In this document: piece after piece, positions 1-64,000 of the stretch
Layout: every line of letters begins with the position of its first letter
Numbering within the stretch: position 1 is the first letter of the stretch
Sequence record: NZ_CP145666.1
Reading direction: 5' to 3' (one strand)
Length of the DNA: 64,000 nt
DNA from: a plasmid
The notes under the pieces: generated by a model
Told to the model about the DNA's origin: nothing
What the model saw: only the letters and a program-made list of their open reading frames with translations
The model's database searches: none
Made by a program: the position numbers and the translations under genes

Positions 1-1
1 A

Positions 2-848
2 TTGGGCGCGAAGCGTTTTCGGCGCGTTGAGCGGGTGATTACCAACGGTTTGGTGGTGGCGTTTCTGATCGGCGTCGCGATGAGCCTGGTGTTTGTGCTG
101 TTTGGCGATGCCTTCCTGCGGATGCTCGGGCTAAGCGATGAGCTGGTGGTGGTGGGTTCGCCGTTTATCCGCATCATCGGCGGTATTTCGGTAATTATCG
201 CGCTATATTCGTCAATCTTACCTATTCTGCGTACCCACGGCTTTGTGCGTCAGGCGATGCTGGTGCCGATCACCGTCAGCGTGGTAAACGTGGTATTTAA
301 CTACCTGTTTCTTTACGGCCAGCTCAGCTTTCTTGGGCTGGGCGTCACCGGCGTTGGGATCGCGGTATGCATTGCCAACGTCATCGGTATGCTGATGTCG
401 GCGTGGATGCTGAAAAAATACATCGGCTACGTGTTTCGCTGGCAGAAGCTGCGGCAGTGCTCGCGCAAAATGCTGGGGGCGATTCTGCGTTTTGGTCTGC
501 CGTCAGCCGGGGAGAATCTCTCCTACGCCGGGTCGCAACTGGTGGTGACCGCCATTATCGCCTTTCTCGGCACCGAGGCGCTAACCACCAAAGTGTATGC
601 GTCAACCATCAGCCAGTTCGTGGCGCTGTTTGCGATGTCGATAGGCCAGGCCTCGCAGATTATTATTGGCCGCGCAGTGGGGGCGAGGGAAATAGAATCC
701 GCCTACCGGCAGGGCGTTAAAAGTTGGCGGCTGGGGCTGCTGGTGGCTTTTTCTCTCAGCCTGATTATCTTTTTGCTGGCCGAGCCGATTATGCAACTCT
801 TTACGCCTAACCCGCAGGTTATCGCCCTGACCAAAAAGCTGTTTATGT
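2..848 (+). CDS. MATE-family efflux transporter, partial. The N-terminus is cut by the window edge and the C-terminus is truncated by IS26.
   Basis: The ORF from position 2 encodes a multi-TM hydrophobic protein with MATE-like composition. Its reading frame runs into the IS26 terminal repeat at 849. Confidence 0.55.
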
Positions 849-1668
849 GGCACTGTTGCAAAGTTAGCGATGAGGCAGCCTTTTGTCTTATTCAAAGGCC
901 TTACATTTCAAAAACTCTGCTTACCAGGCGCATTTCGCCCAGGGGATCACCATAATAAAATGCTGAGGCCTGGCCTTTGCGTAGTGCACGCATCACCTCA
1001 ATACCTTTGATGGTGGCGTAAGCCGTCTTCATGGATTTAAATCCCAGCGTGGCGCCGATTATCCGTTTCAGTTTGCCATGATCGCATTCAATCACGTTGT
1101 TCCGGTACTTAATCTGTCGGTGTTCAACGTCAGACGGGCACCGGCCTTCGCGTTTGAGCAGAGCAAGCGCGGGACCATAGGCGGGCGCTTTATCCGTGTT
1201 GATGAATCGCGGGATCTGCCACTTCTTCACGTTGTTGAGGATTTTACCCAGAAACCGGTATGCAGCTTTGCTGTTACGACGGGAGGAGAGATAAAAATCG
1301 ACAGTGCGGCCCCGGCTGTCGACGGCCCGGTACAGATACGCCCAGCGGCCATTGACCTTCACGTAGGTTTCATCCATGTGCCACGGGCAAAGATCGGAAG
1401 GGTTACGCCAGTACCAGCGCAGCCGTTTTTCCATTTCAGGCGCATAACGCTGAACCCAGCGGTAAATCGTGGAGTGATCGACATTCACTCCGCGTTCAGC
1501 CAGCATCTCCTGCAGCTCACGGTAACTGATGCCGTATTTGCAGTACCAGCGTACGGCCCACAGAATGATGTCACGCTGAAAATGCCGGCCTTTGAATGGG
1601 TTCATGTGCAGCTCCATCAGCAAAAGGGGATGATAAGTTTATCACCACCGACTATTTGCAACAGTGCC
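849..1668 (-). mobile_element. IS26, copy 1 (820 bp)
   Basis: The 14-bp terminal IRs GGCACTGTTGCAAA / TTTGCAACAGTGCC lie exactly 820 bp apart and enclose the Tnp26 ORF. Confidence 0.95.
901..1605 (-). CDS. tnpA: IS26 transposase Tnp26 (IS6 family). This copy carries an R145P substitution relative to copies 2 and 3.
   Basis: The protein begins MNPFKGRHFQRDIILWAVRWYCKYGISYRE. The codon CCC replaces CGC, giving AYGPAL instead of AYGRAL. Confidence 0.9.
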   Translation of the reverse strand: MNPFKGRHFQRDIILWAVRWYCKYGISYRELQEMLAERGVNVDHSTIYRWVQRYAPEMEKRLRWYWRNPSDLCPWHMDETYVKVNGRWAYLYRAVDSRGRTVDFYLSSRRNSKAAYRFLGKILNNVKKWQIPRFINTDKAPAYGPALALLKREGRCPSDVEHRQIKYRNNVIECDHGKLKRIIGATLGFKSMKTAYATIKGIEVMRALRKGQASAFYYGDPLGEMRLVSRVFEM

Positions 1669-1898
1669 CCTGAAGATGCGTAGATTTACGTGCATAGCCG
1701 ATTTTCATTCTTTTCTCGCTAATTAGTTATGGGGTTATTGTTATGTTGATACAGTAACGAGTTTTGTTACATGAGGGGAGTCATTTTTCGGGAGAAGTCA
1801 GGACTTTTCAAGACTGTCACAAAAACCATCGTTTTTGATACATTAATTTAACCAATAGGTTGCAGATCAAATCGCCTGTAACAGCCTTTCTGGCTGTT

Positions 1899-1923
1899 TG
1901 TCGTTTTCAGAAGACGGCTGCAC
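1899..1923 (+). repeat. Class 1 integron 25-bp inverted repeat IRi
   Basis: The sequence TGTCGTTTTCAGAAGACGGCTGCAC lies 180 bp outside the end of intI1. Confidence 0.8.
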
Positions 1924-2100
1924 TGAACGTCAGAAGCCGACTGCACTATAGCAGCGGAGGGGTTGGATCCATCAGGCAACGACGGGCTGCTGCCGGCCAT
2001 CAGCGGACGCAGGGAGGACTTTCCGCAACCGGCCGTTCGATGCGGCACCGATGGCCTTCGCGCAGGGGTAGTGAATCCGCCAGGATTGACTTGCGCTGCC

Positions 2101-3114
2101 CTACCTCTCACTAGTGAGGGGCGGCAGCGCATCAAGCGGTGAGCGCACTCCGGCACCGCCAACTTTCAGCACATGCGTGTAAATCATCGTCGTAGAGACG
2201 TCGGAATGGCCGAGCAGATCCTGCACGGTTCGAATGTCGTAACCGCTGCGGAGCAAGGCCGTCGCGAACGAGTGGCGGAGGGTGTGCGGTGTGGCGGGCT
2301 TCGTGATGCCTGCTTGTTCTACGGCACGTTTGAAGGCGCGCTGAAAGGTCTGGTCATACATGTGATGGCGACGCACGACACCGCTCCGTGGATCGGTCGA
2401 ATGCGTGTGCTGCGCAAAAACCCAGAACCACGGCCAGGAATGCCCGGCGCGCGGATACTTCCGCTCAAGGGCGTCGGGAAGCGCAACGCCGCTGCGGCCC
2501 TCGGCCTGGTCCTTCAGCCACCATGCCCGTGCACGCGACAGCTGCTCGCGCAGGCTGGGTGCCAAGCTCTCGGGTAACATCAAGGCCCGATCCTTGGAGC
2601 CCTTGCCCTCCCGCACGATGATCGTGCCGTGATCGAAATCCAGATCCTTGACCCGCAGTTGCAAACCCTCACTGATCCGCATGCCCGTTCCATACAGAAG
2701 CTGGGCGAACAAACGATGCTCGCCTTCCAGAAAACCGAGGATGCGAACCACTTCATCCGGGGTCAGCACCACCGGCAAGCGCCGCGACGGCCGAGGTCTT
2801 CCGATCTCCTGAAGCCAGGGCAGATCCGTGCACAGCACCTTGCCGTAGAAGAACAGCAAGGCCGCCAATGCCTGACGATGCGTGGAGACCGAAACCTTGC
2901 GCTCGTTCGCCAGCCAGGACAGAAATGCCTCGACTTCGCTGCTGCCCAAGGTTGCCGGGTGACGCACACCGTGGAAACGGATGAAGGCACGAACCCAGTG
3001 GACATAAGCCTGTTCGGTTGGTAAGCTGTAATGCAAGTAGCGTATGCGCTCACGCAACTGGTCCAGAACCTTGACCGAACGCAGCGGTGGTAACGGCGCA
3101 GTGGCGGTTTTCAT
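2101..3114 (-). CDS. intI1: Class 1 integron integrase IntI1, full length, with P32 and H39
   Basis: The 337-aa protein begins [49 protein letters not shown] and is a tyrosine recombinase. Confidence 0.95.
2999..3027 (+). promoter_or_regulatory. Cassette promoter Pc, the PcW variant with a TGN extended -10 (TGGACA-N17-TAAGCT preceded by TGG)
   Basis: The hexamers were read directly inside the 5' end of intI1. The neighbouring P2 has a 14-bp spacer (TTGTTA-N14-TACAGT) and is therefore inactive. Confidence 0.6.
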
Positions 3115-3360
3115 GGCTTGTTATGACTGTTTTTTTGTACAGTCTATGCCTCGGGCATCCAAGCAGCAAGCGCGTTACGCCGTGGGTCGATGTTTGATGT
3201 TATGGAGCAGCAACGATGTTACGCAGCAGGGCAGTCGCCCTAAAACAAAGTTAGATGCACTAAGCACATAATTGCTCACAGCCAAACTATCAGGTCAAGT
3301 CTGCTTTTATTATTTTTAAGCGTGCATAATAAGCCCTACACAAATTGGGAGTTAGACATC

Positions 3361-3960
3361 ATGAGCAACGCAAAAACAAAGTTAGGCATCACAAAGTACA
3401 GCATCGTGACCAACAGCAACGATTCCGTCACACTGCGCCTCATGACTGAGCATGACCTTGCGATGCTCTATGAGTGGCTAAATCGATCTCATATCGTCGA
3501 GTGGTGGGGCGGAGAAGAAGCACGCCCGACACTTGCTGACGTACAGGAACAGTACTTGCCAAGCGTTTTAGCGCAAGAGTCCGTCACTCCATACATTGCA
3601 ATGCTGAATGGAGAGCCGATTGGGTATGCCCAGTCGTACGTTGCTCTTGGAAGCGGGGACGGACGGTGGGAAGAAGAAACCGATCCAGGAGTACGCGGAA
3701 TAGACCAGTTACTGGCGAATGCATCACAACTGGGCAAAGGCTTGGGAACCAAGCTGGTTCGAGCTCTGGTTGAGTTGCTGTTCAATGATCCCGAGGTCAC
3801 CAAGATCCAAACGGACCCGTCGCCGAGCAACTTGCGAGCGATCCGATGCTACGAGAAAGCGGGGTTTGAGAGGCAAGGTACCGTAACCACCCCATATGGT
3901 CCAGCCGTGTACATGGTTCAAACACGCCAGGCATTCGAGCGAACACGCAGTGATGCCTAA
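3361..3960 (+). CDS. aac(6')-Ib-cr: Aminoglycoside and fluoroquinolone acetyltransferase AAC(6')-Ib-cr gene cassette
   Basis: The AAC(6')-Ib sequence carries both cr-defining residues: W102R in [10 protein letters not shown] and D179Y in TTPYGPAVY. Confidence 0.9.
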
Positions 3961-4045
3961 CCCTTCCATCGAGGGGGACGTCCAAGGGCTGGCGCCCTTG
4001 GCCGCCCCTCATGTCAAACGTTGGGCGAACCCGGAGCCTCATTAA
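3961..4045 (+). other. attC (59-be) of the aacA4cr cassette
   Basis: An imperfect palindrome CCCTTCCATCGAGGGGGACGTCCAAGGGCTGGCGCCCTTGGCCGCCCCTCATGTCAAACGTTGGGC lies between cassettes and ends in a GTTRRRY core. Confidence 0.55.
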
Positions 4046-4090
4046 TTGTTAGCCGTTAAAATTAAGCCCTTTACCAAACCAATACTTATT

Positions 4091-4921
4091 ATGAAAAACA
4101 CAATACATATCAACTTCGCTATTTTTTTAATAATTGCAAATATTATCTACAGCAGCGCCAGTGCATCAACAGATATCTCTACTGTTGCATCTCCATTATT
4201 TGAAGGAACTGAAGGTTGTTTTTTACTTTACGATGCATCCACAAACGCTGAAATTGCTCAATTCAATAAAGCAAAGTGTGCAACGCAAATGGCACCAGAT
4301 TCAACTTTCAAGATCGCATTATCACTTATGGCATTTGATGCGGAAATAATAGATCAGAAAACCATATTCAAATGGGATAAAACCCCCAAAGGAATGGAGA
4401 TCTGGAACAGCAATCATACACCAAAGACGTGGATGCAATTTTCTGTTGTTTGGGTTTCGCAAGAAATAACCCAAAAAATTGGATTAAATAAAATCAAGAA
4501 TTATCTCAAAGATTTTGATTATGGAAATCAAGACTTCTCTGGAGATAAAGAAAGAAACAACGGATTAACAGAAGCATGGCTCGAAAGTAGCTTAAAAATT
4601 TCACCAGAAGAACAAATTCAATTCCTGCGTAAAATTATTAATCACAATCTCCCAGTTAAAAACTCAGCCATAGAAAACACCATAGAGAACATGTATCTAC
4701 AAGATCTGGATAATAGTACAAAACTGTATGGGAAAACTGGTGCAGGATTCACAGCAAATAGAACCTTACAAAACGGATGGTTTGAAGGGTTTATTATAAG
4801 CAAATCAGGACATAAATATGTTTTTGTGTCCGCACTTACAGGAAACTTGGGGTCGAATTTAACATCAAGCATAAAAGCCAAGAAAAATGCGATCACCATT
4901 CTAAACACACTAAATTTATAA
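4091..4921 (+). CDS. blaOXA-1: Class D beta-lactamase OXA-1 gene cassette
   Basis: The 276-aa protein begins MKNTIHINFAIFLIIANIIYSSASAST and contains the STFK and KTG motifs. Confidence 0.95.
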   Translation: MKNTIHINFAIFLIIANIIYSSASASTDISTVASPLFEGTEGCFLLYDASTNAEIAQFNKAKCATQMAPDSTFKIALSLMAFDAEIIDQKTIFKWDKTPKGMEIWNSNHTPKTWMQFSVVWVSQEITQKIGLNKIKNYLKDFDYGNQDFSGDKERNNGLTEAWLESSLKISPEEQIQFLRKIINHNLPVKNSAIENTIENMYLQDLDNSTKLYGKTGAGFTANRTLQNGWFEGFIISKSGHKYVFVSALTGNLGSNLTSSIKAKKNAITILNTLNL

Positions 4922-5058
4922 AAAATCTAATGGCAAAATCGCCCAACCCTTCAATCAAGTCGGGACGGCCAAAAGCAAGCTTTTGGCTCCCCTCGCTGGC
5001 GCTCGGCGCCCCTTATTTCAAACGTTAGACGGCAAAGTCACAGACCGCGGGATCTCTT

Positions 5059-5691
5059 ATGACCAACTACTTTGATAGCCCCTTCAAAGGCAAGCTGCTT
5101 TCTGAGCAAGTGAAGAACCCCAATATCAAAGTTGGGCGGTACAGCTATTACTCTGGCTACTATCATGGGCACTCATTCGATGACTGCGCACGGTATCTGT
5201 TTCCGGACCGTGATGACGTTGATAAGTTGATCATCGGTAGTTTCTGCTCTATCGGGAGTGGGGCTTCCTTTATCATGGCTGGCAATCAGGGGCATCGGTA
5301 CGACTGGGCATCATCTTTCCCGTTCTTTTATATGCAGGAAGAACCTGCATTCTCAAGCGCACTCGATGCCTTCCAAAAAGCAGGTAATACTGTCATTGGC
5401 AATGACGTTTGGATCGGCTCTGAGGCAATGGTCATGCCCGGAATCAAGATCGGGCACGGTGCGGTGATAGGCAGCCGCTCGTTGGTGACAAAAGATGTGG
5501 AGCCTTACGCTATCGTTGGCGGCAATCCCGCTAAGAAGATTAAGAAACGCTTCACCGATGAGGAAATTTCATTGCTTCTGGAGATGGAGTGGTGGAATTG
5601 GTCACTGGAGAAGATCAAAGCGGCAATGCCCATGCTGTGCTCGTCTAATATTGTTGGCCTGCACAAGTATTGGCTCGAGTTTGCCGTCTAA
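5059..5691 (+). CDS. catB3: Chloramphenicol acetyltransferase CatB3 (xenobiotic acetyltransferase, hexapeptide repeat), full length
   Basis: The 210-aa protein begins [46 protein letters not shown]. It sits in the canonical aac(6')-Ib-cr / blaOXA-1 / catB3 / arr-3 cassette order. Confidence 0.9.
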
Positions 5692-5775
5692 CAATTCAAT
5701 CAAGCCGATGCCGCTTCGCGGCACGGCTTATTTCAGGCGTTATGCAGCCAAATCCCAACAATTAAGGGTCTTAAA

Positions 5776-6228
5776 ATGGTAAAAGATTGGATTCCCATCT
5801 CTCATGATAATTACAAGCAGGTGCAAGGACCGTTCTATCATGGAACCAAAGCCAATTTGGCGATTGGTGACTTGCTAACCACAGGGTTCATCTCTCATTT
5901 CGAGGACGGTCGTATTCTTAAGCACATCTACTTTTCAGCCTTGATGGAGCCAGCAGTTTGGGGAGCTGAACTTGCTATGTCACTGTCTGGCCTCGAGGGT
6001 CGCGGCTACATATACATAGTTGAGCCAACAGGACCGTTCGAAGACGATCCGAATCTTACGAACAAAAGATTTCCCGGTAATCCAACACAGTCCTATAGAA
6101 CCTGCGAACCCTTGAGAATTGTTGGCGTTGTTGAAGACTGGGAGGGGCATCCTGTTGAATTAATAAGGGGAATGTTGGATTCGTTGGAGGACTTAAAGCG
6201 CCGTGGTTTACACGTCATTGAAGACTAG
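5776..6228 (+). CDS. arr-3: Rifampin ADP-ribosyltransferase Arr-3 gene cassette
   Basis: The 150-aa protein begins MVKDWIPISHDNYKQVQGPFYHGTKANL, matching the Arr family. Confidence 0.85.
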   Translation: MVKDWIPISHDNYKQVQGPFYHGTKANLAIGDLLTTGFISHFEDGRILKHIYFSALMEPAVWGAELAMSLSGLEGRGYIYIVEPTGPFEDDPNLTNKRFPGNPTQSYRTCEPLRIVGVVEDWEGHPVELIRGMLDSLEDLKRRGLHVIED

Positions 6229-6450
6229 TCCTTTGCATAACAAAGCCATCAAACCGGACGCCAGAGATTCCGCGCCTGTTGCGCATGGCTTCGCCATTTT
6301 ATGCGCAATAGGCGCGCCACCCTGTCGCCGTTTATGGCGGCGTTAGATGCACTAAGCACATAATTGCTCACAGCCAAACTATCAGGTCAAGTCTGCTTTT
6401 ATTATTTTTAAGCGTGCATAATAAGCCCTACACAAATTGGGAGATATATC

Positions 6451-6798
6451 ATGAAAGGCTGGCTTTTTCTTGTTATCGCAATAGTTGGCGAAGTAATCGC
6501 AACATCCGCATTAAAATCTAGCGAGGGCTTTACTAAGCTTGCCCCTTCCGCCGTTGTCATAATCGGTTATGGCATCGCATTTTATTTTCTTTCTCTGGTT
6601 CTGAAATCCATCCCTGTCGGTGTTGCTTATGCAGTCTGGTCGGGACTCGGCGTCGTCATAATTACAGCCATTGCCTGGTTGCTTCATGGGCAAAAGCTTG
6701 ATGCGTGGGGCTTTGTAGGTATGGGGCTCATAATTGCTGCCTTTTTGCTCGCCCGATCCCCATCGTGGAAGTCGCTGCGGAGGCCGACGCCATGGTGA
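6451..6798 (+). CDS. qacEdelta1: Truncated SMR efflux protein QacEdelta1 (3'-CS, copy 1)
   Basis: The protein begins [52 protein letters not shown] and is 115 aa. It overlaps the start of sul1. Confidence 0.9.
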
Positions 6799-7631
6799 CG
6801 GTGTTCGGCATTCTGAATCTCACCGAGGACTCCTTCTTCGATGAGAGCCGGCGGCTAGACCCCGCCGGCGCTGTCACCGCGGCGATCGAAATGCTGCGAG
6901 TCGGATCAGACGTCGTGGATGTCGGACCGGCCGCCAGCCATCCGGACGCGAGGCCTGTATCGCCGGCCGATGAGATCAGACGTATTGCGCCGCTCTTAGA
7001 CGCCCTGTCCGATCAGATGCACCGTGTTTCAATCGACAGCTTCCAACCGGAAACCCAGCGCTATGCGCTCAAGCGCGGCGTGGGCTACCTGAACGATATC
7101 CAAGGATTTCCTGACCCTGCGCTCTATCCCGATATTGCTGAGGCGGACTGCAGGCTGGTGGTTATGCACTCAGCGCAGCGGGATGGCATCGCCACCCGCA
7201 CCGGTCACCTTCGACCCGAAGACGCGCTCGACGAGATTGTGCGGTTCTTCGAGGCGCGGGTTTCCGCCTTGCGACGGAGCGGGGTCGCTGCCGACCGGCT
7301 CATCCTCGATCCGGGGATGGGATTTTTCTTGAGCCCCGCACCGGAAACATCGCTGCACGTGCTGTCGAACCTTCAAAAGCTGAAGTCGGCGTTGGGGCTT
7401 CCGCTATTGGTCTCGGTGTCGCGGAAATCCTTCTTGGGCGCCACCGTTGGCCTTCCTGTAAAGGATCTGGGTCCAGCGAGCCTTGCGGCGGAACTTCACG
7501 CGATCGGCAATGGCGCTGACTACGTCCGCACCCACGCGCCTGGAGATCTGCGAAGCGCAATCACCTTCTCGGAAACCCTCGCGAAATTTCGCAGTCGCGA
7601 CGCCAGAGACCGAGGGTTAGATCATGCCTAG
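6792..7631 (+). CDS. sul1: Sulfonamide-resistant dihydropteroate synthase Sul1 (3'-CS, copy 1)
   Basis: The 279-aa protein begins [28 protein letters not shown]. Confidence 0.95.
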
Positions 7632-9785
7632 CATTCACCTTCCGGCCGCCCGCTAAATATCTCCTTTTGGGTTGTTAATAAAACATCCAATAAGTTGACT
7701 GTGCGTGAAAAAGAAAGTTTTGTGTGATGGCGTTGAAGATCGCACCGTTAAGCTCTTATGTGGGATGGTGCAGAGCTCGACGACTACCGATAAAACGCAA
7801 CCGCCGCAAACAGACAAGAAAAAGCCCCAACTGATAACAGTTGGGGCTTCAGTATTGTGATTGGTGGAGCAATAGCACCCTGAACCCAAAACCTTCTCGC
7901 TCAACCGGTAGTGGCTGATAACAACTCGTGAGGGCTATTGCGGGTTAAGCATTTAGCGATGTCTAGGGCCAGACTGGACGTCTGAACGCAAGCCGCTGAT
8001 ACTGTACATAACCACAGTATCAGCGGAGGATACCCATGTCGCTGGCAAGGAACGCCACGGCGAGTCAATCGCCCACTCAAACAAACGGTTACGAACGCCA
8101 CCAACCCGACCAGACGCTGCTCTACCAGCTGGTTGAGCAGCACTACCCAGCCTTCAAAGCCTCACTCGAAGCCCAAGGTCAACACCTGCCTCGCTACATC
8201 CAACAAGAATTCAACGACCTCCTCCAATGTGGCCGTCTGGAGTATGGTTTCATGCGGGTTCGCTGCGAGGATTGTCATCACGAGCGTCTGGTCGCCTTCA
8301 GCTGTAAACGACGCGGCTTTTGCCCTAGCTGCGGTGCCCGCCGGATGGCCGAGAGTGCGGCGCTGCTGATAGACGAAGTCTTCCCCAAGGAGCCCATTCG
8401 CCAGTGGGTGTTCAGCTTTCCTTTCCAGCTACGCTTTTTGCTGGCTCGCCATCCCCAGCTGATGGGCCAGGTCTTGAGTATCGTCTATCGTACACTCTCA
8501 ACTCATCTGATCAAAAAAGCCGGTTACACCAAAGCCTCTGCACAAACTGGCTCAGTGACTCTTATCCAACGCTTTGGCTCCGCGCTAAATCTCAATGTCC
8601 ACTACCACATGCTGTTTCTCGATGGTGTCTATGCCGAAGATGACTATGGCAAGCAACGCTTCCATCGTGTCAAGGCACCCACTTACGATGAGCTGAATAC
8701 GCTCGCTCACACCCTCAGCCATCGCATCGCTCGCTGCATGGAAAAGCGTGGGATTTTGGAGCGTGATGCCGAGAATACGTGGTTGACACTGGAAGAGGGC
8801 GAAGACGATACGCTGACTCAATTACATGGTGCTTCGGTTACGTATCGCATTGCCGTCGGCCCCCAGCAAGGGCGCAAAGTCTTCACCCTGCAAACCTTGC
8901 CAGGGCGTGAGGATAAAGCCGACTCAAGCAGTCGAGTAGCCAACCATGCTGGTTTCTCGCTACACGCCGGTGTGATGGCCGAAGCGCATCAGCGGGATAA
9001 GCTTGAGCGCTTGTGTCGCTACATTAGTCGGCCAGCGGTTTCAGAAAAACGTCTGGCATTAACCGCCAATGGGCAGGTGCGTTACGAGCTCAAAACTCCG
9101 TACCGCAATGGCACCACCCATGTGATCTTCGAGCCGCTGGACTTCATCGCCAAACTCGCTGCGTTGGTACCTAAGCCGCGAGTCAACCTCACACGCTTCC
9201 ACGGCGTCTTTGCACCGAACAGCAAACACCGAGTTCAAGTAACACCCGCCAAGCGGGGCAAGAAGCCCGACAAATCGGAAGGTCTCGATACTAACTGGCG
9301 TGACAAGAGTCCTGCAGAGCGCCACCGCGCCATGACCTGGATGCAACGCCTCAAGCGAGTCTTCAATATTGATATTGAAGTCTGCGAACACTGCGGCGGT
9401 CACGTCAAAGTGATTGCCAGCATCGAAGATCCGAAGGTCATTGAGCAGATTCTCAAGCATCTGAAACAGAAAACAGCCAAGGCGAATGCCGCCAAGCAGC
9501 GTGAGCTGCCACCAGAACGAGCGCCGCCACTGACTCCCAGCCTGTTCGATCCATCACAGAGTCGTCTCTTTGACTGACGACCCCAAATCCAACACTGCTC
9601 AACACTGCCAACTTTTAAACGGGGCGGTGGGGCAGTTTGTATCTCTCGAGCTATCAGGCTAGAGATTTTACCGCCAAATCGAACCTTATTAGAGCGGTTT
9701 AGGCTGGACCGGCAGTTAAAATTGGGGCTTGAGCGGTAAACGAGTGAGGGAATTTCAGGTAAGATACTTCGGATGAGGAGCAAAA
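7632..9785 (+). mobile_element. ISCR1, an IS91-like rolling-circle element. Its boundaries are approximate.
   Basis: The element begins directly after the sul1 stop, where the 3'-CS is truncated. It contains the orf513 transposase, with an oriIS-type end expected about 200 bp past the ORF. Confidence 0.65.
8036..9577 (+). CDS. ISCR1 transposase (Orf513), an IS91-family HUH enzyme
   Basis: The 513-aa protein begins MSLARNATASQSPTQTNGYERHQPDQTLLYQLVEQHYPAF and contains a CxxC...CxxC zinc motif and an HYH motif. Confidence 0.9.
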   Translation: MSLARNATASQSPTQTNGYERHQPDQTLLYQLVEQHYPAFKASLEAQGQHLPRYIQQEFNDLLQCGRLEYGFMRVRCEDCHHERLVAFSCKRRGFCPSCGARRMAESAALLIDEVFPKEPIRQWVFSFPFQLRFLLARHPQLMGQVLSIVYRTLSTHLIKKAGYTKASAQTGSVTLIQRFGSALNLNVHYHMLFLDGVYAEDDYGKQRFHRVKAPTYDELNTLAHTLSHRIARCMEKRGILERDAENTWLTLEEGEDDTLTQLHGASVTYRIAVGPQQGRKVFTLQTLPGREDKADSSSRVANHAGFSLHAGVMAEAHQRDKLERLCRYISRPAVSEKRLALTANGQVRYELKTPYRNGTTHVIFEPLDFIAKLAALVPKPRVNLTRFHGVFAPNSKHRVQVTPAKRGKKPDKSEGLDTNWRDKSPAERHRAMTWMQRLKRVFNIDIEVCEHCGGHVKVIASIEDPKVIEQILKHLKQKTAKANAAKQRELPPERAPPLTPSLFDPSQSRLFD

Positions 9786-9851
9786 AGGTGGTTTATACTT
9801 CCTATACCCATTATCCTAGAAGGTGATGCTGTTCTAGAACGCGTCCTAACT

Positions 9852-10583
9852 ATGCAGTTGACCGAAACTGCTCGGAGCTTGGACATTGACGGTCTGCGTG
9901 AAGGCACCGCTGAGAAAATTGTCAAGAACGGCGGATACGAGACGTTCAATGACATGTTCTCGGCAATCGCACAATGGCCCCGCAAATGGTGGTTGGACCT
10001 CATTGGCGAAAATGGCGGCAAAATCTACGATGATTTCCATTCCAAGATGAGTAGTGTTCCCCTGTCGGTTTGGTTGGGGTCGATGCCCCACTTTGGGCGC
10101 GGCGTTGGGCGCCGCAAGATGAAAGCTCTGTGTGAAGGCTTGGATATTAAGACCTTGGACGATTTCAATGCCATCACCGAAGAGCAGATCGTTAGCGTCG
10201 ACAAATTCAGCTACAAAACTGCCGCAAAAGTGCTTGCAGGCATGGCTGAACATGCCGAGCTATTCAACAAGATTCAATCAATCATCGGGTTCAAACAGCA
10301 GGTTACTTCGGGGGATCGTTTTACCGGTGAGAAGATCGTGATCACCGGTTTTCGTGATGCGGCCTTGGAGAAGCTGATTGAAGCTGAGGGTGGTGAAGTG
10401 CAATCATCAGTCTCGTCGAAGACCACCATGGTGATCGCGGCATCCACTTCCGGATCTTCTGGCAAATTGAAGAAAGTGCACGATCTCAACAACAGCGGAA
10501 AGGCAAACATCAAACTGATTGATCTGGCCACCTTCCGTAAGCAATATCTGGAACAACCAGCATCGACTGGTTTGGAGTTTTAA
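9852..10583 (+). pseudogene. 3' fragment of an NAD-dependent DNA ligase (LigA) gene, covering the HhH and BRCT domains. It is passenger DNA carried with dfrA19.
   Basis: The C-terminal sequence GEKIVITGFRDAALEKLIEAEGGEVQSSVSSKTTMVIAASTSGSSGKLKKV is BRCT-like. There is no N-terminal adenylation domain. Confidence 0.5.
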
Positions 10584-11152
10584 TGAATCACCCACAACTT
10601 GAGCTAATAGTCGCTGTGGATTCTAATTTGGGATTCGGGAAAGGCGGCAAGATTCCATGGAAATGCAAAGAAGACATGGCGCGATTTACGCGGGTTTCTA
10701 AAGAGATCCGGGTGTGCGTTATGGGGAAACACACGTATACTGACATGCGTGACATGCAGTTAGAAAAGGATGGCGCCGAGGAGCGAATCAAGGAGAAAGG
10801 AATTCTCCCCGAACGTGAATCGTTCGTGATCTCCTCGACGTTAAAACAAGAAGATGTCATAGGCGCTACTGTCGTTCCTGATCTTCGTGCTGTGATCAAC
10901 CTGTATGAGAATACCGATCAACGCATTGCTGTCATTGGTGGGGAGAAGTTGTACATTCAAGCTCTTTCATCAGCAACGAAACTGCACATGACCATAATTC
11001 CAAGAGAGTTCGACTGTGATCGATTTATTCCTGTTGATCCGATCCAGAACAATTTTCACATTGATTCCAGTGCCAGCGAGACTGTGGAGGCAACCGTTGA
11101 TGAGACTCAAGAGCGCATTCACTTTGCTACTTACGTGCGTAACAATCAGTAA
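10583..11152 (+). CDS. dfrA19: Trimethoprim-resistant dihydrofolate reductase, dfrA19-like, associated with ISCR1
   Basis: The 189-aa DHFR-fold protein begins MNHPQLELIVAVDSNLGFGKGGKIPW. It is not an attC-bearing cassette and lies downstream of ISCR1. Confidence 0.75.
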   Translation: MNHPQLELIVAVDSNLGFGKGGKIPWKCKEDMARFTRVSKEIRVCVMGKHTYTDMRDMQLEKDGAEERIKEKGILPERESFVISSTLKQEDVIGATVVPDLRAVINLYENTDQRIAVIGGEKLYIQALSSATKLHMTIIPREFDCDRFIPVDPIQNNFHIDSSASETVEATVDETQERIHFATYVRNNQ

Positions 11153-11345
11153 CGCGCTGGCAGTGGAAGAACAAGAACCAGAAACGAAGCAGACGGTGTT
11201 GGCCGTCTGCTTCGAAACATCATTGTTGGCTCGAGAACTGATCGAGAATACCATTCTTGCGGACGACATCCAAAACAATACAGAAAAGATAGCTTTGCGG
11301 TTGTCGGAGCCCCTCCCCCCAACTTATAATGGGATTATTGCTGGG

Positions 11346-11708
11346 CTAAACAATGCTCAGCACCACCGGCAAGCGCCGCGACGGCCGAGGTCTTCCGATC
11401 TCCTGAAGCCAGGGCAGATCCGTGCACAGCACCTTGCCGTAGAAGAACAGCAAGGCCGCCAATGCCTGACGATGCGTGGAGACCGAAACCTTGCGCTCGT
11501 TCGCCAGCCAGGACAGAAATGCCTCGACTTCGCTGCTGCCCAAGGTTGCCGGGTGACGCACACCGTGGAAACGGATGAAGGCACGAACCCAGTGGACATA
11601 AGCCTGTTCGGTTCGTAAACTGTAATGCAAGTAGCGTATGCGCTCACGCAACTGGTCCAGAACCTTGACCGAACGCAGCGGTGGTAACGGCGCAGTGGCG
11701 GTTTTCAT
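11346..11708 (-). pseudogene. intI1: intI1 remnant: only the 5' ~350 bp remain, encoding the first ~117 aa with R32 and H39
   Basis: The region from 11356 onward is identical to intI1 copy 1. The ORF then reads into unrelated sequence downstream of dfrA19. Confidence 0.85.
11593..11621 (+). promoter_or_regulatory. Cassette promoter Pc, the PcH1 variant (TGGACA-N17-TAAACT with no TGN)
   Basis: Read directly from the sequence. It differs from copy 1 at two positions: GGTTCGTAAACT here versus GGTTGGTAAGCT in copy 1. Confidence 0.55.
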
Positions 11709-11853
11709 GGCTTGTTATGACTGTTTTTTTGTACAGTCTATGCCTCGGGCATCCAAGCAGCAAGCGCGTTACGCCGTGGGTCGATGTTTGATGTTATGGA
11801 GCAGCAACGATGTTACGCAGCAGGGCAGTCGCCCTAAAACAAAGTTAGACATC

Positions 11854-12645
11854 ATGAGGGTAGCGGTGACCATCGAAATTTCGAACCAACTATCAGAGGT
11901 GCTAAGCGTCATTGAGCGCCATCTGGAATCAACGTTGCTGGCCGTGCATTTGTACGGCTCCGCAGTGGATGGCGGCCTGAAGCCATACAGCGATATTGAT
12001 TTGTTGGTTACTGTGGCCGTAAAGCTTGATGAAACGACGCGGCGAGCATTGCTCAATGACCTTATGGAGGCTTCGGCTTTCCCTGGCGAGAGCGAGACGC
12101 TCCGCGCTATAGAAGTCACCCTTGTCGTGCATGACGACATCATCCCGTGGCGTTATCCGGCTAAGCGCGAGCTGCAATTTGGAGAATGGCAGCGCAATGA
12201 CATTCTTGCGGGTATCTTCGAGCCAGCCATGATCGACATTGATCTAGCTATCCTGCTTACAAAAGCAAGAGAACATAGCGTTGCCTTGGTAGGTCCGGCA
12301 GCGGAGGAATTCTTTGACCCGGTTCCTGAACAGGATCTATTCGAGGCGCTGAGGGAAACCTTGAAGCTATGGAACTCGCAGCCCGACTGGGCCGGCGATG
12401 AGCGAAATGTAGTGCTTACGTTGTCCCGCATTTGGTACAGCGCAATAACCGGCAAAATCGCGCCGAAGGATGTCGCTGCCGACTGGGCAATAAAACGCCT
12501 ACCTGCCCAGTATCAGCCCGTCTTACTTGAAGCTAAGCAAGCTTATCTGGGACAAAAAGAAGATCACTTGGCCTCACGCGCAGATCACTTGGAAGAATTT
12601 ATTCGCTTTGTGAAAGGCGAGATCATCAAGTCAGTTGGTAAATGA
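11854..12645 (+). CDS. aadA2: Aminoglycoside 3''-adenylyltransferase AadA2 gene cassette
   Basis: The protein begins MRVAVTIEISNQLSEVLSVIERHLESTLLAVHLYGSAVDGGLKPYSDIDLLV and is 263 aa. Confidence 0.9.
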   Translation: MRVAVTIEISNQLSEVLSVIERHLESTLLAVHLYGSAVDGGLKPYSDIDLLVTVAVKLDETTRRALLNDLMEASAFPGESETLRAIEVTLVVHDDIIPWRYPAKRELQFGEWQRNDILAGIFEPAMIDIDLAILLTKAREHSVALVGPAAEEFFDPVPEQDLFEALRETLKLWNSQPDWAGDERNVVLTLSRIWYSAITGKIAPKDVAADWAIKRLPAQYQPVLLEAKQAYLGQKEDHLASRADHLEEFIRFVKGEIIKSVGK

Positions 12646-12706
12646 TGTCTAACAATTCGTTCAAGCCGACCGCGCTACGCGCGGCGGCTTAACTCCGGCG
12701 TTGGGC
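12646..12706 (+). other. attC of the aadA2 cassette
   Basis: The sequence TGTCTAACAATTCGTTCAAGCCGACCGCGCTACGCGCGGCGGCTTAACTCCGGCGTTGGGC has 1L/2L/2R/1R-type symmetry. Confidence 0.55.
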
Positions 12707-12776
12707 GCACAATAAGGCTCCTTGCAGAGTTGCTTGAAAGTTGTTACGATTCAAATTCAATCATGAGATAGTCAGC

Positions 12777-12806
12777 AGATGAGCACTTCCAAGAACGCAG
12801 ACAAGT
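12777..12806 (+). promoter_or_regulatory. cmlA translational-attenuation leader peptide (MSTSKNADK) with a downstream hairpin
   Basis: The short ORF ATGAGCACTTCCAAGAACGCAGACAAGTAA is followed by the inverted repeat GCCGCAGCAACC...GGTTGTTGCGGCG, about 100 nt upstream of the cmlA start. Confidence 0.7.
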
Positions 12807-12906
12807 AAGCCGCAGCAACCTTCATTTTTCGGTTGTTGCGGCGTTCTCATGAATCCTTTTGCTCTACGGGAGCGCCGCCAAATCCTTTGTTCAAGGAGAT
12901 GGTTTC

Positions 12907-14166
12907 GTGAGCTCAAAAAACTTTAGTTGGCGGTACTCCCTTGCCGCCACGGTGTTGTTGTTATCACCGTTCGATTTATTGGCATCACTCGGCATGGACA
13001 TGTACTTGCCAGCAGTGCCGTTTATGCCAAACGCGCTTGGTACGACAGCGAGCACAATTCAGCTTACGCTGACAACGTACTTGGTCATGATTGGTGCCGG
13101 TCAGCTCTTGTTTGGACCGCTATCGGACCGACTGGGGCGCCGCCCCGTTCTACTGGGAGGTGGCCTCGCCTACGTTGTGGCGTCAATGGGCCTCGCTCTT
13201 ACGTCATCGGCTGAAGTCTTTCTGGGGCTTCGGATTCTTCAGGCTTGTGGTGCCTCGGCGTGCCTTGTTTCCACATTTGCAACAGTACGTGACATTTACG
13301 CAGGTCGCGAGGAAAGTAATGTCATTTACGGCATACTCGGATCCATGCTGGCCATGGTCCCGGCGGTAGGCCCATTGCTCGGAGCGCTCGTCGACATGTG
13401 GCTTGGGTGGCGGGCTATCTTTGCGTTTCTAGGTTTGGGCATGATCGCTGCATCTGCAGCAGCGTGGCGATTCTGGCCTGAAACCCGGGTGCAACGAGTT
13501 GCGGGCTTGCAATGGTCGCAGCTGCTACTCCCCGTTAAGTGCCTGAACTTCTGGTTGTACACGTTGTGTTACGCCGCTGGAATGGGTAGCTTCTTCGTCT
13601 TTTTCTCCATTGCGCCCGGACTAATGATGGGCAGGCAAGGTGTGTCTCAGCTTGGCTTCAGCCTGCTGTTCGCCACAGTGGCAATTGCCATGGTGTTTAC
13701 GGCTCGTTTTATGGGGCGTGTGATACCCAAGTGGGGCAGCCCAAGTGTCTTGCGAATGGGAATGGGATGCCTGATAGCTGGAGCAGTATTGCTTGCCATC
13801 ACCGAAATATGGGCTTTGCAGTCCGTGTTAGGCTTTATTGCTCCAATGTGGCTAGTGGGTATTGGTGTCGCCACAGCGGTATCTGTGGCGCCCAATGGCG
13901 CTCTTCGAGGATTCGACCATGTTGCTGGAACGGTCACGGCAGTCTACTTCTGCTTGGGCGGTGTACTGCTAGGAAGCATCGGAACGTTGATCATTTCGCT
14001 GTTGCCGCGCAACACGGCTTGGCCGGTTGTCGTGTACTGTTTGACCCTTGCAACAGTCGTGCTCGGTCTGTCTTGTGTTTCCCGAGTGAAGGGCTCTCGC
14101 GGCCAGGGGGAGCATGATGTGGTCGCGCTACAAAGTGCGGAAAGTACATCAAATCCCAATCGTTGA
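12907..14166 (+). CDS. cmlA1: Chloramphenicol efflux MFS transporter CmlA1 gene cassette (GTG start)
   Basis: The 419-aa 12-TM MFS protein begins (V)SSKNFSWRYSLAATVLLLSPFDLLASLGMDMYLPAVPFM. Confidence 0.9.
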   Translation: MSSKNFSWRYSLAATVLLLSPFDLLASLGMDMYLPAVPFMPNALGTTASTIQLTLTTYLVMIGAGQLLFGPLSDRLGRRPVLLGGGLAYVVASMGLALTSSAEVFLGLRILQACGASACLVSTFATVRDIYAGREESNVIYGILGSMLAMVPAVGPLLGALVDMWLGWRAIFAFLGLGMIAASAAAWRFWPETRVQRVAGLQWSQLLLPVKCLNFWLYTLCYAAGMGSFFVFFSIAPGLMMGRQGVSQLGFSLLFATVAIAMVFTARFMGRVIPKWGSPSVLRMGMGCLIAGAVLLAITEIWALQSVLGFIAPMWLVGIGVATAVSVAPNGALRGFDHVAGTVTAVYFCLGGVLLGSIGTLIISLLPRNTAWPVVVYCLTLATVVLGLSCVSRVKGSRGQGEHDVVALQSAESTSNPNR

Positions 14167-14324
14167 GAGAATGTGGCAAGCTATCGCCCAACAAATCGCT
14201 GCAGCCGACCCAAAACCGCTACGCGGTTTCGGTCGGCTGAGCTCAGGCGTTATGCTCTGTGAGCCTGGTTATTGGCGAAGCGAAAGTATGACGATTTCAG
14301 CAATAAACGCAAAAGGATAAAAAA

Positions 14325-15551
14325 ATGACATGGAGAACGACCAGAACACTTTTACAGCCTCAAAAGCTGGAGTTCAATGAGTTTGAGATTCTTAATCCCG
14401 TAGTTGAGGGCGCCCGAATTGTCGGCATTGGCGAGGGTGCTCACTTTGTCGCGGAGTTCTCACTGGCTAGAGCTAGTCTTATTCGCTATTTTGTCGAGAG
14501 GCATGATTTTAATGCGATTGGTTTGGAATGTGGGGCGATTCAGGCATCCCGGCTATCTGAATGGCTCAACTCAACAGCCGGTGCTCATGAACTTGAGCGA
14601 TTTTCGGATACCCTGACCTTTTCTTTGTATGGCTCAGTGCTGATTTGGGTTAAATCATATCTACGCGAATCAGGAAGAAAACTGCAGTTAGTCGGAATCG
14701 ATTTACCCAACACCTTGAATCCAAGGGACGACCTAGCGCAATTGGCCGAAATTATCCAGGTCATCGACCACCTCATGAAACCCCACGTTGATGCGCTGAC
14801 TCAGTTGTTGACGTCCATTGATGGCCAGTCGGCGGTTATTTCATCGGCAAAATGGGGGGAGTTGGAAACGGCTCAGCAGGAGAAAGCTATCTCAGGGGTA
14901 ACCAGATTGAAGCTCCGTTTGGCGTCGCTTGCCCCTGTCCTGAAAAATCACGTCAACAGCGATTTTTTCCGAAAAGCCTCTGATCGAATAGAGTCGATAG
15001 AGTATACGTTGGAAACCTTGCGTGTAATGAAAGCTTTCTTCGATGGTACCTCTCTTGAGGGAGATACTTCCGTACGTGACTCGTATATGGCGGGCGTGGT
15101 GGATGGAATGGTTCGAGCGAATCCGGATGTAAGGATAATTCTGCTGGCGCACAACAATCATTTACAAAAAACTCCAGTTTCCTTTTCAGGCGAGCTTACG
15201 GCTGTTCCCATGGGACAGCATCTCGCAGAGAGGGAGGAGGGGGATTACCGTGCGATTGCATTCACCCATCTTGGACTCACCGTGCCGGAAATGCATTTCC
15301 CATCGCCCGACAGTCCTCTTGGATTCTCTGTTGTGACCACGCCTGCCGATGCAATCCGTGAGGATAGTGTGGAACAGTATGTCATCGATGCCTGTGGTAA
15401 GGAGGATTCATGCCTGACATTGACAGATGACCCCATGGAAGCAAAGCGAATGCGGTCCCAAAGCGCCTCTGTAGAAACGAATTTGAGCGAGGCATTTGAT
15501 GCCATCGTCTGCGTTCCCAGCGCCGGCAAGGACAGCCTGGTTGCCCTATAG
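14325..15551 (+). CDS. ereA: Erythromycin esterase type I, EreA2-like gene cassette
   Basis: The 408-aa protein begins MTWRTTRTLLQPQKLEFNEFEILNPVVEGARIVGIGEGAHFVAEF. Confidence 0.8.
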   Translation: MTWRTTRTLLQPQKLEFNEFEILNPVVEGARIVGIGEGAHFVAEFSLARASLIRYFVERHDFNAIGLECGAIQASRLSEWLNSTAGAHELERFSDTLTFSLYGSVLIWVKSYLRESGRKLQLVGIDLPNTLNPRDDLAQLAEIIQVIDHLMKPHVDALTQLLTSIDGQSAVISSAKWGELETAQQEKAISGVTRLKLRLASLAPVLKNHVNSDFFRKASDRIESIEYTLETLRVMKAFFDGTSLEGDTSVRDSYMAGVVDGMVRANPDVRIILLAHNNHLQKTPVSFSGELTAVPMGQHLAEREEGDYRAIAFTHLGLTVPEMHFPSPDSPLGFSVVTTPADAIREDSVEQYVIDACGKEDSCLTLTDDPMEAKRMRSQSASVETNLSEAFDAIVCVPSAGKDSLVAL

Positions 15552-15733
15552 GAAACCAGAAATGAAATGAAGGAGCATAACCTGCCAATCCACCGGACGG
15601 TTTTCAACCGCCGGTGATCAGCGCGTTAGATGCACTAAGCACATAATTGCTCACAGCCAAACTATCAGGTCAAGTCTGCTTTTATTATTTTTAAGCGTGC
15701 ATAATAAGCCCTACACAAATTGGGAGATATATC

Positions 15734-16081
15734 ATGAAAGGCTGGCTTTTTCTTGTTATCGCAATAGTTGGCGAAGTAATCGCAACATCCGCATTAAAAT
15801 CTAGCGAGGGCTTTACTAAGCTTGCCCCTTCCGCCGTTGTCATAATCGGTTATGGCATCGCATTTTATTTTCTTTCTCTGGTTCTGAAATCCATCCCTGT
15901 CGGTGTTGCTTATGCAGTCTGGTCGGGACTCGGCGTCGTCATAATTACAGCCATTGCCTGGTTGCTTCATGGGCAAAAGCTTGATGCGTGGGGCTTTGTA
16001 GGTATGGGGCTCATAATTGCTGCCTTTTTGCTCGCCCGATCCCCATCGTGGAAGTCGCTGCGGAGGCCGACGCCATGGTGA
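15734..16081 (+). CDS. qacEdelta1: QacEdelta1 (3'-CS, copy 2)
   Basis: Identical to the copy at 6451. Confidence 0.9.
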
Positions 16082-16914
16082 CGGTGTTCGGCATTCTGAA
16101 TCTCACCGAGGACTCCTTCTTCGATGAGAGCCGGCGGCTAGACCCCGCCGGCGCTGTCACCGCGGCGATCGAAATGCTGCGAGTCGGATCAGACGTCGTG
16201 GATGTCGGACCGGCCGCCAGCCATCCGGACGCGAGGCCTGTATCGCCGGCCGATGAGATCAGACGTATTGCGCCGCTCTTAGACGCCCTGTCCGATCAGA
16301 TGCACCGTGTTTCAATCGACAGCTTCCAACCGGAAACCCAGCGCTATGCGCTCAAGCGCGGCGTGGGCTACCTGAACGATATCCAAGGATTTCCTGACCC
16401 TGCGCTCTATCCCGATATTGCTGAGGCGGACTGCAGGCTGGTGGTTATGCACTCAGCGCAGCGGGATGGCATCGCCACCCGCACCGGTCACCTTCGACCC
16501 GAAGACGCGCTCGACGAGATTGTGCGGTTCTTCGAGGCGCGGGTTTCCGCCTTGCGACGGAGCGGGGTCGCTGCCGACCGGCTCATCCTCGATCCGGGGA
16601 TGGGATTTTTCTTGAGCCCCGCACCGGAAACATCGCTGCACGTGCTGTCGAACCTTCAAAAGCTGAAGTCGGCGTTGGGGCTTCCGCTATTGGTCTCGGT
16701 GTCGCGGAAATCCTTCTTGGGCGCCACCGTTGGCCTTCCTGTAAAGGATCTGGGTCCAGCGAGCCTTGCGGCGGAACTTCACGCGATCGGCAATGGCGCT
16801 GACTACGTCCGCACCCACGCGCCTGGAGATCTGCGAAGCGCAATCACCTTCTCGGAAACCCTCGCGAAATTTCGCAGTCGCGACGCCAGAGACCGAGGGT
16901 TAGATCATGCCTAG
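16075..16914 (+). CDS. sul1: Sul1 (3'-CS, copy 2)
   Basis: Identical to the copy at 6792. This 3'-CS continues into orf5. Confidence 0.95.
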
Positions 16915-17041
16915 CATTCACCTTCCGGCCGCCCGCTAGCGGACCCTGGTCAGGTTCCGCGAAGGTGGGCGCAGACATGCTGGGCTCGTCAGGATCAAAC
17001 TGCACTATGAGGCGGCGGTTCATACCGCGCCAGGGGAGCGA

Positions 17042-17542
17042 ATGGACAGCGAGGAGCCTCCGAACGTTCGGGTCGCCTGCTCGGGTGATATCGACGAGGT
17101 TGTGCGGCTGATGCACGACGCTGCGGCGTGGATGTCCGCCAAGGGAACGCCCGCCTGGGACGTCGCGCGGATCGACCGGACATTCGCGGAGACCTTCGTC
17201 CTGAGATCCGAGCTCCTAGTCGCGAGTTGCAGCGACGGCATCGTCGGCTGTTGCACCTTGTCGGCCGAGGGTCCCGAGTTCTGGCCCGACGCCCTCAAGG
17301 GGGAGGCCGCATATCTGCACAAGCTCGCGGTGCGACGGACACATGCGGGCCGGGGTGTCAGCTCCGCGCTGATCGAGGCTTGCCGCCATGCCGCGCGAAC
17401 GCAGGGGTGCGCCAAGCTGCGGCTCGACTGCCACCCGAACCTGCGTGGCCTATACGAGCGGCTCGGATTCACCCACGTCGACACTTTCAATCCCGGCTGG
17501 GATCCAACCTTCATCGCAGAACGCCTAGAACTCGAAATCTAA
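17042..17542 (+). CDS. orf5 of the 3'-CS, a putative GNAT acetyltransferase
   Basis: The 166-aa protein begins MDSEEPPNVRVACSGDIDEVVRLMHDAAAWM, matching the standard orf5. Confidence 0.8.
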   Translation: MDSEEPPNVRVACSGDIDEVVRLMHDAAAWMSAKGTPAWDVARIDRTFAETFVLRSELLVASCSDGIVGCCTLSAEGPEFWPDALKGEAAYLHKLAVRRTHAGRGVSSALIEACRHAARTQGCAKLRLDCHPNLRGLYERLGFTHVDTFNPGWDPTFIAERLELEI

Positions 17543-17864
17543 CGTCCGTTCGGGCATCGAGGTCCATGTCGGGGTGGGACGGGCCCGTGGCTTCAAGATC
17601 ACTTGCAGTCCGACCGCGATGTCTTGGTTGCGCGAGAGGTTGTCGATATCCTCCACTTCCATCATCAACCCTGGATAATGCCGCCGCCGTCATCGCCGCC
17701 GACGCCCGTGCCGGGCTTTTCGGGCCTGTCAGGCTTGCTCGGCCTTCAGCCTGCCTGGGCGAGATCTCCGGCGGACGGATTAACGGCGGAGCTTCGCCGC
17801 CTTTCGTGCGTGTGAAGGCCGAAGATAGTTCTCTCAAAAACATCCGTTTATGAGAGATACCAAA

Positions 17865-17889
17865 TGTCATTTTCAGAAGACGACTGCAC
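17865..17889 (+). repeat. 25-bp IRt-type repeat that starts a 123-bp tni-end fragment abutting IS6100 (In4-like arrangement)
   Basis: The sequence TGTCATTTTCAGAAGACGACTGCAC is followed by exactly 123 bp up to the IS6100 IR at 17988. It lies in the same orientation as IRi, consistent with the inverted partial copy seen in In4-type integrons. Confidence 0.65.
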
Positions 17890-17987
17890 CAGTTGATTGG
17901 GCGTAATGGCTGTTGTGCAGCCAGCTCCTGACAGTTCAATATCAGAAGTGATCTGCACCAATCTCGACTATGCTCAATACTCGTGTG

Positions 17988-18867
17988 GGCTCTGTTGCAA
18001 AAATCGTGAAGCTTGAGCATGCTTGGCGGAGATTGGACGGACGGAACGATGACGGATTTCAAGTGGCGCCATTTCCAGGGTGATGTGATCCTGTGGGCGG
18101 TGCGCTGGTATTGTCGCTATCCGATCAGCTATCGCGACCTTGAGGAAATGCTGGCGGAACGCGGCATTTCGGTCGACCATACGACGATCTATCGCTGGGT
18201 CCAGTGCTACGCCCCGGAGATGGAGAAGCGGCTGCGCTGGTTCTGGCGGCGTGGCTTTGATCCGAGCTGGCGCCTGGATGAAACCTACGTCAAGGTGCGG
18301 GGCAAGTGGACCTACCTGTACCGGGCAGTCGACAAGCGGGGCGACACGATCGATTTCTACCTGTCGCCGACCCGCAGCGCCAAGGCAGCGAAGCGGTTCC
18401 TGGGCAAGGCCCTGCGAGGCCTGAAGCACTGGGAAAAGCCTGCCACGCTCAATACCGACAAAGCGCCGAGCTATGGTGCAGCGATCACCGAATTGAAGCG
18501 CGAAGGAAAGCTGGACCGGGAGACGGCCCACCGGCAGGTGAAGTATCTCAATAACGTGATCGAGGCCGATCACGGAAAGCTCAAGATACTGATCAAGCCG
18601 GTGCGCGGTTTCAAATCGATCCCCACGGCCTATGCCACGATCAAGGGATTCGAAGTCATGCGAGCCCTGCGCAAAGGACAGGCTCGCCCCTGGTGCCTGC
18701 AGCCCGGCATCAGGGGCGAGGTGCGCCTTGTGGAGAGAGCTTTTGGCATTGGGCCCTCGGCGCTGACGGAGGCCATGGGCATGCTCAACCACCATTTCGC
18801 AGCAGCCGCCTGATCGGCGCAGAGCGACAGCCTACCTCTGACTGCCGCCAATCTTTGCAACAGAGCC
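17988..18867 (+). mobile_element. IS6100 (880 bp, IS6 family)
   Basis: The terminal IRs GGCTCTGTTGCAAA / TTTGCAACAGAGCC lie 880 bp apart. Confidence 0.9.
18049..18813 (+). CDS. tnpA: IS6100 transposase
   Basis: The 254-aa protein begins MTDFKWRHFQGDVILWAVRWYCRYPISYRDLEEMLAERGISVDHTTIYRW. Confidence 0.9.
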   Translation: MTDFKWRHFQGDVILWAVRWYCRYPISYRDLEEMLAERGISVDHTTIYRWVQCYAPEMEKRLRWFWRRGFDPSWRLDETYVKVRGKWTYLYRAVDKRGDTIDFYLSPTRSAKAAKRFLGKALRGLKHWEKPATLNTDKAPSYGAAITELKREGKLDRETAHRQVKYLNNVIEADHGKLKILIKPVRGFKSIPTAYATIKGFEVMRALRKGQARPWCLQPGIRGEVRLVERAFGIGPSALTEAMGMLNHHFAAAA

Positions 18868-18904
18868 TCCGTCGCCATGCTCACCTCGCTTTGGTGCACA
18901 CGAG

Positions 18905-19724
18905 GGCACTGTTGCAAATAGTCGGTGGTGATAAACTTATCATCCCCTTTTGCTGATGGAGCTGCACATGAACCCATTCAAAGGCCGGCATTTTCAGCGT
19001 GACATCATTCTGTGGGCCGTACGCTGGTACTGCAAATACGGCATCAGTTACCGTGAGCTGCAGGAGATGCTGGCTGAACGCGGAGTGAATGTCGATCACT
19101 CCACGATTTACCGCTGGGTTCAGCGTTATGCGCCTGAAATGGAAAAACGGCTGCGCTGGTACTGGCGTAACCCTTCCGATCTTTGCCCGTGGCACATGGA
19201 TGAAACCTACGTGAAGGTCAATGGCCGCTGGGCGTATCTGTACCGGGCCGTCGACAGCCGGGGCCGCACTGTCGATTTTTATCTCTCCTCCCGTCGTAAC
19301 AGCAAAGCTGCATACCGGTTTCTGGGTAAAATCCTCAACAACGTGAAGAAGTGGCAGATCCCGCGATTCATCAACACGGATAAAGCGCCCGCCTATGGTC
19401 GCGCGCTTGCTCTGCTCAAACGCGAAGGCCGGTGCCCGTCTGACGTTGAACACCGACAGATTAAGTACCGGAACAACGTGATTGAATGCGATCATGGCAA
19501 ACTGAAACGGATAATCGGCGCCACGCTGGGATTTAAATCCATGAAGACGGCTTACGCCACCATCAAAGGTATTGAGGTGATGCGTGCACTACGCAAAGGC
19601 CAGGCCTCAGCATTTTATTATGGTGATCCCCTGGGCGAAATGCGCCTGGTAAGCAGAGTTTTTGAAATGTAAGGCCTTTGAATAAGACAAAAGGCTGCCT
19701 CATCGCTAACTTTGCAACAGTGCC
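18905..19724 (+). mobile_element. IS26, copy 2 (820 bp)
   Basis: The terminal IRs lie 820 bp apart. This is the reference-type Tnp26. Confidence 0.95.
18968..19672 (+). CDS. tnpA: IS26 transposase Tnp26
   Basis: The protein begins MNPFKGRHFQRD and has the AYGRAL and NPSDLCPWH versions of the variable positions. Confidence 0.9.
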   Translation: MNPFKGRHFQRDIILWAVRWYCKYGISYRELQEMLAERGVNVDHSTIYRWVQRYAPEMEKRLRWYWRNPSDLCPWHMDETYVKVNGRWAYLYRAVDSRGRTVDFYLSSRRNSKAAYRFLGKILNNVKKWQIPRFINTDKAPAYGRALALLKREGRCPSDVEHRQIKYRNNVIECDHGKLKRIIGATLGFKSMKTAYATIKGIEVMRALRKGQASAFYYGDPLGEMRLVSRVFEM

Positions 19725-19744
19725 GAGTAAACTTGGTCTGACAG

Positions 19745-20617
<873 letters not shown>

Positions 20618-20787
20618 TCAATATTATTGAAGCATTTACCAGGGTTATTGTCTCATGAGCGGATACATATTTGAATGTATTTAGAAAAATAAACAAATAG
20701 GGGTTCCGCGCACATTTCCCCGAAAAGTGCCACCTGACGTCTAAGAAACCATTATTATCATGACATTAACCTATAAAAATAGGCGTA

Positions 20788-21508
<721 letters not shown>

Positions 21509-24500
21509 ATGCCCGTTGACTTTCTGACCACTGAGCAGACTGAAAGCTATGGCAGATTCACCGGTGAACCGGATGAGCTTCAGCTGGCACGATATTTTCA
21601 CCTTGATGAAGCAGACAAGGAATTTATCGGAAAAAGCAGAGGTGATCACAACCGTCTGGGCATTGCCCTGCAAATTGGATGTGTCCGTTTTCTGGGCACC
21701 TTCCTCACCGATATGAATCATATTCCTTCCGGCGTCCGGCATTTTACCGCCAGACAGCTCGGGATTCGTGATATCACCGTTCTTGCAGAATACGGTCAGA
21801 GGGAAAATACCCGCCGTGAGCATGCAGCGCTGATACGTCAGCACTATCAGTATCGTGAATTTGCCTGGCCCTGGACATTTCGCCTTACCCGTCTTTTATA
21901 TACCCGGAGCTGGATAAGCAACGAACGTCCTGGCCTGCTTTTCGATCTGGCGACAGGGTGGCTTATGCAACATCGTATTATTCTCCCCGGAGCCACTACG
22001 CTGACCCGGTTGATTTCAGAGGTAAGGGAAAAGGCGACGTTGCGCCTGTGGAACAAACTGGCACTGATACCGTCAGCCGAACAGCGTTCACAGCTGGAGA
22101 TGCTGCTGGGGCCAACTGATTGCAGCCGCCTGTCTTTACTGGAATCACTGAAAAAGGGCCCTGTGACCATCAGTGGTCCGGCGTTTAATGAAGCAATTGA
22201 ACGCTGGAAAACTCTGAACGATTTTGGCCTGCATGCTGAAAACCTGAGTACACTCCCGGCTGTGCGCCTGAAAAATCTCGCACGTTATGCTGGTATGACT
22301 TCGGTGTTCAATATTGCCAGGATGTCACCGCAGAAAAGGATGGCGGTTCTGGTTGCCTTTGTCCTTGCATGGGAAACGCTGGCGCTGGATGATGCATTGG
22401 ACGTTCTGGACGCCATGCTGGCCGTTATCATCCGTGACGCCAGAAAGATTGGGCAGAAAAAACGGCTCCGCTCGCTGAAGGATCTGGATAAATCTGCATT
22501 GGCGCTCGCCAGCGCATGTTCGTACCTGCTGAAAGAAGAAACACCGGACGAATCGATTCGTGCTGAGGTGTTCAGCTACATCCCAAGGCAAAAGCTGGCT
22601 GAAATCATCACGCTTGTCCGTGAAATTGCCCGGCCCTCAGACGATAATTTTCATGAAGAAATGGTGGAGCAGTACGGGCGCGTTCGTCGTTTCCTGCCCC
22701 ATCTGCTGAATACCGTTAAATTTTCATCCGCACCTGCCGGGGTTACCACTCTGAATGCCTGTGACTACCTCAGCCGGGAGTTCAGCTCACGGCGGCAGTT
22801 TTTTGACGACGCACCAACGGAAATTATCAGTCGGTCATGGAAACGGCTGGTGATTAACAAGGAAAAACATATCACCCGCAGGGGATACACGCTCTGCTTT
22901 CTCAGTAAACTGCAGGATAGTCTGAGGCGGAGGGATGTCTACGTTACCGGCAGTAACCGGTGGGGAGATCCTCGTGCAAGATTACTACAGGGTGCTGACT
23001 GGCAGGCAAACCGGATTAAGGTTTATCGTTCTTTGGGGCACCCGACAGACCCGCAGGAAGCAATAAAATCTCTGGGTCATCAGCTTGATAGTCGTTACAG
23101 ACAGGTTGCTGCACGTCTTTGCGAAAATGAGGCTGTCGAACTCGATGTTTCTGGCCCGAAGCCCCGGTTGACAATTTCTCCCCTCGCCAGTCTTGATGAG
23201 CCGGACAGTCTGAAACGACTGAGCAAAATGATCAGTGATCTACTCCCTCCGGTGGATTTAACGGAGTTGCTGCTCGAAATTAACGCCCATACCGGATTTG
23301 CTGATGAGTTTTTCCATGCTAGTGAAGCCAGTGCCAGAGTTGATGATCTGCCCGTCAGCATCAGCGCCGTGCTGATGGCTGAAGCCTGCAATATCGGTCT
23401 GGAACCACTGATCAGATCAAATGTTCCTGCACTGACCCGACACCGGCTGAACTGGACAAAAGCGAACTATCTGCGGGCTGAAACTATCACCAGCGCTAAT
23501 GCCAGACTGGTTGATTTTCAGGCAACGCTGCCACTGGCACAGATATGGGGTGGAGGAGAAGTGGCATCTGCAGATGGAATGCGCTTTGTTACGCCAGTCA
23601 GAACAATCAATGCCGGACCGAACCGCAAATACTTTGGTAATAACAGAGGGATCACCTGGTACAACTTTGTGTCCGATCAGTATTCCGGCTTTCATGGCAT
23701 CGTTATACCGGGGACGCTGAGGGACTCTATCTTTGTGCTGGAAGGTCTTCTGGAACAGGAGACCGGGCTGAATCCAACCGAAATTATGACCGATACAGCA
23801 GGTGCCAGCGAACTTGTCTTTGGCCTTTTCTGGCTGCTGGGATACCAGTTTTCTCCACGCCTGGCTGATGCCGGTGCTTCGGTTTTCTGGCGAATGGACC
23901 ATGATGCCGACTATGGCGTGCTGAATGATATTGCCAGAGGGCAATCAGATCCCCGAAAAATAGTCCTTCAGTGGGACGAAATGATCCGGACCGCTGGCTC
24001 CCTGAAGCTGGGCAAAGTACAGGTTTCAGTGCTGGTCCGTTCATTGCTGAAAAGTGAACGTCCTTCCGGACTGACTCAGGCAATCATTGAAGTGGGGCGC
24101 ATCAACAAAACGCTGTATCTGCTTAATTATATTGATGATGAAGATTACCGCCGGCGCATTCTGACCCAGCTTAATCGGGGAGAAAGTCGCCATGCCGTTG
24201 CCAGAGCCATCTGTCACGGTCAAAAAGGTGAGATAAGAAAACGATATACCGACGGTCAGGAAGATCAACTGGGCACACTGGGGCTGGTCACTAACGCCGT
24301 CGTGTTATGGAACACTATTTATATGCAGGCAGCCCTGGATCATCTCCGGGCGCAGGGTGAAACACTGAATGATGAAGATATCGCACGCCTCTCCCCGCTT
24401 TGCCACGGACATATCAATATGCTCGGCCATTATTCCTTCACGCTGGCAGAACTGGTGACCAAAGGACATCTGAGACCATTAAAAGAGGCGTCAGAGGCAG

Positions 24501-24514
24501 AAAACGTTGCTTAA
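21509..24514 (+). CDS. tnpA: Tn3 transposase TnpA
   Basis: The 1001-aa protein begins MPVDFLTTEQTESYGRFTGEPDELQLARYFHLDEADKEFIGKSRGDHNRLGIALQIG. Confidence 0.9.
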   Translation: MPVDFLTTEQTESYGRFTGEPDELQLARYFHLDEADKEFIGKSRGDHNRLGIALQIGCVRFLGTFLTDMNHIPSGVRHFTARQLGIRDITVLAEYGQRENTRREHAALIRQHYQYREFAWPWTFRLTRLLYTRSWISNERPGLLFDLATGWLMQHRIILPGATTLTRLISEVREKATLRLWNKLALIPSAEQRSQLEMLLGPTDCSRLSLLESLKKGPVTISGPAFNEAIERWKTLNDFGLHAENLSTLPAVRLKNLARYAGMTSVFNIARMSPQKRMAVLVAFVLAWETLALDDALDVLDAMLAVIIRDARKIGQKKRLRSLKDLDKSALALASACSYLLKEETPDESIRAEVFSYIPRQKLAEIITLVREIARPSDDNFHEEMVEQYGRVRRFLPHLLNTVKFSSAPAGVTTLNACDYLSREFSSRRQFFDDAPTEIISRSWKRLVINKEKHITRRGYTLCFLSKLQDSLRRRDVYVTGSNRWGDPRARLLQGADWQANRIKVYRSLGHPTDPQEAIKSLGHQLDSRYRQVAARLCENEAVELDVSGPKPRLTISPLASLDEPDSLKRLSKMISDLLPPVDLTELLLEINAHTGFADEFFHASEASARVDDLPVSISAVLMAEACNIGLEPLIRSNVPALTRHRLNWTKANYLRAETITSANARLVDFQATLPLAQIWGGGEVASADGMRFVTPVRTINAGPNRKYFGNNRGITWYNFVSDQYSGFHGIVIPGTLRDSIFVLEGLLEQETGLNPTEIMTDTAGASELVFGLFWLLGYQFSPRLADAGASVFWRMDHDADYGVLNDIARGQSDPRKIVLQWDEMIRTAGSLKLGKVQVSVLVRSLLKSERPSGLTQAIIEVGRINKTLYLLNYIDDEDYRRRILTQLNRGESRHAVARAICHGQKGEIRKRYTDGQEDQLGTLGLVTNAVVLWNTIYMQAALDHLRAQGETLNDEDIARLSPLCHGHINMLGHYSFTLAELVTKGHLRPLKEASEAENVA

Positions 24515-24547
24515 CGTGAGTTTTCGTTCCACTGAGCGTCAGACCCC
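24510..24547 (+). repeat. Tn3 38-bp terminal inverted repeat at the tnpA end
   Basis: The sequence CTTAACGTGAGTTTTCGTTCCACTGAGCGTCAGACCCC is present in full. Confidence 0.85.
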
Positions 24548-24559
24548 GTATAGCGCCGG

Positions 24560-25744
24560 TCAGCAGGTGGCCGCCACCGGTGCCGGTTTTCTGATCAGCA
24601 GACAGATTGCCAGCAGCAGACCGTACAGTGCCGTGCCAATCAGCCACACCGTACCGTCCGCACTCTGCTGTGTCTGACTGAAAATAAAAGCAAACAGCAG
24701 CGGGCCCGCCACGCCGGTCAGATTGGTCAGGCTGACCAGCACACCCTGTAGTTTTCCCTGATTTGCCGCCGATGCCCCGGCAGAGATAATGCCCTGCAAT
24801 GCAGGCAGTGCAATTCCGCCGCCTGCCAGCAGGATCAGGACCGGATACACCATCCATCCGGAAGTGATAGCAGACATCAGTAAAAACGCGGTGGCATCGG
24901 CAATAAATCCGGCGAAAATAATGGTTTTCTCACTCAGCCGTTTTGCCAGCGCCCCGGCAACCACCGCCTGAAACAGTGCATGCATCGCCCCGAGTCCCGC
25001 CAGTGAAAAACCGACCGCCGCGCTGTCCCAGGCAAAGCGGCTCTCCGTAAACAATACCCAGACAGTGGCCGGGATCTGCCCGATAAGCTGCGCGGTAAAA
25101 AAGACAAACAGCAACAGCGCCAGAGGTTTAAGCAGTGTGATAAAGCTGATACCTGCGCTTTCTTGTTTCTGCTCCGCCGGTTTTTCTTCTGTCTGTACCG
25201 CCGGTTTAAAGATAAAAAAGACCATCAGAAAGGTGCAGGCATTCAGTATTGCCGCAATGACAAACGGCAGATGCGGTGAGATATCCCCCGCCAGTCCGCC
25301 GATAGCCGGCCCGGCAATCAGCCCGGCACCAAAGGCCGCACCGAGACGGCCGAACCAGGCGGTACGCTCGCTGACCGCCGTGCTGTCCGCCACTACCGAA
25401 GCCGCAACCGCGCCGGTGGCACCAGTGATCCCGGAGATAATCCGCCCGAGATACAACATCCACAGCACATTGGACAGTGCCAGCAGTGTGTAATCAAACG
25501 CGGCACCCGCCAGGGATAACAGCAGCACCGGTCTGCGCCCCAGCTTATCTGACCATCTGCCCAGCAGCGGAGCAAAACAGACCTGCATCACCGCATACAG
25601 CGCCAGCAGAATGCCGTAATGGTTTGCCACATCCGCTTCCGGGAGATATTCCCGCAGCAGTGACGGTAATACCGGCATGATCAGACCAATTCCCATCGCG
25701 TCCAGCAGTGTAATCACCAGCGCGATGACAGCGGGTTTATTCAT
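24560..25744 (-). CDS. tet(D): Tetracycline efflux MFS transporter, class D-like TetA
   Basis: The 394-aa protein begins MNKPAVIALVITLLDAMGIGLIMPVLPSLLREYLPEADVANHYGILLALYAVMQ. It is divergent from the adjacent tetR. Confidence 0.75.
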   Translation of the reverse strand: MNKPAVIALVITLLDAMGIGLIMPVLPSLLREYLPEADVANHYGILLALYAVMQVCFAPLLGRWSDKLGRRPVLLLSLAGAAFDYTLLALSNVLWMLYLGRIISGITGATGAVAASVVADSTAVSERTAWFGRLGAAFGAGLIAGPAIGGLAGDISPHLPFVIAAILNACTFLMVFFIFKPAVQTEEKPAEQKQESAGISFITLLKPLALLLFVFFTAQLIGQIPATVWVLFTESRFAWDSAAVGFSLAGLGAMHALFQAVVAGALAKRLSEKTIIFAGFIADATAFLLMSAITSGWMVYPVLILLAGGGIALPALQGIISAGASAANQGKLQGVLVSLTNLTGVAGPLLFAFIFSQTQQSADGTVWLIGTALYGLLLAICLLIRKPAPVAATC

Positions 25745-25764
25745 TTTTCAGATCCTGTGTTAAT

Positions 25765-25811
25765 TCCCTATCATTGATAGAGTTGGAATATATCCCTATC
25801 AATGATAGAGT
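25765..25811 (+). promoter_or_regulatory. Two tandem tet operators (tetO1 and tetO2) in the tetA-tetR intergenic region
   Basis: The palindromes TCCCTATCATTGATAGAGT and TCCCTATCAATGATAGAGT are separated by 9 bp. Confidence 0.7.
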
Positions 25812-25821
25812 GTCAATCTGA

Positions 25822-27251
<1,430 letters not shown>

Positions 27252-27525
27252 CCTAATCGTGTTCAGCAGAATAGCCGGAGGAAGTTTCCTACTGTCGATA
27301 AGAAAGGATTGGCACAGGGAGTGTGAATATCGAAACACCATCACAGAATAATGCCAGATAGAAATGCGATAGTAGGGGTGGATATTTAAATAAGGAGCAT
27401 CCCGACTTAAAATGAATATGACTGCGTAACCAGGCGCAATAAAAAAAGCGAAAGAATCGCTTTTATTCTGGTTGTTTTTTCGAAGAGTGACCGTTTTCTG
27501 AGATGACAAGAAATAAGGAAGTCCT

Positions 27526-28026
27526 ATGATCGCTAGCGGAATAGTTCAAAAACTGAATGCGCAAATGAATCAGGAGTTTTATACCTCAAATTTGTATCTT
27601 CAGCTCAGCCAGAGGTGCAGCGAGAATAGCCTTAATGGCACCGCACTATTTTTGCGTCATCAGGCGCAAAATACGGTGACGCAAATGATGCGCATGTACG
27701 AATACATCAAACAGAGCGGCGCCACGCCGGTGTTACAGGAGCAACACGCCCGGTGCGGTGAATTTTCCACGCTGGAAGATCTGTTTGAGCAGACGGTAAG
27801 CGATTACCAGAAGCGCATTAATGCGCTGACCTCTTTGACGGAAGACGCCCAGGCAGCAAACGATAAGTCAGCGATTAACTTCCTGAAGCGATACAGAAAA
27901 GAGGAAATCGTGGACGGGACGCTGTTGCAAATCATTCTGGATGAAGTCCGCAGCGCTAAAAAAGCGGGCATCAACATGCAGCAAACCGACCACTATCTGG
28001 TTGGCGTGATCGATCGCTATCACTAA
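27526..28026 (+). CDS. Bacterial non-haem ferritin-like protein (FtnB-like)
   Basis: The 166-aa protein has FtnB-like motifs: LNAQMNQEFYTSNLYLQLS, TVTQMMRMYEYIKQSGATP and LLQIILDEVRSAKKAG. Confidence 0.75.
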   Translation: MIASGIVQKLNAQMNQEFYTSNLYLQLSQRCSENSLNGTALFLRHQAQNTVTQMMRMYEYIKQSGATPVLQEQHARCGEFSTLEDLFEQTVSDYQKRINALTSLTEDAQAANDKSAINFLKRYRKEEIVDGTLLQIILDEVRSAKKAGINMQQTDHYLVGVIDRYH

Positions 28027-28042
28027 ATCAATTTCGCAGTAC

Positions 28043-28078
28043 GAGGAGGTTTTACGCCTCCTCAGAAAATCTGTTTTA
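28043..28078 (+). terminator. Putative rho-independent terminator after the ferritin-like gene
   Basis: The stem-loop CGAGGAGG-TTTTACG-CCTCCTC is followed by a T-rich run. Confidence 0.45.
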
Positions 28079-28195
28079 CATCAGAAACAGAGGTTTATGC
28101 CAGTGAACATTTGATACCCAACACGTCATAGTGATTTTTTAACTTAGCGTTTTTATATCGTGCCAAAAATGTCTCTGCTTGTGTCTTTATATTAA

Positions 28196-29391
<1,196 letters not shown>

Positions 29392-29600
29392 CTAAGTCAC
29401 CGGCGGCTTGCCTGCCACACATTGAACATTACAGACCAATTAGCACTTTGTCACCGGGGAAAGATGTAAAGATTATGTATAAATAGATTGGCTTAGAAGT
29501 GACATTTCAACTTTGGAGAAACAGGTGACATTTTAAACTTGCTTTAACAAAATTTTGGGACTGACCGAAACAAAAAGGCCAGCCCCGGAGGGCTGGCTAT

Positions 29601-29882
29601 TCAGTACAGGGCAATGACAGGTTTCTTGATGCCGCAGGCGTGAGCGTAGCGGGTCAGTGTGTCGATGCTGGCTTTGGTGATGTTGTTTTCCAGGCGAGAA
29701 ATAACCGGAGGTGTAACCCCCATGCGTTCAGCAACCTGCGCTTTTGTCAGGTTGTCATGCTTGCGCCATTCAGCAAGCAGCTCCCTGAGCTTTTCCTTAC
29801 GTTCTTCTTCCTGCCATGCAGCGCGATATTCATCGTCCTGCATCCACTCGTTATGCAGTTCTTTATGGCTTACCAGTTTCAT
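29601..29882 (-). CDS. HTH (XRE-family) antitoxin, HigA-like
   Basis: The 93-aa protein has an HTH segment LTKAQVAERMGVTPPVISRLENN. Its start overlaps the upstream toxin ORF by 20 bp. Confidence 0.6.
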   Translation of the reverse strand: MKLVSHKELHNEWMQDDEYRAAWQEEERKEKLRELLAEWRKHDNLTKAQVAERMGVTPPVISRLENNITKASIDTLTRYAHACGIKKPVIALY

Positions 29883-30192
29883 TAAGTACCTCCGCTAACC
29901 GCTTTTTGGCGAGATCGATTTCTTTCGCTGGCGTTTTCTGTGACTTCTTGATGAAAACACGGAGCATGATGATGGTATTGCCTTTGTGGTATACCCAGAT
30001 TCCCCTGGCTATGTCCGTCCCCATCGTGCGGATCTCAAAAAGTCCATCGCCCAGGGGCTTCGTGTCCGGCTCCCGCAGTAATCGGGCGTCATACTCCAGT
30101 TTGCCGATGAGACGGTCAAACTTCACCCTGATTTTTACGGGTAATGCTGTGGCTTCTTCCCTGGCTTCCGGGTGATAAACAACGCTAAACAT
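29863..30192 (-). CDS. RelE/ParE-superfamily toxin, HigB/Gp49-like. It lies upstream of its antitoxin, as in HigBA modules.
   Basis: The ~109-aa basic protein (MFSVVYHPEAREEATALPVKIRVKFDRLIGKLEYD...) is followed by an overlapping HTH gene. Confidence 0.55.
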   Translation of the reverse strand: MFSVVYHPEAREEATALPVKIRVKFDRLIGKLEYDARLLREPDTKPLGDGLFEIRTMGTDIARGIWVYHKGNTIIMLRVFIKKSQKTPAKEIDLAKKRLAEVLNETGKP

Positions 30193-30303
30193 GTGACCTC
30201 CCATTTCTATTAATATTAACCTATAGGCTAATTTCAGACAAGGTAGAATTAACCTATAAGCTAATTTTGTTGGCAGTTATCGTGGCTACCCGGTCACTAC
30301 CCT

Positions 30304-30330
30304 GTTAGCGTGAGTTTTCGTTCCACTGAG
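30304..30330 (+). repeat. 27-bp inner portion of a Tn3-type 38-bp terminal IR with the outer 11 bp replaced (remnant transposon end)
   Basis: GTTAGCGTGAGTTTTCGTTCCACTGAG matches the Tn3 IR (GTTAACGTGAGTTTTCGTTCCACTGAG) at 26 of 27 positions. The next 11 bp (GAACGGGGATT) do not match the outer GCGTCAGACCCC. Confidence 0.55.
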
Positions 30331-30583
30331 GAACGGGGATTTATGCGCGTTAGCGCATGTAAGGCGGCAGGATGAAATGACAGGTAGCACCGAGGGTTAG
30401 CCGCCGATACCAGTGAGGGATCGAAAGGGATCGCCTATCCATCCCTTCACCCTGCAAAGCCATATTCCGCTAAAAGCGGCTCAGAGGCTTTTGTGCGCGG
30501 TCGGAGTGGTCACAACAAGGCGAAGCCGCAGTTGGGGCGTATCTCCGCGTTAGCGGGTCGTAAGAGCCGCTTACGAGCGTGTA

Positions 30584-32204
30584 GGGGTCAGTTTGGATAT
30601 AGAGAATTATTGTACGGTAAGCCTGTTTTTTGAACAGACTTACCTATAGCAATAGGGTGTACTCCCGCGCTATACGGCATTTTCAGAGGTTTGACCTTAA
30701 TCGGATAACCTAAATGCGATACTGCAAGAGCGACAACTTAAAAGCGATAGCCACTGACGCAAAATCAACCACTTACGAACCAAGATTGGTTAAATAATGC
30801 GCTTAACGAATGGAAGGGACTTCCCCTGATTATGCGCCTGATTAACTCTTGTGCAATCATGGGGTACACATCGTCCCGGAGGAATTCGTTATGACTATCA
30901 CGACTGTCGGTATCGATCTTGCTAAAAATGTGTTTGCTGTTCACGGTGTTGATCAAAATGGTAGAACTGTTCTGGTTAAGCCTAAAGTATCGCGTGCTGC
31001 ACTTCCTGAGTTAATTGCAAGTTTGCCTCCCTGTGTTATCGGGATGGAAGCATGCTCCGGGGCTCACTACTGGGCAAGATTGTTTCGGCAGTATGGTCAT
31101 GAGCCACGTCTGATGGCTGCTAAGTTTGTATCGCCTTATCGTATGGCCGGAAAATCAGGAAAAAATGATGCAGCTGATGCTCAGGCTATCTGTGAAGCTG
31201 TTCGTCGTCCGCATATGCGGTTCGTACCAGTGAAAGACGAAAGCCAGCAGGCCATGCAGTGTTTACATCGTACCCGTCAGGGTTTTATCGAAGAGAAAAC
31301 AGCAACGTATAATCGTCTGCGAGGATTGATATCTGAATTCGGTGTCATCGCGCCACAAAGTGCTGATGCCCTGCGCCACATGGTTTCTGTGCAGAAGAGC
31401 TCTTTACCGCTTCAGGTTCAGCAATGTGTTGATGATTTGATGGAACACGTTGATCGCATTGAAGCTAACATCACTGAATATGACCGAATTTTGTCCCACA
31501 TAGCCAAAACAGATCATCGCAGTCAGCGGCTGATGGAGCTAAAGGGCGTTGGTCCCACAACGGCCTGTGCACTGGTCGCCAGTATCGGTAATGCACATGA
31601 TTTTAAAAATGGACGTCAACTGGCAGCCTGGCTGGGGCTGACGCCATCACAATACAGCAGCGGGGGAAAGTCGAAACTCGGCAGGATCACAAAAGCCGGT
31701 GATTCGTATCTGCGAACGCTTCTGGTTCAGGGGGCTCGTTCAGTGCTTATTGGCGCCGGGAAAAGGACTGACTCATTCAGCCGTTGGGTTTGTATGTTGG
31801 TTGAGCGCAGAGGGTACTGGCGGGCTGTTGTGGCCATCGCCGCCAAAAATGCGCGGCTGTGTTGGGCATCACTACATTACGGTGATGATTTCCGGCTGTA
31901 CTCAGTCAACTAAAGCTCGAAGCTGTATAACCATCTGACCTGCAATTCGTTGATGATAAAGGGTTAGACCCCGTGAGGCCTATCTGGCTATTGTACAGGA
32001 TATACGTATCCGCTTAACGAACAAGAACCTCACGCGCGTCTTTCATCAGGGCCCGAATCGATGACGATTCATCATGGCCGTTTATAGTACCGCAGTCTCT
32101 CCCCTTTATTTTTACTGAAGAGCAGACAGAAACCATAAATACCGGCTTTGACATGCCGGGGAAGTCCTTATAGTACAATAATTTTCGATATCCAAACTGA
32201 CCCC
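30584..32204 (+). mobile_element. IS110-family insertion sequence (IS1111-like) bounded by 32-bp imperfect inverted repeats
   Basis: GGGGTCAGTTTGGATATAGAGAATTATTGTAC at 30584-30615 matches the reverse complement of 32173-32204 (GGGGTCAGTTTGGATATCGAAAATTATTGTAC) at 30 of 32 positions. The pair encloses a DEDD transposase gene with ~275 bp of 5' and ~260 bp of 3' non-coding sequence. Confidence 0.65.
30891..31913 (+). CDS. IS110-family transposase (DEDD recombinase)
   Basis: The 340-aa protein begins MTITTVGIDLAKNVFAVHGVDQNGRTVLVKPKVS, an IS110 N-terminal DEDD signature. It ends LGLTPSQYSSGGKSKLGRITKAGDSYLRTLL, the IS110 C-terminal domain. Confidence 0.85.
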   Translation: MTITTVGIDLAKNVFAVHGVDQNGRTVLVKPKVSRAALPELIASLPPCVIGMEACSGAHYWARLFRQYGHEPRLMAAKFVSPYRMAGKSGKNDAADAQAICEAVRRPHMRFVPVKDESQQAMQCLHRTRQGFIEEKTATYNRLRGLISEFGVIAPQSADALRHMVSVQKSSLPLQVQQCVDDLMEHVDRIEANITEYDRILSHIAKTDHRSQRLMELKGVGPTTACALVASIGNAHDFKNGRQLAAWLGLTPSQYSSGGKSKLGRITKAGDSYLRTLLVQGARSVLIGAGKRTDSFSRWVCMLVERRGYWRAVVAIAAKNARLCWASLHYGDDFRLYSVN

Positions 32205-32269
32205 AAGTAAGGACGGTCGCGCCTGTGGTGGTTTTATCTCCGTGGAGCGCCTGGCCCCGGCCATAATTG

Positions 32270-32773
32270 TTAGTTCGATACCCCATGAGTCACGCCTCCG
32301 GGTATTGCCAGAAAGTCGGGGGCTTCAGCCATACCTTTGCGCGATAACAGCACTAATCTGTCCTGCGGGGTCGAGACAATTTCATCCCCGTTATCCAGTA
32401 CGCTGCCCACCAGCGCGAGCCCTTTCTCGAAGTGTGTAGCTTTCTGGCCAGCGCTTGAAACAATCCGTGCAGATGAACCATCGGTATAAGTGACTGCATC
32501 ACCCTCCACTGCGATTTTGACCATTTGACCGTTGTCTAGATCCATAACCCTGGCGCTATCAACAGCGGTTACGACACCACCTCGCGCAGTCAGGCTTCCC
32601 TCGACCGCAACACGCCAGATTGCTGTTACCGGGTGTTGGCGATCCCTTTCAGCGTTCTGCTCAATAATTTGTCGAGCATCCACATCCATTGCGGCCAGAT
32701 CAGCGTCAGAGAAAGGGGATTTGTCAAAGTCGGCCAGCATTTGTTGAGTTGCTTCATTTGTAAACTGCTTCAT
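32270..32773 (-). CDS. Hypothetical protein divergent from the umuD-like gene and sharing its SOS-box region
   Basis: A 167-aa ORF whose start lies 215 bp from the LexA box. Confidence 0.45.
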   Translation of the reverse strand: MKQFTNEATQQMLADFDKSPFSDADLAAMDVDARQIIEQNAERDRQHPVTAIWRVAVEGSLTARGGVVTAVDSARVMDLDNGQMVKIAVEGDAVTYTDGSSARIVSSAGQKATHFEKGLALVGSVLDNGDEIVSTPQDRLVLLSRKGMAEAPDFLAIPGGVTHGVSN

Positions 32774-32987
32774 CGTTATTACTCCTTATAAAATGTACGG
32801 ATAAATTCCGAATTGTATACGAAGTAAGCACGAGTAAATTCTGAAAATGAACTGAGGAATCATATGGTTGCAATTTGTTATGTGCAGTTACCCACTTCTG
32901 GACAAGTGATAAGAAAAACCTGAAGAGTGATAGCGGAAAATAACTTTCGGAAAAGGAGGTGCGAAAATTCCTGGCTCCTGTCTATAA

Positions 32988-33007
32988 TACTGTATGGATA
33001 TACAGCA
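32988..33007 (+). promoter_or_regulatory. LexA (SOS) box
   Basis: TACTGTATGGATATACAGCA fits the CTGT-N8-ACAG consensus. It lies 20 bp upstream of the umuD-like start. Confidence 0.6.
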
Positions 33008-33026
33008 CCACGAAGAGCAGAGCATT

Positions 33027-33443
33027 ATGAAACTTATCCCAGTGACACAACAATCACCAGGCCAATTCCCGTTGTTCGTTGAGCCTGTCAGCGCAGGTTT
33101 CCCTTCAGTCGCTTCCGATTATGTTGATGAATTTATTGATCTAAATACTCACCTCATCAAACATCCATCTGCAACCTACTTCTTACGAGTAACAGGTTCA
33201 TCGATGGTAGAGGCACGTATTCACGAAGGCGATCTGGTCATCGTGGATAGCTCACTTGAGGCGAAAGAGGGGGATATTGTGATTGCGACCGTTGATGGTG
33301 ATTTCACCATTAAGCGGTTGCAGCTAAGCCCGGCTCCCGCGCTACTGCCAATGAATAGCCGGATGTCACCGATCTATCTGAAAGAAGGCGAAGAACTGGC
33401 CATTTTTGGCGTGGTGACCTTCATCGTGTACAAGGCCTTGTGA
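33027..33443 (+). CDS. umuD: UmuD/MucA-like translesion polymerase accessory protein (S24 LexA-like peptidase)
   Basis: [75 protein letters not shown] aligns with E. coli UmuD. Confidence 0.8.
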
Positions 33444-34708
33444 TGTTCTGCCTGGTGGATTGCAACTCATTTTACGCCTCCTGCGAGAGAGTCTTTCGGC
33501 CCGATCTGGTGAACAAGCCAATTGTATGCCTTTCGAACAATGATGGCATGGTCGTGGCACGTTCAGCGGAAGCTAAAAAATTAGGTATCCAGAATGGTGA
33601 CGTGTACTTCCAGAAGAAAGCATTCTTTGAAGCTAACGGTGTACATGTTTTCAGTTCTAACTATGCCTTGTACGCGGAGATCTCCCGTAGGGTGTGTGAG
33701 ACATTATTTAAATTCTCCAGTAATACTGAGGTCTACAGTATTGATGAAGTTTTCCTTTCGTTTGAAGGAATGCAGAAAAATTATAATTTTGATGACTATG
33801 GAAGAGAAATAAAGAAAACCGTATTAAAGAGCACCCATATACCCGTGGGGGTGGGCATATCGACAACTAAAACTTTGGCAAAACTAGCAAATAAAGCTGC
33901 AAAAACATGGACTAAAACAGGCGGAGTGGTTGATCTCAGCAGTCCAGAAAGACAACGTAAATTATTGCCATATATTGACGTAAGCGATGTCTGGGGGGTG
34001 GGCCGGAGATATGCCACCAGACTGAACAGCATGGGCATCAGGACTGCTCTCGATCTGGCCAATGCGCCAACATCGCTTATCCGTAACACATTTGGAGTCG
34101 TACTGGAGCGAACGCAGCGCGAATTGAATGGCGAGTCCTGCATAGCCCTGGAAGAGGTGAGGAAGGTTAAGCAGCAGATCATCAGCTCGCGTTCATTCGG
34201 CCAGAAAATAGAGCACTACGAAGCAATGCACCAGGCGGTGTGTGAGTATGCCGAACGTGCAGGCGAGAAGCTGCGCGAAGAGAAGCAATACTGTCGCTGC
34301 ATAACGGTTTTTATTGGCACAAGTTACTATTCGAAAACGGCCCCTTACAGTGGCCAGCAGACAGTCAAGCTGGAAAACCCCACCGCCGATACCCGGGAAA
34401 TCATTGCGGCTGCGGTCGCAGGGCTCCGGCATATCTGGCAGGAGGGATACCGATACCATAAAGCCGGAGTGATGCTATCTGACTTTTATGATAGCGCCAC
34501 CAGCCAGCTCGATTTGTTTGGTGAGAACCGACTCTTTGCCAATGGTGAAGCGTTGATGGGCGTGATGGATAGAATTAACCGGTCAGGTCGGGGGAAATTA
34601 TGGTTTGCGGGCCAGGGCATCGACAAAGACTGGACGATGCGGCGGGAGTTATTGTCACCATCCTATCTCACTAACATTAATGAAATCCCTCGCGTCAGGA
34701 TTGGCTAA
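33440..34708 (+). CDS. umuC: UmuC/MucB-like Y-family DNA polymerase (Pol V catalytic subunit)
   Basis: The 422-aa protein begins [23 protein letters not shown] and contains [11 protein letters not shown]. It overlaps the umuD-like stop. Confidence 0.85.
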
Positions 34709-34857
34709 TCAGCAGTGAAAACTTCATTCGTCATCGATAAAATTCGTCTGTAAACAAAACGAACTTGATATACTCGGTTTCGCTTGTTATGAGTATGTAT
34801 GTACATACAGTCCTCCGTGCAGCGGAGGGAGTTTAGAGCCCTTTTTCGGGGATAGAA

Positions 34858-35748
34858 ATGAATATCTCAACAACTTTCCAGACGCTGGAGAGCGAGATCA
34901 CACAACTTCGTGGAGTGCTGGGTTCCCGGCTTCCGCTCAAGGCGAGTGTCTGCGTCCTGCCAGCCGTTGCTGATGGCGAAGAAGATATGGCCATCGAACA
35001 CATCATGCCTGAGCTGAAACAGGGACACGATGCTGTCCATGCTGCCTGCGCGGCATACGCTGACCTGCATATCAGGGATGGCTATTCGCAGAAGTCCGCT
35101 CGGCGCACTACCGGCGTATTATGGTACGACAATACAGATGCGGAATTCTCTCAGCTGGTTACCCGTTTGGTGACATCCATCAACCAGCATAAAGAGAGCA
35201 TTCAACGCCACATCATCGAAAACTACGGTGGTGATCGCCGACCGGAATACATGCGCTTCAACGCGCTGCATAGCGCCTGCCCTGGTGTCATGACCCTGCA
35301 TCTCTATCGGCAGCTGCGTATGTTTGATAATGCTAACGTCAATCTGGTCAGTTTCGGCTGGAGGCAAAAGACGCTTTTTAGCAGGGTTAACAAAATCGAG
35401 TTGCTCCAGAAGATGGGCAAGGACATCGAGGAAGATGAAGATAAATCAGTCAGACTCAACTCGTTGATTAAGGCTATTGCGCGTGTACCGGAAGAAAAGC
35501 TTCGCTTACGCCGTCCGGTTAAAGTGCATCCAGCTGCAAACATCGCGATGGCTGATCCTGAACACCCCGACCAGATACTGCGTCTTTCTGCCGCTTCATC
35601 TATGCCGTTCATTATCATTCAGGATGAGCACGTGAAAATTCGGCCATTGCCAGAGTTCGTGGCCAATGAAGTAAAGCCGAGGAGTAACCGCCTCAAGACA
35701 GATGTGATCGGTATATTCCACGGCGAAAGTATCGAAATGATTCTCTGA
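34858..35748 (+). CDS. Tus-like DNA replication terminus site-binding protein homologue
   Basis: Local matches to E. coli Tus: TTGVLWYDN versus LPGVLCYQVDN, GVMTLHLYRQLRMFDN versus GLITLNAYRTLTVLHD, VSFGWRQK versus LRFGWANK, and LRLRRPVKVHP versus LKIKRPVKVQP. Confidence 0.55.
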   Translation: MNISTTFQTLESEITQLRGVLGSRLPLKASVCVLPAVADGEEDMAIEHIMPELKQGHDAVHAACAAYADLHIRDGYSQKSARRTTGVLWYDNTDAEFSQLVTRLVTSINQHKESIQRHIIENYGGDRRPEYMRFNALHSACPGVMTLHLYRQLRMFDNANVNLVSFGWRQKTLFSRVNKIELLQKMGKDIEEDEDKSVRLNSLIKAIARVPEEKLRLRRPVKVHPAANIAMADPEHPDQILRLSAASSMPFIIIQDEHVKIRPLPEFVANEVKPRSNRLKTDVIGIFHGESIEMIL

Positions 35749-35841
35749 CCACACCGGCCAAAGGACTGGCCGTATTCCCCCCTCATAATTTCGTCACTCG
35801 CCGTCCATGCCATACCCTGAAACTAATATTGAAAATTCATT

Positions 35842-36441
35842 ATGTTCAGCAAGGAATGTGGCGTGAAATACTTTGAATGTGCGCTCAGGTTCAGAATCGC
35901 CCCAGGTGACGTGTATGGGATCCACCAGCAACTGGATAAGGTAGTCCAGGAACGTTCTGGGTCGCGACTCCCATACACCTTCTACTCTCGCAAACAAAGT
36001 GCCTCCGACACCCAGGTTGTTCTGAGAACGGCTGTTGCACTCGGGCTCCCTGGCGAAGTCATGAAGGAAATCATGTTTGTGTCTGGCCAGAAAATTCGAA
36101 TCTGCGGCTCGCTGGCCACTATTCGACGCGAGGAAGCTGGAGGCCGGAAAAGAGAGATTTGTCCACCTGCCCATGAACTCCCGGATTATATCCACTATCA
36201 CCTGGAACGGGCCGGAGTGATCTGTGGACGGTTACGTATCGTTCGAAGCACCAAGTTCCATATTATTAAGCCCGGGAGCGTTGGCCGTACATCCCACAAG
36301 ATCATTGTACCGATGAGCCAGTACGATGCTGAATGCGTGATTGAAGATGTCGGCGCACTTGAACAGGCATACGCTTTCGGGATCGGCAGAAAGCGGATAT
36401 TCGGCTTTGGCTATATGAACAGCATCGAAGTGCTTTCCTGA
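35842..36441 (+). CDS. Cas6e (CasE/Cse3)-like RAMP endoribonuclease homologue, orphan
   Basis: The 199 aa equal the length of E. coli Cas6e. The N-terminal DVYGIHQQL resembles the Cas6e catalytic-His region DLYQLHQGL. The C-terminal glycine-rich loop GIGRKRIFGFG fits the GhGxxxxxGhG signature (GIGPAKSMGCG in Cas6e). Confidence 0.5.
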   Translation: MFSKECGVKYFECALRFRIAPGDVYGIHQQLDKVVQERSGSRLPYTFYSRKQSASDTQVVLRTAVALGLPGEVMKEIMFVSGQKIRICGSLATIRREEAGGRKREICPPAHELPDYIHYHLERAGVICGRLRIVRSTKFHIIKPGSVGRTSHKIIVPMSQYDAECVIEDVGALEQAYAFGIGRKRIFGFGYMNSIEVLS

Positions 36442-36729
36442 ACAGGCCATTAAGCATAGTTATTATCTGAATTTCAAACCGACTCGCAAACTTACGGCAT
36501 TAACACTTCTGATACACCCTTTAAATGCTGTAAACTGTTGTAGCCCTTACTAAATCGTAAGAGTGGGGATTTGCAGCCCCGACTAATGACACGCCGTTCA
36601 TGTACTTGAACGGTTCGCACTCGCTCGCCTGTTTTTTGTCAATGGTGGGTCGGGGCGTGGGAGCCTTACGGCTCGCCAGTCGTCATTAGCTGGTACTGCA
36701 AACCATGTTCCGATTCACCACCAAAGGAA

Positions 36730-36987
36730 ATGGAGATGGAAAAACAGGACTGGCATAAGGCAGACATCATAGCTGCGCTACATAAGAAAGGTTTGTCACT
36801 TGCCTCACTGAGTAGGGCTAACGGTCTTTCAAGCAGCACTCTGGCAAATGCACTGACACGTGACTGGCCTAGAGGCGAGATCATCATCGCTAATGCAATT
36901 GGTGAAGAACCTCAAGAAATATGGCCAACCCGATATTTTGATAAGGCAGGAATGCCGATCAAGAGAATCATAAGAAAACCGGTTTAA
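36730..36987 (+). CDS. Ner/Nlp-family HTH DNA-binding protein
   Basis: The 85-aa protein contains DWHKADIIAALHKKGLSLASLSRANGLSSSTLANALTRDWPRGEIIIANAI, which resembles Mu Ner (DWHRADVIAGLKKRKLSLSALSRQFGYAPTTLANALERHWPKGEQIIANAL). Confidence 0.65.
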   Translation: MEMEKQDWHKADIIAALHKKGLSLASLSRANGLSSSTLANALTRDWPRGEIIIANAIGEEPQEIWPTRYFDKAGMPIKRIIRKPV

Positions 36988-37157
36988 ATGAAAAAGGCTG
37001 GCATTTTTGCTGGCCTTATATACCTCCTGGCTCTGCTACTGAAACCACTAACACCGATCAAATGGTCATCAGCGAAATACCCCGTTCATTTCTATTGACC
37101 TCTTTACCTCCATGTAATCAAATTGATGGAATAATAACGGTTACGAGAGACAAACTG

Positions 37158-37649
37158 ATGACGGTGTTATCTGCCCCTGAAATGCGCTTTGGAACCAAAC
37201 AGGATGTTCCCTTTATCATAGCGGTGATTCGCGACGGTATGCGGGATGGGTATTTTAACTTTGATGATGATGACGGACTGTCTCAGTTCGAAAGTCAGAT
37301 CTCAGAAGCCATTGCCAGGCGGGAACGGGGAGAGAATTGCGCCGATTTCTTGTTTGTCTTTGATGCTCAACATAATGGCGCAGCGATAGGTTTTGCCCTA
37401 CTGACGGGCAAAAATGGTGCAAATGGACTTGCTTCACATCTGGAAATCAGGATGTTTGGTGTTACCAGGAGTCAAAGACAAAAAGGATTTGGGCGCTCCA
37501 TGTTGCAAAGTATTCTGGATGCTACTCCCGGCCATAAAGTGGAGGCATCCTGTCTTCCTGCATCAGTTGTCATGGCCAGGATGCTGACTAATGCGGGTTT
37601 TCACGTCAAAGAGATAAGCCCGTTTGGAAAGCGTACTTTCAGACGCTAA
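37158..37649 (+). CDS. GNAT-family N-acetyltransferase
   Basis: The motif A-like segment IRMFGVTRSQRQKGFGRSMLQSIL is present. Confidence 0.5.
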   Translation: MTVLSAPEMRFGTKQDVPFIIAVIRDGMRDGYFNFDDDDGLSQFESQISEAIARRERGENCADFLFVFDAQHNGAAIGFALLTGKNGANGLASHLEIRMFGVTRSQRQKGFGRSMLQSILDATPGHKVEASCLPASVVMARMLTNAGFHVKEISPFGKRTFRR

Positions 37650-37650
37650 T

Positions 37651-37700
37651 GTAAAATTCAGATAAAAAAACCGGCTGACGAATTCAGTCGGTTTAGTAAT
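37651..37700. terminator. Possible bidirectional terminator between convergent genes
   Basis: The imperfect hairpin CCGGCTGA-CGAAT-TCAGTCGG is flanked by A/T runs. Confidence 0.35.
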
Positions 37701-37734
37701 CCTGCAAAAGGATGCTGGACAGCGACGGACGACT

Positions 37735-38511
37735 TCAGAGCTGTGGCAATGGCCCCTGGTTATCTTCAGTCGCAGCCTGGTCTTTATCCGGGGTGGCCGT
37801 TGCAGTCCGCGAGGCATCAAATGAGACCGTTGGGTCGCTGAGAGTCAGGATGCCAGTGTCTTCAACTTCTCGCGTTGTCAGCGTAAGCTCAGATTTACTG
37901 TCATCACACTTATTCGTTTTCTCCGCCAGTGCCTTGCACCAGATATAACGACCTCTCTGGGCATCAGAGACTGAAGGCTCTCCATATTTCTCGATCGCCG
38001 ACTTCAGTAAGAGATCAGGGTTGCTGAATGAAAAGCGGATTTTGTAAGCCACCGGCTCAATGGGGTCAACTGCCGTATCGGGGATAAAATAGACCACCGT
38101 CTCCTGGTGAGCATCTCCCCAGAAAATACTATTCAATGAGTTGTTACTGTAGCGCTTTTGAATTTCTTCACCAGCAGACTGGCCAAGTTTGTCAGTGATA
38201 GCAGTGATCGCTTCAGAAGCTGTCATCCGCAGGCTTACCGGCCCTATAGAAAAAGACATAACATCAAAGCTATTCAGGGGGGTAATGGTGCTTTCTGGAG
38301 CGGTAGATGAATCGGGTACGTCATCACTGTACAGACTGTCATCCCCCGGAGAAGGCGTTACAGGTGCTGAATTTTGGATGTCAGGTGTGTAGCTGGGATC
38401 GGGAGCGTATAGGCCCATTGTATCATTCTGTACAGCAGAATATACCGAAGCGGTCGGCAGGACGGTAAGGAGCGCAAGGGCGCAGTATCCAAGGTATCTG
38501 GTCATATTCAC
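37735..38511 (-). CDS. Secreted hypothetical protein with a signal peptide and a Pro/Ser/Asp-rich N-terminal region
   Basis: A 258-aa ORF begins with the hydrophobic leader MNMTRYLGYCALALLTVLPTASVYSA. Confidence 0.5.
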   Translation of the reverse strand: MNMTRYLGYCALALLTVLPTASVYSAVQNDTMGLYAPDPSYTPDIQNSAPVTPSPGDDSLYSDDVPDSSTAPESTITPLNSFDVMSFSIGPVSLRMTASEAITAITDKLGQSAGEEIQKRYSNNSLNSIFWGDAHQETVVYFIPDTAVDPIEPVAYKIRFSFSNPDLLLKSAIEKYGEPSVSDAQRGRYIWCKALAEKTNKCDDSKSELTLTTREVEDTGILTLSDPTVSFDASRTATATPDKDQAATEDNQGPLPQL

Positions 38512-38774
38512 CTCGTCAGTAGCAGTTGTCCTACTGTAACAGCGCGAGGTTTGAGAACATCATGGAAATGGGGTCAAAGCGGGGCGAAAAACAAGCCTGA
38601 TTCACATGGCTTACGTAGCAGCATGGAGATCTCCTGAAGTCGGAGAAAATGAGTCAGATAACGCGAATATCGAAAATGGAACGAAGTACTTAATTACCTA
38701 ACAGGAGGTACATGTTAACCTGACGAACATTGCTTACTGCCTATTTGTAGATTCAGGCTACAGGGAGAATCCAA

Positions 38775-39176
38775 GTGCCAAACTGCATACCCCTTAATCC
38801 GGTATTACCTAAAAACTTCGACGATACACCTAATGAAAAGCGCTCAAAGTCTCAGCTTGATGCCTGGTGGGATCATCCATATGGCATTACTTGCCCGGAC
38901 GGGAAAATCACTGTTCGATGCCTGAATGGAGGAGCTTGGGATCGTTCGACAGTGCTGGGAGTAGCGGACAATTACGAAGAAGCCTGCGAGCTCGCAGAGC
39001 GCGAGCAATCAGCATGGGTCAAACGCCGTGCGGAGCCAATATTCTACTATAGCGGTGAAGCTCCATTCAGAGCGATAAGGGATGCACAACGTCCTGATCA
39101 GGAGCAGACCTTTGTCGCGTCTTTTGACACGCAAGATGAGCTAATCAGCTGGCTTAATAGTCAGAAAACCAGTTAA
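38775..39176 (+). CDS. Hypothetical protein
   Basis: A 133-aa ORF with a clean intergenic context. Confidence 0.4.
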   Translation: MPNCIPLNPVLPKNFDDTPNEKRSKSQLDAWWDHPYGITCPDGKITVRCLNGGAWDRSTVLGVADNYEEACELAEREQSAWVKRRAEPIFYYSGEAPFRAIRDAQRPDQEQTFVASFDTQDELISWLNSQKTS

Positions 39177-39361
39177 TACCAAGTCTGGAAGTCTGCTTCT
39201 CAACAGACTTCCACATTTGATTATCAAGCTCCCCATAATTTGGGTTCAGTATAAACATTCCATTACGTTCTATTCCCCTCATTACATTCATCTATCCGTA
39301 AATTTCGTTAGCCAGCACATCGGGGTGATACTGATGTCAGGTAAACAAAACGGATGCAAAA

Positions 39362-39652
39362 ATGCAGACATGTTCGGAAGTCCTGGCGGTTGAAATATTC
39401 AATCAAGTTGGACGTGAGGCAGCTATTGCTCAATATAACTTAATTTGTGAAATAGCCCAGCGACGTTACGAAGACAGCCTGGCCAAATATGGTTCCGTGC
39501 CAGCTGGTTTCACCGCGCTCAATTTCCTCCATCCGGCAGAACTTCAGGAGCGTTACATCCTGGGGTTGGGAATTCAGCTTTGTATCGATGAGCAGCATGA
39601 AGCCAGGGAACGGGTTTTAGCTCGCTGCCTGGCAAGAAAAAGGGCCGCATAA
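39362..39652 (+). CDS. Hypothetical protein
   Basis: A 96-aa ORF. Confidence 0.35.
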   Translation: MQTCSEVLAVEIFNQVGREAAIAQYNLICEIAQRRYEDSLAKYGSVPAGFTALNFLHPAELQERYILGLGIQLCIDEQHEARERVLARCLARKRAA

Positions 39653-39720
39653 ACAGGTGATAAAACAACTCAGCTATAGCTGAACACGCACTAATTGGCT
39701 ATGTTAACAAAACGAACAAG

Positions 39721-39966
39721 GTGGCGATTATGTACAGTGAATCTATCGATCGTGCTATCAGTATCCTCAAGGACGCGGGCGAAAAAATCGGTATGGAACT
39801 GGGTAGTAATGTGACATCTCAGGAATCAGAACTGCTTGAGGATGCGCTGGTGGGCCTGACTAAAGTTAAAGGGCAACTCTGCGGTAATCACTCCTTAACT
39901 GATGTAAAAGCGGACGTCGTGCCTTTTAGTCTCAGTTCGACGAAGAACGTCGATAGCCCGCATTAA
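39721..39966 (+). CDS. Hypothetical protein
   Basis: An 81-aa ORF. Confidence 0.3.
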   Translation: MAIMYSESIDRAISILKDAGEKIGMELGSNVTSQESELLEDALVGLTKVKGQLCGNHSLTDVKADVVPFSLSSTKNVDSPH

Positions 39967-39995
39967 TTAACAACCACCAACTGGACGGAAGGGAT

Positions 39996-40547
39996 ATGAC
40001 TGAAGACAACGCCGGTAGTGTTTCTGGAAAAGCACAGAACGCCCCAAAAGCAAATGCCCACCTGGACAGGCTCTTTGATTTCATTGTGACAGAAATCAAA
40101 GAGCAGGGTGCAGCACCGTCTTACGAGCAGATCTGTTCTTCTCTGGGGTATTCAAAAGGGCTCGTTTCCCGGCGTATCCGGCAGTTGCATGACCAGGGAC
40201 GAATCATTATCGATGGTGAAAGAAAGTCTATGACGCTGCGCGTAGCGAAAGGACAAGGTCATGATGACATTGCCGAACTCCCGGACATGACCAGTGACAG
40301 GAAAGCAATCATCACGTATGTCAAAAAATACATGAACAGAAATGGTGGCCGTGGGCCATCAGTTCACGCAATAGGGAAAGCGCTCGGCTTCTCGAATAAC
40401 AAGGCGCGTAGACATGTGGACTATCTCGACGAAGTAGAGAGGGTACGTTACAGCCCTCATCTTAATGAAGTAATCGTTATCAATCAGGGTGATTACGTTA
40501 AAATTACCCAGGACAACGATGAACCACCGAGCCCGGCAGAAGGTTAG
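39996..40547 (+). CDS. Putative DNA-binding protein with two LexA-N-terminal-like winged-helix repeats
   Basis: Two wHTH-like repeats are present: PSYEQICSSLGYSKGLVSRRIRQLHDQGRIII and PSVHAIGKALGFSNNKARRHVDYLDEVERVRY. Confidence 0.45.
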   Translation: MTEDNAGSVSGKAQNAPKANAHLDRLFDFIVTEIKEQGAAPSYEQICSSLGYSKGLVSRRIRQLHDQGRIIIDGERKSMTLRVAKGQGHDDIAELPDMTSDRKAIITYVKKYMNRNGGRGPSVHAIGKALGFSNNKARRHVDYLDEVERVRYSPHLNEVIVINQGDYVKITQDNDEPPSPAEG

Positions 40548-40549
40548 CC

Positions 40550-40765
40550 ATGATTCGCATATGGAGAGAAGTTGTAAACGTAAAGGTTCAGGACGGGAGC
40601 CGTAACGGACGAATCTGGTTTCTTGAACTTTCGTGTGGCCATCATGCTGTCAGACGTATACCTCGATTACGTCTGCATAATCTGACGCAATTCGAACGAC
40701 TTGAGCCACCAGCTAAATGTCACTGTGTATTGTGTGAAATAGATGCTATTGCAGGACAAAAATAG
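40550..40765 (+). CDS. Small Cys/His-rich (zinc-ribbon-like) hypothetical protein
   Basis: The 71 aa contain CGHH...CHCVLC. The ORF starts 3 bp after the upstream stop. Confidence 0.35.
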   Translation: MIRIWREVVNVKVQDGSRNGRIWFLELSCGHHAVRRIPRLRLHNLTQFERLEPPAKCHCVLCEIDAIAGQK

Positions 40766-40873
40766 CAATAAACACAACATAAAAGCCCTCAATTTGTCCC
40801 CATTGTTTTTAGCCTGACAGCATTGGTACTGATAGCCTAATCATATTTAAACGCATAACCCTATGGTGGACAT

Positions 40874-41278
40874 ATGAAAAAAGCTGTTTTTGGCCTTTTA
40901 GCACTATTGCCCTTCATAACCAGCGCAGAATCGATCGATCCGAACGATTTCTATGCTCAGCAGCCTTCTCAAAACTACCAACAACCTGCTGCCAGCGAGC
41001 AACAGGACGATGCTGACAATTCCAGTGACCAGACAGCTGCGATCGTATTGAACCTGGAAAGTTACAAACCGCTGGGGAATTTTGTAGTCCCCCAGGGAGT
41101 AGAACGCCCATTCATTGGTCTTATTAACAGCAAAATTTTCATACTGTCTGAGCAACCAGATAAACGCTTGGCTGGCCTATGGATAGGTCGTAGTCAGGAT
41201 GGTCGTGAAGCACTTTGTGGTTACCTGAACAACAGTATGCAGGTCAGAAAATGTTATTACATCTTATATCGTGAGTAA
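40874..41278 (+). CDS. Secreted hypothetical protein
   Basis: A 134-aa ORF with the signal peptide MKKAVFGLLALLPFITSA. Confidence 0.45.
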   Translation: MKKAVFGLLALLPFITSAESIDPNDFYAQQPSQNYQQPAASEQQDDADNSSDQTAAIVLNLESYKPLGNFVVPQGVERPFIGLINSKIFILSEQPDKRLAGLWIGRSQDGREALCGYLNNSMQVRKCYYILYRE

Positions 41279-41304
41279 AAAATGGGGCCGTAGCCCCATT
41301 TATT

Positions 41305-42321
41305 TTAATGTTTGAATGAGGGTATAAAGGGTATTACTGGATTTGTTCCTAGCGAAGCTAATTCGTTAGGCGCAAGATAACGTCGCAGTTCAGTAATCAA
41401 TATATCAACTGATTTATCCCAGCCATCTCTCACAATGTTTAGAATGTGCCGAGCTGGATAATGTGTTAGAAAAGGATGGTTGGGGCCAAATTTATTAAGG
41501 TGTTCAATAGTACCTATTGCATCGAGATAATCTGTAACAAGATGGTGTTCTGACTCAAAAATAGCGACAAATTTATAACCATCAGCAGCGTTTACCCACT
41601 GGCAAGTACAGTCATTAAGCTGAAATTGATTAGAACGTTTTTCCCCCTTGGGTTTAGGATTGACTCCAATACCAAAAGACAAATACAAACCTTTCCTTCC
41701 CCAGAAGGCCGGTCTCTTCAAGTCCTGACCATTGTTTCCTTCGACCTCTCCAAGAATGCCAAACAAAGTAGCTGATTCTTGGTTAGGATTCGTTCTCATA
41801 CGGAAAAGAATGCATAGATCTGCAAACTTTAAGCTATTATAAACTGAATTATAAAAGACATTCTCATGGCCAAGTAGATAAGGATTATGCTCTACCGCAA
41901 AATTAGTGCCACTTCTAAAGTCACGGCAGCTAATGAATACACCAAACTGGCTCATATTAGCGAGGATATCGACATTGCGATAATCAGACAAATTAATAAG
42001 TATAGTATTTAAGACTTCTCTACCTTCATAACTCATCAGATAGTGGCAGAGCAAATTTTGTAGACCGAAGTTTCTGAACTGATCTTTAATTAAAGAAAAA
42101 TATCCTTCACCAGCTAATGAAACTAGGTTTCTCATTGTTGGTGTATGTTTCCCCATGAGAGGGGAATTAAAACGTACCTTCATCCGGTTATTATCATAAA
42201 GGGTTTCAATAATTGAGCAAAAGTGCATCGCCCAATACGCGTTGTTATCACCAATTAAACCGGGTTTCACTACAGTAGTTTTAGAAAAATCCATTCTGTC
42301 TCCAAAGCAGTAATCAGTCAC
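41305..42321 (-). CDS. Hypothetical protein
   Basis: A 338-aa ORF with no recognised motif. Confidence 0.45.
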   Translation of the reverse strand: MTDYCFGDRMDFSKTTVVKPGLIGDNNAYWAMHFCSIIETLYDNNRMKVRFNSPLMGKHTPTMRNLVSLAGEGYFSLIKDQFRNFGLQNLLCHYLMSYEGREVLNTILINLSDYRNVDILANMSQFGVFISCRDFRSGTNFAVEHNPYLLGHENVFYNSVYNSLKFADLCILFRMRTNPNQESATLFGILGEVEGNNGQDLKRPAFWGRKGLYLSFGIGVNPKPKGEKRSNQFQLNDCTCQWVNAADGYKFVAIFESEHHLVTDYLDAIGTIEHLNKFGPNHPFLTHYPARHILNIVRDGWDKSVDILITELRRYLAPNELASLGTNPVIPFIPSFKH

Positions 42322-42416
42322 TCATAACACGATATTTGCAGTGAAAGTTATATCTGTAAGCAAATTTCGTCAGCTGTTAGCGTCGTATTAGGCTTAGTAA
42401 AAAGCCGGAGGTAGAT

Positions 42417-42740
42417 ATGCCTAAAGACGATGTTGCAACAATCATAATCCAGAATGGGTTGACGCATAAAGTAAATGTGATCTGCAAATTCAGCGCACAA
42501 ATCGACAATCAAATGTTCTCATTCATCATCCATCGCACATTAAGCGTATGTCGATATGCGCTTGTCTGTAAGGCAACAGGCCAAAGAATTGCAGTTCTTG
42601 ATACCAGTCGAGTAAAGGCACTTGGTATGGAAGCAGCAGGTAAACTAGCGCTATCAGATCTGGCCTCATCATTAGGCGAGACTAGACTTGCTGCGATTCT
42701 GACAAATTCACTTCAGAGCAGGAGCGCGGCAAGTGAGTGA
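42417..42740 (+). CDS. Hypothetical protein
   Basis: A 107-aa ORF that overlaps the next gene's start by 8 bp. Confidence 0.4.
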   Translation: MPKDDVATIIIQNGLTHKVNVICKFSAQIDNQMFSFIIHRTLSVCRYALVCKATGQRIAVLDTSRVKALGMEAAGKLALSDLASSLGETRLAAILTNSLQSRSAASE

Positions 42741-43803
42741 TTTAATCGACGATAACTTTATTATTCCTGCACTGAGTAGCATAGCAGGCATCACCACGCC
42801 ACTATCAGGACAAACGTACAGGAACGCTCCAGATATCGACATATCTTGCTATGACGTGATAATCATTTGCCTTAGCGGCGGAAAAGACTCCATAGCCTGC
42901 CTTCTCCACTTAATTGACATCGGGGTCGATCTGTCCAGGGTGGAACTCTGGCATCACGATGTTGATGGCCGCGAGGGAAGTACTTTAATGGACTGGCCAT
43001 TTATGGCCGACTACAACCGCAAAATAGCTTCAACATTTCAGATACCGTTGATGTTCTCCTGGCTTCAGGGAGGAATGGAAGGTGAGATGCTGAAAGAGAA
43101 TGGCTACAGTCGCCCGCAATGTATCGAAACCCCAGATGGATTAATAATCGCGGAACGTGATATCCAGCGAAGCACTCCCGCCACGCGACTTCGGTTCCCT
43201 CAGCAATCACCAAGCCTTAAAACACGTTGGTGCTCATCAGCACTAAAAATTGATGTTGGTCGGCGAGCACTCACAAATCAGAGACGCTTTGACGGAAAAA
43301 AGGTGCTTTTTATTACGGGGGAAAGGAGAGCGGAAAGCTCTAATAGATTCAATTACTTACAACTGGAGCCACATACCAGCAGTTGCAAAAAAAGACAAGT
43401 TGATGCCTGGAGGCCAGTACTTGAATGGTCTGAAGAACAAGTCTGGGAGATTTTAGCAAAACATCGTGTTACAGCCCCAGTACCGTATCGTCTTGGATGG
43501 GGTCGCAGTTCATGCTTAACGTGTATATACAACAGTGCTCGCATATGGGCAACCATCAAACATTATTTCCCCGAGCGTATTCACGCAATGGCCAACTATG
43601 AAAACCGCTTTGGGGTCACTATCAGTCGTAAACGAATAAATGTTCTGGATCTAAGCCAGAATATTTCTCCTATTAATATCACGGATGAGGAAGCGCTGCT
43701 GCAAGCGGTAAATCCGGTCTATACATTGCCCGTCATTAACATGTCAAAAGAATGGGTGCTACCTGGTGGGGCGTACAACCGGGAGAAATGCGGGTCAGAC
43801 TAA
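42733..43803 (+). CDS. PP-loop ATP pyrophosphatase of the PAPS-reductase / DndC / SspD-like family (GTG start)
   Basis: The PP-loop IICLSGGKDSIACLL (SGGxDS) lies near the N-terminus. The protein is 356 aa. Confidence 0.65.
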   Translation: MSDLIDDNFIIPALSSIAGITTPLSGQTYRNAPDIDISCYDVIIICLSGGKDSIACLLHLIDIGVDLSRVELWHHDVDGREGSTLMDWPFMADYNRKIASTFQIPLMFSWLQGGMEGEMLKENGYSRPQCIETPDGLIIAERDIQRSTPATRLRFPQQSPSLKTRWCSSALKIDVGRRALTNQRRFDGKKVLFITGERRAESSNRFNYLQLEPHTSSCKKRQVDAWRPVLEWSEEQVWEILAKHRVTAPVPYRLGWGRSSCLTCIYNSARIWATIKHYFPERIHAMANYENRFGVTISRKRINVLDLSQNISPINITDEEALLQAVNPVYTLPVINMSKEWVLPGGAYNREKCGSD

Positions 43804-43912
43804 TTAGCCATCAGCGATTTATAGCTGAGATTTCGTCACCTGAATATTACGTGGAAAATAGATATCAAATAGCAACATTGATACAGGCTTAACCGCCTCT
43901 GAAGGAAATATT

Positions 43913-44230
43913 ATGACGATGGTAACGGCCAGAAATTGTACTGAAACACGGTTCAACCAGTTATGGGATGCTCTGCATGAAAAAAGCAGTGCGGAAAACG
44001 AATCCTTGTTTCAGCAAGAATTGCATCGCTGCCGCAGTAAACGTCAGCGAAGTAAACTGGCCGGGCGATTCGCCGGTGCCTGGCAAACCTTATTCGATGC
44101 CTTCTGTGAAGGTCGGGTCTTCTGCTCACTTCTGGACTCGGTTATCCACCAGGAGAGTATCAGCGAATGGCAGGTTGAAGAGTTAATCTCATTCACTTCT
44201 GCCCAGATGTCGACTCTATACAAAGGGTAG
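43913..44230 (+). CDS. Hypothetical protein
   Basis: A 105-aa ORF. Confidence 0.35.
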   Translation: MTMVTARNCTETRFNQLWDALHEKSSAENESLFQQELHRCRSKRQRSKLAGRFAGAWQTLFDAFCEGRVFCSLLDSVIHQESISEWQVEELISFTSAQMSTLYKG

Positions 44231-44238
44231 AGGTAGAT

Positions 44239-44574
44239 ATGGGACAAAGAAAATGTGCAGCAGCGTTCCTGCTCGCTGAAGAAATGTACCAGATACCAGC
44301 GACCAAATCGGTGATACTTGCCCGGGACCTGGAAGAAAGAGGGTTGTATCTCCGCGCTGCCAGGCAATGGGGAGAGGTCATGTTTGAACATACCCAGTGT
44401 ACTGAGTACATTGTTGAACAACGGGAACGTTGCATTCGGTTATCCAATTCTCGCCATGAAGACCGTATCAGACAGCATGAGCAGGCAAGTGATCTTCAAT
44501 ATATTCACAAGCATATTAATGATGTATACACACGGATGGGACTAAAAGACGATGGTGTCTTTAATACCGCCTGA
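44239..44574 (+). CDS. Hypothetical protein
   Basis: A 111-aa ORF. Confidence 0.35.
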   Translation: MGQRKCAAAFLLAEEMYQIPATKSVILARDLEERGLYLRAARQWGEVMFEHTQCTEYIVEQRERCIRLSNSRHEDRIRQHEQASDLQYIHKHINDVYTRMGLKDDGVFNTA

Positions 44575-44957
44575 TTTGTCGACCTTTTCCGTTCATTAAA
44601 AAATGAAACTGAGGAGAATGAGCGCACTCTTGACTGATTTTGACGGAGGATTACGTAAGTGGTTAAACAAAGTTTATTTGACCTTATAGGAGCTACCACG
44701 GGCCCAGAGCGAGATCTGTTGATCGTAAGCCTTCAGTCTCTACATCGTGAACGAGTAAGCTCATACAATGCATTGTGTACAGCCTGCTCAATCTCTGGAG
44801 ATAAAGTCCCGCCAATGTCTTTATTCGGCATAGACGAGGTTACTGATGCACTACGCCGGTTAGGTGCATTACCGATCAGATAGTTCTTCAAGTAGTCAGG
44901 GTGAACAGGTTTGAATTGATACAAACGGCCTATGCTGAAGAGGAACAGAGATAACTG

Positions 44958-45419
44958 ATGAAAACAAACGAAAACCTGCTGAACAGCATTGGAAAAAGTA
45001 TTCGAATGTGGCGAGATAACTGCTTCCCTCCATTTCAGCGAGCGTATGGAACATGGTTATTGGTTCTGGTTTCGGTTAATGCCGGGATATGGTTTTACAT
45101 AACCTCTGACTGGTCTGTACAGTTCGTCGGCAATATAGCAGGGCTCTTGGTTTTCCCAATGCTGGGTCGAAAGGTTTTTACAAAACGCGCCAGATCTTGG
45201 CAAGAAGAACTGGATATTAAGCTGGCAAAATACAAACCGCATAACATAGCTGCATGGAGGGAGTTGCAGGCTTATGCCTTGGAATCCAATACGCTATCTT
45301 CACAAATTGTTGAACGGTGGTATTTCAAAGAGCGGGAATTTATCAAGACGGCCCAAAAAGGGAAGCCGGGTAGTTCTGAACTCAAATTTCTCAAGAATAA
45401 TACTGGATCAAAGCCTTAA
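44958..45419 (+). CDS. Hypothetical membrane protein
   Basis: The 153 aa include two predicted TM helices. Confidence 0.4.
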   Translation: MKTNENLLNSIGKSIRMWRDNCFPPFQRAYGTWLLVLVSVNAGIWFYITSDWSVQFVGNIAGLLVFPMLGRKVFTKRARSWQEELDIKLAKYKPHNIAAWRELQAYALESNTLSSQIVERWYFKEREFIKTAQKGKPGSSELKFLKNNTGSKP

Positions 45420-45500
45420 GGAATCTGAGAGCCGGTGCGTAATGCAGAACCCACAGCCGAAGGGTTTTGGGAGTTAAACTGATACAGCTTTTACCGTGAG

Positions 45501-45911
45501 GTGGGATTTATGTCGAATGTCTTGCAGAAAGAAAACATCATCATGTCTCTGCCTCATCGTGACTGGAGTTGTGAAGTCATCGAGTGCCGATTAAAAGTGT
45601 GCCCCGTACCTGACGAACTCGACAGGGGGAATAACATCTTTTTCATCGTGGAAGACCTTTACCAGCTACGCGAGAACAGTGAATCACTTAACGTGCTTGG
45701 ACAAATTCTGGCGAAACGTTTCCCACACATACCACCAAAAAGAATGCACCTTGTGCTGCACCGACGTGATGTGCAGAAAGCTCATGGAGTAGCCATCCAC
45801 CTCTACCGCTTCATGCGTAGCGAGAAAGAAAATAACCGTAGTATTTTCATTGGTCGTAACCCTACTGAAGTTTCCCAGAAGACGGCATACGCCTCGATGT
45901 GCATTTTCTGA
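45501..45911 (+). CDS. Hypothetical protein
   Basis: A 136-aa ORF. Confidence 0.35.
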   Translation: MGFMSNVLQKENIIMSLPHRDWSCEVIECRLKVCPVPDELDRGNNIFFIVEDLYQLRENSESLNVLGQILAKRFPHIPPKRMHLVLHRRDVQKAHGVAIHLYRFMRSEKENNRSIFIGRNPTEVSQKTAYASMCIF

Positions 45912-46110
45912 CCACCAGCTGTTGAATCGTCACAATAGCCGACATAGTCGGCTATTTTTTTACGCTAAGAAAAACCATTTATGCCCACAAATTGCGGTTG
46001 AAAAAGCTATTTATTTTTGGGTGCAAAACGTCCTCATTCTCACTGTAACAATAAATTTCAACATGTGATTATAGTGAGAGTCGAAGCTGAAACATGAATG
46101 GTGGCTACAT

Positions 46111-46995
46111 ATGCATGATCTCCAGAATTCGTTAACTAGCAAAAATACCAACATTATCCGTGCTGAATTTGAAAATATGCTTTCTGCGCGTGGAACATCT
46201 ATCGTGCGTTTTGATACCAACGCAGGGGCGAACAGCGGCGAGTATATAGGAAAAGGAATTCAACGTGAGTGGGTTGGGTATTTGCTAAACCATACGAGTT
46301 CTGGCCATACGGTCAAGGCATTTGAACCGGTGTATTCTATTCCTTTAAAAATCAGGCCAGACCTTCAATCCAGAAATATTGCAGACCACCAGACTAAAGT
46401 AAAAAAGTTATTTGAAAGTTATGATGAAGCGTATCTTACAGCCGCTATAGACTCAGAAGAGTATTGCAAGCCATTCTGGGTTTATCAGAATGCAGATGAC
46501 GGTCATTACTCGATCAGTACTCGCGGTTTCAAAAATGCAAATGCACCTGCAAGCATTCCGAGCGATAATCGCATTGATATCGCTCAGATGAAAATGGGAT
46601 ATCCCATGCTCGATTATTGCCATAACATTATACCGTCCTCAGTCGTGCGATTAGGATTTAATGGGCGAGTGTTTACGCAAGGTAAGTATTATTACACCAA
46701 TGAAGAGGTTTTCAGTTGGTTGTCCCGGAACCCGGATAGCGCAGTTTTCATTACGTTCCCAAAAGTTAACCAGACTGATAGATCTGAATTGATGTCAATT
46801 ATGAAACGAGAATTCCTGAATTCGTGGGGTTTATTCTCATATTATCGCTGGCTGGGACGCAGCACCGCATTACTGGCATTGAGCCCGGTCAGTTCTAATG
46901 CTTCTGTTAAGTTAAGAAGTAGCAATGCACACTTCTTCAAAAATGCAATGCTGGCTGTTAACACGATCATTCCTAAAGGTAACGGAATTTCGTAA
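46111..46995 (+). CDS. Hypothetical protein
   Basis: A 294-aa ORF. Confidence 0.45.
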   Translation: MHDLQNSLTSKNTNIIRAEFENMLSARGTSIVRFDTNAGANSGEYIGKGIQREWVGYLLNHTSSGHTVKAFEPVYSIPLKIRPDLQSRNIADHQTKVKKLFESYDEAYLTAAIDSEEYCKPFWVYQNADDGHYSISTRGFKNANAPASIPSDNRIDIAQMKMGYPMLDYCHNIIPSSVVRLGFNGRVFTQGKYYYTNEEVFSWLSRNPDSAVFITFPKVNQTDRSELMSIMKREFLNSWGLFSYYRWLGRSTALLALSPVSSNASVKLRSSNAHFFKNAMLAVNTIIPKGNGIS

Positions 46996-47044
46996 TCGGA
47001 ATAGTTACCGTTAGAGTGATTTAAAGATCGATTCATTCTGGAAA

Positions 47045-47602
47045 TTGAACGAAGAAAATTTAATGGGAGTAACTATGACTGCACTACGCCGTATCTCAAC
47101 AGAACCAAGCTGGACTCCAGTTGGCATCCGGGGCGAAGGGTTACCGACTAAAGCAGGTGTATACCGTTTTATTGTTCCCCGGGAAGCCGATAGCTCAGAA
47201 CATATTGAGTTTCTGGCGTTAGTGCGCTGGCGTAAACACGGTGTTCATCAACTGTTATTTCCCACCTTTGAATACATCGTATGCGACGAGAATATCGTGC
47301 TCCCAGAAGGCACATGCTGGCGTGAACGCGAACCGTGGGATCCAGATACGCTGGGGGAAACCGAGTTCATCATCGTTCCTGAAATGAGCGCGGGTGCTCA
47401 ACGCTGTCCGTTCTGCAAAGAAGTTCCGCGCATCGTTGGTGATAAATACAACTTTGAGTATAAGGAAAACTACATCACGAAAATGCCTCACCGGTTTAAC
47501 CGCCTGTGGTTCAGCTGCTGTAAATGGGTTGCTCCTGTGCCCACTTCTGGGATTCAGTCACTGATTACGGCCTGGAACAAAATGCTCGGGTCATCCCGGT
47601 AG
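47045..47602 (+). CDS. Hypothetical protein
   Basis: A 185-aa ORF with a Cys-rich C-terminal part (CPFCKE...CCKW). Confidence 0.4.
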   Translation: MNEENLMGVTMTALRRISTEPSWTPVGIRGEGLPTKAGVYRFIVPREADSSEHIEFLALVRWRKHGVHQLLFPTFEYIVCDENIVLPEGTCWREREPWDPDTLGETEFIIVPEMSAGAQRCPFCKEVPRIVGDKYNFEYKENYITKMPHRFNRLWFSCCKWVAPVPTSGIQSLITAWNKMLGSSR

Positions 47603-47607
47603 GAGTA

Positions 47608-47913
47608 ATGATGAAATGTGCGTACCTACGAAAGTTTCTGATCATTGCTTTCATAACCGGCATTAGCGGATGCCAGAGTCTCGGAATAGGGTTAAGCCTG
47701 GATGAGCGCTACCAGAAGGCTTATCAGAAAGTACTGGCTGACCCTAATGACGATAACATTAAGACTTTCATGAAACTCAGCCAGGAAAAAGGCGAAAGAG
47801 ACATGCAAGAGGCAAATTCAAAAGCCGCAGCCGACACTCGTGAAAGCGATAAGGGGTTTACTGAGTATTTTAAATCATATGGCAACGATGGATTTAAGCG
47901 GGCCAGACAATAA
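47608..47913 (+). CDS. Putative lipoprotein
   Basis: MMKCAYLRKFLIIAFITGISGCQS is a lipobox-type leader with AGGAG 7 bp upstream. Confidence 0.45.
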   Translation: MMKCAYLRKFLIIAFITGISGCQSLGIGLSLDERYQKAYQKVLADPNDDNIKTFMKLSQEKGERDMQEANSKAAADTRESDKGFTEYFKSYGNDGFKRARQ

Positions 47914-47925
47914 GAAAGAGGTCAT

Positions 47926-48378
47926 ATGTCATTACAGCAATCGCATGAAAATCTGGAGTTCCTGAAGGGGGCGGTCTGGTGCGCCGCAAAACTCGTTCAG
48001 GAAATTGGCGATTCAAAAGGTGCAGCTATTCTTATCACAAACTTGCCGGTTGGAATTTTCCCTCAATGTAGCGAAAGGGATTTATTTGTTCTGAGGCAAT
48101 ATGTCAGGAAAGATCTGCCACTTGGTATTGATGCCGAATATAGCGATATCAGGCCGGTCTTAATTGATTATCTGGGAGAGCCAGTAGACCTTCCTGAGTG
48201 TGAACTGGATAATTATGAACCGGCTCCTGGTGAAATGCTCCGCTGGGGAGTAACTGGAGATCTCAGTTCCGGGACACGATGTGTGCTGGTGGATAATCTT
48301 GCTTATCTCGCTGAAGCAATTGGTATCAGCAACGCACTAAGGCAACAGGCCGCAGAGTCAATCCAGCGCACCCTGTGA
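47926..48378 (+). CDS. Hypothetical protein
   Basis: A 150-aa ORF. Confidence 0.4.
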   Translation: MSLQQSHENLEFLKGAVWCAAKLVQEIGDSKGAAILITNLPVGIFPQCSERDLFVLRQYVRKDLPLGIDAEYSDIRPVLIDYLGEPVDLPECELDNYEPAPGEMLRWGVTGDLSSGTRCVLVDNLAYLAEAIGISNALRQQAAESIQRTL

Positions 48379-48445
48379 TTAGTGAGTCGCCCCGAATTTC
48401 GTAAGCAGCATAAATGCCCTTAATCTTTATCCTACATATTTCAGG

Positions 48446-48991
48446 TTGTTGGGGTTTACCATGTACAAAGACCATTTTCCACAAGCGTGTCCTTCATCGA
48501 TAAAAGAGGGCCAGTCATGCTGGCGGGTATTTATTGATATGGACGTAGACAACCCGTCGAAAATAAAAACCAGCGTCGAATTAATAGAAGTTGGCGTAAA
48601 AACAATTCGAATGAAAAAGAATGCGGCAGAAGGCAGTGAAAAAACTGTTTTTCTTGTGGATAAAATCCCTGGAATCACATTTATCAAAATTCGGCCTAGC
48701 GACAAAAAGCCAAGCGTCTGGAATACAAGCATCAGCAGTTTCTATAAACATGACGTGGAAATCGGGAAAACATTCCCCGTTGGTATCAGAACGACTAAAA
48801 GCGCTGCGTTTCGTACAGCAACAAAAAAAGTTGAACAGAGTATGCAAGAATACACTGATACTATAGCTAAGCTTGAAAACGACTATGTTAAGAATGAGAC
48901 GGAGATTGCTGAGTACAAAAATGAACTCGCTGCTTACCAAACAATACTCCAAACCCTAAAACGTATGGCAAAAAGGCATCTCAAGCAATAA
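48446..48991 (+). CDS. Hypothetical protein with a coiled-coil C-terminus
   Basis: A 181-aa ORF. Confidence 0.4.
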   Translation: MLGFTMYKDHFPQACPSSIKEGQSCWRVFIDMDVDNPSKIKTSVELIEVGVKTIRMKKNAAEGSEKTVFLVDKIPGITFIKIRPSDKKPSVWNTSISSFYKHDVEIGKTFPVGIRTTKSAAFRTATKKVEQSMQEYTDTIAKLENDYVKNETEIAEYKNELAAYQTILQTLKRMAKRHLKQ

Positions 48992-49143
48992 TACATTTCG
49001 TCTCTTTTCAGGTAAACAAAATGGAAACACAATGTATTTTCATTGCAGGTTTCAAAAATTGTTTCACTCTGGGCCATACATGTTTAGTATGGGGACATAA
49101 CAAAGAGAACGCTGGCGAGTACGCTGGCATAAAGATCACCTTT

Positions 49144-49170
49144 CCCGGCCTGGCCGGGATTTTTTTTGTC
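49144..49170 (+). terminator. Rho-independent terminator
   Basis: The stem CCCGGCC-TGG-CCGGG is followed by ATTTTTTTT. Confidence 0.6.
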
Positions 49171-49313
49171 TGATGTGCCGTCCTTCTCACCACAAACTTA
49201 ATATCCTGACTATTTTTATGGATGTGCAGTGCAATTATTTAACGAATTACCATTCGTCACCAGACCGGACAGGCTGATAATAATGTCATCCGATACAGAG
49301 CTGGGGAGGGTGT

Positions 49314-49871
49314 ATGACTAATCGTGGCTATAGCAAAGTAATTATCGAAGGTACTGTAGGCCGTGAGCCTGAAATCCGACAACACCCTACCCACGGCATC
49401 TACGCAAAGATTTATGTAACAACATCTGAGTCCTCAATGGAGGATAAATCTGGTCTGGAGAAAATTACGGAAGAACACTATCAGATCATTTTGCTTGGTC
49501 AATTTGCTGATGTGGCCCGCAATCATCTTCATGTCGGGACAGGAGTGTACCTGGAGGCCCAATTGCGTACCCGCCTAATCAAGGAGGATGGTAAAGAACG
49601 CTTCTTTATGGACGTACTTGTCAACCCCGTGAAGGGGCATGTTCTTCGCAAAGTCAATGTAGGCGGTAATAAACTGGTGAGTCGTCACCTCCAGCAGAAC
49701 CGTGGGCAGGATCACCGGCAGAATACCAGTTATAGCCGCAGGCCACAAAACACGAACGCGAGGCCAGCAACACCACGCAACTCGCCCCCAACAATGGAAA
49801 ATTATTATTTGGGAAATCAGGATGAAGTTCCAGGAAGCACTGGTGCTTATGGAACTGAGATAGCCTTTTAA
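49314..49871 (+). CDS. ssb: Plasmid single-stranded DNA-binding protein (SSB)
   Basis: The OB-fold N-terminus KVIIEGTVGREPEIRQHPTHGIYAKIYVTTSE...ITEEHYQIILLGQFADVA aligns with SSB. It has a Gly/Pro/Gln-rich linker and a short acidic/aromatic C-terminal tip. Confidence 0.75.
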   Translation: MTNRGYSKVIIEGTVGREPEIRQHPTHGIYAKIYVTTSESSMEDKSGLEKITEEHYQIILLGQFADVARNHLHVGTGVYLEAQLRTRLIKEDGKERFFMDVLVNPVKGHVLRKVNVGGNKLVSRHLQQNRGQDHRQNTSYSRRPQNTNARPATPRNSPPTMENYYLGNQDEVPGSTGAYGTEIAF

Positions 49872-49926
49872 TGATTAGCAGCATATCTGTTTTAATTTGT
49901 ATCATAACTAATGGGGAATTATTGCC

Positions 49927-50280
49927 GTGAATGAATTCAATAACGCACTCCAGACGATACTGGAAAATGGGTCTATGTCATATGGCCAGGCTGCTATTTA
50001 TGCCGGTGGTGCAATTTGCGTTGCGGCCCTTTTTTCGGCGATACTCAGAAGTGGACTACTGGTAATTTTGGGAATTGTCTCAGGCTTTTATCTGTTCAGT
50101 CTCAACACTCCAGACAGTACACTGGCGTATACTGCTGCTGCCTCAGACCGTCTCATCGAGCAGGTTAAAGCTGTCGGTGGATGCGCCACTAGACACATTG
50201 AGGATGCGCAAACTCTGGGTATCATCATAAAAAATGGCGATGTTATCGAGATAGCAAAGCAGTGCGGTATTATAAAATAA
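49927..50280 (+). CDS. Hypothetical membrane protein
   Basis: The 117 aa include two predicted TM helices. Confidence 0.35.
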   Translation: MNEFNNALQTILENGSMSYGQAAIYAGGAICVAALFSAILRSGLLVILGIVSGFYLFSLNTPDSTLAYTAAASDRLIEQVKAVGGCATRHIEDAQTLGIIIKNGDVIEIAKQCGIIK

Positions 50281-50557
50281 TAACCGTAGCATATTATGAT
50301 TGATGAATGCCTGAATGGTAATCTGCTCGCGGATTACCATTATTTTTTGAGATGTCTTATAGAACTTATCTAAAATTACATACGACTGTCATGACAGTAT
50401 AAGGTCTTTATGAAAAACGTCGTCAAAACTTTACTACCCTCAGTGAACACTGGTGATCAAGACGAAAGCGTAAAATCGGATACGCTGACTGGCACTACTA
50501 AACCCTGCGACCACGGACTGGTTCATAATCATCTTTTAGGGCAGGAGGCCTGTTACT

Positions 50558-51238
50558 ATGCCAAACACTAACGACTCGCTGACAGGACTCAACGTCGAGC
50601 TCGTTGGTGCATCGAAACAAGAGTTTACTCTCCTCACTGAAAACCATCTGATGCGCCGCATCATAGTGGCTTTATCTGAGTTAATGCGTAACGCGGAAGG
50701 CGTGATGATTGATTCTCATGTTTACCCGTGGGATCAAGTTCTCCCTGCTGCGATGGACATTCCATCATCCAACGCTTCTGATGAAGAGATACAGAACTGG
50801 ATGATCAGTGCCTGTAAGGAGTGGCAGTGCGAATACAATCGCCGGGTTCAGTCGTTTACCGCATCAGAAGTAAAAAGCAAAAGCGACACCGAGAACGATA
50901 ACCTATTCCTGCTGAATATCACCAACCTAGCCCATATGCTGATTGACCGGTTACTGCCGTTTGTCAGTATCGAGGAGATTAATCATGAGGATCCAGATTT
51001 ACTCCCCCAAGTTATTGATATCGTGAATTATATGGTTGGTGTTATAAATGGTACAACCAGCACACAACAAGTCAGACAAGAATTGTTTACTGCCGGTGCT
51101 GATGACGCAGTATTTGCACTCAAACTAAAGCACAAAGAGCTAACCAGCCGGGGTGAAGATGCTGGATGGCTTGAAGAGGCAATGAAGATAATCGAAGAAA
51201 ACAAACGCCAATCCATCGACTTTATGCAGCGCAGCTAA
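50558..51238 (+). CDS. Hypothetical protein
   Basis: A 226-aa ORF. Confidence 0.4.
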   Translation: MPNTNDSLTGLNVELVGASKQEFTLLTENHLMRRIIVALSELMRNAEGVMIDSHVYPWDQVLPAAMDIPSSNASDEEIQNWMISACKEWQCEYNRRVQSFTASEVKSKSDTENDNLFLLNITNLAHMLIDRLLPFVSIEEINHEDPDLLPQVIDIVNYMVGVINGTTSTQQVRQELFTAGADDAVFALKLKHKELTSRGEDAGWLEEAMKIIEENKRQSIDFMQRS

Positions 51239-51265
51239 TCGTTCCCATAATAAAAGGGTAATGCT

Positions 51266-51580
51266 ATGAGTAAACATCTGTACTGTATTAAGGGTGTTTT
51301 AAAACCCAGGAAATTTTCTGTAAGTCTGATAAGAAATAAACTTAGCTCATTTGGTTTAAGGGGAAGTACTCTTCGTAGCGAAACCGCTCGCATTCTTGCC
51401 GGGCCAATAGATGGTATTAAGGGTACGTATCCCTTCGGCTGGTCAGAAGAACATTTTGACCGCAGGATGAAACGCATATTCATTCGCGCCGGTAATGCTT
51501 CCAGACTTTCTGATAATCGTCCATTTGCATTAAAACGACGCAGCGCTTTAACTATCAGTAAAAAGTATCTTTCTGTGTAA
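51266..51580 (+). CDS. Hypothetical basic protein
   Basis: A 104-aa ORF. Confidence 0.3.
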   Translation: MSKHLYCIKGVLKPRKFSVSLIRNKLSSFGLRGSTLRSETARILAGPIDGIKGTYPFGWSEEHFDRRMKRIFIRAGNASRLSDNRPFALKRRSALTISKKYLSV

Positions 51581-51597
51581 CCACCAGCAGACGAGTT

Positions 51598-51960
51598 TTA
51601 CTCGTCTGCCTGGCCCCATGCCTCTAATCTTCGCACCCGAAATGAAGTTGCCTGGAGTTCTCCTGATGAAGTTAACTCAAATGAAACTGTAAGATCGTTT
51701 TTGTTCCGGTACTTCCATACATAGCCATTTTGCTGCAATGTTTTGAGTGACTTACGTAGGTTGGGCTCAGCTACATCCTGGCTGTCTGGAACAGAGTTAA
51801 TAAACCCCAGCAACCTGGTGAATGGCACTATCGCAGTGCCTTTTTCTTTGCACAAAAGAAGAAGTACCAACGCATCCTTCTGAATACGGGAAAAGCGCTC
51901 CAGGCGATGTTCAGTACCATCTCCCTGCATATTGGCATTGTTCATAATCAACCTAATCAT
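51598..51960 (-). CDS. Hypothetical protein, possibly winged-helix
   Basis: A 120-aa ORF. Confidence 0.35.
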   Translation of the reverse strand: MIRLIMNNANMQGDGTEHRLERFSRIQKDALVLLLLCKEKGTAIVPFTRLLGFINSVPDSQDVAEPNLRKSLKTLQQNGYVWKYRNKNDLTVSFELTSSGELQATSFRVRRLEAWGQADE

Positions 51961-52078
51961 ATGGGATATGATTAAGGTTAAAAAACACCCCCCGTTTTGT
52001 CACCCTTTTTTTTTCTTACTCACCACTTAAAGCAGTAAGCTCAGTTCGATAAATCTGAATTAAATAAGGCGAGGTTAT

Positions 52079-52492
52079 ATGAAAACGAAATTATTGCTGG
52101 CGCTAATTGCGGGATCGACTTTCTGCATCAATATTGCTGAAGCCAATATTCCTCTTAGAGCAGATGGAAGTCCGGCAGCGGGGCAGACACCAACTCAGTT
52201 CATTCAGCTTAAAAATGAATGTCCTGAATGCGTCATGGTCGCAACTGATGTAGTAAAGATGCGTAGCGATAGCTGTAAACAGCAGGCATCCATCGATTCT
52301 ACAATCCTACAGGATCCTGTTTACGCATATCTCAACAGTATCCGTCTGGTAGTTGCCGGGAATGGTGGTTATGCAAGTCCAATCTATACATCCGCCCGTC
52401 AGGTCGTAGCGTCAAACATCAATTGCAGTGATGCAAACGACTGGGTAGCGAGAAGTAAAACGGTAATGGATAACACCTTCAAAACGCCGTAA
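52079..52492 (+). CDS. Secreted hypothetical protein
   Basis: The signal peptide is MKTKLLLALIAGSTFCINIAEA. Confidence 0.45.
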   Translation: MKTKLLLALIAGSTFCINIAEANIPLRADGSPAAGQTPTQFIQLKNECPECVMVATDVVKMRSDSCKQQASIDSTILQDPVYAYLNSIRLVVAGNGGYASPIYTSARQVVASNINCSDANDWVARSKTVMDNTFKTP

Positions 52493-52554
52493 ACAATCCC
52501 TGAATATTTCGTTGCAGTAATGCTATCCCGTAGTATGACGTTAAAGGCGGAGCT

Positions 52555-52881
52555 TTGAATCGGGAAAAAATAACTACTGCACTTAGAGGTATTTATATGG
52601 GTCGTCACTTTACTGGTCTGATTGATAGTTCGCAGCAAAATTTTACAATGCCAATCCGTCCGTATGGACGGAGCCGCATGGCTGCAAAATTAAAAGGAAT
52701 CTCCCGATTGAAAAAATCTGAAAAGCATGACGATGAATATCCTGATGAACTCTGGAAATTTATGAGTCCTTCAGAGAAAGCTAAATTTCTGGTCGCGGAT
52801 GTATTTTCACGCAGTAGTAAAGACTCTTCCGCCATTCAACCGGGAGAACATAAGCAAAAGGAGCATGATAATGAGCACTGA
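52555..52881 (+). CDS. Hypothetical protein
   Basis: A 108-aa ORF. Confidence 0.3.
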   Translation: MNREKITTALRGIYMGRHFTGLIDSSQQNFTMPIRPYGRSRMAAKLKGISRLKKSEKHDDEYPDELWKFMSPSEKAKFLVADVFSRSSKDSSAIQPGEHKQKEHDNEH

Positions 52882-53215
52882 TAATTTACTAGCAGAACTC
52901 ACTTCAAAAACAGGCCTGACAGAAACGGAACTTAATCGGCAGGCATTGATTATCGGTTTGATGGCATTGTGCCACCCGGATGCTATTGCCGGTGATTTGG
53001 TGAGCGCGGCACTTACGGGGTCATACTCAGATAGTACTGATAAACTACTTACCCGTGGTGATAACGCATCAGACAGTGTGTTGATGTCCATGCGTATCTT
53101 ACTTCACCGGTTGAGTAAGTATGAAGGGTCTGATGGCAAAGTAGGTCAGATCAATAAAATGATGCACCGACTCGGCTACTTTAAGGCATCCGATGTGTTA
53201 CGCGAGGCTCAATAA
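52871..53215 (+). CDS. Hypothetical protein
   Basis: An ORF preceded by GGAG. It begins MSTDNLLAEL. Confidence 0.3.
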   Translation: MSTDNLLAELTSKTGLTETELNRQALIIGLMALCHPDAIAGDLVSAALTGSYSDSTDKLLTRGDNASDSVLMSMRILLHRLSKYEGSDGKVGQINKMMHRLGYFKASDVLREAQ

Positions 53216-53228
53216 AGAGGCTCAATTT

Positions 53229-53528
53229 ATGTTCACCATGACGAATTTCGCGTCCAATATTCTTGACATGGTTTTTCTATCAGAAATGGAAGGGGAACTC
53301 ATTTATATAAAAGCGCTTAGCGGCGTTACTGGTTACGTTCCTCAGATCCATCTTTTCCGCCTCCAGCTTATCGCATTTGATATAGGTTGGTACTACGAGT
53401 ACAGATTGAATTCAGGCAACCTCATTATAAAGGAAATTGTTGAGGCCATCACATCTCTTGGATGTGCTTTAAATGAATACCAATGGCAGTTCGCGTTTGA
53501 ATTAGGTTATCGCCGTCACCACAAATAA
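53229..53528 (+). CDS. Hypothetical protein
   Basis: An ORF whose start is uncertain. Confidence 0.25.
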   Translation: MFTMTNFASNILDMVFLSEMEGELIYIKALSGVTGYVPQIHLFRLQLIAFDIGWYYEYRLNSGNLIIKEIVEAITSLGCALNEYQWQFAFELGYRRHHK

Positions 53529-53615
53529 ACTTCATTTTTTCATAATTTGCTATTCGTCACTTGATTGACCGGGGGTACGATTAATTTAACACGGATAATT
53601 ATGGGAGACAGTAAA

Positions 53616-54884
53616 ATGACAGACGCATCTACAATAGACGCAGTTCAACCAAAGGCAAGACGCTTATCATTTAAAGAGCTTCCAGGGTTTGATATTTCTG
53701 CTGAAGCACTTCTCAAAATTATCGAAATGCCGTGTATGGTTATTCGCCGGTCTCCTGCAATGAAAGTACTGGAGATGATCACGCTGCGGTTACGTGGGGA
53801 TTGTCTTTCTGCCCTTGGCATTGACTTAAACTCTGCCCAAATTACCAGTAAAGGGACGGTATCGGGGGGCAATGGTGATATGGACGTATCAGTACCTGCA
53901 ACACAACTCTTTTCTTTAATCCGCAACATGCGCGGCGAAGATGAAATTAACGTCCGCTTCCATGCGGCAAAAAACCATCTTGTCATTCGCACCGACAAAA
54001 ACTCCTATAACATCCCGGTTTGCTTAGACCATATACCCGAAATTCAGGCTGAGACGCTGGAACATAATTACAGCGTTTACTTTCCAACGCAGATGCTGAG
54101 TCAGATTATCAAGCGTGTCAGCCACGCTGCGGCTCAGAACGATGTCCGCTTTTATATGAATGGGGTCTACCTCGGTATCGATAATGGCCAATTTATTGCT
54201 GTAGCCACTGATGGACATCGTATGGCCGTCAGTTCTCATGATATCGACTTCAGCGATGACGTGGGCGATGAGATTCAATCTCCGACAGCTCCTACCTCTA
54301 TCAGTAACACGAATGCAGGTGTGATTTTACCCAACGGGGTTTTCCCCGTGCTCCATAAAATCCTGAGCGGTAGCCAGGGTCAATTCAAAATTGACTACAG
54401 CAACCGTAACCTGACATTTACGCTCGGAAGCCATACAGTCATTTCAAATCTTGTCGATGGCCGTTACCCGGACTGGAAGCGCGTGGCCAGCACGGTAGCC
54501 AAAAATACTGAACTGTTTAAGGTTGATCCTTCTGAACTCACCACCGCACTAAAACGCGCAACCCCATTGCTTAAAGAGGGCTCGCCAAACAACACCAGTG
54601 TTTGTGTGATGTCATTCAAAGACAACGCCCTACAGCTTAAGTCGCCCGGCTCAAATGCAATCAGTTGCAAAGAGGTGATGGACATTGCGAAAGAGGCAGG
54701 CGAGCCCGAAACAATTGTTGATATCGGTATGAATGCCGATTACCTCCTGGAATCACTGGCAAGCCTGGGGGCGTGTTCGGAAGAAGGAGAAGCCGCACAG
54801 ATTGCTTTGCGTGATACAACGACCGGCATATTGATTTCAGTAAACAAAAACAATTACGACATCATCATGCCTGTCCGTGTCTGA
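53616..54884 (+). CDS. DNA polymerase III beta sliding-clamp (DnaN) homologue, plasmid-encoded and divergent
   Basis: Local matches to E. coli DnaN: RFYMNGVYLGIDNGQFIAVATDGHRMAV versus RYYLNGMLFE...LRTVATDGHRLAV, VDGRYPDWKRV versus VEGRFPDYRRV, and GMNADYLLESLASL versus GFNVSYVLDVLNAL. The total is ~420 aa, with GGAG upstream of the start. Confidence 0.7.
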   Translation: MTDASTIDAVQPKARRLSFKELPGFDISAEALLKIIEMPCMVIRRSPAMKVLEMITLRLRGDCLSALGIDLNSAQITSKGTVSGGNGDMDVSVPATQLFSLIRNMRGEDEINVRFHAAKNHLVIRTDKNSYNIPVCLDHIPEIQAETLEHNYSVYFPTQMLSQIIKRVSHAAAQNDVRFYMNGVYLGIDNGQFIAVATDGHRMAVSSHDIDFSDDVGDEIQSPTAPTSISNTNAGVILPNGVFPVLHKILSGSQGQFKIDYSNRNLTFTLGSHTVISNLVDGRYPDWKRVASTVAKNTELFKVDPSELTTALKRATPLLKEGSPNNTSVCVMSFKDNALQLKSPGSNAISCKEVMDIAKEAGEPETIVDIGMNADYLLESLASLGACSEEGEAAQIALRDTTTGILISVNKNNYDIIMPVRV

Positions 54885-55034
54885 CAAAACGCTCTCGTTT
54901 TGTCGGCCTTTTCGAAATAGCCAATTTCATGGGCGTGATAACGTTAAAACAAGCTTCCTGACGGGATGGCTATATGCCATCTCGCTCCCATTGGTCGCGA
55001 TCACTGCGTCCTAATATTCTGGAGCCAGAATGAA

Positions 55035-55856
55035 ATGAAAAGCGTTCTGAAGTGGGTAGGAGCCAAACACAACATTATGGCAAGTCTTAAGCATGTACTA
55101 CCGAAAGGTGGTCGGCTTATTGAGCCCTTTGGCGGTTCAGGCGCTGTAATGATGAATACGAATTACCCAGAATACATTTTGGCCGATATTAATAGCGACC
55201 TGATCGATACATACCAGAGTATTTTTAAGTCGCCTGAAAAGGTACTTTCTGAGCTTAAACGCCTTTACTGTCTCGGGCGTTCTGAGGACGCCTATTATGA
55301 GCTGCGAAGCCAGTTCAATAATCATGATAGTGCAAGTGACACTCAAGCTGCTCTGTTTATCTATCTGAATAGGTTTGGCCATCGCGGACTATGCCGATAC
55401 AACCGGAAAGGCATCTTTAACGTCCCCTGGGGTTATTACGCCAACCCCTATCTCCCAGAGACAGAGTTATACGCAATGGCTGAGAAAATGTCCTCAGCAA
55501 CTTTACTTTGCGCCAGCTTCCAGACCACGCTATCAATGGCCCGCCCGGGTGATGTGGTGTATTGCGACCCACCATATGTTAATCCCGGCAGATTCACGGC
55601 TTACCATGCCAGCGGTTTTACACCCGCTATGCAGATTGAGCTTACCAAACTGCTCCAGTTGCTGCCTGAACGCGGGGTTCATGTCATCGCATCATGCCAC
55701 GATGCGCCTGATATTCGTGAGCTTTATCAAGCCTTCGCTATTCATGGTGTGACTGCCCGGAGAAGCATATTTAAAGGCAGCGGGGATGGGAAAAAAGCTT
55801 CAGAAATCTTCGCGGTCAAATTAGCGGATAACTCGAAAAAGGGAGCTGCGGCATGA
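55035..55856 (+). CDS. dam: Dam-family N6-adenine (GATC-type) DNA methyltransferase, orphan
   Basis: The protein begins MKSVLKWVGAKHNIMASLKHVLPKGGRLIEPFGGSGAVMM (motif I) and contains DPPY (motif IV). Confidence 0.85.
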   Translation: MKSVLKWVGAKHNIMASLKHVLPKGGRLIEPFGGSGAVMMNTNYPEYILADINSDLIDTYQSIFKSPEKVLSELKRLYCLGRSEDAYYELRSQFNNHDSASDTQAALFIYLNRFGHRGLCRYNRKGIFNVPWGYYANPYLPETELYAMAEKMSSATLLCASFQTTLSMARPGDVVYCDPPYVNPGRFTAYHASGFTPAMQIELTKLLQLLPERGVHVIASCHDAPDIRELYQAFAIHGVTARRSIFKGSGDGKKASEIFAVKLADNSKKGAAA

Positions 55857-56083
55857 AACGCTTCCATTGTTCTGAAAAGCTGCATAACCCAGAGACTGAG
55901 AAATTTTGTCAGGATATCGCCGAACAATATCGGACAGCACCTGATATTGCCGTGGCGCAGTTTAAACAAGTGCTGAGCTCTAAGCCTCTAACTTACTGGG
56001 AGTGTGTCGTGATCCGCGAGCGTGTCTCTGACCTTATTAAAATTAATCAAGCAACAGCTGAGGGCCACGATGAGCCAATTTAA
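55853..56083 (+). CDS. Hypothetical protein
   Basis: A 76-aa ORF that overlaps the dam stop. Confidence 0.3.
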   Translation: MKRFHCSEKLHNPETEKFCQDIAEQYRTAPDIAVAQFKQVLSSKPLTYWECVVIRERVSDLIKINQATAEGHDEPI

Positions 56084-57053
56084 ACCCAAAAGCCTTGTAG
56101 TCTACCGCATCCAAAAAGCTCTGGAATTAGACAAGCTGGATGAACAGTTAAGTGAGTTGAAATACACTCCCTGCGGGCCTAATGATATGGCACGGTCAGG
56201 ATGGATCCCGCCATTGGGTGAAGATGTCGAGCTGTTAAAGCATGAGTCGAATAATCTCATTCTTCTGACTGTTAAGCACGAATCGAAAATACTTCCTCCC
56301 GCGACCATCAAAGAAATTGTGCGAACCCGGGTTCAGAAACTGGAGAAAGAGCAAAACCGCAGGCTAAAGAAAATGGAGATCCAGGCCGTCAACGATGCCG
56401 TGCTCGCTGAGCTCATACCAAAGGCTTTCAGCAAATACAGCACTACAAACATTTGGGTGGATACTAAATCACGTCTACTGCTTGTTGAGACCACCAGCCA
56501 TAAAAAAGCAGATGATGTAACAGCTTTGCTACGTAAAACTATTGGCTCACTTCCAATTATCCCATTCACGCTGGAAACGCCGGTAGAACTGACGTTAACA
56601 GAGTGGGTCAAAACAGGAAGTCTGCCGCCTGGCCTAGCTTTATGCGACGAAGCCACGCTCAAAGATGTGCTCGAAAACGGGGGGGTCGTTACAACAAAAC
56701 GCCAGGATTTGATATGTGATGAGATCGCTCATCACATCGAGGCCGGAAAGCTTGTGACAAAGGTTGCACTGGGCTGGATGAACCAGATGTTTTTCATCCT
56801 GAATGACAATTTCATCTTTTCACGACTGACCTTTACGGAAGAACTTATTGAACAGAACGATGACATTTCGCCAGAAGATCACGCCCAAAGATTTGATGCC
56901 GATTTCGTTTTGTTTACCTCTGTTGTTATGGAGGTTCTGGACACAATGATAAAAGCCCTCGGGGGTGAAAGCCCAGGACTCATCACAACGCCGTCAGACG
57001 AACAACAAGGTGTCGCGGCAGAAGCCAAACAACCAGAAAAAACCTTCCATTAA
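56070..57053 (+). CDS. rdgC: Recombination-associated protein RdgC homologue
   Basis: Matches to E. coli RdgC: TPCGPNDMARSGWIPP versus TPCGSQDMAKMGWVPP, LETPVELTLTEWVKTGS versus MENPIELTLTEWVRSGS, and QRFDADFVLFT versus QRFDADFILMT. Confidence 0.8.
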   Translation: MSQFKPKSLVVYRIQKALELDKLDEQLSELKYTPCGPNDMARSGWIPPLGEDVELLKHESNNLILLTVKHESKILPPATIKEIVRTRVQKLEKEQNRRLKKMEIQAVNDAVLAELIPKAFSKYSTTNIWVDTKSRLLLVETTSHKKADDVTALLRKTIGSLPIIPFTLETPVELTLTEWVKTGSLPPGLALCDEATLKDVLENGGVVTTKRQDLICDEIAHHIEAGKLVTKVALGWMNQMFFILNDNFIFSRLTFTEELIEQNDDISPEDHAQRFDADFVLFTSVVMEVLDTMIKALGGESPGLITTPSDEQQGVAAEAKQPEKTFH

Positions 57054-57064
57054 AGGGCTGAGAG

Positions 57065-57943
57065 ATGATTACAGCTACAGAACTCCAAGAGTTATCACGC
57101 CAGGTTGAAAATGCTAACATTGCCCGAGCCCTGGCAGTTAAAGAGTTGGTTAAAGAGACAAGAGATCGTCAGTTTTCATTGTGGGCGCTATTTATTGGTC
57201 TCTTCAGAGAGACACCGGCGCGAAAAAAGCTGAACGAATGTGAATTGCATCTTAACCTGCTGCTGCCAAAATGCAGGAGCATCTTTCTTCAATACGTAGT
57301 TATGTCCTCGTTGGAAGAAATTTCGAAATCACCAGATTGTGAGATTTATCAGCATCTAGTCAACTGCTGGAAAGAAGCTCAGATAAAATATAACGAGTCA
57401 GGCAGACGACTCAAACTTGCAGAAAATGCCCGTGAACTATTAAAAACAGCAAAGGATGAATGTAATAGTGCTTCCACAACTGAATTTCTGGATATGGTTA
57501 CTACCAGTAAAGCAATATCCATACTTTCAGCAATAGACACATCCTCTGCGAGTAGTTCGTTAAAGAGAGCTATGGGTGCGCTTAAGCGATTAGCAGATGA
57601 AATGCCTGCCCGGCAATCACCTATTGATTCAAATTTACCAGATGACACGCTTGATCTGTTTGTCGATCTGACTATAAATCCTGTTATCGATATTCTCTCC
57701 TGGTTAAATATTGAAAAGCTGGATAATGCCGAAGTGCAGTGCAGCAAAGCCTTAAAGAAACTTCAGACGTTATTAGGACAACTGGGTGCTGAGCATGATT
57801 TGAGAACTAAGGATTATCAATCTCAATTAGATACGCTTAAGAGAATTGAACAACCATACATCAAAAAGGTGATGCGGCATATACCCGAAAATATGAAGTT
57901 CAAGGAGCCTGAGTATCTCCAGACTATAGGAATGAACCCATGA
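57065..57943 (+). CDS. Hypothetical coiled-coil protein
   Basis: A 292-aa ORF. Confidence 0.4.
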   Translation: MITATELQELSRQVENANIARALAVKELVKETRDRQFSLWALFIGLFRETPARKKLNECELHLNLLLPKCRSIFLQYVVMSSLEEISKSPDCEIYQHLVNCWKEAQIKYNESGRRLKLAENARELLKTAKDECNSASTTEFLDMVTTSKAISILSAIDTSSASSSLKRAMGALKRLADEMPARQSPIDSNLPDDTLDLFVDLTINPVIDILSWLNIEKLDNAEVQCSKALKKLQTLLGQLGAEHDLRTKDYQSQLDTLKRIEQPYIKKVMRHIPENMKFKEPEYLQTIGMNP

Positions 57944-58542
57944 CTCTAAAATATATAATCGCTCTCGCAATATTTCTGACATTTGTGTGCTTTGCAGCTT
58001 TCATACTTATCTACGCGAGTCGAACAAAACGAGAACAACAACAAACTCAGCAACCTTTGGACGAGCATGATCAGCAGGCAGATATTAATGCCGATGCCGA
58101 CGAGAACGCCGCACTTGATGGGTTGAGCGAGTACTTCATCAAAAAAAATTCGATATTGCCAAAAGTCCTGATGGATCTTTATGTGCGCTTGAGTGCGGTG
58201 TTCAATGGTCAGTACATTATCGCACCCCAGGTGCTTGCCCGGGACTTAGTAGAGCTGGAGCTCGAAGATGAACCGGTTGCCCCGGTTGACGTACTTCAGG
58301 CGCAACAGTACGCAGATGAATTCGTGTTCGATTTTGTTCTCTCCGATGCGCATACCGGGGAACTAGTGCTAGCAATGATCAATGAAGATGCTATCAGCGC
58401 TCAGCCTGAAGGAGAGTTCATTATTGCCCTTTTTAAAAGAACTCACATTCCTGTCTTTCGCTATGAAACGTTGTCAGGCTTGGACGATAACGCCCTGGCA
58501 GTCAACATCGCTGAATCAATAGACGATGGCCGATTCTCTTAG
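57940..58542 (+). CDS. Membrane-anchored protein with a DUF2726-like (nuclease-related) C-terminal domain
   Basis: An N-terminal TM helix is followed by ...IIAPQVLARDLVELE...VDFVLSD.HTGELVLAMINED....IPVFRYE. Confidence 0.4.
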   Translation: MTLKYIIALAIFLTFVCFAAFILIYASRTKREQQQTQQPLDEHDQQADINADADENAALDGLSEYFIKKNSILPKVLMDLYVRLSAVFNGQYIIAPQVLARDLVELELEDEPVAPVDVLQAQQYADEFVFDFVLSDAHTGELVLAMINEDAISAQPEGEFIIALFKRTHIPVFRYETLSGLDDNALAVNIAESIDDGRFS

Positions 58543-58560
58543 TTCCACAAGGAATTTATT

Positions 58561-58989
58561 ATGTCTCTGTCAAAAAAACAAAGAATAGTACTGAGGGCTA
58601 AATTTGGTGGTCGATGTGCATATTGTGGCGAGGTACTGAAAGAAAAAGGTTGGCACGCTGATCACGTAGAACCTGTGCTAAGGAAATCCGTCCAGGATAT
58701 GCAAGCTGCGGCCAGAGGGAAATTTAAGCTTAAGGCTACCGGTGAAGTGTTTAATGAAAGTGCCAACTGCTTAGAAAATCTTTTCCCAGCCTGTGCGCCC
58801 TGCAATCTGCTCAAAACAACATATTCACTGGAAATGTTCCGCAAACAAATAAGTTTACAGGTTGAAAGGGCACGGAAGAGTAGTATGAATTTCAGAACGG
58901 CAGAAAGATTCGGCCAGATAAGCATTGTAGAGAAACCCATTGTTTTCTGGTTTGAACAGTATTCAGAGAAAAATGGTGCTATCAAATAA
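58561..58989 (+). CDS. HNH endonuclease
   Basis: The motifs CAYCG...HADHVEP...CAPCN are present in a 142-aa protein. Confidence 0.65.
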   Translation: MSLSKKQRIVLRAKFGGRCAYCGEVLKEKGWHADHVEPVLRKSVQDMQAAARGKFKLKATGEVFNESANCLENLFPACAPCNLLKTTYSLEMFRKQISLQVERARKSSMNFRTAERFGQISIVEKPIVFWFEQYSEKNGAIK

Positions 58990-59086
58990 ACGACTAATTT
59001 AACATTATCATGGCGCGTATCGCGCACTGCTTCGTCAAATATTCAGCCGTGATAATATTGTTTAGTAGGCCCATTACGGAGCGTAT

Positions 59087-59569
59087 ATGACTAATCATAC
59101 AAACTGGACTGGAGACCTGACCGAAGGCGCAACTATATTTGTAGCCACACCAGATGGCCAGCTCAGCAAATGTAGAGTCGAGTCCGTTCGAGACCGACAT
59201 TTCTCGGTCGAGGGTATTGAACGTGAATTCGATAAGTTGAATGCCTGCTCAGTTGATGGGTTACTACACTCTTACCCCGACGATTTCGAGTCGAGGGAGT
59301 TATTTGGTCTGTGCCAGCAAAAAAACAGGCTCAAGTCTCTGCAAATTGATTCATTATCGTTACAGCAAGTCCAGTACATGCTGGCTGGCCTGGAACTTGC
59401 CAGGAAGAGATATGGATACCAGTACCGAGGCAGCAAAGCCGTAGATACCAATCAGAAGGGTAGACTGGCCATGAGCATTGATGATTCGCTTCACCCAATT
59501 CAGATCGCTTATATACTGGCAGGTTTAAAATTATCTCTCCTTCAAACAGAGGTGAACCATGACTGCTAA
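59087..59569 (+). CDS. Hypothetical protein
   Basis: A 160-aa ORF. Confidence 0.35.
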   Translation: MTNHTNWTGDLTEGATIFVATPDGQLSKCRVESVRDRHFSVEGIEREFDKLNACSVDGLLHSYPDDFESRELFGLCQQKNRLKSLQIDSLSLQQVQYMLAGLELARKRYGYQYRGSKAVDTNQKGRLAMSIDDSLHPIQIAYILAGLKLSLLQTEVNHDC

Positions 59570-59999
59570 CCAACGTAAACGTCCTTCGCGTAACAATCGA
59601 GCTGTCCAGTTAACGTCCGAGCAGCTGGTAGAAGCGAAGACGCTTGACCTGAAAGCCCACCATTCGTTTAAAAACCTTATGGGTCTTGCTGCAATCAGTG
59701 TCGTGGTGTTTGTCTGTCTTGGCTCCTTGATCCATAAACAACGCTCAGTAATGAACGAATGGGACCTGGGTGAAGTGATCAGAGGCGTTGATTTGAAAGC
59801 CGGAACCCTCGCAAAAAACAACTTTTTCATCACCAACAAAGGGCAGTTTGAAGCAAGTGGCGTTACAGTGTCACTTACGGGTACAAAACTGAAATTACAG
59901 CAGCATCAGGACGGAAAATATTACGTTTGTAATTCTGCAACAGGTGATTGTGTTCTGGTATCCGATGTACAAGCTGAAAAAATTCGTGACCAGCTGTAG
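59559..59999 (+). CDS. Hypothetical membrane protein
   Basis: A 146-aa ORF with one TM helix. Confidence 0.35.
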   Translation: MTANQRKRPSRNNRAVQLTSEQLVEAKTLDLKAHHSFKNLMGLAAISVVVFVCLGSLIHKQRSVMNEWDLGEVIRGVDLKAGTLAKNNFFITNKGQFEASGVTVSLTGTKLKLQQHQDGKYYVCNSATGDCVLVSDVQAEKIRDQL

Positions 60000-60050
60000 C
60001 GAGGGGAAAATATCGGTTACTGTCACCGGTAACCGAAGGAACCTTCGTAT

Positions 60051-60635
60051 ATGTCACGACAAGAAGCCGCAACGCAGTTATTTATGTCTGCACCACCAGC
60101 AAGTATTGATGTCGTTATTGAGCAGCTGGAAAGGGACGCTCAAGCAGCCGGTATCGATATCCATACAATCTCTGTAATGGCCAGCCTGTTACGTGATCGA
60201 ATAGAAGCATACAGTGACGTGCTTAAAATCGAGCCTGAGCGGGTGATACACGCACTTGAGGTACTGCGAGGTACGGAAGTGCCGTGGGCTTTTTACACTC
60301 CGTCCAGGCTACCTGAGCTTGAAGATGTTCATTGCTGGGAAACTCCTCACGATTTTGACCAAGACCTAGGTGAACACCAGCTGCGGCGCTATATTTGCCC
60401 TAAATGCGAGCATGAATCAACCGACCCAATGCGCTGCACGGCTGGCCATGCTCCTGGAGTTAACCAGTATCCTGAAAGCTGTGATGCCACTATCTGGAAT
60501 TCGCCCGATTCTTGGGATAGTATTAACCCTATAATAAAATTAATTATCAAATCTACGTTCCTGGCTGACCTGACTGTTCATACAATCTTCTATCCGAAAG
60601 GGTTGAAGCTTCCTGAAATTCAGGACGTTGAGTAG
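60051..60635 (+). CDS. Hypothetical protein with a Cys/His cluster
   Basis: The 194 aa contain CPKCEHESTDPMRCTAGH. Confidence 0.4.
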   Translation: MSRQEAATQLFMSAPPASIDVVIEQLERDAQAAGIDIHTISVMASLLRDRIEAYSDVLKIEPERVIHALEVLRGTEVPWAFYTPSRLPELEDVHCWETPHDFDQDLGEHQLRRYICPKCEHESTDPMRCTAGHAPGVNQYPESCDATIWNSPDSWDSINPIIKLIIKSTFLADLTVHTIFYPKGLKLPEIQDVE

Positions 60636-60680
60636 TCTGCTTCGGGCTCTGTGATCTGATAGTTATATATACCTCATTTA

Positions 60681-60707
60681 AGACCCCTTACTGGGGTCTC
60701 TTTTTTT
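60681..60707 (+). terminator. Rho-independent terminator
   Basis: The stem AGACCCC-TTACT-GGGGTCT is followed by CTTTTTTTGG. Confidence 0.55.
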
Positions 60708-60826
60708 GGACTTCCGCCGTGCTATGTACTTCACGGTATCCCCAAATATCCCGGCTTATGTAGTTCGTCGATTTGCTTCGTCACCTGCCATACCTGTCTC
60801 ATAATTTCTCTATTTGGAGAAATCTG

Positions 60827-62536
60827 ATGAACCTACCGACAGCTGTATTAGCGAATAACGATGAAAATGAATCAGACGTCCTCAGCCTTTATGCTAATCC
60901 CGTAGACAGTCAAAGTGGCCTCATTGAACATGACGGCTTTCAAAAACTAAATGCCATGCGCGATCTGCTGGTGGAATACAACACAACACTGAAGCACATG
61001 CAGGCCATGTATGATGCAGTGATGCGGAACCGGCATGATGAAGCATGGCGCATGTTCTGTGATTCTTGTGACAATTCCATCAAATATACGCTGGCTGTAG
61101 AAAATTTGTTCTGTATAGAACGGGCCCGCTGTGCTCTCGATGAAAAGTACTGGCAAAAGCTGCTCGATCTGACCGGCGTAAAACCATTTATGCCCACCGA
61201 AAGATACGATGACTGGAACGAAGGATTGAGGGCATGGCGAAAATCATCAGAATCAAATTTTGAGAAGCTTAAGCCTGTACCCTTCAACGAAGAAAGTATC
61301 TTTTCTACCGCATTCGCATTGAATGAAGAGAAAAAAGACTACTTCGCCCAGATGGTTCATGGTGTGTTTGAAAAGCTCTCCGCTCTGCATAAGACTAACC
61401 GTGCCCAGGGCTTCAGCAACAAACTCATCATAGCCAGCTGCTTACCAAGTAGAGATAACCGCAGATCCTATGACTATCTCAACTATTTTAATGACCTTCG
61501 TAAGGTTATTGGACTGATGTATGGACGAAGCGGTGCTGAGGATGTGAATTCGGCTGCGGTCAAAGAGTACATGATGAGTAACCCTGGCGAATGGGTAAGT
61601 ATTGATAACGATAGTCTTAAAGTGAAGGGGTTTATTAACGGCAATGTGCATATCCTGATTGAGGAGGAAACTTGTGACAATCTCAATCTGGTACTATCCC
61701 ATTTAATGCCAGGCTGCATTCCTCTCGATCGCCGATACACCACCGGCCATAACTCCGCAAGAACTGTAAAAACCAATGAATATCGGTCGCAGTTGATATC
61801 ATTCTCTGCTGTTAACTCCTTAATATCATATGCCACTGACCATTTGAACGCGGGCAAACACCTGTCACCGGGGCCGCACACTTTTATCCTGCGGGACAAC
61901 CAGTCTGTTAGTGAGAAAAAAGAACTGGTGAACATATGGGAGTCATTGGGTGCTGTCAGAAGATATAGAGAAGTATATGACTTTGACTTTAGCCCCGTTG
62001 AAGCATTCAAACTTCTGGCATTACATGGTTCTATACCTGACCGCTATACGCACCAGTTCTATGCAACGGTCGGAGAACTCCAGAAACGAGCAATTGATGA
62101 ATGTATGGTGGCTTCAGGTATGCGTTTGCTGGAACCGAATATCGGTCTTGGTGCGCTACTGAAAGGGTTACCAGAGGGGGTGGATGTTACTGGTTTTGAT
62201 ATACACCCCGCAGCTGTTGCAATTACTGGCCTGCGCTGGAACGTCACCCTTAATGATTTTCTATTGGTCAAGCCTGAAAATACCGGCTTGTTTGAAAGAA
62301 TTCTGATGAATCCTCCATTTAGTGACTCACGCTGGATTGCACATTTTCAACATGCGATGAGATTCCTGAAACCGGGAGGACGCTTGATAGCAATACTGCC
62401 AGGGAGCGCAAAGGAGCATCTTTTAACCCGAGAAGCTGGGCCCGGTTACGACATCAATATTCTGGGTTGCTATGACAACGCCTTTGAAGGAACCGCAGAA
62501 TCCATAAAACTTTTCTCCGTTGATGCCCATGAATAG
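60827..62536 (+). CDS. Large N6-adenine DNA methyltransferase with a ~430-aa N-terminal domain of unknown function
   Basis: The C-terminal 150 aa carry motif I-like LLEPNIGLGALL and motif IV NPPF (ILMNPPFSDSRW). No recognisable target-recognition domain follows. Confidence 0.65.
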   Translation: MNLPTAVLANNDENESDVLSLYANPVDSQSGLIEHDGFQKLNAMRDLLVEYNTTLKHMQAMYDAVMRNRHDEAWRMFCDSCDNSIKYTLAVENLFCIERARCALDEKYWQKLLDLTGVKPFMPTERYDDWNEGLRAWRKSSESNFEKLKPVPFNEESIFSTAFALNEEKKDYFAQMVHGVFEKLSALHKTNRAQGFSNKLIIASCLPSRDNRRSYDYLNYFNDLRKVIGLMYGRSGAEDVNSAAVKEYMMSNPGEWVSIDNDSLKVKGFINGNVHILIEEETCDNLNLVLSHLMPGCIPLDRRYTTGHNSARTVKTNEYRSQLISFSAVNSLISYATDHLNAGKHLSPGPHTFILRDNQSVSEKKELVNIWESLGAVRRYREVYDFDFSPVEAFKLLALHGSIPDRYTHQFYATVGELQKRAIDECMVASGMRLLEPNIGLGALLKGLPEGVDVTGFDIHPAAVAITGLRWNVTLNDFLLVKPENTGLFERILMNPPFSDSRWIAHFQHAMRFLKPGGRLIAILPGSAKEHLLTREAGPGYDINILGCYDNAFEGTAESIKLFSVDAHE

Positions 62537-62689
62537 TGGGGAAAGGAAGAGCTGGTCGAGTTAATTTCGTCACCCGTAACTGAACAGAAAAAATGAGATA
62601 GAGAAAAAGCCGTCAGTTTGTCGATGTTAAATGCTATTCAAATTTTTCAACATGCGACAATTGAGCCAACTACATGAAGAGGAAACACA

Positions 62690-63445
62690 ATGTCAGCATT
62701 TCTCATCAATAAATTATCTTTCGAAGATACCAAACAAATAATGTTGTCCTCCATGAAAACAATGGCATCTCTTCATGGTATTTTGGCAATATTCTTGCCG
62801 ATAATTGCTGGTGGTGGACTCCTGACACTCATCATGAAAAATGTGACAATGGAGGGGCTTGCATTTTTTATCTTACAGCCAGTTGTACTCACCCTCTACC
62901 TTACGGCTATCTTATGCCGATATCAAAGCTCAGAGCTAAGATTGAATATCTGGGAAGAACTACGCAACTTTATCGTTGTGTTAGTTTATGCATTATTCCT
63001 GACCGTACTAATGATCGTAATATTGTGGTTAGTCAAATTTATGATTGCTTCAGCGGTTGCGGGTGAAACCAACCATGTTGAATATAAACAACCAACATTA
63101 ACAAGCATTAGTCTGGCTTACTCCAACCTAATAGTGTATTTCAATATGTACGCCCTTGCCACTTTGAGCGTATTTATCGCTACGCCAATGCTCGTTTTAT
63201 TCATACCAACAGTTACGCGGTGTAAAGGTTCTCTGCTGAAAAGTATACCAGTCATTTGTAAAAGTACTTTTATGAATATTGGGCCGTTGTTCGCATTTTC
63301 AGCTATCTCTGGTGTTGTTTTACTTTCGTGGTCATACTTTTCGCTCAGGTATGAATGGTTAATCCCGGCAGCAACTATACCTCTGGCCTACTTATCAATA
63401 TTGAATTACCAGCTGTCTGAAGCAGCATTGCCTCGTAACCAATAA
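62690..63445 (+). CDS. Hypothetical polytopic membrane protein
   Basis: A 251-aa ORF with about 6 TM helices. Confidence 0.45.
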   Translation: MSAFLINKLSFEDTKQIMLSSMKTMASLHGILAIFLPIIAGGGLLTLIMKNVTMEGLAFFILQPVVLTLYLTAILCRYQSSELRLNIWEELRNFIVVLVYALFLTVLMIVILWLVKFMIASAVAGETNHVEYKQPTLTSISLAYSNLIVYFNMYALATLSVFIATPMLVLFIPTVTRCKGSLLKSIPVICKSTFMNIGPLFAFSAISGVVLLSWSYFSLRYEWLIPAATIPLAYLSILNYQLSEAALPRNQ

Positions 63446-63456
63446 AAAGGAAACCT

Positions 63457-63828
63457 GTGATGAGAAAAATAATATTAAATGCGGTTGTTTGTTTATTTGC
63501 AATTAATGCATCAAGTTTCGCAATATCAGCGGAAAGCTCTCCATCTCGTGACGAACTGAATGACGTGATGAAAGTTCATGCTTCCGAGATTGCTGCTGTT
63601 ATCGCATGTAAAGACTACCTCGAAAATGGCGAGGAACGTTTGACTGAAGCGAAATCAAAAGCTGGCCGTGTACTGGGTAAGATGGTAGGCAATCAAGCCA
63701 AGGGTAGCGAGTATGCTAGTCGGATTCTGGTAACTGTTAACGAAGCTAAGCCAGATGAGCAACTGAAGGCTGAATTCGACAAGGTCAACCTTGACCACTC
63801 AGTCCGCGTTGCAAAATGCGCTCAGCTA

Positions 63829-63852
<24 letters not shown>
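63457..63852 (+). CDS. Secreted hypothetical protein whose 3' end is fused to or interrupted by IS5
   Basis: The signal peptide is MMRKIILNAVVCLFAINASSFAISA. The last 7 codons and the stop are encoded by the IS5 terminal IR. Confidence 0.4.

Positions 63853-64000
<148 letters not shown>

Follow-up and report, generated by a model that had tools for sequence, protein, structure and literature searches.

A solitary cas6 gene of the type IV-A3 lineage beside tus on large multidrug-resistance plasmids

The analyzed DNA (referred to as the window, 64 kb) derives from a large multidrug-resistance plasmid and contains a single, well-preserved copy of an orphan cas6 gene. The longest open reading frame at this locus extends from an ATG at position 35842 to position 36441 on the + strand and encodes 199 aa, as an earlier note on this DNA had described. 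A conserved GTG codon at position 35863 is likely to be the true start of the gene (orphan cas6, Csf5-like with a Cas6e fold; 35863-36441, + strand, 192 aa), because a Shine-Dalgarno-like AAGGAA (35851-35856, + strand), also conserved in the related locus L002, lies 6 nt upstream of it and because the upstream ATG is missing from an orthologue of 79% identity, whose called product begins with MKYYE. The earlier note had pointed to the equal length of E. coli CasE; CasE does have 199 aa (4qyz_K), but with a 192-aa product this agreement would be a coincidence. The gene is already annotated in RefSeq, as an I-E Cas6. This gene call covers only positions 36061-36441 (the C-terminal 126 aa) under the product name “type I-E CRISPR-associated protein Cas6/Cse3/CasE”, which recurs in about 100 plasmids. 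The entry is a systematic annotation error, with a truncated start and a wrong subtype name.

The upstream neighbour of cas6 is a plasmid tus-like gene (34858-35748, + strand; Pfam Ter, E=5.5e-45), encoding a DNA replication terminus site-binding protein. tus adjoins cas6 in loci L001, L002, L003, L004 and L006, and each orphan cas6 found has it as its upstream neighbour; it is not located next to the IV-A3 operons L005, L007 and L009. It forms part of the genomic context and is a transcription unit separate from cas6. The tus stop codon is followed by a hairpin, CGGCCAaaggacTGGCCG (35754-35772, + strand), placed between tus and a conserved motif, AATTTCGTCAC (35787-35797, + strand), which lies 76 nt 5′ of the GTG start. 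The same motif precedes the orphan cas6 genes of L002, L003/L004 and L006, despite protein identities of 41-46%. It occurs in six copies on the 178.8-kb plasmid (0.7 expected), each of them intergenic and co-oriented with a gene starting 50-130 nt downstream. Judging from this distribution, AATTTCGTCAC is a probable promoter or operator element common to cas6 and other backbone genes. No sigma-70 promoter was found 5′ of cas6 on the + strand. Pfam scans of the other genes bearing the motif yielded no hint of function beyond a PAPS-reductase domain and PerC, and the 5′-UTR hairpins of the orphan cas6 genes vary among lineages.

An 11-mer at position 35772, GTATTCCCCCC, agrees letter for letter with the 5′ end of the IV-A3 repeat of Klebsiella. 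It was rejected as a degenerate or stand-alone repeat: over the full 29 nt there are 11 mismatches, which is the level of shuffled sequence, the 3′ stem arm is missing, the orthologous L002 locus reads GTAAACCTCCCC, and the 11-mer overlaps the tus-distal hairpin. The likeness is a chance match.

The plasmids with the orphan cas6, on which the gene follows umuDC and tus, form a family of 180-450 kb in size, belonging to MOBH where the relaxase has been typed. Their hosts are Citrobacter, Klebsiella, Enterobacter, E. coli and Salmonella, and relatives of these plasmids are present in Providencia, Proteus and Morganella. The gene lies immediately within the umuDC boundary and belongs to a group of small genes, most of them co-oriented, with ssb, an orphan Dam methylase gene and rdgC downstream on the same strand. 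Samuel et al. (2024, PMC11541004) describe anti-defence islands of the plasmid leading region, which have oriT and umuCD as their borders and contain ssb and orphan methylase genes. The arrangement observed here, with umuDC immediately 5′ and ssb, the Dam methylase gene and rdgC on the 3′ side, matches this pattern and may place cas6 in a leading region; however, neither oriT nor a relaxase gene was found within about 70 kb downstream in NZ_CP022152.1. The umuDC genes are co-oriented with the cas6 block, contrary to most of the cases in PMC11541004. A C4 antisense RNA is encoded 200 nt 3′ of cas6. It is present in L002 and missing from the Morganellaceae orphan loci, and was therefore rejected as a general partner (substrate) of Cas6.

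An AlphaFold2 model of the protein, built from a 35-sequence alignment (pLDDT 96.1, pTM 0.88), predicts two ferredoxin-like (RRM) halves and a C-terminal G-rich loop. Every top Foldseek match of this model was a Cse3/CasE protein, such as 3qrp_A (E=1.1e-11, TM 0.76) and E. coli CasE (4u7u_D, TM 0.75/0.76), the structural alignments showing about 14-16% identity; the family profile also matched PDB entries of CasE/Cse3 over the whole length (E about 1e-10). The RAMP fold proposed in the earlier note was thus recovered at a TM of about 0.75. Both motifs on which that proposal was based proved to occupy homologous positions. The N-terminal “..YxIHQ..” segment aligns in the family-profile alignment with “DLYQLHQGL” of 4u7u_D, which holds the catalytic His20, and the C-terminal “GIGRKRIFGFG” aligns with “GIGPAKSMGCG” of the same protein, so the glycine-rich match is not fortuitous. 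At least 90% of the 35 proteins in the family retain H21 (192-aa numbering), the equivalent of E. coli CasE H20. The invariant residues Y18, H21, Y38, R55 and K136 and the G173-G183 loop are all kept in the orphan protein, and the catalytic and RNA-binding positions are conserved in the alignment across both the orphan and the operon-encoded clades. A strongly basic hairpin (RRE..GRKRE, residues 88-98; strands 88-92 and 95-99 in the model) is specific to the orphans, its sequence differing from that of the operon-encoded IV-A3 Cas6.

Profile comparisons placed the protein in a more precise family. The PADLOC typeIV_Cas6 model PDLC01711 (“Cas6_0_IVA3”), which has no curated cutoff, matched the 199-aa ORF with E=1.1e-38 and 131 bits, residues 9-195 aligning with positions 3-187 of 189, i.e. 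the full length of the profile; the best PADLOC Cas6e model reached 18.5 bits. The scores against TIGR01907 (14.2 bits, cutoff 45.2; confined to the C-terminal 32 residues, 161-192) and PF08798 (23.2 bits, cutoff 25) were below the family cutoffs, so the orphan Cas6 is not a true I-E Cas6e. Of the earlier description as a Cas6e-like RAMP endoribonuclease, the fold is upheld by profile and structure, while the TIGR01907, PF08798 and PADLOC scores assign the protein to the IV-A3 Cas6 lineage and not to I-E Cas6e proper. From its sequence and modelled structure, the ORF is predicted to encode an intact Cas6e-fold endoribonuclease of the type IV-A3 Cas6 (Csf5) lineage.

No partner genes accompany cas6. 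With K. pneumoniae IV-A3 Cas8, DinG, Cas5 and Cas7 as tblastn queries, neither the window (at E≤1e-4) nor the complete plasmid (at E≤0.01) gave a match. In a PADLOC scan of the 104 window ORFs of at least 110 aa the orphan cas6 was the only Cas match, and neither TRF nor a spaced-repeat (spaced k-mer chain) scan found a CRISPR array in the window, bearing out the statement that nothing else in it is cas-like. A complete 178,786-bp sister plasmid carrying an identical locus has no other annotated cas gene and no CRISPR array, so neither an operon nor an array lies just outside the window. One spaced k-mer chain on the complete plasmid was rejected as an array, since it is a 56-bp tandem repeat without unique spacers; this repeat lies directly 5′ of parA and looks like a partition site.

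The 29-nt repeat of the IV-A3 array reads GTATTCCCCCCGYRTGCGGGGGTTATCGG, and its Klebsiella IV-A3 form GUAUUCCCCCCGCAUGCGGGGGUUAUCGG. Neither the window nor the plasmid contains a sequence closer to IV-A3 or I-E repeats than expected from shuffled sequence: the best match to the 29-nt IV-A3 repeat has 10-11 mismatches, the shuffled level, and the search for I-E repeats that the earlier note had suggested for the rest of the plasmid, run on the complete molecule, likewise gave matches no better than shuffled. Csf2 homologues are encoded by three Citrobacter plasmids, as against 75 Citrobacter plasmids with an orphan-type cas6, and are absent from nearly all of roughly 100 cas6-carrying plasmids. 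In PLSDB, cas6-like matches occur in 957 plasmids and csf2 in 473. Profile, structure and whole-plasmid evidence agree with the earlier reading of a solitary Cas6e-like gene on a plasmid backbone, and we consider it almost certain that this is a real Cas6e-fold gene which stands alone.

Related proteins were collected by an exhaustive HMMER search, which yielded 49 family clusters (a word-indexed protein search returned only 6-9 relatives), and related loci were searched with a 6-sequence alignment, which gave four loci. In a neighbour-joining tree of a small set (200 bootstraps), indicative only, the orphan cas6 genes form a clade (79%) that is sister to the clade of operon-encoded IV-A3 Cas6 (83.5%), both within an Enterobacterales clade supported at 97.5%. 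The window gene falls in the orphan group and not inside the operon-encoded one, and its product is only 32-36% identical to operon-encoded IV-A3 Cas6. The orphan clade is tus-linked, occurs in plasmids of Enterobacteriaceae and Morganellaceae, and is as deep as the operon clade. Intact genes of 188-192 aa occur in three lineages with mutual identities of only 41-46%, and Tus and Cas6 have diverged in parallel, each to about 45% identity. Compared with the 79%-identical syntenic full-length orthologue, cas6 has a dN/dS of 0.094 at a dS of about 1.2, somewhat higher than its neighbours umuC (0.038) and tus (0.040). These sequence comparisons indicate strong purifying selection and an old orphan clade; a dN/dS of 0.09 reflects conservation and not an arms race. 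Because a single, well-preserved Cas6 is carried by a plasmid devoid of an array and of partner cas genes, its retention appears to serve some role other than that in a regular CRISPR system.

The closest known relative is the type IV-A3 Cas6 (Csf5) of Klebsiella IncHI1B/IncFIB plasmids (L005, NZ_CP056276.1), whose system has been described previously (PMC7434947; bioRxiv 10.1101/2023.06.23.546257; PMC11519345). The two belong to the same family of proteins of about 190 aa, share the invariant Y18, H21, Y38, R55 and K136 and the G-rich loop, and are encoded near umuDC on very large Enterobacterales plasmids (MOBH where typed). They differ in that the orphan belongs to a sister clade with 32-36% identity and another basic β-hairpin, is flanked by tus instead of csf1/cas8, dinG, csf3/cas5 and csf2/cas7, has no array of 29-nt repeats, and is preceded by its own promoter motif common to backbone genes. 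The I-E Cas6e/CasE/Cse3 proteins (E. coli 4u7u_D and 4dzd; T. thermophilus 3qrp and 2y8w) resemble it in fold (TM 0.75-0.76), position of the catalytic His, G-rich loop and size. They share only about 14-16% identity with the orphan, which scores below the TIGR01907 and PF08798 cutoffs and lies outside any Cascade operon (cas3-cse1-cse2-cas7-cas5-cas6e-cas1-cas2), without an I-E array.

Plasmid cas components without an array have been reported before (Pinilla-Redondo et al. 2021, PMC9071438); according to that survey, type IV-B operons account for most of their surplus on plasmids, and their selective maintenance for unknown functions is raised there as a possibility. Unlike those orphans, the present one is a single cas6 retained as a backbone gene beside tus across two bacterial families, and literature searches gave no description of such an arrangement. 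RNA anti-CRISPRs of mobile elements, built from solitary repeats, are mimics of CRISPR components. The logic proposed below is similar, as one CRISPR piece would divert its partners into dead-end complexes, although the piece here is a processing protein and not a repeat RNA, and the inhibition is a proposal only. We know of no Cas6-derived anti-CRISPR.

Several explanations for the retention of this gene were weighed. That it encodes the ordinary type I-E Cas6e of a system residing elsewhere, as its RefSeq name implies, is scarcely credible. The Foldseek and profile matches are indeed to I-E Cse3/CasE structures, but these are the only close structures available, the IV-A3 Cas6 being unmodelled in the cryo-EM map (PMC11519345); the curated cutoffs and the PADLOC scores given above refute the assignment, the tree groups the gene with IV-A3 Cas6, and the plasmid has no I-E gene. 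The earlier note had also considered a relic of a type I-E or IV system, i.e. the last gene of a degraded locus once located near umuDC and now drifting to loss. The complete IV-A3 locus of Klebsiella IncHI1B/FIB plasmids also adjoins umuDC, truncated or frameshifted copies exist (P0004-P0006), as do Tn-truncated copies in L003/L004, and orphan plasmid cas loci are often read as decay products (PMC9071438). We nevertheless consider decay very improbable, given the purifying selection acting over the full-length gene and the conserved upstream motif common to backbone genes. The intact genes in divergent lineages, the monophyly and depth of the orphan clade, the conserved Shine-Dalgarno sequence and the retention of all family-invariant residues argue against it as well. 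Moreover, cas6 is located 3′ of umuC here and 5′ of umuD in the Klebsiella locus, and because the gene order differs, a simple deletion does not explain the orphan.

The remaining explanations assume a working protein, and among them are the two other roles named in the earlier note, processing of a plasmid RNA and a crRNA-binding decoy. The protein might process pre-crRNA in trans for resident systems or orphan arrays (a partial IV-A3 or a weakly expressed host I-E), benefiting the host or the plasmid. The catalytic residues are kept, the sharing of components in trans between IV-A3 and I-E, by way of Cas1/2e, is already documented (bioRxiv 10.1101/2023.06.23.546257), and the PLSDB counts of cas6-like and csf2 matches point to common modular or partial configurations. 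Such a helper role is nonetheless improbable: all complete or partial IV-A3 loci examined have a cas6 of their own (see also PMC7434947), and the plasmid carries no orphan array and gains no evident benefit. I-E operons, too, encode their own Cas6e. Less unlikely, though still doubtful, is domestication as an RNA-processing or regulatory protein, with the Cas6 fold re-targeted to a non-CRISPR stem-loop in a plasmid (or host) mRNA and controlling the expression of backbone genes by cutting or binding that stem-loop. This would agree with the sharing of AATTTCGTCAC with at least five other backbone promoters and its conservation in the Morganellaceae relatives, with the syntenic slot beside tus held through about 55% protein divergence, with selection of housekeeping-like strength, and with an orphan-specific basic hairpin unlike that of the operon clade, which fits an altered RNA specificity. 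However, no candidate substrate is apparent: no repeat-like hairpin stands above chance in the window or the plasmid, the C4 antisense RNA missing from the Morganellaceae loci is not a general substrate, the 5′-UTR hairpins differ among lineages, and literature searches gave no precedent.

The explanation we favour, tentatively and with a probability of roughly 0.35, is that the orphan Cas6 acts in trans on CRISPR-repeat hairpins and interferes with CRISPR, inhibition being the weakest step. Action in trans appears most likely because no repeat-like substrate is present in cis while the RNA-binding and catalytic residues have been kept. Its ligands, which it would probably also cleave, would be stem-loops of the CRISPR-repeat type, made from chromosomal type I-E arrays of the hosts or from IV-A3 arrays of co-resident IncHI1B/FIB plasmids. 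Enzymes of the Cas6e type keep hold of the 3′ hairpin and so become the head of the effector; type IV-A3 Cas6, correspondingly, would cleave its cognate repeat at the foot of the hairpin and be retained on the 3′ handle at the head of the Csf complex. If a foreign Cas6 captured the hairpins but were unable to dock on the resident Cas7 filament, the captured crRNAs would be diverted into non-productive particles and the plasmid would be protected. The orphan would then be a protein decoy, an anti-CRISPR-like competition factor. The repeats and leaders of IV-A3 are I-E-like (PMC7434947), and IV-A3 systems show a preference for targeting conjugative plasmids of large size, in the host genera considered here (Benz et al., bioRxiv 10.1101/2023.06.23.546257).

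A search of PLSDB with a 25-kb stretch of the backbone (34801-59800; megablast, E≤10) returned only homologous plasmids and no spacer-sized match of at least 28 nt, so that no plasmid-borne IV-A3 array in this database targets the stretch. The matches of the 25 spacers in two arrays (L005 and L009) to the plasmid were all short, 11-17 nt, and at chance level. The RNA specificity of the orphan may not be for a CRISPR repeat, given its 32-36% identity to the operon-encoded IV-A3 Cas6 and its differing basic hairpin. Given mature crRNA, Cascade can function in the absence of Cas6e; occupancy of the hairpin therefore need not inactivate the effector. The stronger claim, that the tus-linked orphan Cas6 is the first example of a Cas6 turned into a protein anti-CRISPR or a factor in competition among plasmids, is speculative and on balance unlikely. 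It would be a decoy kept in the backbone by large plasmids of this family in Enterobacteriaceae and Morganellaceae, catching the repeat hairpins of crRNAs from host type I-E or rival-plasmid type IV-A3 systems and disabling assembly of their effectors.

IV-A3 CRISPR systems are weapons in conflicts among large resistance plasmids of Klebsiella and its relatives. A second widespread family of multidrug-resistance megaplasmids retains only the RNA-processing subunit of such a system and has held it intact under selection for a long time, under a RefSeq entry whose truncated start and wrong subtype name are corrected here. Should the protein disturb crRNA biogenesis, it would found a new class of counter-defence and could serve I-E or IV-A3 tools as a natural off-switch; should it instead process plasmid RNA, it would clearly exemplify the recruitment of a Cas protein to work unrelated to CRISPR.

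All tests applied identify the product of the open reading frame at window positions 35842–36441 (+), where no longer ORF exists, as a member of the Cas6 family. Residues 9–195 match positions 3–187 of the 189-position PADLOC type IV-A3 Cas6 model PDLC01711 ("Cas6_0_IVA3"; E=1.1e-38), and a profile of 35 family members gave full-length matches to the E. coli CasE and T. thermophilus Cse3 chains (E ~1e-10). An AlphaFold2 model from the 35-member alignment (pLDDT 96.1, pTM 0.88) had exclusively Cse3/CasE structures as its top Foldseek matches in the PDB (3qrp_A, E=1.1e-11, TM 0.76; 4u7u_D, TM 0.75), so the Cas6e-like RAMP endoribonuclease fold proposed in the earlier note is confirmed. Both motifs quoted there occupy truly homologous positions: in the profile alignment, the catalytic-His segment YxIHQ is aligned to DLYQLHQGL of E. 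coli CasE, His20 included, and GIGRKRIFGFG to the CasE G-rich loop GIGPAKSMGCG.

The earlier note had also equated the length of the product with that of E. coli Cas6e. The longest ORF does have 199 aa, but the agreement is coincidental because the conserved start is GTG 35863, preceded by AAGGAA six bases upstream and giving 192 aa. In the orthologue with 79% identity, an ATG is lacking where the longer ORF would begin, and the annotated protein starts with MKYYE. In about 100 plasmids RefSeq/PGAP labels the gene "type I-E CRISPR-associated protein Cas6/Cse3/CasE", and the gene model begins at Met74, so that it spans no more than the last 126 aa (window 36061–36441; 22062–22442 in the compared plasmid locus L001). 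This annotation assigns the wrong subtype and cuts off the catalytic N-terminal half, including the catalytic His.

By the curated models the protein does not qualify as a type I-E Cas6e: it scores below the cutoffs of TIGR01907 (14.2 bits vs 45.2) and PF08798 (23.2 bits vs 25). When 1.84 billion representative proteins were searched exhaustively with HMMER, a small family of 49 clusters emerged, whose members are mostly about 190 aa long and have Y18, H21, Y38, R55, K136 and the G-rich loop in common; the K. pneumoniae IV-A3 Cas6 is one of these clusters (P0011). In a small, distance-based tree (neighbour-joining, 200 bootstraps), whose topology is indicative rather than final, an Enterobacterales clade (97.5% support) splits into two groups. 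One (83.5%) holds Cas6 proteins of complete IV-A3 operons, i.e. those of K. pneumoniae (L005), K. grimontii (L009), Citrobacter sp. (L007) and cluster P0009. The other (79%) is that of the orphans, comprising the window cas6, its 79%-identical orthologue (P0002, locus L002), the Morganellaceae cluster P0007 and Morganella psychrotolerans (L006).

The gene is solitary. As the earlier note had stated, the window contains no other cas gene or array: tblastn with K. pneumoniae IV-A3 Cas8, DinG, Cas5 and Cas7 (from Klebsiella plasmid NZ_CP056276.1, L005) found no match, PADLOC, run on each of the 104 ORFs with 110 aa or more, identified no further Cas protein (its other matches were orphan methyltransferases and PAPS-reductase-like proteins), and neither Tandem Repeats Finder nor a spaced-repeat detector, which recovered the L005 array as positive control, detected an array. 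From 32166 on, the window backbone is 99.98% identical to Citrobacter freundii plasmid p705SK3_1. That plasmid does not carry the mosaic resistance region at 1–32165, in which two class 1 integron attI/AAC_AAD_leader matches (3204 and 11798) were found; annotations in the best-matching plasmid records comprise a Tn3-family transposase, ISCR1, IS26-like copies, tet(D), TEM-1 and ampR. The locus is present at ≥99% identity in about 100 PLSDB plasmids of about 180–450 kb from Citrobacter, Klebsiella, Enterobacter, E. coli, Salmonella, Kosakonia, Kluyvera and Raoultella, and the relaxase is MOBH in those inspected records where one is typed.

One complete member, NZ_CP056246.1 (178,786 bp), was examined end to end: its sole cas annotation is the orphan cas6, and none of the four IV-A3 partners gave a tblastn match. 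Its single array-like feature, a 56-bp unit repeated six times in tandem (82–92% identity) directly upstream of parA-parB (132043–132490; 18043–18490 in locus L011), is not a CRISPR array; it probably represents the partition site. Of the 473 PLSDB plasmids with a Csf2 homologue, only three are from Citrobacter, whereas this cas6 is found in 75 Citrobacter plasmids. By the complete plasmid and these counts, there is therefore no cas operon immediately beyond the window, the situation that the earlier note had named as grounds for rejection. Across PLSDB, cas6-like sequences were found in 957 plasmids and csf2 (cas7) in only 473, so many Klebsiella plasmids carry cas6 without cas7, in agreement with reported partial IV-A3 loci (PMC7434947).

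All orphan loci that were recovered have a plasmid tus homologue a short distance upstream of cas6. The order is umuD-umuC-tus-cas6 in the window, L001 and L002, tus-small ORF-cas6 in Morganella (L006), and tus-DUF6710-cas6 in Proteus and Providencia MOBH plasmids (L003, L004), where cas6 is truncated by transposons; tus was found beside none of three complete IV-A3 operons. The window Tus gene (34858–35748, +) matches Pfam Ter (E=5.5e-45) and falls just under the NF002810 cutoff (297.8 bits vs 323). Its product is about 45% identical in Morganellaceae MOBH plasmids, and Tus and Cas6 diverge in parallel between lineages, each down to about 45% identity. Within 10 kb on each side, the only further gene common to the window and L006 is a 258-aa ORF (37735–38511). 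This pattern therefore indicates old backbone synteny rather than recent transfer. At about 36536, GTTGTAGC resembles the Ter core, GTTGTAAC. In Klebsiella plasmids umuDC is directly preceded by the complete IV-A3 locus (cas8-cas6-dinG-cas5-cas7-array; L005, 9207–18506; L009, 9207–17747), and this umuDC is 52% identical to the one preceding tus-cas6 in the window; cas6 is thus a few kb from umuDC in both plasmid types, but on opposite sides.

Comparison with the syntenic L002 orthologue gave dN/dS = 0.094 (dS about 1.2) for cas6, compared with 0.038 for umuC, 0.040 for tus and 0.067 for the HTH gene; cas6 is under strong purifying selection, somewhat weaker than that on its neighbours. All positions invariant in the operon clade are retained in the orphans. 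A strongly basic hairpin, RRE..GRKRE(I/V)(C/T)PP..EL (residues 88–106; model strands 88–92 and 95–99), is likewise conserved among them as an orphan-specific feature and differs from the corresponding KGTKSEGRGRRQ of the Klebsiella IV-A3 Cas6. Presumably, as in Cse3-RNA structures, this element reads the RNA major groove; if so, RNA binding would be retained, but its specificity may have shifted.

An 11-nt motif, AATTTCGTCAC, lies 60–80 nt upstream of cas6 in all lineages, including the Proteus, Providencia and Morganella plasmids. The complete 178.8-kb plasmid has six copies of ATTTCGTCA[CG] (0.7 expected; at most four in 200 shuffles), all intergenic and followed by a gene 50–130 nt downstream in the same orientation. 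Copies of (A/G)ATTTCGTCA(C/G) are located at 35787, 42363, 43829 and 62563 (+) in the window and at 26648, 35410, 55344, 56810, 63386 and 122816 in NZ_CP056246.1. Their enrichment, position and co-orientation thus suggest that cas6 has its own regulatory element, common to a small backbone regulon, which the motif probably marks. No canonical sigma-70 promoter was predicted at the motif region upstream of cas6.

The search for a substrate in cis covered the window and the whole plasmid. The best matches to K. pneumoniae and K. grimontii IV-A3 repeats and to the I-E repeats of E. coli and Salmonella, which the earlier note had suggested seeking, had 9–11 mismatches in 29 positions, the level of shuffled sequence. 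An 11-mer just upstream of cas6, GTATTCCCCCC, matches the IV-A3 repeat exactly over the repeat's initial 11 nt; the 11-mer is unconserved in L002, has no 3′ arm and was dismissed as chance. Also rejected was a C4 antisense RNA 200 nt downstream (36638–36725, +; Rfam RF01695, 62.9 bits vs gathering score 45), which belongs to a Ner-like HTH module and is missing from the Morganellaceae orphan loci. It immediately precedes a Ner/SfsB-like HTH_35 gene (36730–36987) and has a syntenic copy in L002 (10780–10867). The ~200-nt non-coding cas6-HTH gap, i.e. the C4 RNA plus about 100 nt upstream, is nearly identical between the window (about 36530–36730) and L002 (about 10670–10870), whereas the flanking coding sequences are only 78–84% identical; the gap is therefore under much stronger constraint than the genes. 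A 79.6-kb E. coli plasmid (NZ_CP082350.1, 59200–60899) shares only window 36163–37862, at 100% identity. This segment contains the cas6 3′ end, C4 RNA, HTH gene and GNAT, so the C4-HTH-GNAT module moves independently of intact cas6.

The orphan cas6 is intact, selected and separately regulated, with no partner or substrate on its own replicon. Most economically, its product would act in trans on repeat-type hairpins made elsewhere, which could come from I-E arrays of enterobacterial hosts or from IV-A3 arrays of co-resident IncHI1B/FIB plasmids. We tentatively rank first, with a probability of about 0.35, a decoy or anti-CRISPR-like role, because the umuDC-bounded layout is reminiscent of anti-defence islands, large conjugative plasmids of the same genera are the preferred IV-A3 targets (bioRxiv 10.1101/2023.06.23.546257), and IV-A3 repeats and leaders are I-E-like (PMC7434947). 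The cas6 gene lies just inside the umuDC boundary of a mostly co-oriented block with ssb, an orphan Dam methylase and rdgC, a layout similar to that of leading-region anti-defence islands (Samuel et al., PMC11541004). The block, which also includes dnaN, contains genes with defence- or anti-defence-like domains, encoding a PAPS-reductase-domain protein (42733–43803, +) and a RefSeq Dam-family methylase (54966–55856, +); in the pooled PADLOC scan, with matching ORFs unspecified, BrxP/DndC/SspD-type models matched one ORF each (E 1e-8 to 1e-13) and an orphan methyltransferase model gave E=3e-86. Against a decoy speak the absence from PLSDB of plasmid-borne spacers matching 25 kb of backbone, the noise-level matches of spacers from two sampled arrays, the failure to locate oriT within about 70 kb downstream in NZ_CP022152.1, and a selection pattern of conservation rather than an arms race.

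Domestication of Cas6 as an RNase or an RNA-binding regulator acting on plasmid transcripts, which would fit both the altered basic hairpin and the promoter motif common to backbone genes, is possible but somewhat less probable, neither window nor plasmid offering a candidate substrate. That Cas6 is a helper supplying crRNA processing in trans seems unlikely. Damaged copies exist (P0004–P0006, L003/L004); a non-functional, decaying relic is nevertheless very improbable here because of the purifying selection, the retained invariant positions and the orphan-conserved hairpin. A plain I-E Cas6e, failing the curated cutoffs, is scarcely credible.

The protein family is already known and the gene is labelled in RefSeq; a published survey gives counts of plasmid-borne orphan cas loci and considers, in a general way, whether selection might maintain them (PMC9071438). 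Literature searches yielded no description of a conserved single-cas6 clade that is tus-linked, sister to IV-A3 Cas6 and kept in the backbone across Enterobacteriaceae and Morganellaceae. The tus-linked orphan cas6, with a functional role that is so far a proposal, is a solid and cheaply testable lead.

Follow-up and report, generated by a model that had tools for sequence, protein, structure and literature searches.

A divergent beta sliding clamp gene with ssb, dam and rdgC in the conserved backbone of IncA/C-like plasmids

Why should a plasmid carry a sliding clamp gene of its own, and does this gene form a single system with the other genes found close to it? The question arises from a plasmid (sequence record NZ_CP145666.1) of which we have analysed a stretch of 64,000 nucleotides, called here the window. 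A preliminary description had placed genes for an SSB, a DnaN homologue, a Dam methylase and RdgC within about 8 kb; all four are found on the + strand at the coordinates which it gave. The features of this region are the following (L002 and similar labels designate relatives):

49143..49159, + strand: intrinsic terminator ahead of ssb, a 7-bp stem (6 G-C pairs) and then a T8 run
49314..49871, + strand: ssb, divergent, with a non-canonical C-terminal tip (...GTEIAF; tail compared with relatives)
49927..50280, + strand: orf117, predicted membrane protein, co-transcribed with ssb; kept in L002, L003 and L014
50314-50341: strong terminator 3' of orf117
50558..51238, + strand: orf226, acidic, conserved; present in L002, L003 and L014
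51598..51960, - strand: small winged-helix-like regulator, divergent from the unit which contains dnaN; kept in L002 and L014
52079..52492, + strand: orf137, secreted-looking, its N-terminus resembling a signal peptide; homologues in L002, L003 and L014 (45–51% identity)
52871..53215, + strand: orf114, small conserved ORF upstream of dnaN
53616..54884, + strand: beta sliding clamp (DnaN homologue), 422 aa
55035..55856, + strand: orphan Dam-type (D12 class) N6-adenine methyltransferase, 273 aa
55853..56083, + strand: orf76 (phrog_5072, E 1e-14); kept in L002, L003 and L018
56070..57053, + strand: rdgC (recombination-associated protein RdgC)
57065..57943, + strand: orf292, fast-evolving, in a variable slot; missing from L002, L003 and L018
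57940..58542, + strand: DUF2726-like gene (weak PF10881), its start overlapping orf292; kept in L002, L003, L017 and L018
60681..60699, + strand: intrinsic terminator, a 7-bp stem followed by a T-run

The product of dnaN is a genuine three-domain beta clamp, intact and very divergent. It passes the cut-offs of the three Pfam families of DnaN (PF00712, 36.7 bits; PF02767, 83.3; PF02768, 35.2) and barely that of NCBIfam TIGR00663 'dnan' (142.5, cut-off 137.65). The motifs by which it had been recognised are present: AVATDGHRM in residues 195–203 and LVDGRYPDW in residues 279–287. An AF2 model (pLDDT 91.7, pTM 0.85) bears out the three-domain fold, with Foldseek TM values of 0.91–0.93 to the E. 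coli and P. aeruginosa clamps, and the monomer has the same crescent shape as in E. coli. It aligns over its full length with chromosomal DnaN (E. coli 1MMI/2POL, P. aeruginosa 6AMS) at 22–24% identity, and it shares with them the canonical partner-binding pocket, the MPxR C-terminus, an acidic character and a net positive charge in the channel helices. It differs from them by a 24-residue N-terminal extension ending in LPGFDI, which is invariant in its clade, by insertions in domain II (a PxAP loop) and domain III, and by the replacement of the interface ion pairs and I272 and a rewritten SNEK loop. The clade is tiny, isolated and restricted to plasmids: a library of 1.84 billion proteins contains three full-length representatives (466–740 bits), and the next match has 146 bits. 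The gene is under purifying selection, as are dam and rdgC, because their dN/dS values are in the range 0.05–0.11 (dnaN 0.095, dam 0.11, rdgC 0.048).

A plasmid-borne clamp had been called uncommon, which is roughly right: any DnaN homologue is found in 383 of the 72,556 PLSDB records (0.5%), mostly megaplasmids and a few of chromosome size. Another 77 records of mobile-element homologues come from phages. The clamps of the Pseudomonas megaplasmid pBT2436, Vibrio pVb1762, Ralstonia phage GP4 and Rhizobium phage 16-3 are only 22–26% identical to the present one, which belongs to a clade separate from all of them. Their neighbours also differ, a RepB gene beside the Vibrio clamp, a PRTRC system and a sigma-like gene beside that of pBT2436.

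The pocket is kept in all seven members of the clade. In E. coli numbering (the reference was checked and is identical to 1MMI) they have R152, Y154, VATDGHR170–176, P242, R246 and V247, and in the C-terminal part N320, Y323, M362, P363 and R365. The dimer interface is changed throughout the clade: K74 to Q/H, R105 to S/V/I, I272 to P, E298 to N, E300 to I/V and E301 to S/I/E/A; L273, E304 and an aromatic residue at 106 are retained. The helix and loop distorted by the delta subunit (272–278 in E. coli) are rewritten. The six helices lining the channel have a net charge of +5 (+6 in E. coli) and the entire protein one of −10 (−11 in E. coli); basic channel residues are fewer than in all but one of the 33 chromosomal clamps compared.

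A pocket which is kept while the interface and the delta-contact loop are rewritten, in a less basic channel, would also suit a protein with no part in replication, a decoy or a hub. Such a protein might titrate the host partners of the clamp (Hda, MutS/MutL, Pol IV), replace host beta in the presence of a toxin or antibiotic directed at clamps, or anchor plasmid proteins, for example Dam or RdgC, on DNA. Producers of clamp-binding antibiotics use extra dnaN copies as self-resistance. The position of dnaN directly upstream of dam, from which point onward gene starts overlap (orf76 overlaps both dam and rdgC), also favours such a role. However the channel helices are still net positive, with the overall charge pattern of E. 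coli beta, and the model keeps the crescent shape of its monomer (TM 0.91–0.93). Neither Dam, orf76 nor RdgC has a strict clamp-binding motif, and the clamp has no match among PADLOC defence families. We consider a non-replicative role quite improbable.

Further upstream the window has two more genes of interest, UmuC (33440–34708) and a Tus-like gene (34858–35748), both noticed before and both confirmed by Pfam:

32990..34708, + strand: LexA box (32990–33005, CTGTATGGATATACAG) and umuD-umuC (Pol V-like), UmuC with IMS domains
34858..35748, + strand: Tus-like terminus-binding protein (PF05472, E 5.5e-45), under both NCBIfam equivalog cut-offs

A search for an E. coli-type Ter site found none. 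The preliminary description proposed that the clamp could selectively load the plasmid Pol V; a divergent clamp preferring plasmid UmuD'2C would then tune plasmid-dependent mutagenesis. UmuC has the motif QLDLF in residues 356–360, which is the only strict clamp-binding pentapeptide in the about 240 kb of plasmid sequence scanned, and umuDC is also present, together with a theta homologue, in the Proteus relative pPvSC3. However QLDLF is canonical (compare QLNLF in E. coli UmuC) and the pocket does not differ in its residues from that of host clamps, therefore no specificity is visible. There is a LexA box at umuDC and none at the dnaN unit. The two loci are 19 kb apart, in pPvSC3 umuDC is found on the other side of the block, and umuDC is common on plasmids which have no clamp. 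A clamp dedicated to Pol V thus appears very unlikely. The second proposal, that the clamp buffers differences between host clamps, is plausible.

The other three proteins belong to known families. Judged by their sequences, Dam and RdgC are full-length relatives of enterobacterial proteins. Dam matches PF02086 (185.6 bits) and TIGR00571 (250, cut-off 115), aligns over its full length with E. coli Dam 2G1P (E 1e-65) and has the DPPY motif; its top PADLOC match is 'orphan MTase', and no restriction enzyme gene is adjacent to it. GATC is enriched about threefold beside the iteron origin of the plasmid. RdgC matches PF04381 (312 bits) and NF001462 (386, cut-off 330) and aligns over its full length with 2OWL (E 2e-94); in L017 orf76 is fused to it in frame. 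SSB matches PF00436 (47 bits) and TIGR00621 (55.4, cut-off 53.95).

Do these genes work as one unit, as their presentation as a cluster had suggested? The layout speaks against it. The strong terminators at 49143–49159, predicted to stop transcription arriving from upstream of ssb, and at 50314–50341 cut off ssb and orf117 from the rest, and ssb is separated from dnaN by a regulator gene of divergent orientation. Two lineages keep dnaN-dam-rdgC with ssb absent or truncated: it is gone from its slot in L017 and has 126 aa in L018. On the other hand dnaN, dam, orf76 and rdgC lie within one same pair of terminators and look co-transcribed from their arrangement. The long unit which carries them probably starts with orf137 and likely ends at the predicted terminator 60681–60699. 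The regulator has a weak SarA/Rot match in Pfam and corresponds to phrog_12817, 'transcriptional regulator'; a near-palindrome is found by its gene (51950–51979). Homologues of orf114 are found upstream of dnaN in L002, L003 and L014, and the L018 slot holds an ORF of the same length; it has no family match in Pfam or PHROG. Neither has orf226 in Pfam, PHROG or PADLOC, and its AF2 model (pLDDT 53) is too poor for use. The product of orf292 has 77.5% amino acid identity between the window and L012 (neighbours 92–98%) and a dN/dS of 0.27. The block is real and under selection, yet it is not evidently a single machine or operon.

Positions 49000–57200 are 100% identical in about 98 PLSDB plasmids from Citrobacter, Klebsiella, Enterobacter, Escherichia and Salmonella. 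The genes are not newly recognised, as the NCBI pipeline already names them in those plasmids. The gene order of the block is preserved in five diverged lineages of IncA/C-like (MobH) plasmids; since it recurs with clamps which are 81, 52, 51, 45 and 36% identical, the clustering is not due to chance. One lineage has retained the clamp but neither dam nor rdgC, another lacks ssb. The synteny may be the mere common descent of a collinear backbone. We conclude that the block is part of the conserved backbone of a large IncA/C-like family, of the pKPC_CAV1321 type: widespread, large antibiotic-resistance plasmids with a MobH relaxase, an F-type pilus and an FlhDC-like activator. Outside the window the plasmid has dnaB, dinG, a RepB/iteron origin and a second ssb-bet(recT)-exo module, which lend weight to the suggestion that it provides accessories of the replisome; parAB is also present. 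A Moellerella relative with the clamp likewise carries dnaB (76% identity).

Untyped 'IncA/C-like' relatives have been described before (PMC11493245). The present plasmid shares with IncA/IncC and SXT/R391 the MobH relaxase, mobI(A/C), traD, DUF4400, traLEKBV, dsbC, traC, traWU, traN, traFHG, an AcaB-like gene, an FlhC-like activator and ssb-recT(bet)-exo. It differs from them in its replicon, with a RepB-type initiator and iterons, and the AcaCD box of IncC is not enriched in it. None of the plasmid clamp matches listed is IncA/C or SXT/R391, except one Vibrio plasmid typed as IncC, whose clamp is unrelated.

In a conjugative plasmid the block might act in the recipient right after entry: SSB would coat the incoming strand, the clamp would speed complementary-strand synthesis, Dam would shield the new duplex from restriction and RdgC would damp RecA/SOS like PsiB. 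Indeed leading regions classically contain ssb, an orphan methylase and a function directed against RecA (PMC11541004), and umuDC often borders such islands; all genes have one orientation, with a DUF4942 gene and a PAPS-reductase-like gene nearby. The position does not agree. The oriT of IncA/C plasmids directly precedes mobI (PMC5587640). In pCF1807-1 (227 kb) mobI is found at 169.9 kb and dnaN at 61.9 kb, so that the block is 105–119 kb from the predicted oriT in either direction. It is thus outside the leading region, more than 100 kb away. Upstream of ssb there is no hairpin like those of ssDNA promoters (z = −2.1), clamps and RdgC go unmentioned in the leading-region survey, and a Lar-type restriction-alleviation gene with many small ORFs just downstream of mobI looks more like a leading region. 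A role in establishment is therefore unlikely.

The nearest precedent is phage P1, another large, low-copy extrachromosomal replicon which duplicates replication and repair accessories of its host. It has ssb, ban, hot and humD, and hrdC adjoins dmt (PMC10695390; PMC4713147); these accessory genes are individually non-essential (PMC10695390). No clamp gene is found among the P1 genes covered in PMC10695390, whereas the present plasmid has one. In P1 and P1-like elements the RdgC and Dam homologues are adjacent or overlap, as they are here, in reversed order: hrdC then dmt in P1, dam-orf76-rdgC in the plasmid. In the P1-like pE2863-2 rdgC overlaps a long P1-Dmt-like dam (an ORF of 762 aa, against 273 aa here). 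E. coli plasmids of about 95 kb, pE2863-2 among them, share about 45% identity with our plasmid in RdgC and about 74% in DnaB. To our knowledge P1 has no clamp gene at all. The present element also differs from P1 in being a conjugative plasmid and not a phage.

The explanation which we favour, as a tentative but quite possible one, is that the block is a set of accessory genes for DNA replication and maintenance, not one machine, which supplements host functions. They would support a large replicon of low copy number and multiple hosts in its vegetative replication, in the way assumed for Ssb, Ban, Hot, HumD, HrdC and Dmt in P1. The usual hosts already have their own Dam, RdgC, SSB and DnaN, which counts against it. 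SSB would be a dispensable member of the set, transcribed separately. Dam would keep the GATC sites of the plasmid methylated in whatever host, and RdgC, probably together with orf76, would keep RecA off plasmid DNA. No clamp loader or Pol III gene is annotated on the plasmid. The clamp would be loaded by the host clamp loader and would serve host Pol III and any client with the motif, plasmid UmuC included. The host loader may be unable to open a clamp which is only 24% identical to that of the host and is changed where the delta subunit acts. The plasmid clamp would form its own homodimer and would not mix with host beta, since the ion pairs of the host type are gone from both sides of the interface at once. 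If it does homodimerise apart from host beta, the plasmid would have a private pool of clamps.

The genes for SSB, the beta clamp (DnaN), Dam and RdgC are found at the positions that the preliminary description had claimed for them, all four on the + strand and each with Pfam matches. Pfam also bears out the UmuC and the Tus-like protein that it had placed upstream. The genes of the block and the elements among them are:

49143–49159, + strand, strong intrinsic terminator
49314–49871, + strand, ssb
50314–50341, + strand, strong intrinsic terminator
51598–51960, divergent from the dnaN-containing unit, small winged-helix-like regulator
53616–54884, + strand, dnaN (clamp, 422 amino acids)
55035–55856, + strand, dam
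55853–56083, orf76 (76 amino acids, phrog_5072), overlapping both dam and rdgC
56070–57053, + strand, rdgC
57065–57943, orf292
60681–60699, + strand, strong intrinsic terminator

Aligned with the DnaN profiles, as had been proposed, the clamp scores 36.7 bits for PF00712, 83.3 for PF02767 and 35.2 for PF02768, all above cut-off; it passes NCBIfam TIGR00663 ("dnan") marginally (142.5, cut-off 137.65). The OB-fold domain of SSB (PF00436, 47 bits) covers residues 7–105, and the protein passes TIGR00621 narrowly (55.4, cut-off 53.95). Dam and RdgC pass easily: Dam has 185.6 bits for PF02086 (D12 methyltransferase) and 250 for TIGR00571 (cut-off 115), RdgC 312 bits for PF04381 and 386 for NF001462 (cut-off 330). 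Both align end to end with their E. coli counterparts, Dam with 2G1P (residues 6–267, E 1e-65, DPPY present) and RdgC with 2OWL (residues 7–301, E 2e-94). Dam is presumably specific for GATC. Its neighbours are dnaN and orf76, with no cognate nuclease, so that it is an orphan. It is also the only match of the cluster to a PADLOC defence family, as an orphan methyltransferase, and we have therefore rejected membership of the cluster in a defence system.

The four genes are not a single operon or cassette, in view of two strong terminators and a divergent gene between ssb and dnaN. The ssb gene and orf117, which codes for a membrane protein, form a separate short unit. A long + strand unit extends from about 52.0 to 60.7 kb and contains orf137, orf114, orf99, dnaN, dam, orf76, rdgC, orf292, a DUF2726 gene and an HNH gene, with start overlaps in dam/orf76, orf76/rdgC and orf292/DUF2726. 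A near-palindrome, AACCTAATCATAT-GGG-ATATGATTAAGGTT, covers the start of the regulator (region 51598–51979), which makes it a candidate operator. A search of 33–64 kb for repeated regulatory elements gave none.

Pfam and PHROGs gave only phrog_5072 (orf76) and weak regulator matches for the unknown ORFs; homologue searches for orf114 and orf226 were shallow, and the AlphaFold2 model of orf226 (pLDDT 53) is unusable. In one related lineage (L017, 12438–13658) orf76 is fused in frame to RdgC in a protein of 406 amino acids, whose segments are 38% and 64% identical to the window proteins. This fusion points to a functional pair: orf76 is probably an RdgC partner or an additional N-terminal domain. 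The product of orf292 has 77.5% amino acid identity, against 92–98% for its neighbours, and a dN/dS of 0.27. Three related lineages lack this gene, so the interval between rdgC and the DUF2726 gene is a variable slot; orf292 is possibly an arms-race gene.

About 98 PLSDB plasmids of 190–450 kb share an 8.2-kb stretch at 100% identity; their hosts are Citrobacter, Klebsiella, Enterobacter, Escherichia, Salmonella and others, and in these plasmids NCBI's pipeline has already assigned the names ssb, dnaN, Dam and rdgC. With respect to a lineage with a 95% identical clamp, dN/dS is 0.095 for dnaN, 0.11 for dam, 0.048 for rdgC and 0.13 for orf76, values that indicate that these genes are maintained and not decaying. 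In more distant lineages the order (ssb)-orf117-orf226-regulator-orf137-orf114-dnaN-(dinG)-dam-orf76-rdgC-DUF2726...DUF4942 is recurrent. It is found in:

Proteus/Providencia/Moellerella plasmids, clamp 51–53% identical
a Klebsiella plasmid, clamp 36% identical
three metagenomic or assembly contigs, clamps 81, 52 and 45% identical

One exception is a Salmonella-associated lineage (clamp 56%), with the clamp alone amid unrelated genes. Co-occurrence is not obligatory: the clamp is found without dam or rdgC in L015/L016 and ssb is missing in L017. The exceptions thus show that the link of dnaN, dam and rdgC is frequent and not obligatory, ssb being the loosest member.

The clamp belongs to a very isolated group. 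In a word-indexed search of 5.8 billion proteins its relatives are 100, 81, 56, 56, 54, 52 and 45% identical, and the next ones 28% at most. A profile search of 1.84 billion representatives gave 20,801 DnaN-family matches; the clade accounts for only three full-length representatives and three fragmentary ones (466–740 bits), and the next match has 146 bits. Some DnaN homologue is present in 383 PLSDB records (126 of Pseudomonas megaplasmids, 74 of Citrobacter, 27 of Providencia) and in 77 phage records; the gene contexts of the distant plasmid clamps are unrelated to the block. One of them, in the P. aeruginosa megaplasmid pBT2436 (L008 8578–11277), is followed at once by a "sigma factor-like" gene, a pairing reminiscent of the clamp-activated late sigma factor of phage T4. 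The literature searched does not describe what a natural plasmid-borne DnaN, or this cluster, does; the "dnaN2" found there is an MLST allele.

The beta clamp is a head-to-tail homodimer that forms a closed ring. It is put on DNA by the clamp loader and gives processivity to Pol III; a hydrophobic pocket between domains II and III receives motifs of the QL[SD]LF type. The plasmid clamp aligns over its full length with the solved clamps of P. aeruginosa (E 1e-27) and E. coli (E 1e-20). Its AlphaFold2 model, obtained from 39 sequences, has a pLDDT of 91.7 and a pTM of 0.85. The preliminary description had named the lack of a three-domain fold as the result that would count against it; the modelled protein has the crescent three-domain fold. 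In a Foldseek comparison with the PDB (E 1e-34) it superposes on the E. coli and P. aeruginosa clamps with TM 0.91–0.93, rmsd 2.1–2.4 Å and 22–24% identity, and the proposal therefore stands at the level of the fold.

We mapped the clamp residues onto E. coli beta, with a reference sequence confirmed to be identical to 1MMI. In the alignment of the seven clade members, 20 of the 25 positions of the motif-binding pocket are identical or conservatively replaced in all seven, and R152, Y154, VATDGHR170–176, P242, R246, V247, N320, Y323, M362, P363 and R365 are kept throughout; the pocket is canonical, as judged from sequence. Throughout the clade both sides of the dimer interface have changed (K74 to Q/H, R105 to S/V/I, E298 to N, E300 to I/V, I272 to P, with E301 variable), and the conserved SNEK loop of beta is also replaced. 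L273, E304 and an aromatic residue at position 106 are retained. The six channel-lining helices have a net charge of +5 and the whole clamp −10, compared with +6 and −11 in E. coli beta; these helices have 11 K and R residues, where chromosomal clamps have 15.4 on average. These features suggest a clamp that genuinely encircles DNA, receives its clients in a canonical pocket and dimerises through an interface of its own.

A further step would be an orthogonal clamp, with the universal pocket kept and the dimer interface and clamp-loader loop re-engineered. Such changes would prevent mixing with host beta, and the clamp might open or load differently; it would provide a private pool for the plasmid's own forks, DnaB and Pol V in any Enterobacterales host. 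We consider this unlikely. That the clamp acts as a decoy or hub appears highly improbable.

The preliminary description had also suggested that the clamp might selectively serve the Pol V-like enzyme of the plasmid. Residues 356–360 of UmuC are QLDLF, a canonical clamp-binding motif and the sole strict pentapeptide of this kind in about 240 kb of plasmid sequence scanned, which makes UmuC a plausible client; the same scan found none in Dam, orf76, RdgC or DnaB. Both motif and pocket are canonical, so there is no sign of selectivity. Nor is the link sustained by regulation or position: at umuDC alone there is a LexA box, and umuDC does not keep a constant place with respect to the block. That the clamp is dedicated to Pol V is thus very unlikely. 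LexA boxes were found only at umuD and at integron integrases, and SOS control of the dnaN unit was rejected since it has none. The umuD box, CTGTATGGATATACAG (32990–33005), is perfect and overlaps the umuD start; the two integrase boxes are at 3127 and 11721. About 7 kb downstream of the umuD box, at 39996–40547, there is a 183-amino-acid protein with a LexA-type DNA-binding domain and no full LexA match.

Co-regulation with the transfer genes was rejected as well. The IncC AcaCD box (taken from PMC4207636) occurs at or below chance in the window and the tra region, a GCCC..GGGC scan gave terminators only, and in 11 tra-promoter regions searched de novo no k-mer stood out above shuffles. The search for Ter sites of the Tus-like protein yielded only a chance-level match.

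Bacterial SSB has an acidic C-terminal tip, DDDIPF, which recruits partner proteins. No such tip is present in the window SSB, which ends in ...GAYGTEIAF. The C-terminus is unstable across the family (49314–49871; related loci L002 7261–7782, L003 2609–3172 and L018 5598–5978): in the Proteus relative pPvSC3 it is DDPPF, in the Klebsiella plasmid (L003) DDDIPF is followed by 16 extra residues, L018 has an OB-fold-only SSB of 126 amino acids and L017 has a slot without ssb.

The whole replicon, pCF1807-1 (227 kb), has an IncA/C- and SXT-like transfer region: MobH relaxase, traD, DUF4400, traLEKBV, dsbC, traC, traWU, traN and traFHG. It also has an AcaB-like gene, a FlhC-like activator, mobI(A/C), a second ssb with recT and exo, ParAB and a RepB-type initiator. 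The replicative helicase DnaB and DinG are also plasmid-encoded, outside the window (L010 360–1772 and L009 16599–18671, both pieces of pCF1807-1); in two related lineages dinG lies between dnaN and dam. DnaB shares about 80% identity with an E. coli chromosome-like record and about 74% with the DnaB of E. coli plasmids of about 95 kb, one of which is also among the RdgC matches. In the RepB-type replicon (L010 9060–13530; about 222.5–227 kb in pCF1807-1) more than 30 iterons of the form TCACTACCRTTGTCA flank the initiator; in two arrays the spacing is 21 bp, and downstream of repB there is a large cluster. The intergenic DNA on the origin side has 17 GATC in 1.57 kb, about threefold the 5.6 or so expected, which hints at Dam-sensitive initiation. 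Backbone genes are nearly all on one strand, with positive GC skew along it.

In IncA/C plasmids oriT is directly upstream of mobI (PMC5587640). On the map of pCF1807-1, with mobI at 169.9 kb and dnaN at 61.9 kb, a distance of 105–119 kb separates the block from the predicted oriT either way. At this distance, and with no strong hairpin (single-strand) promoter found upstream of ssb, we rejected an early-entry, anti-defence island in the leading region; a survey of leading regions mentions neither clamps nor RdgC (PMC11541004). An establishment module is likewise quite unlikely. The region immediately downstream of mobI and the predicted oriT (L009 4944–23056; 170–188 kb in pCF1807-1) contains a long run of small same-strand ORFs, including a Lar-type restriction-alleviation gene, and looks more like a true leading, anti-defence region.

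Other genes deserve mention. A PAPS-reductase/DndC-like gene (42733–43803) and a DUF4942 gene (60773–62536) flank the block, and a second, larger PAPS-reductase-family gene adjoins dnaB elsewhere on the plasmid. An orphan CasE/Cas6e-like ORF (35842–36441; PGAP name Cas6/Cse3/CasE) has 23 bits for Pfam CRISPR_assoc, just below cut-off; neither a CRISPR array nor further cas genes are close to it. Roughly the first 30 kb of the window (1–30000) form a multidrug-resistance mosaic that contains a class 1 integron, ISCR1, IS26 and Tn3-type elements, and match thousands of unrelated plasmids.

The closest precedent is phage P1, which has ssb, ban (a dnaB homologue), hot (theta), humD (UmuD') and hrdC (RdgC family), the latter directly beside the GATC methylase dmt; all of them were non-essential in a CRISPRi screen (PMC10695390; PMC4713147). 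The present cluster can best be seen as the same strategy, extended by a clamp and adopted by a conjugative IncA/C-like plasmid; the Proteus relative also carries a theta homologue. RdgC homologues are present in 1,221 PLSDB plasmids, of which about 600 come from E. coli; the plasmids listed are for the most part non-mobilizable and of about 95 kb, and in one of them rdgC overlaps dam. As the most likely function of the block we tentatively propose that it supplies accessory proteins for replication and maintenance, in the service of the vegetative replication of a large multi-host plasmid. The clamp would dimerise with itself and use the host loader and polymerases, Dam would keep the plasmid and the GATC sites of its origin methylated, and RdgC together with orf76 would restrain RecA. 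The original observation is thus confirmed, and its interpretation partly supported.

For studies of how clamps dimerise and are loaded, a clamp that has diverged in nature, with its pocket conserved and its interface rewritten, would be useful as a tool. It also matters for antibiotics directed at the clamp, since with it a mobile element in effect carries a second copy of their target. Each of the genes may be dispensable by itself, like their P1 counterparts; the cluster would then be an ordinary case of large mobile elements duplicating host housekeeping functions. Conversely, these plasmids carry resistance genes, KPC among them, across Citrobacter, Klebsiella, Enterobacter, Escherichia and Salmonella, and if their own clamp, helicase, Dam and RdgC aid stable replication in many hosts, these proteins would be part of the success of the family and targets for plasmid curing.
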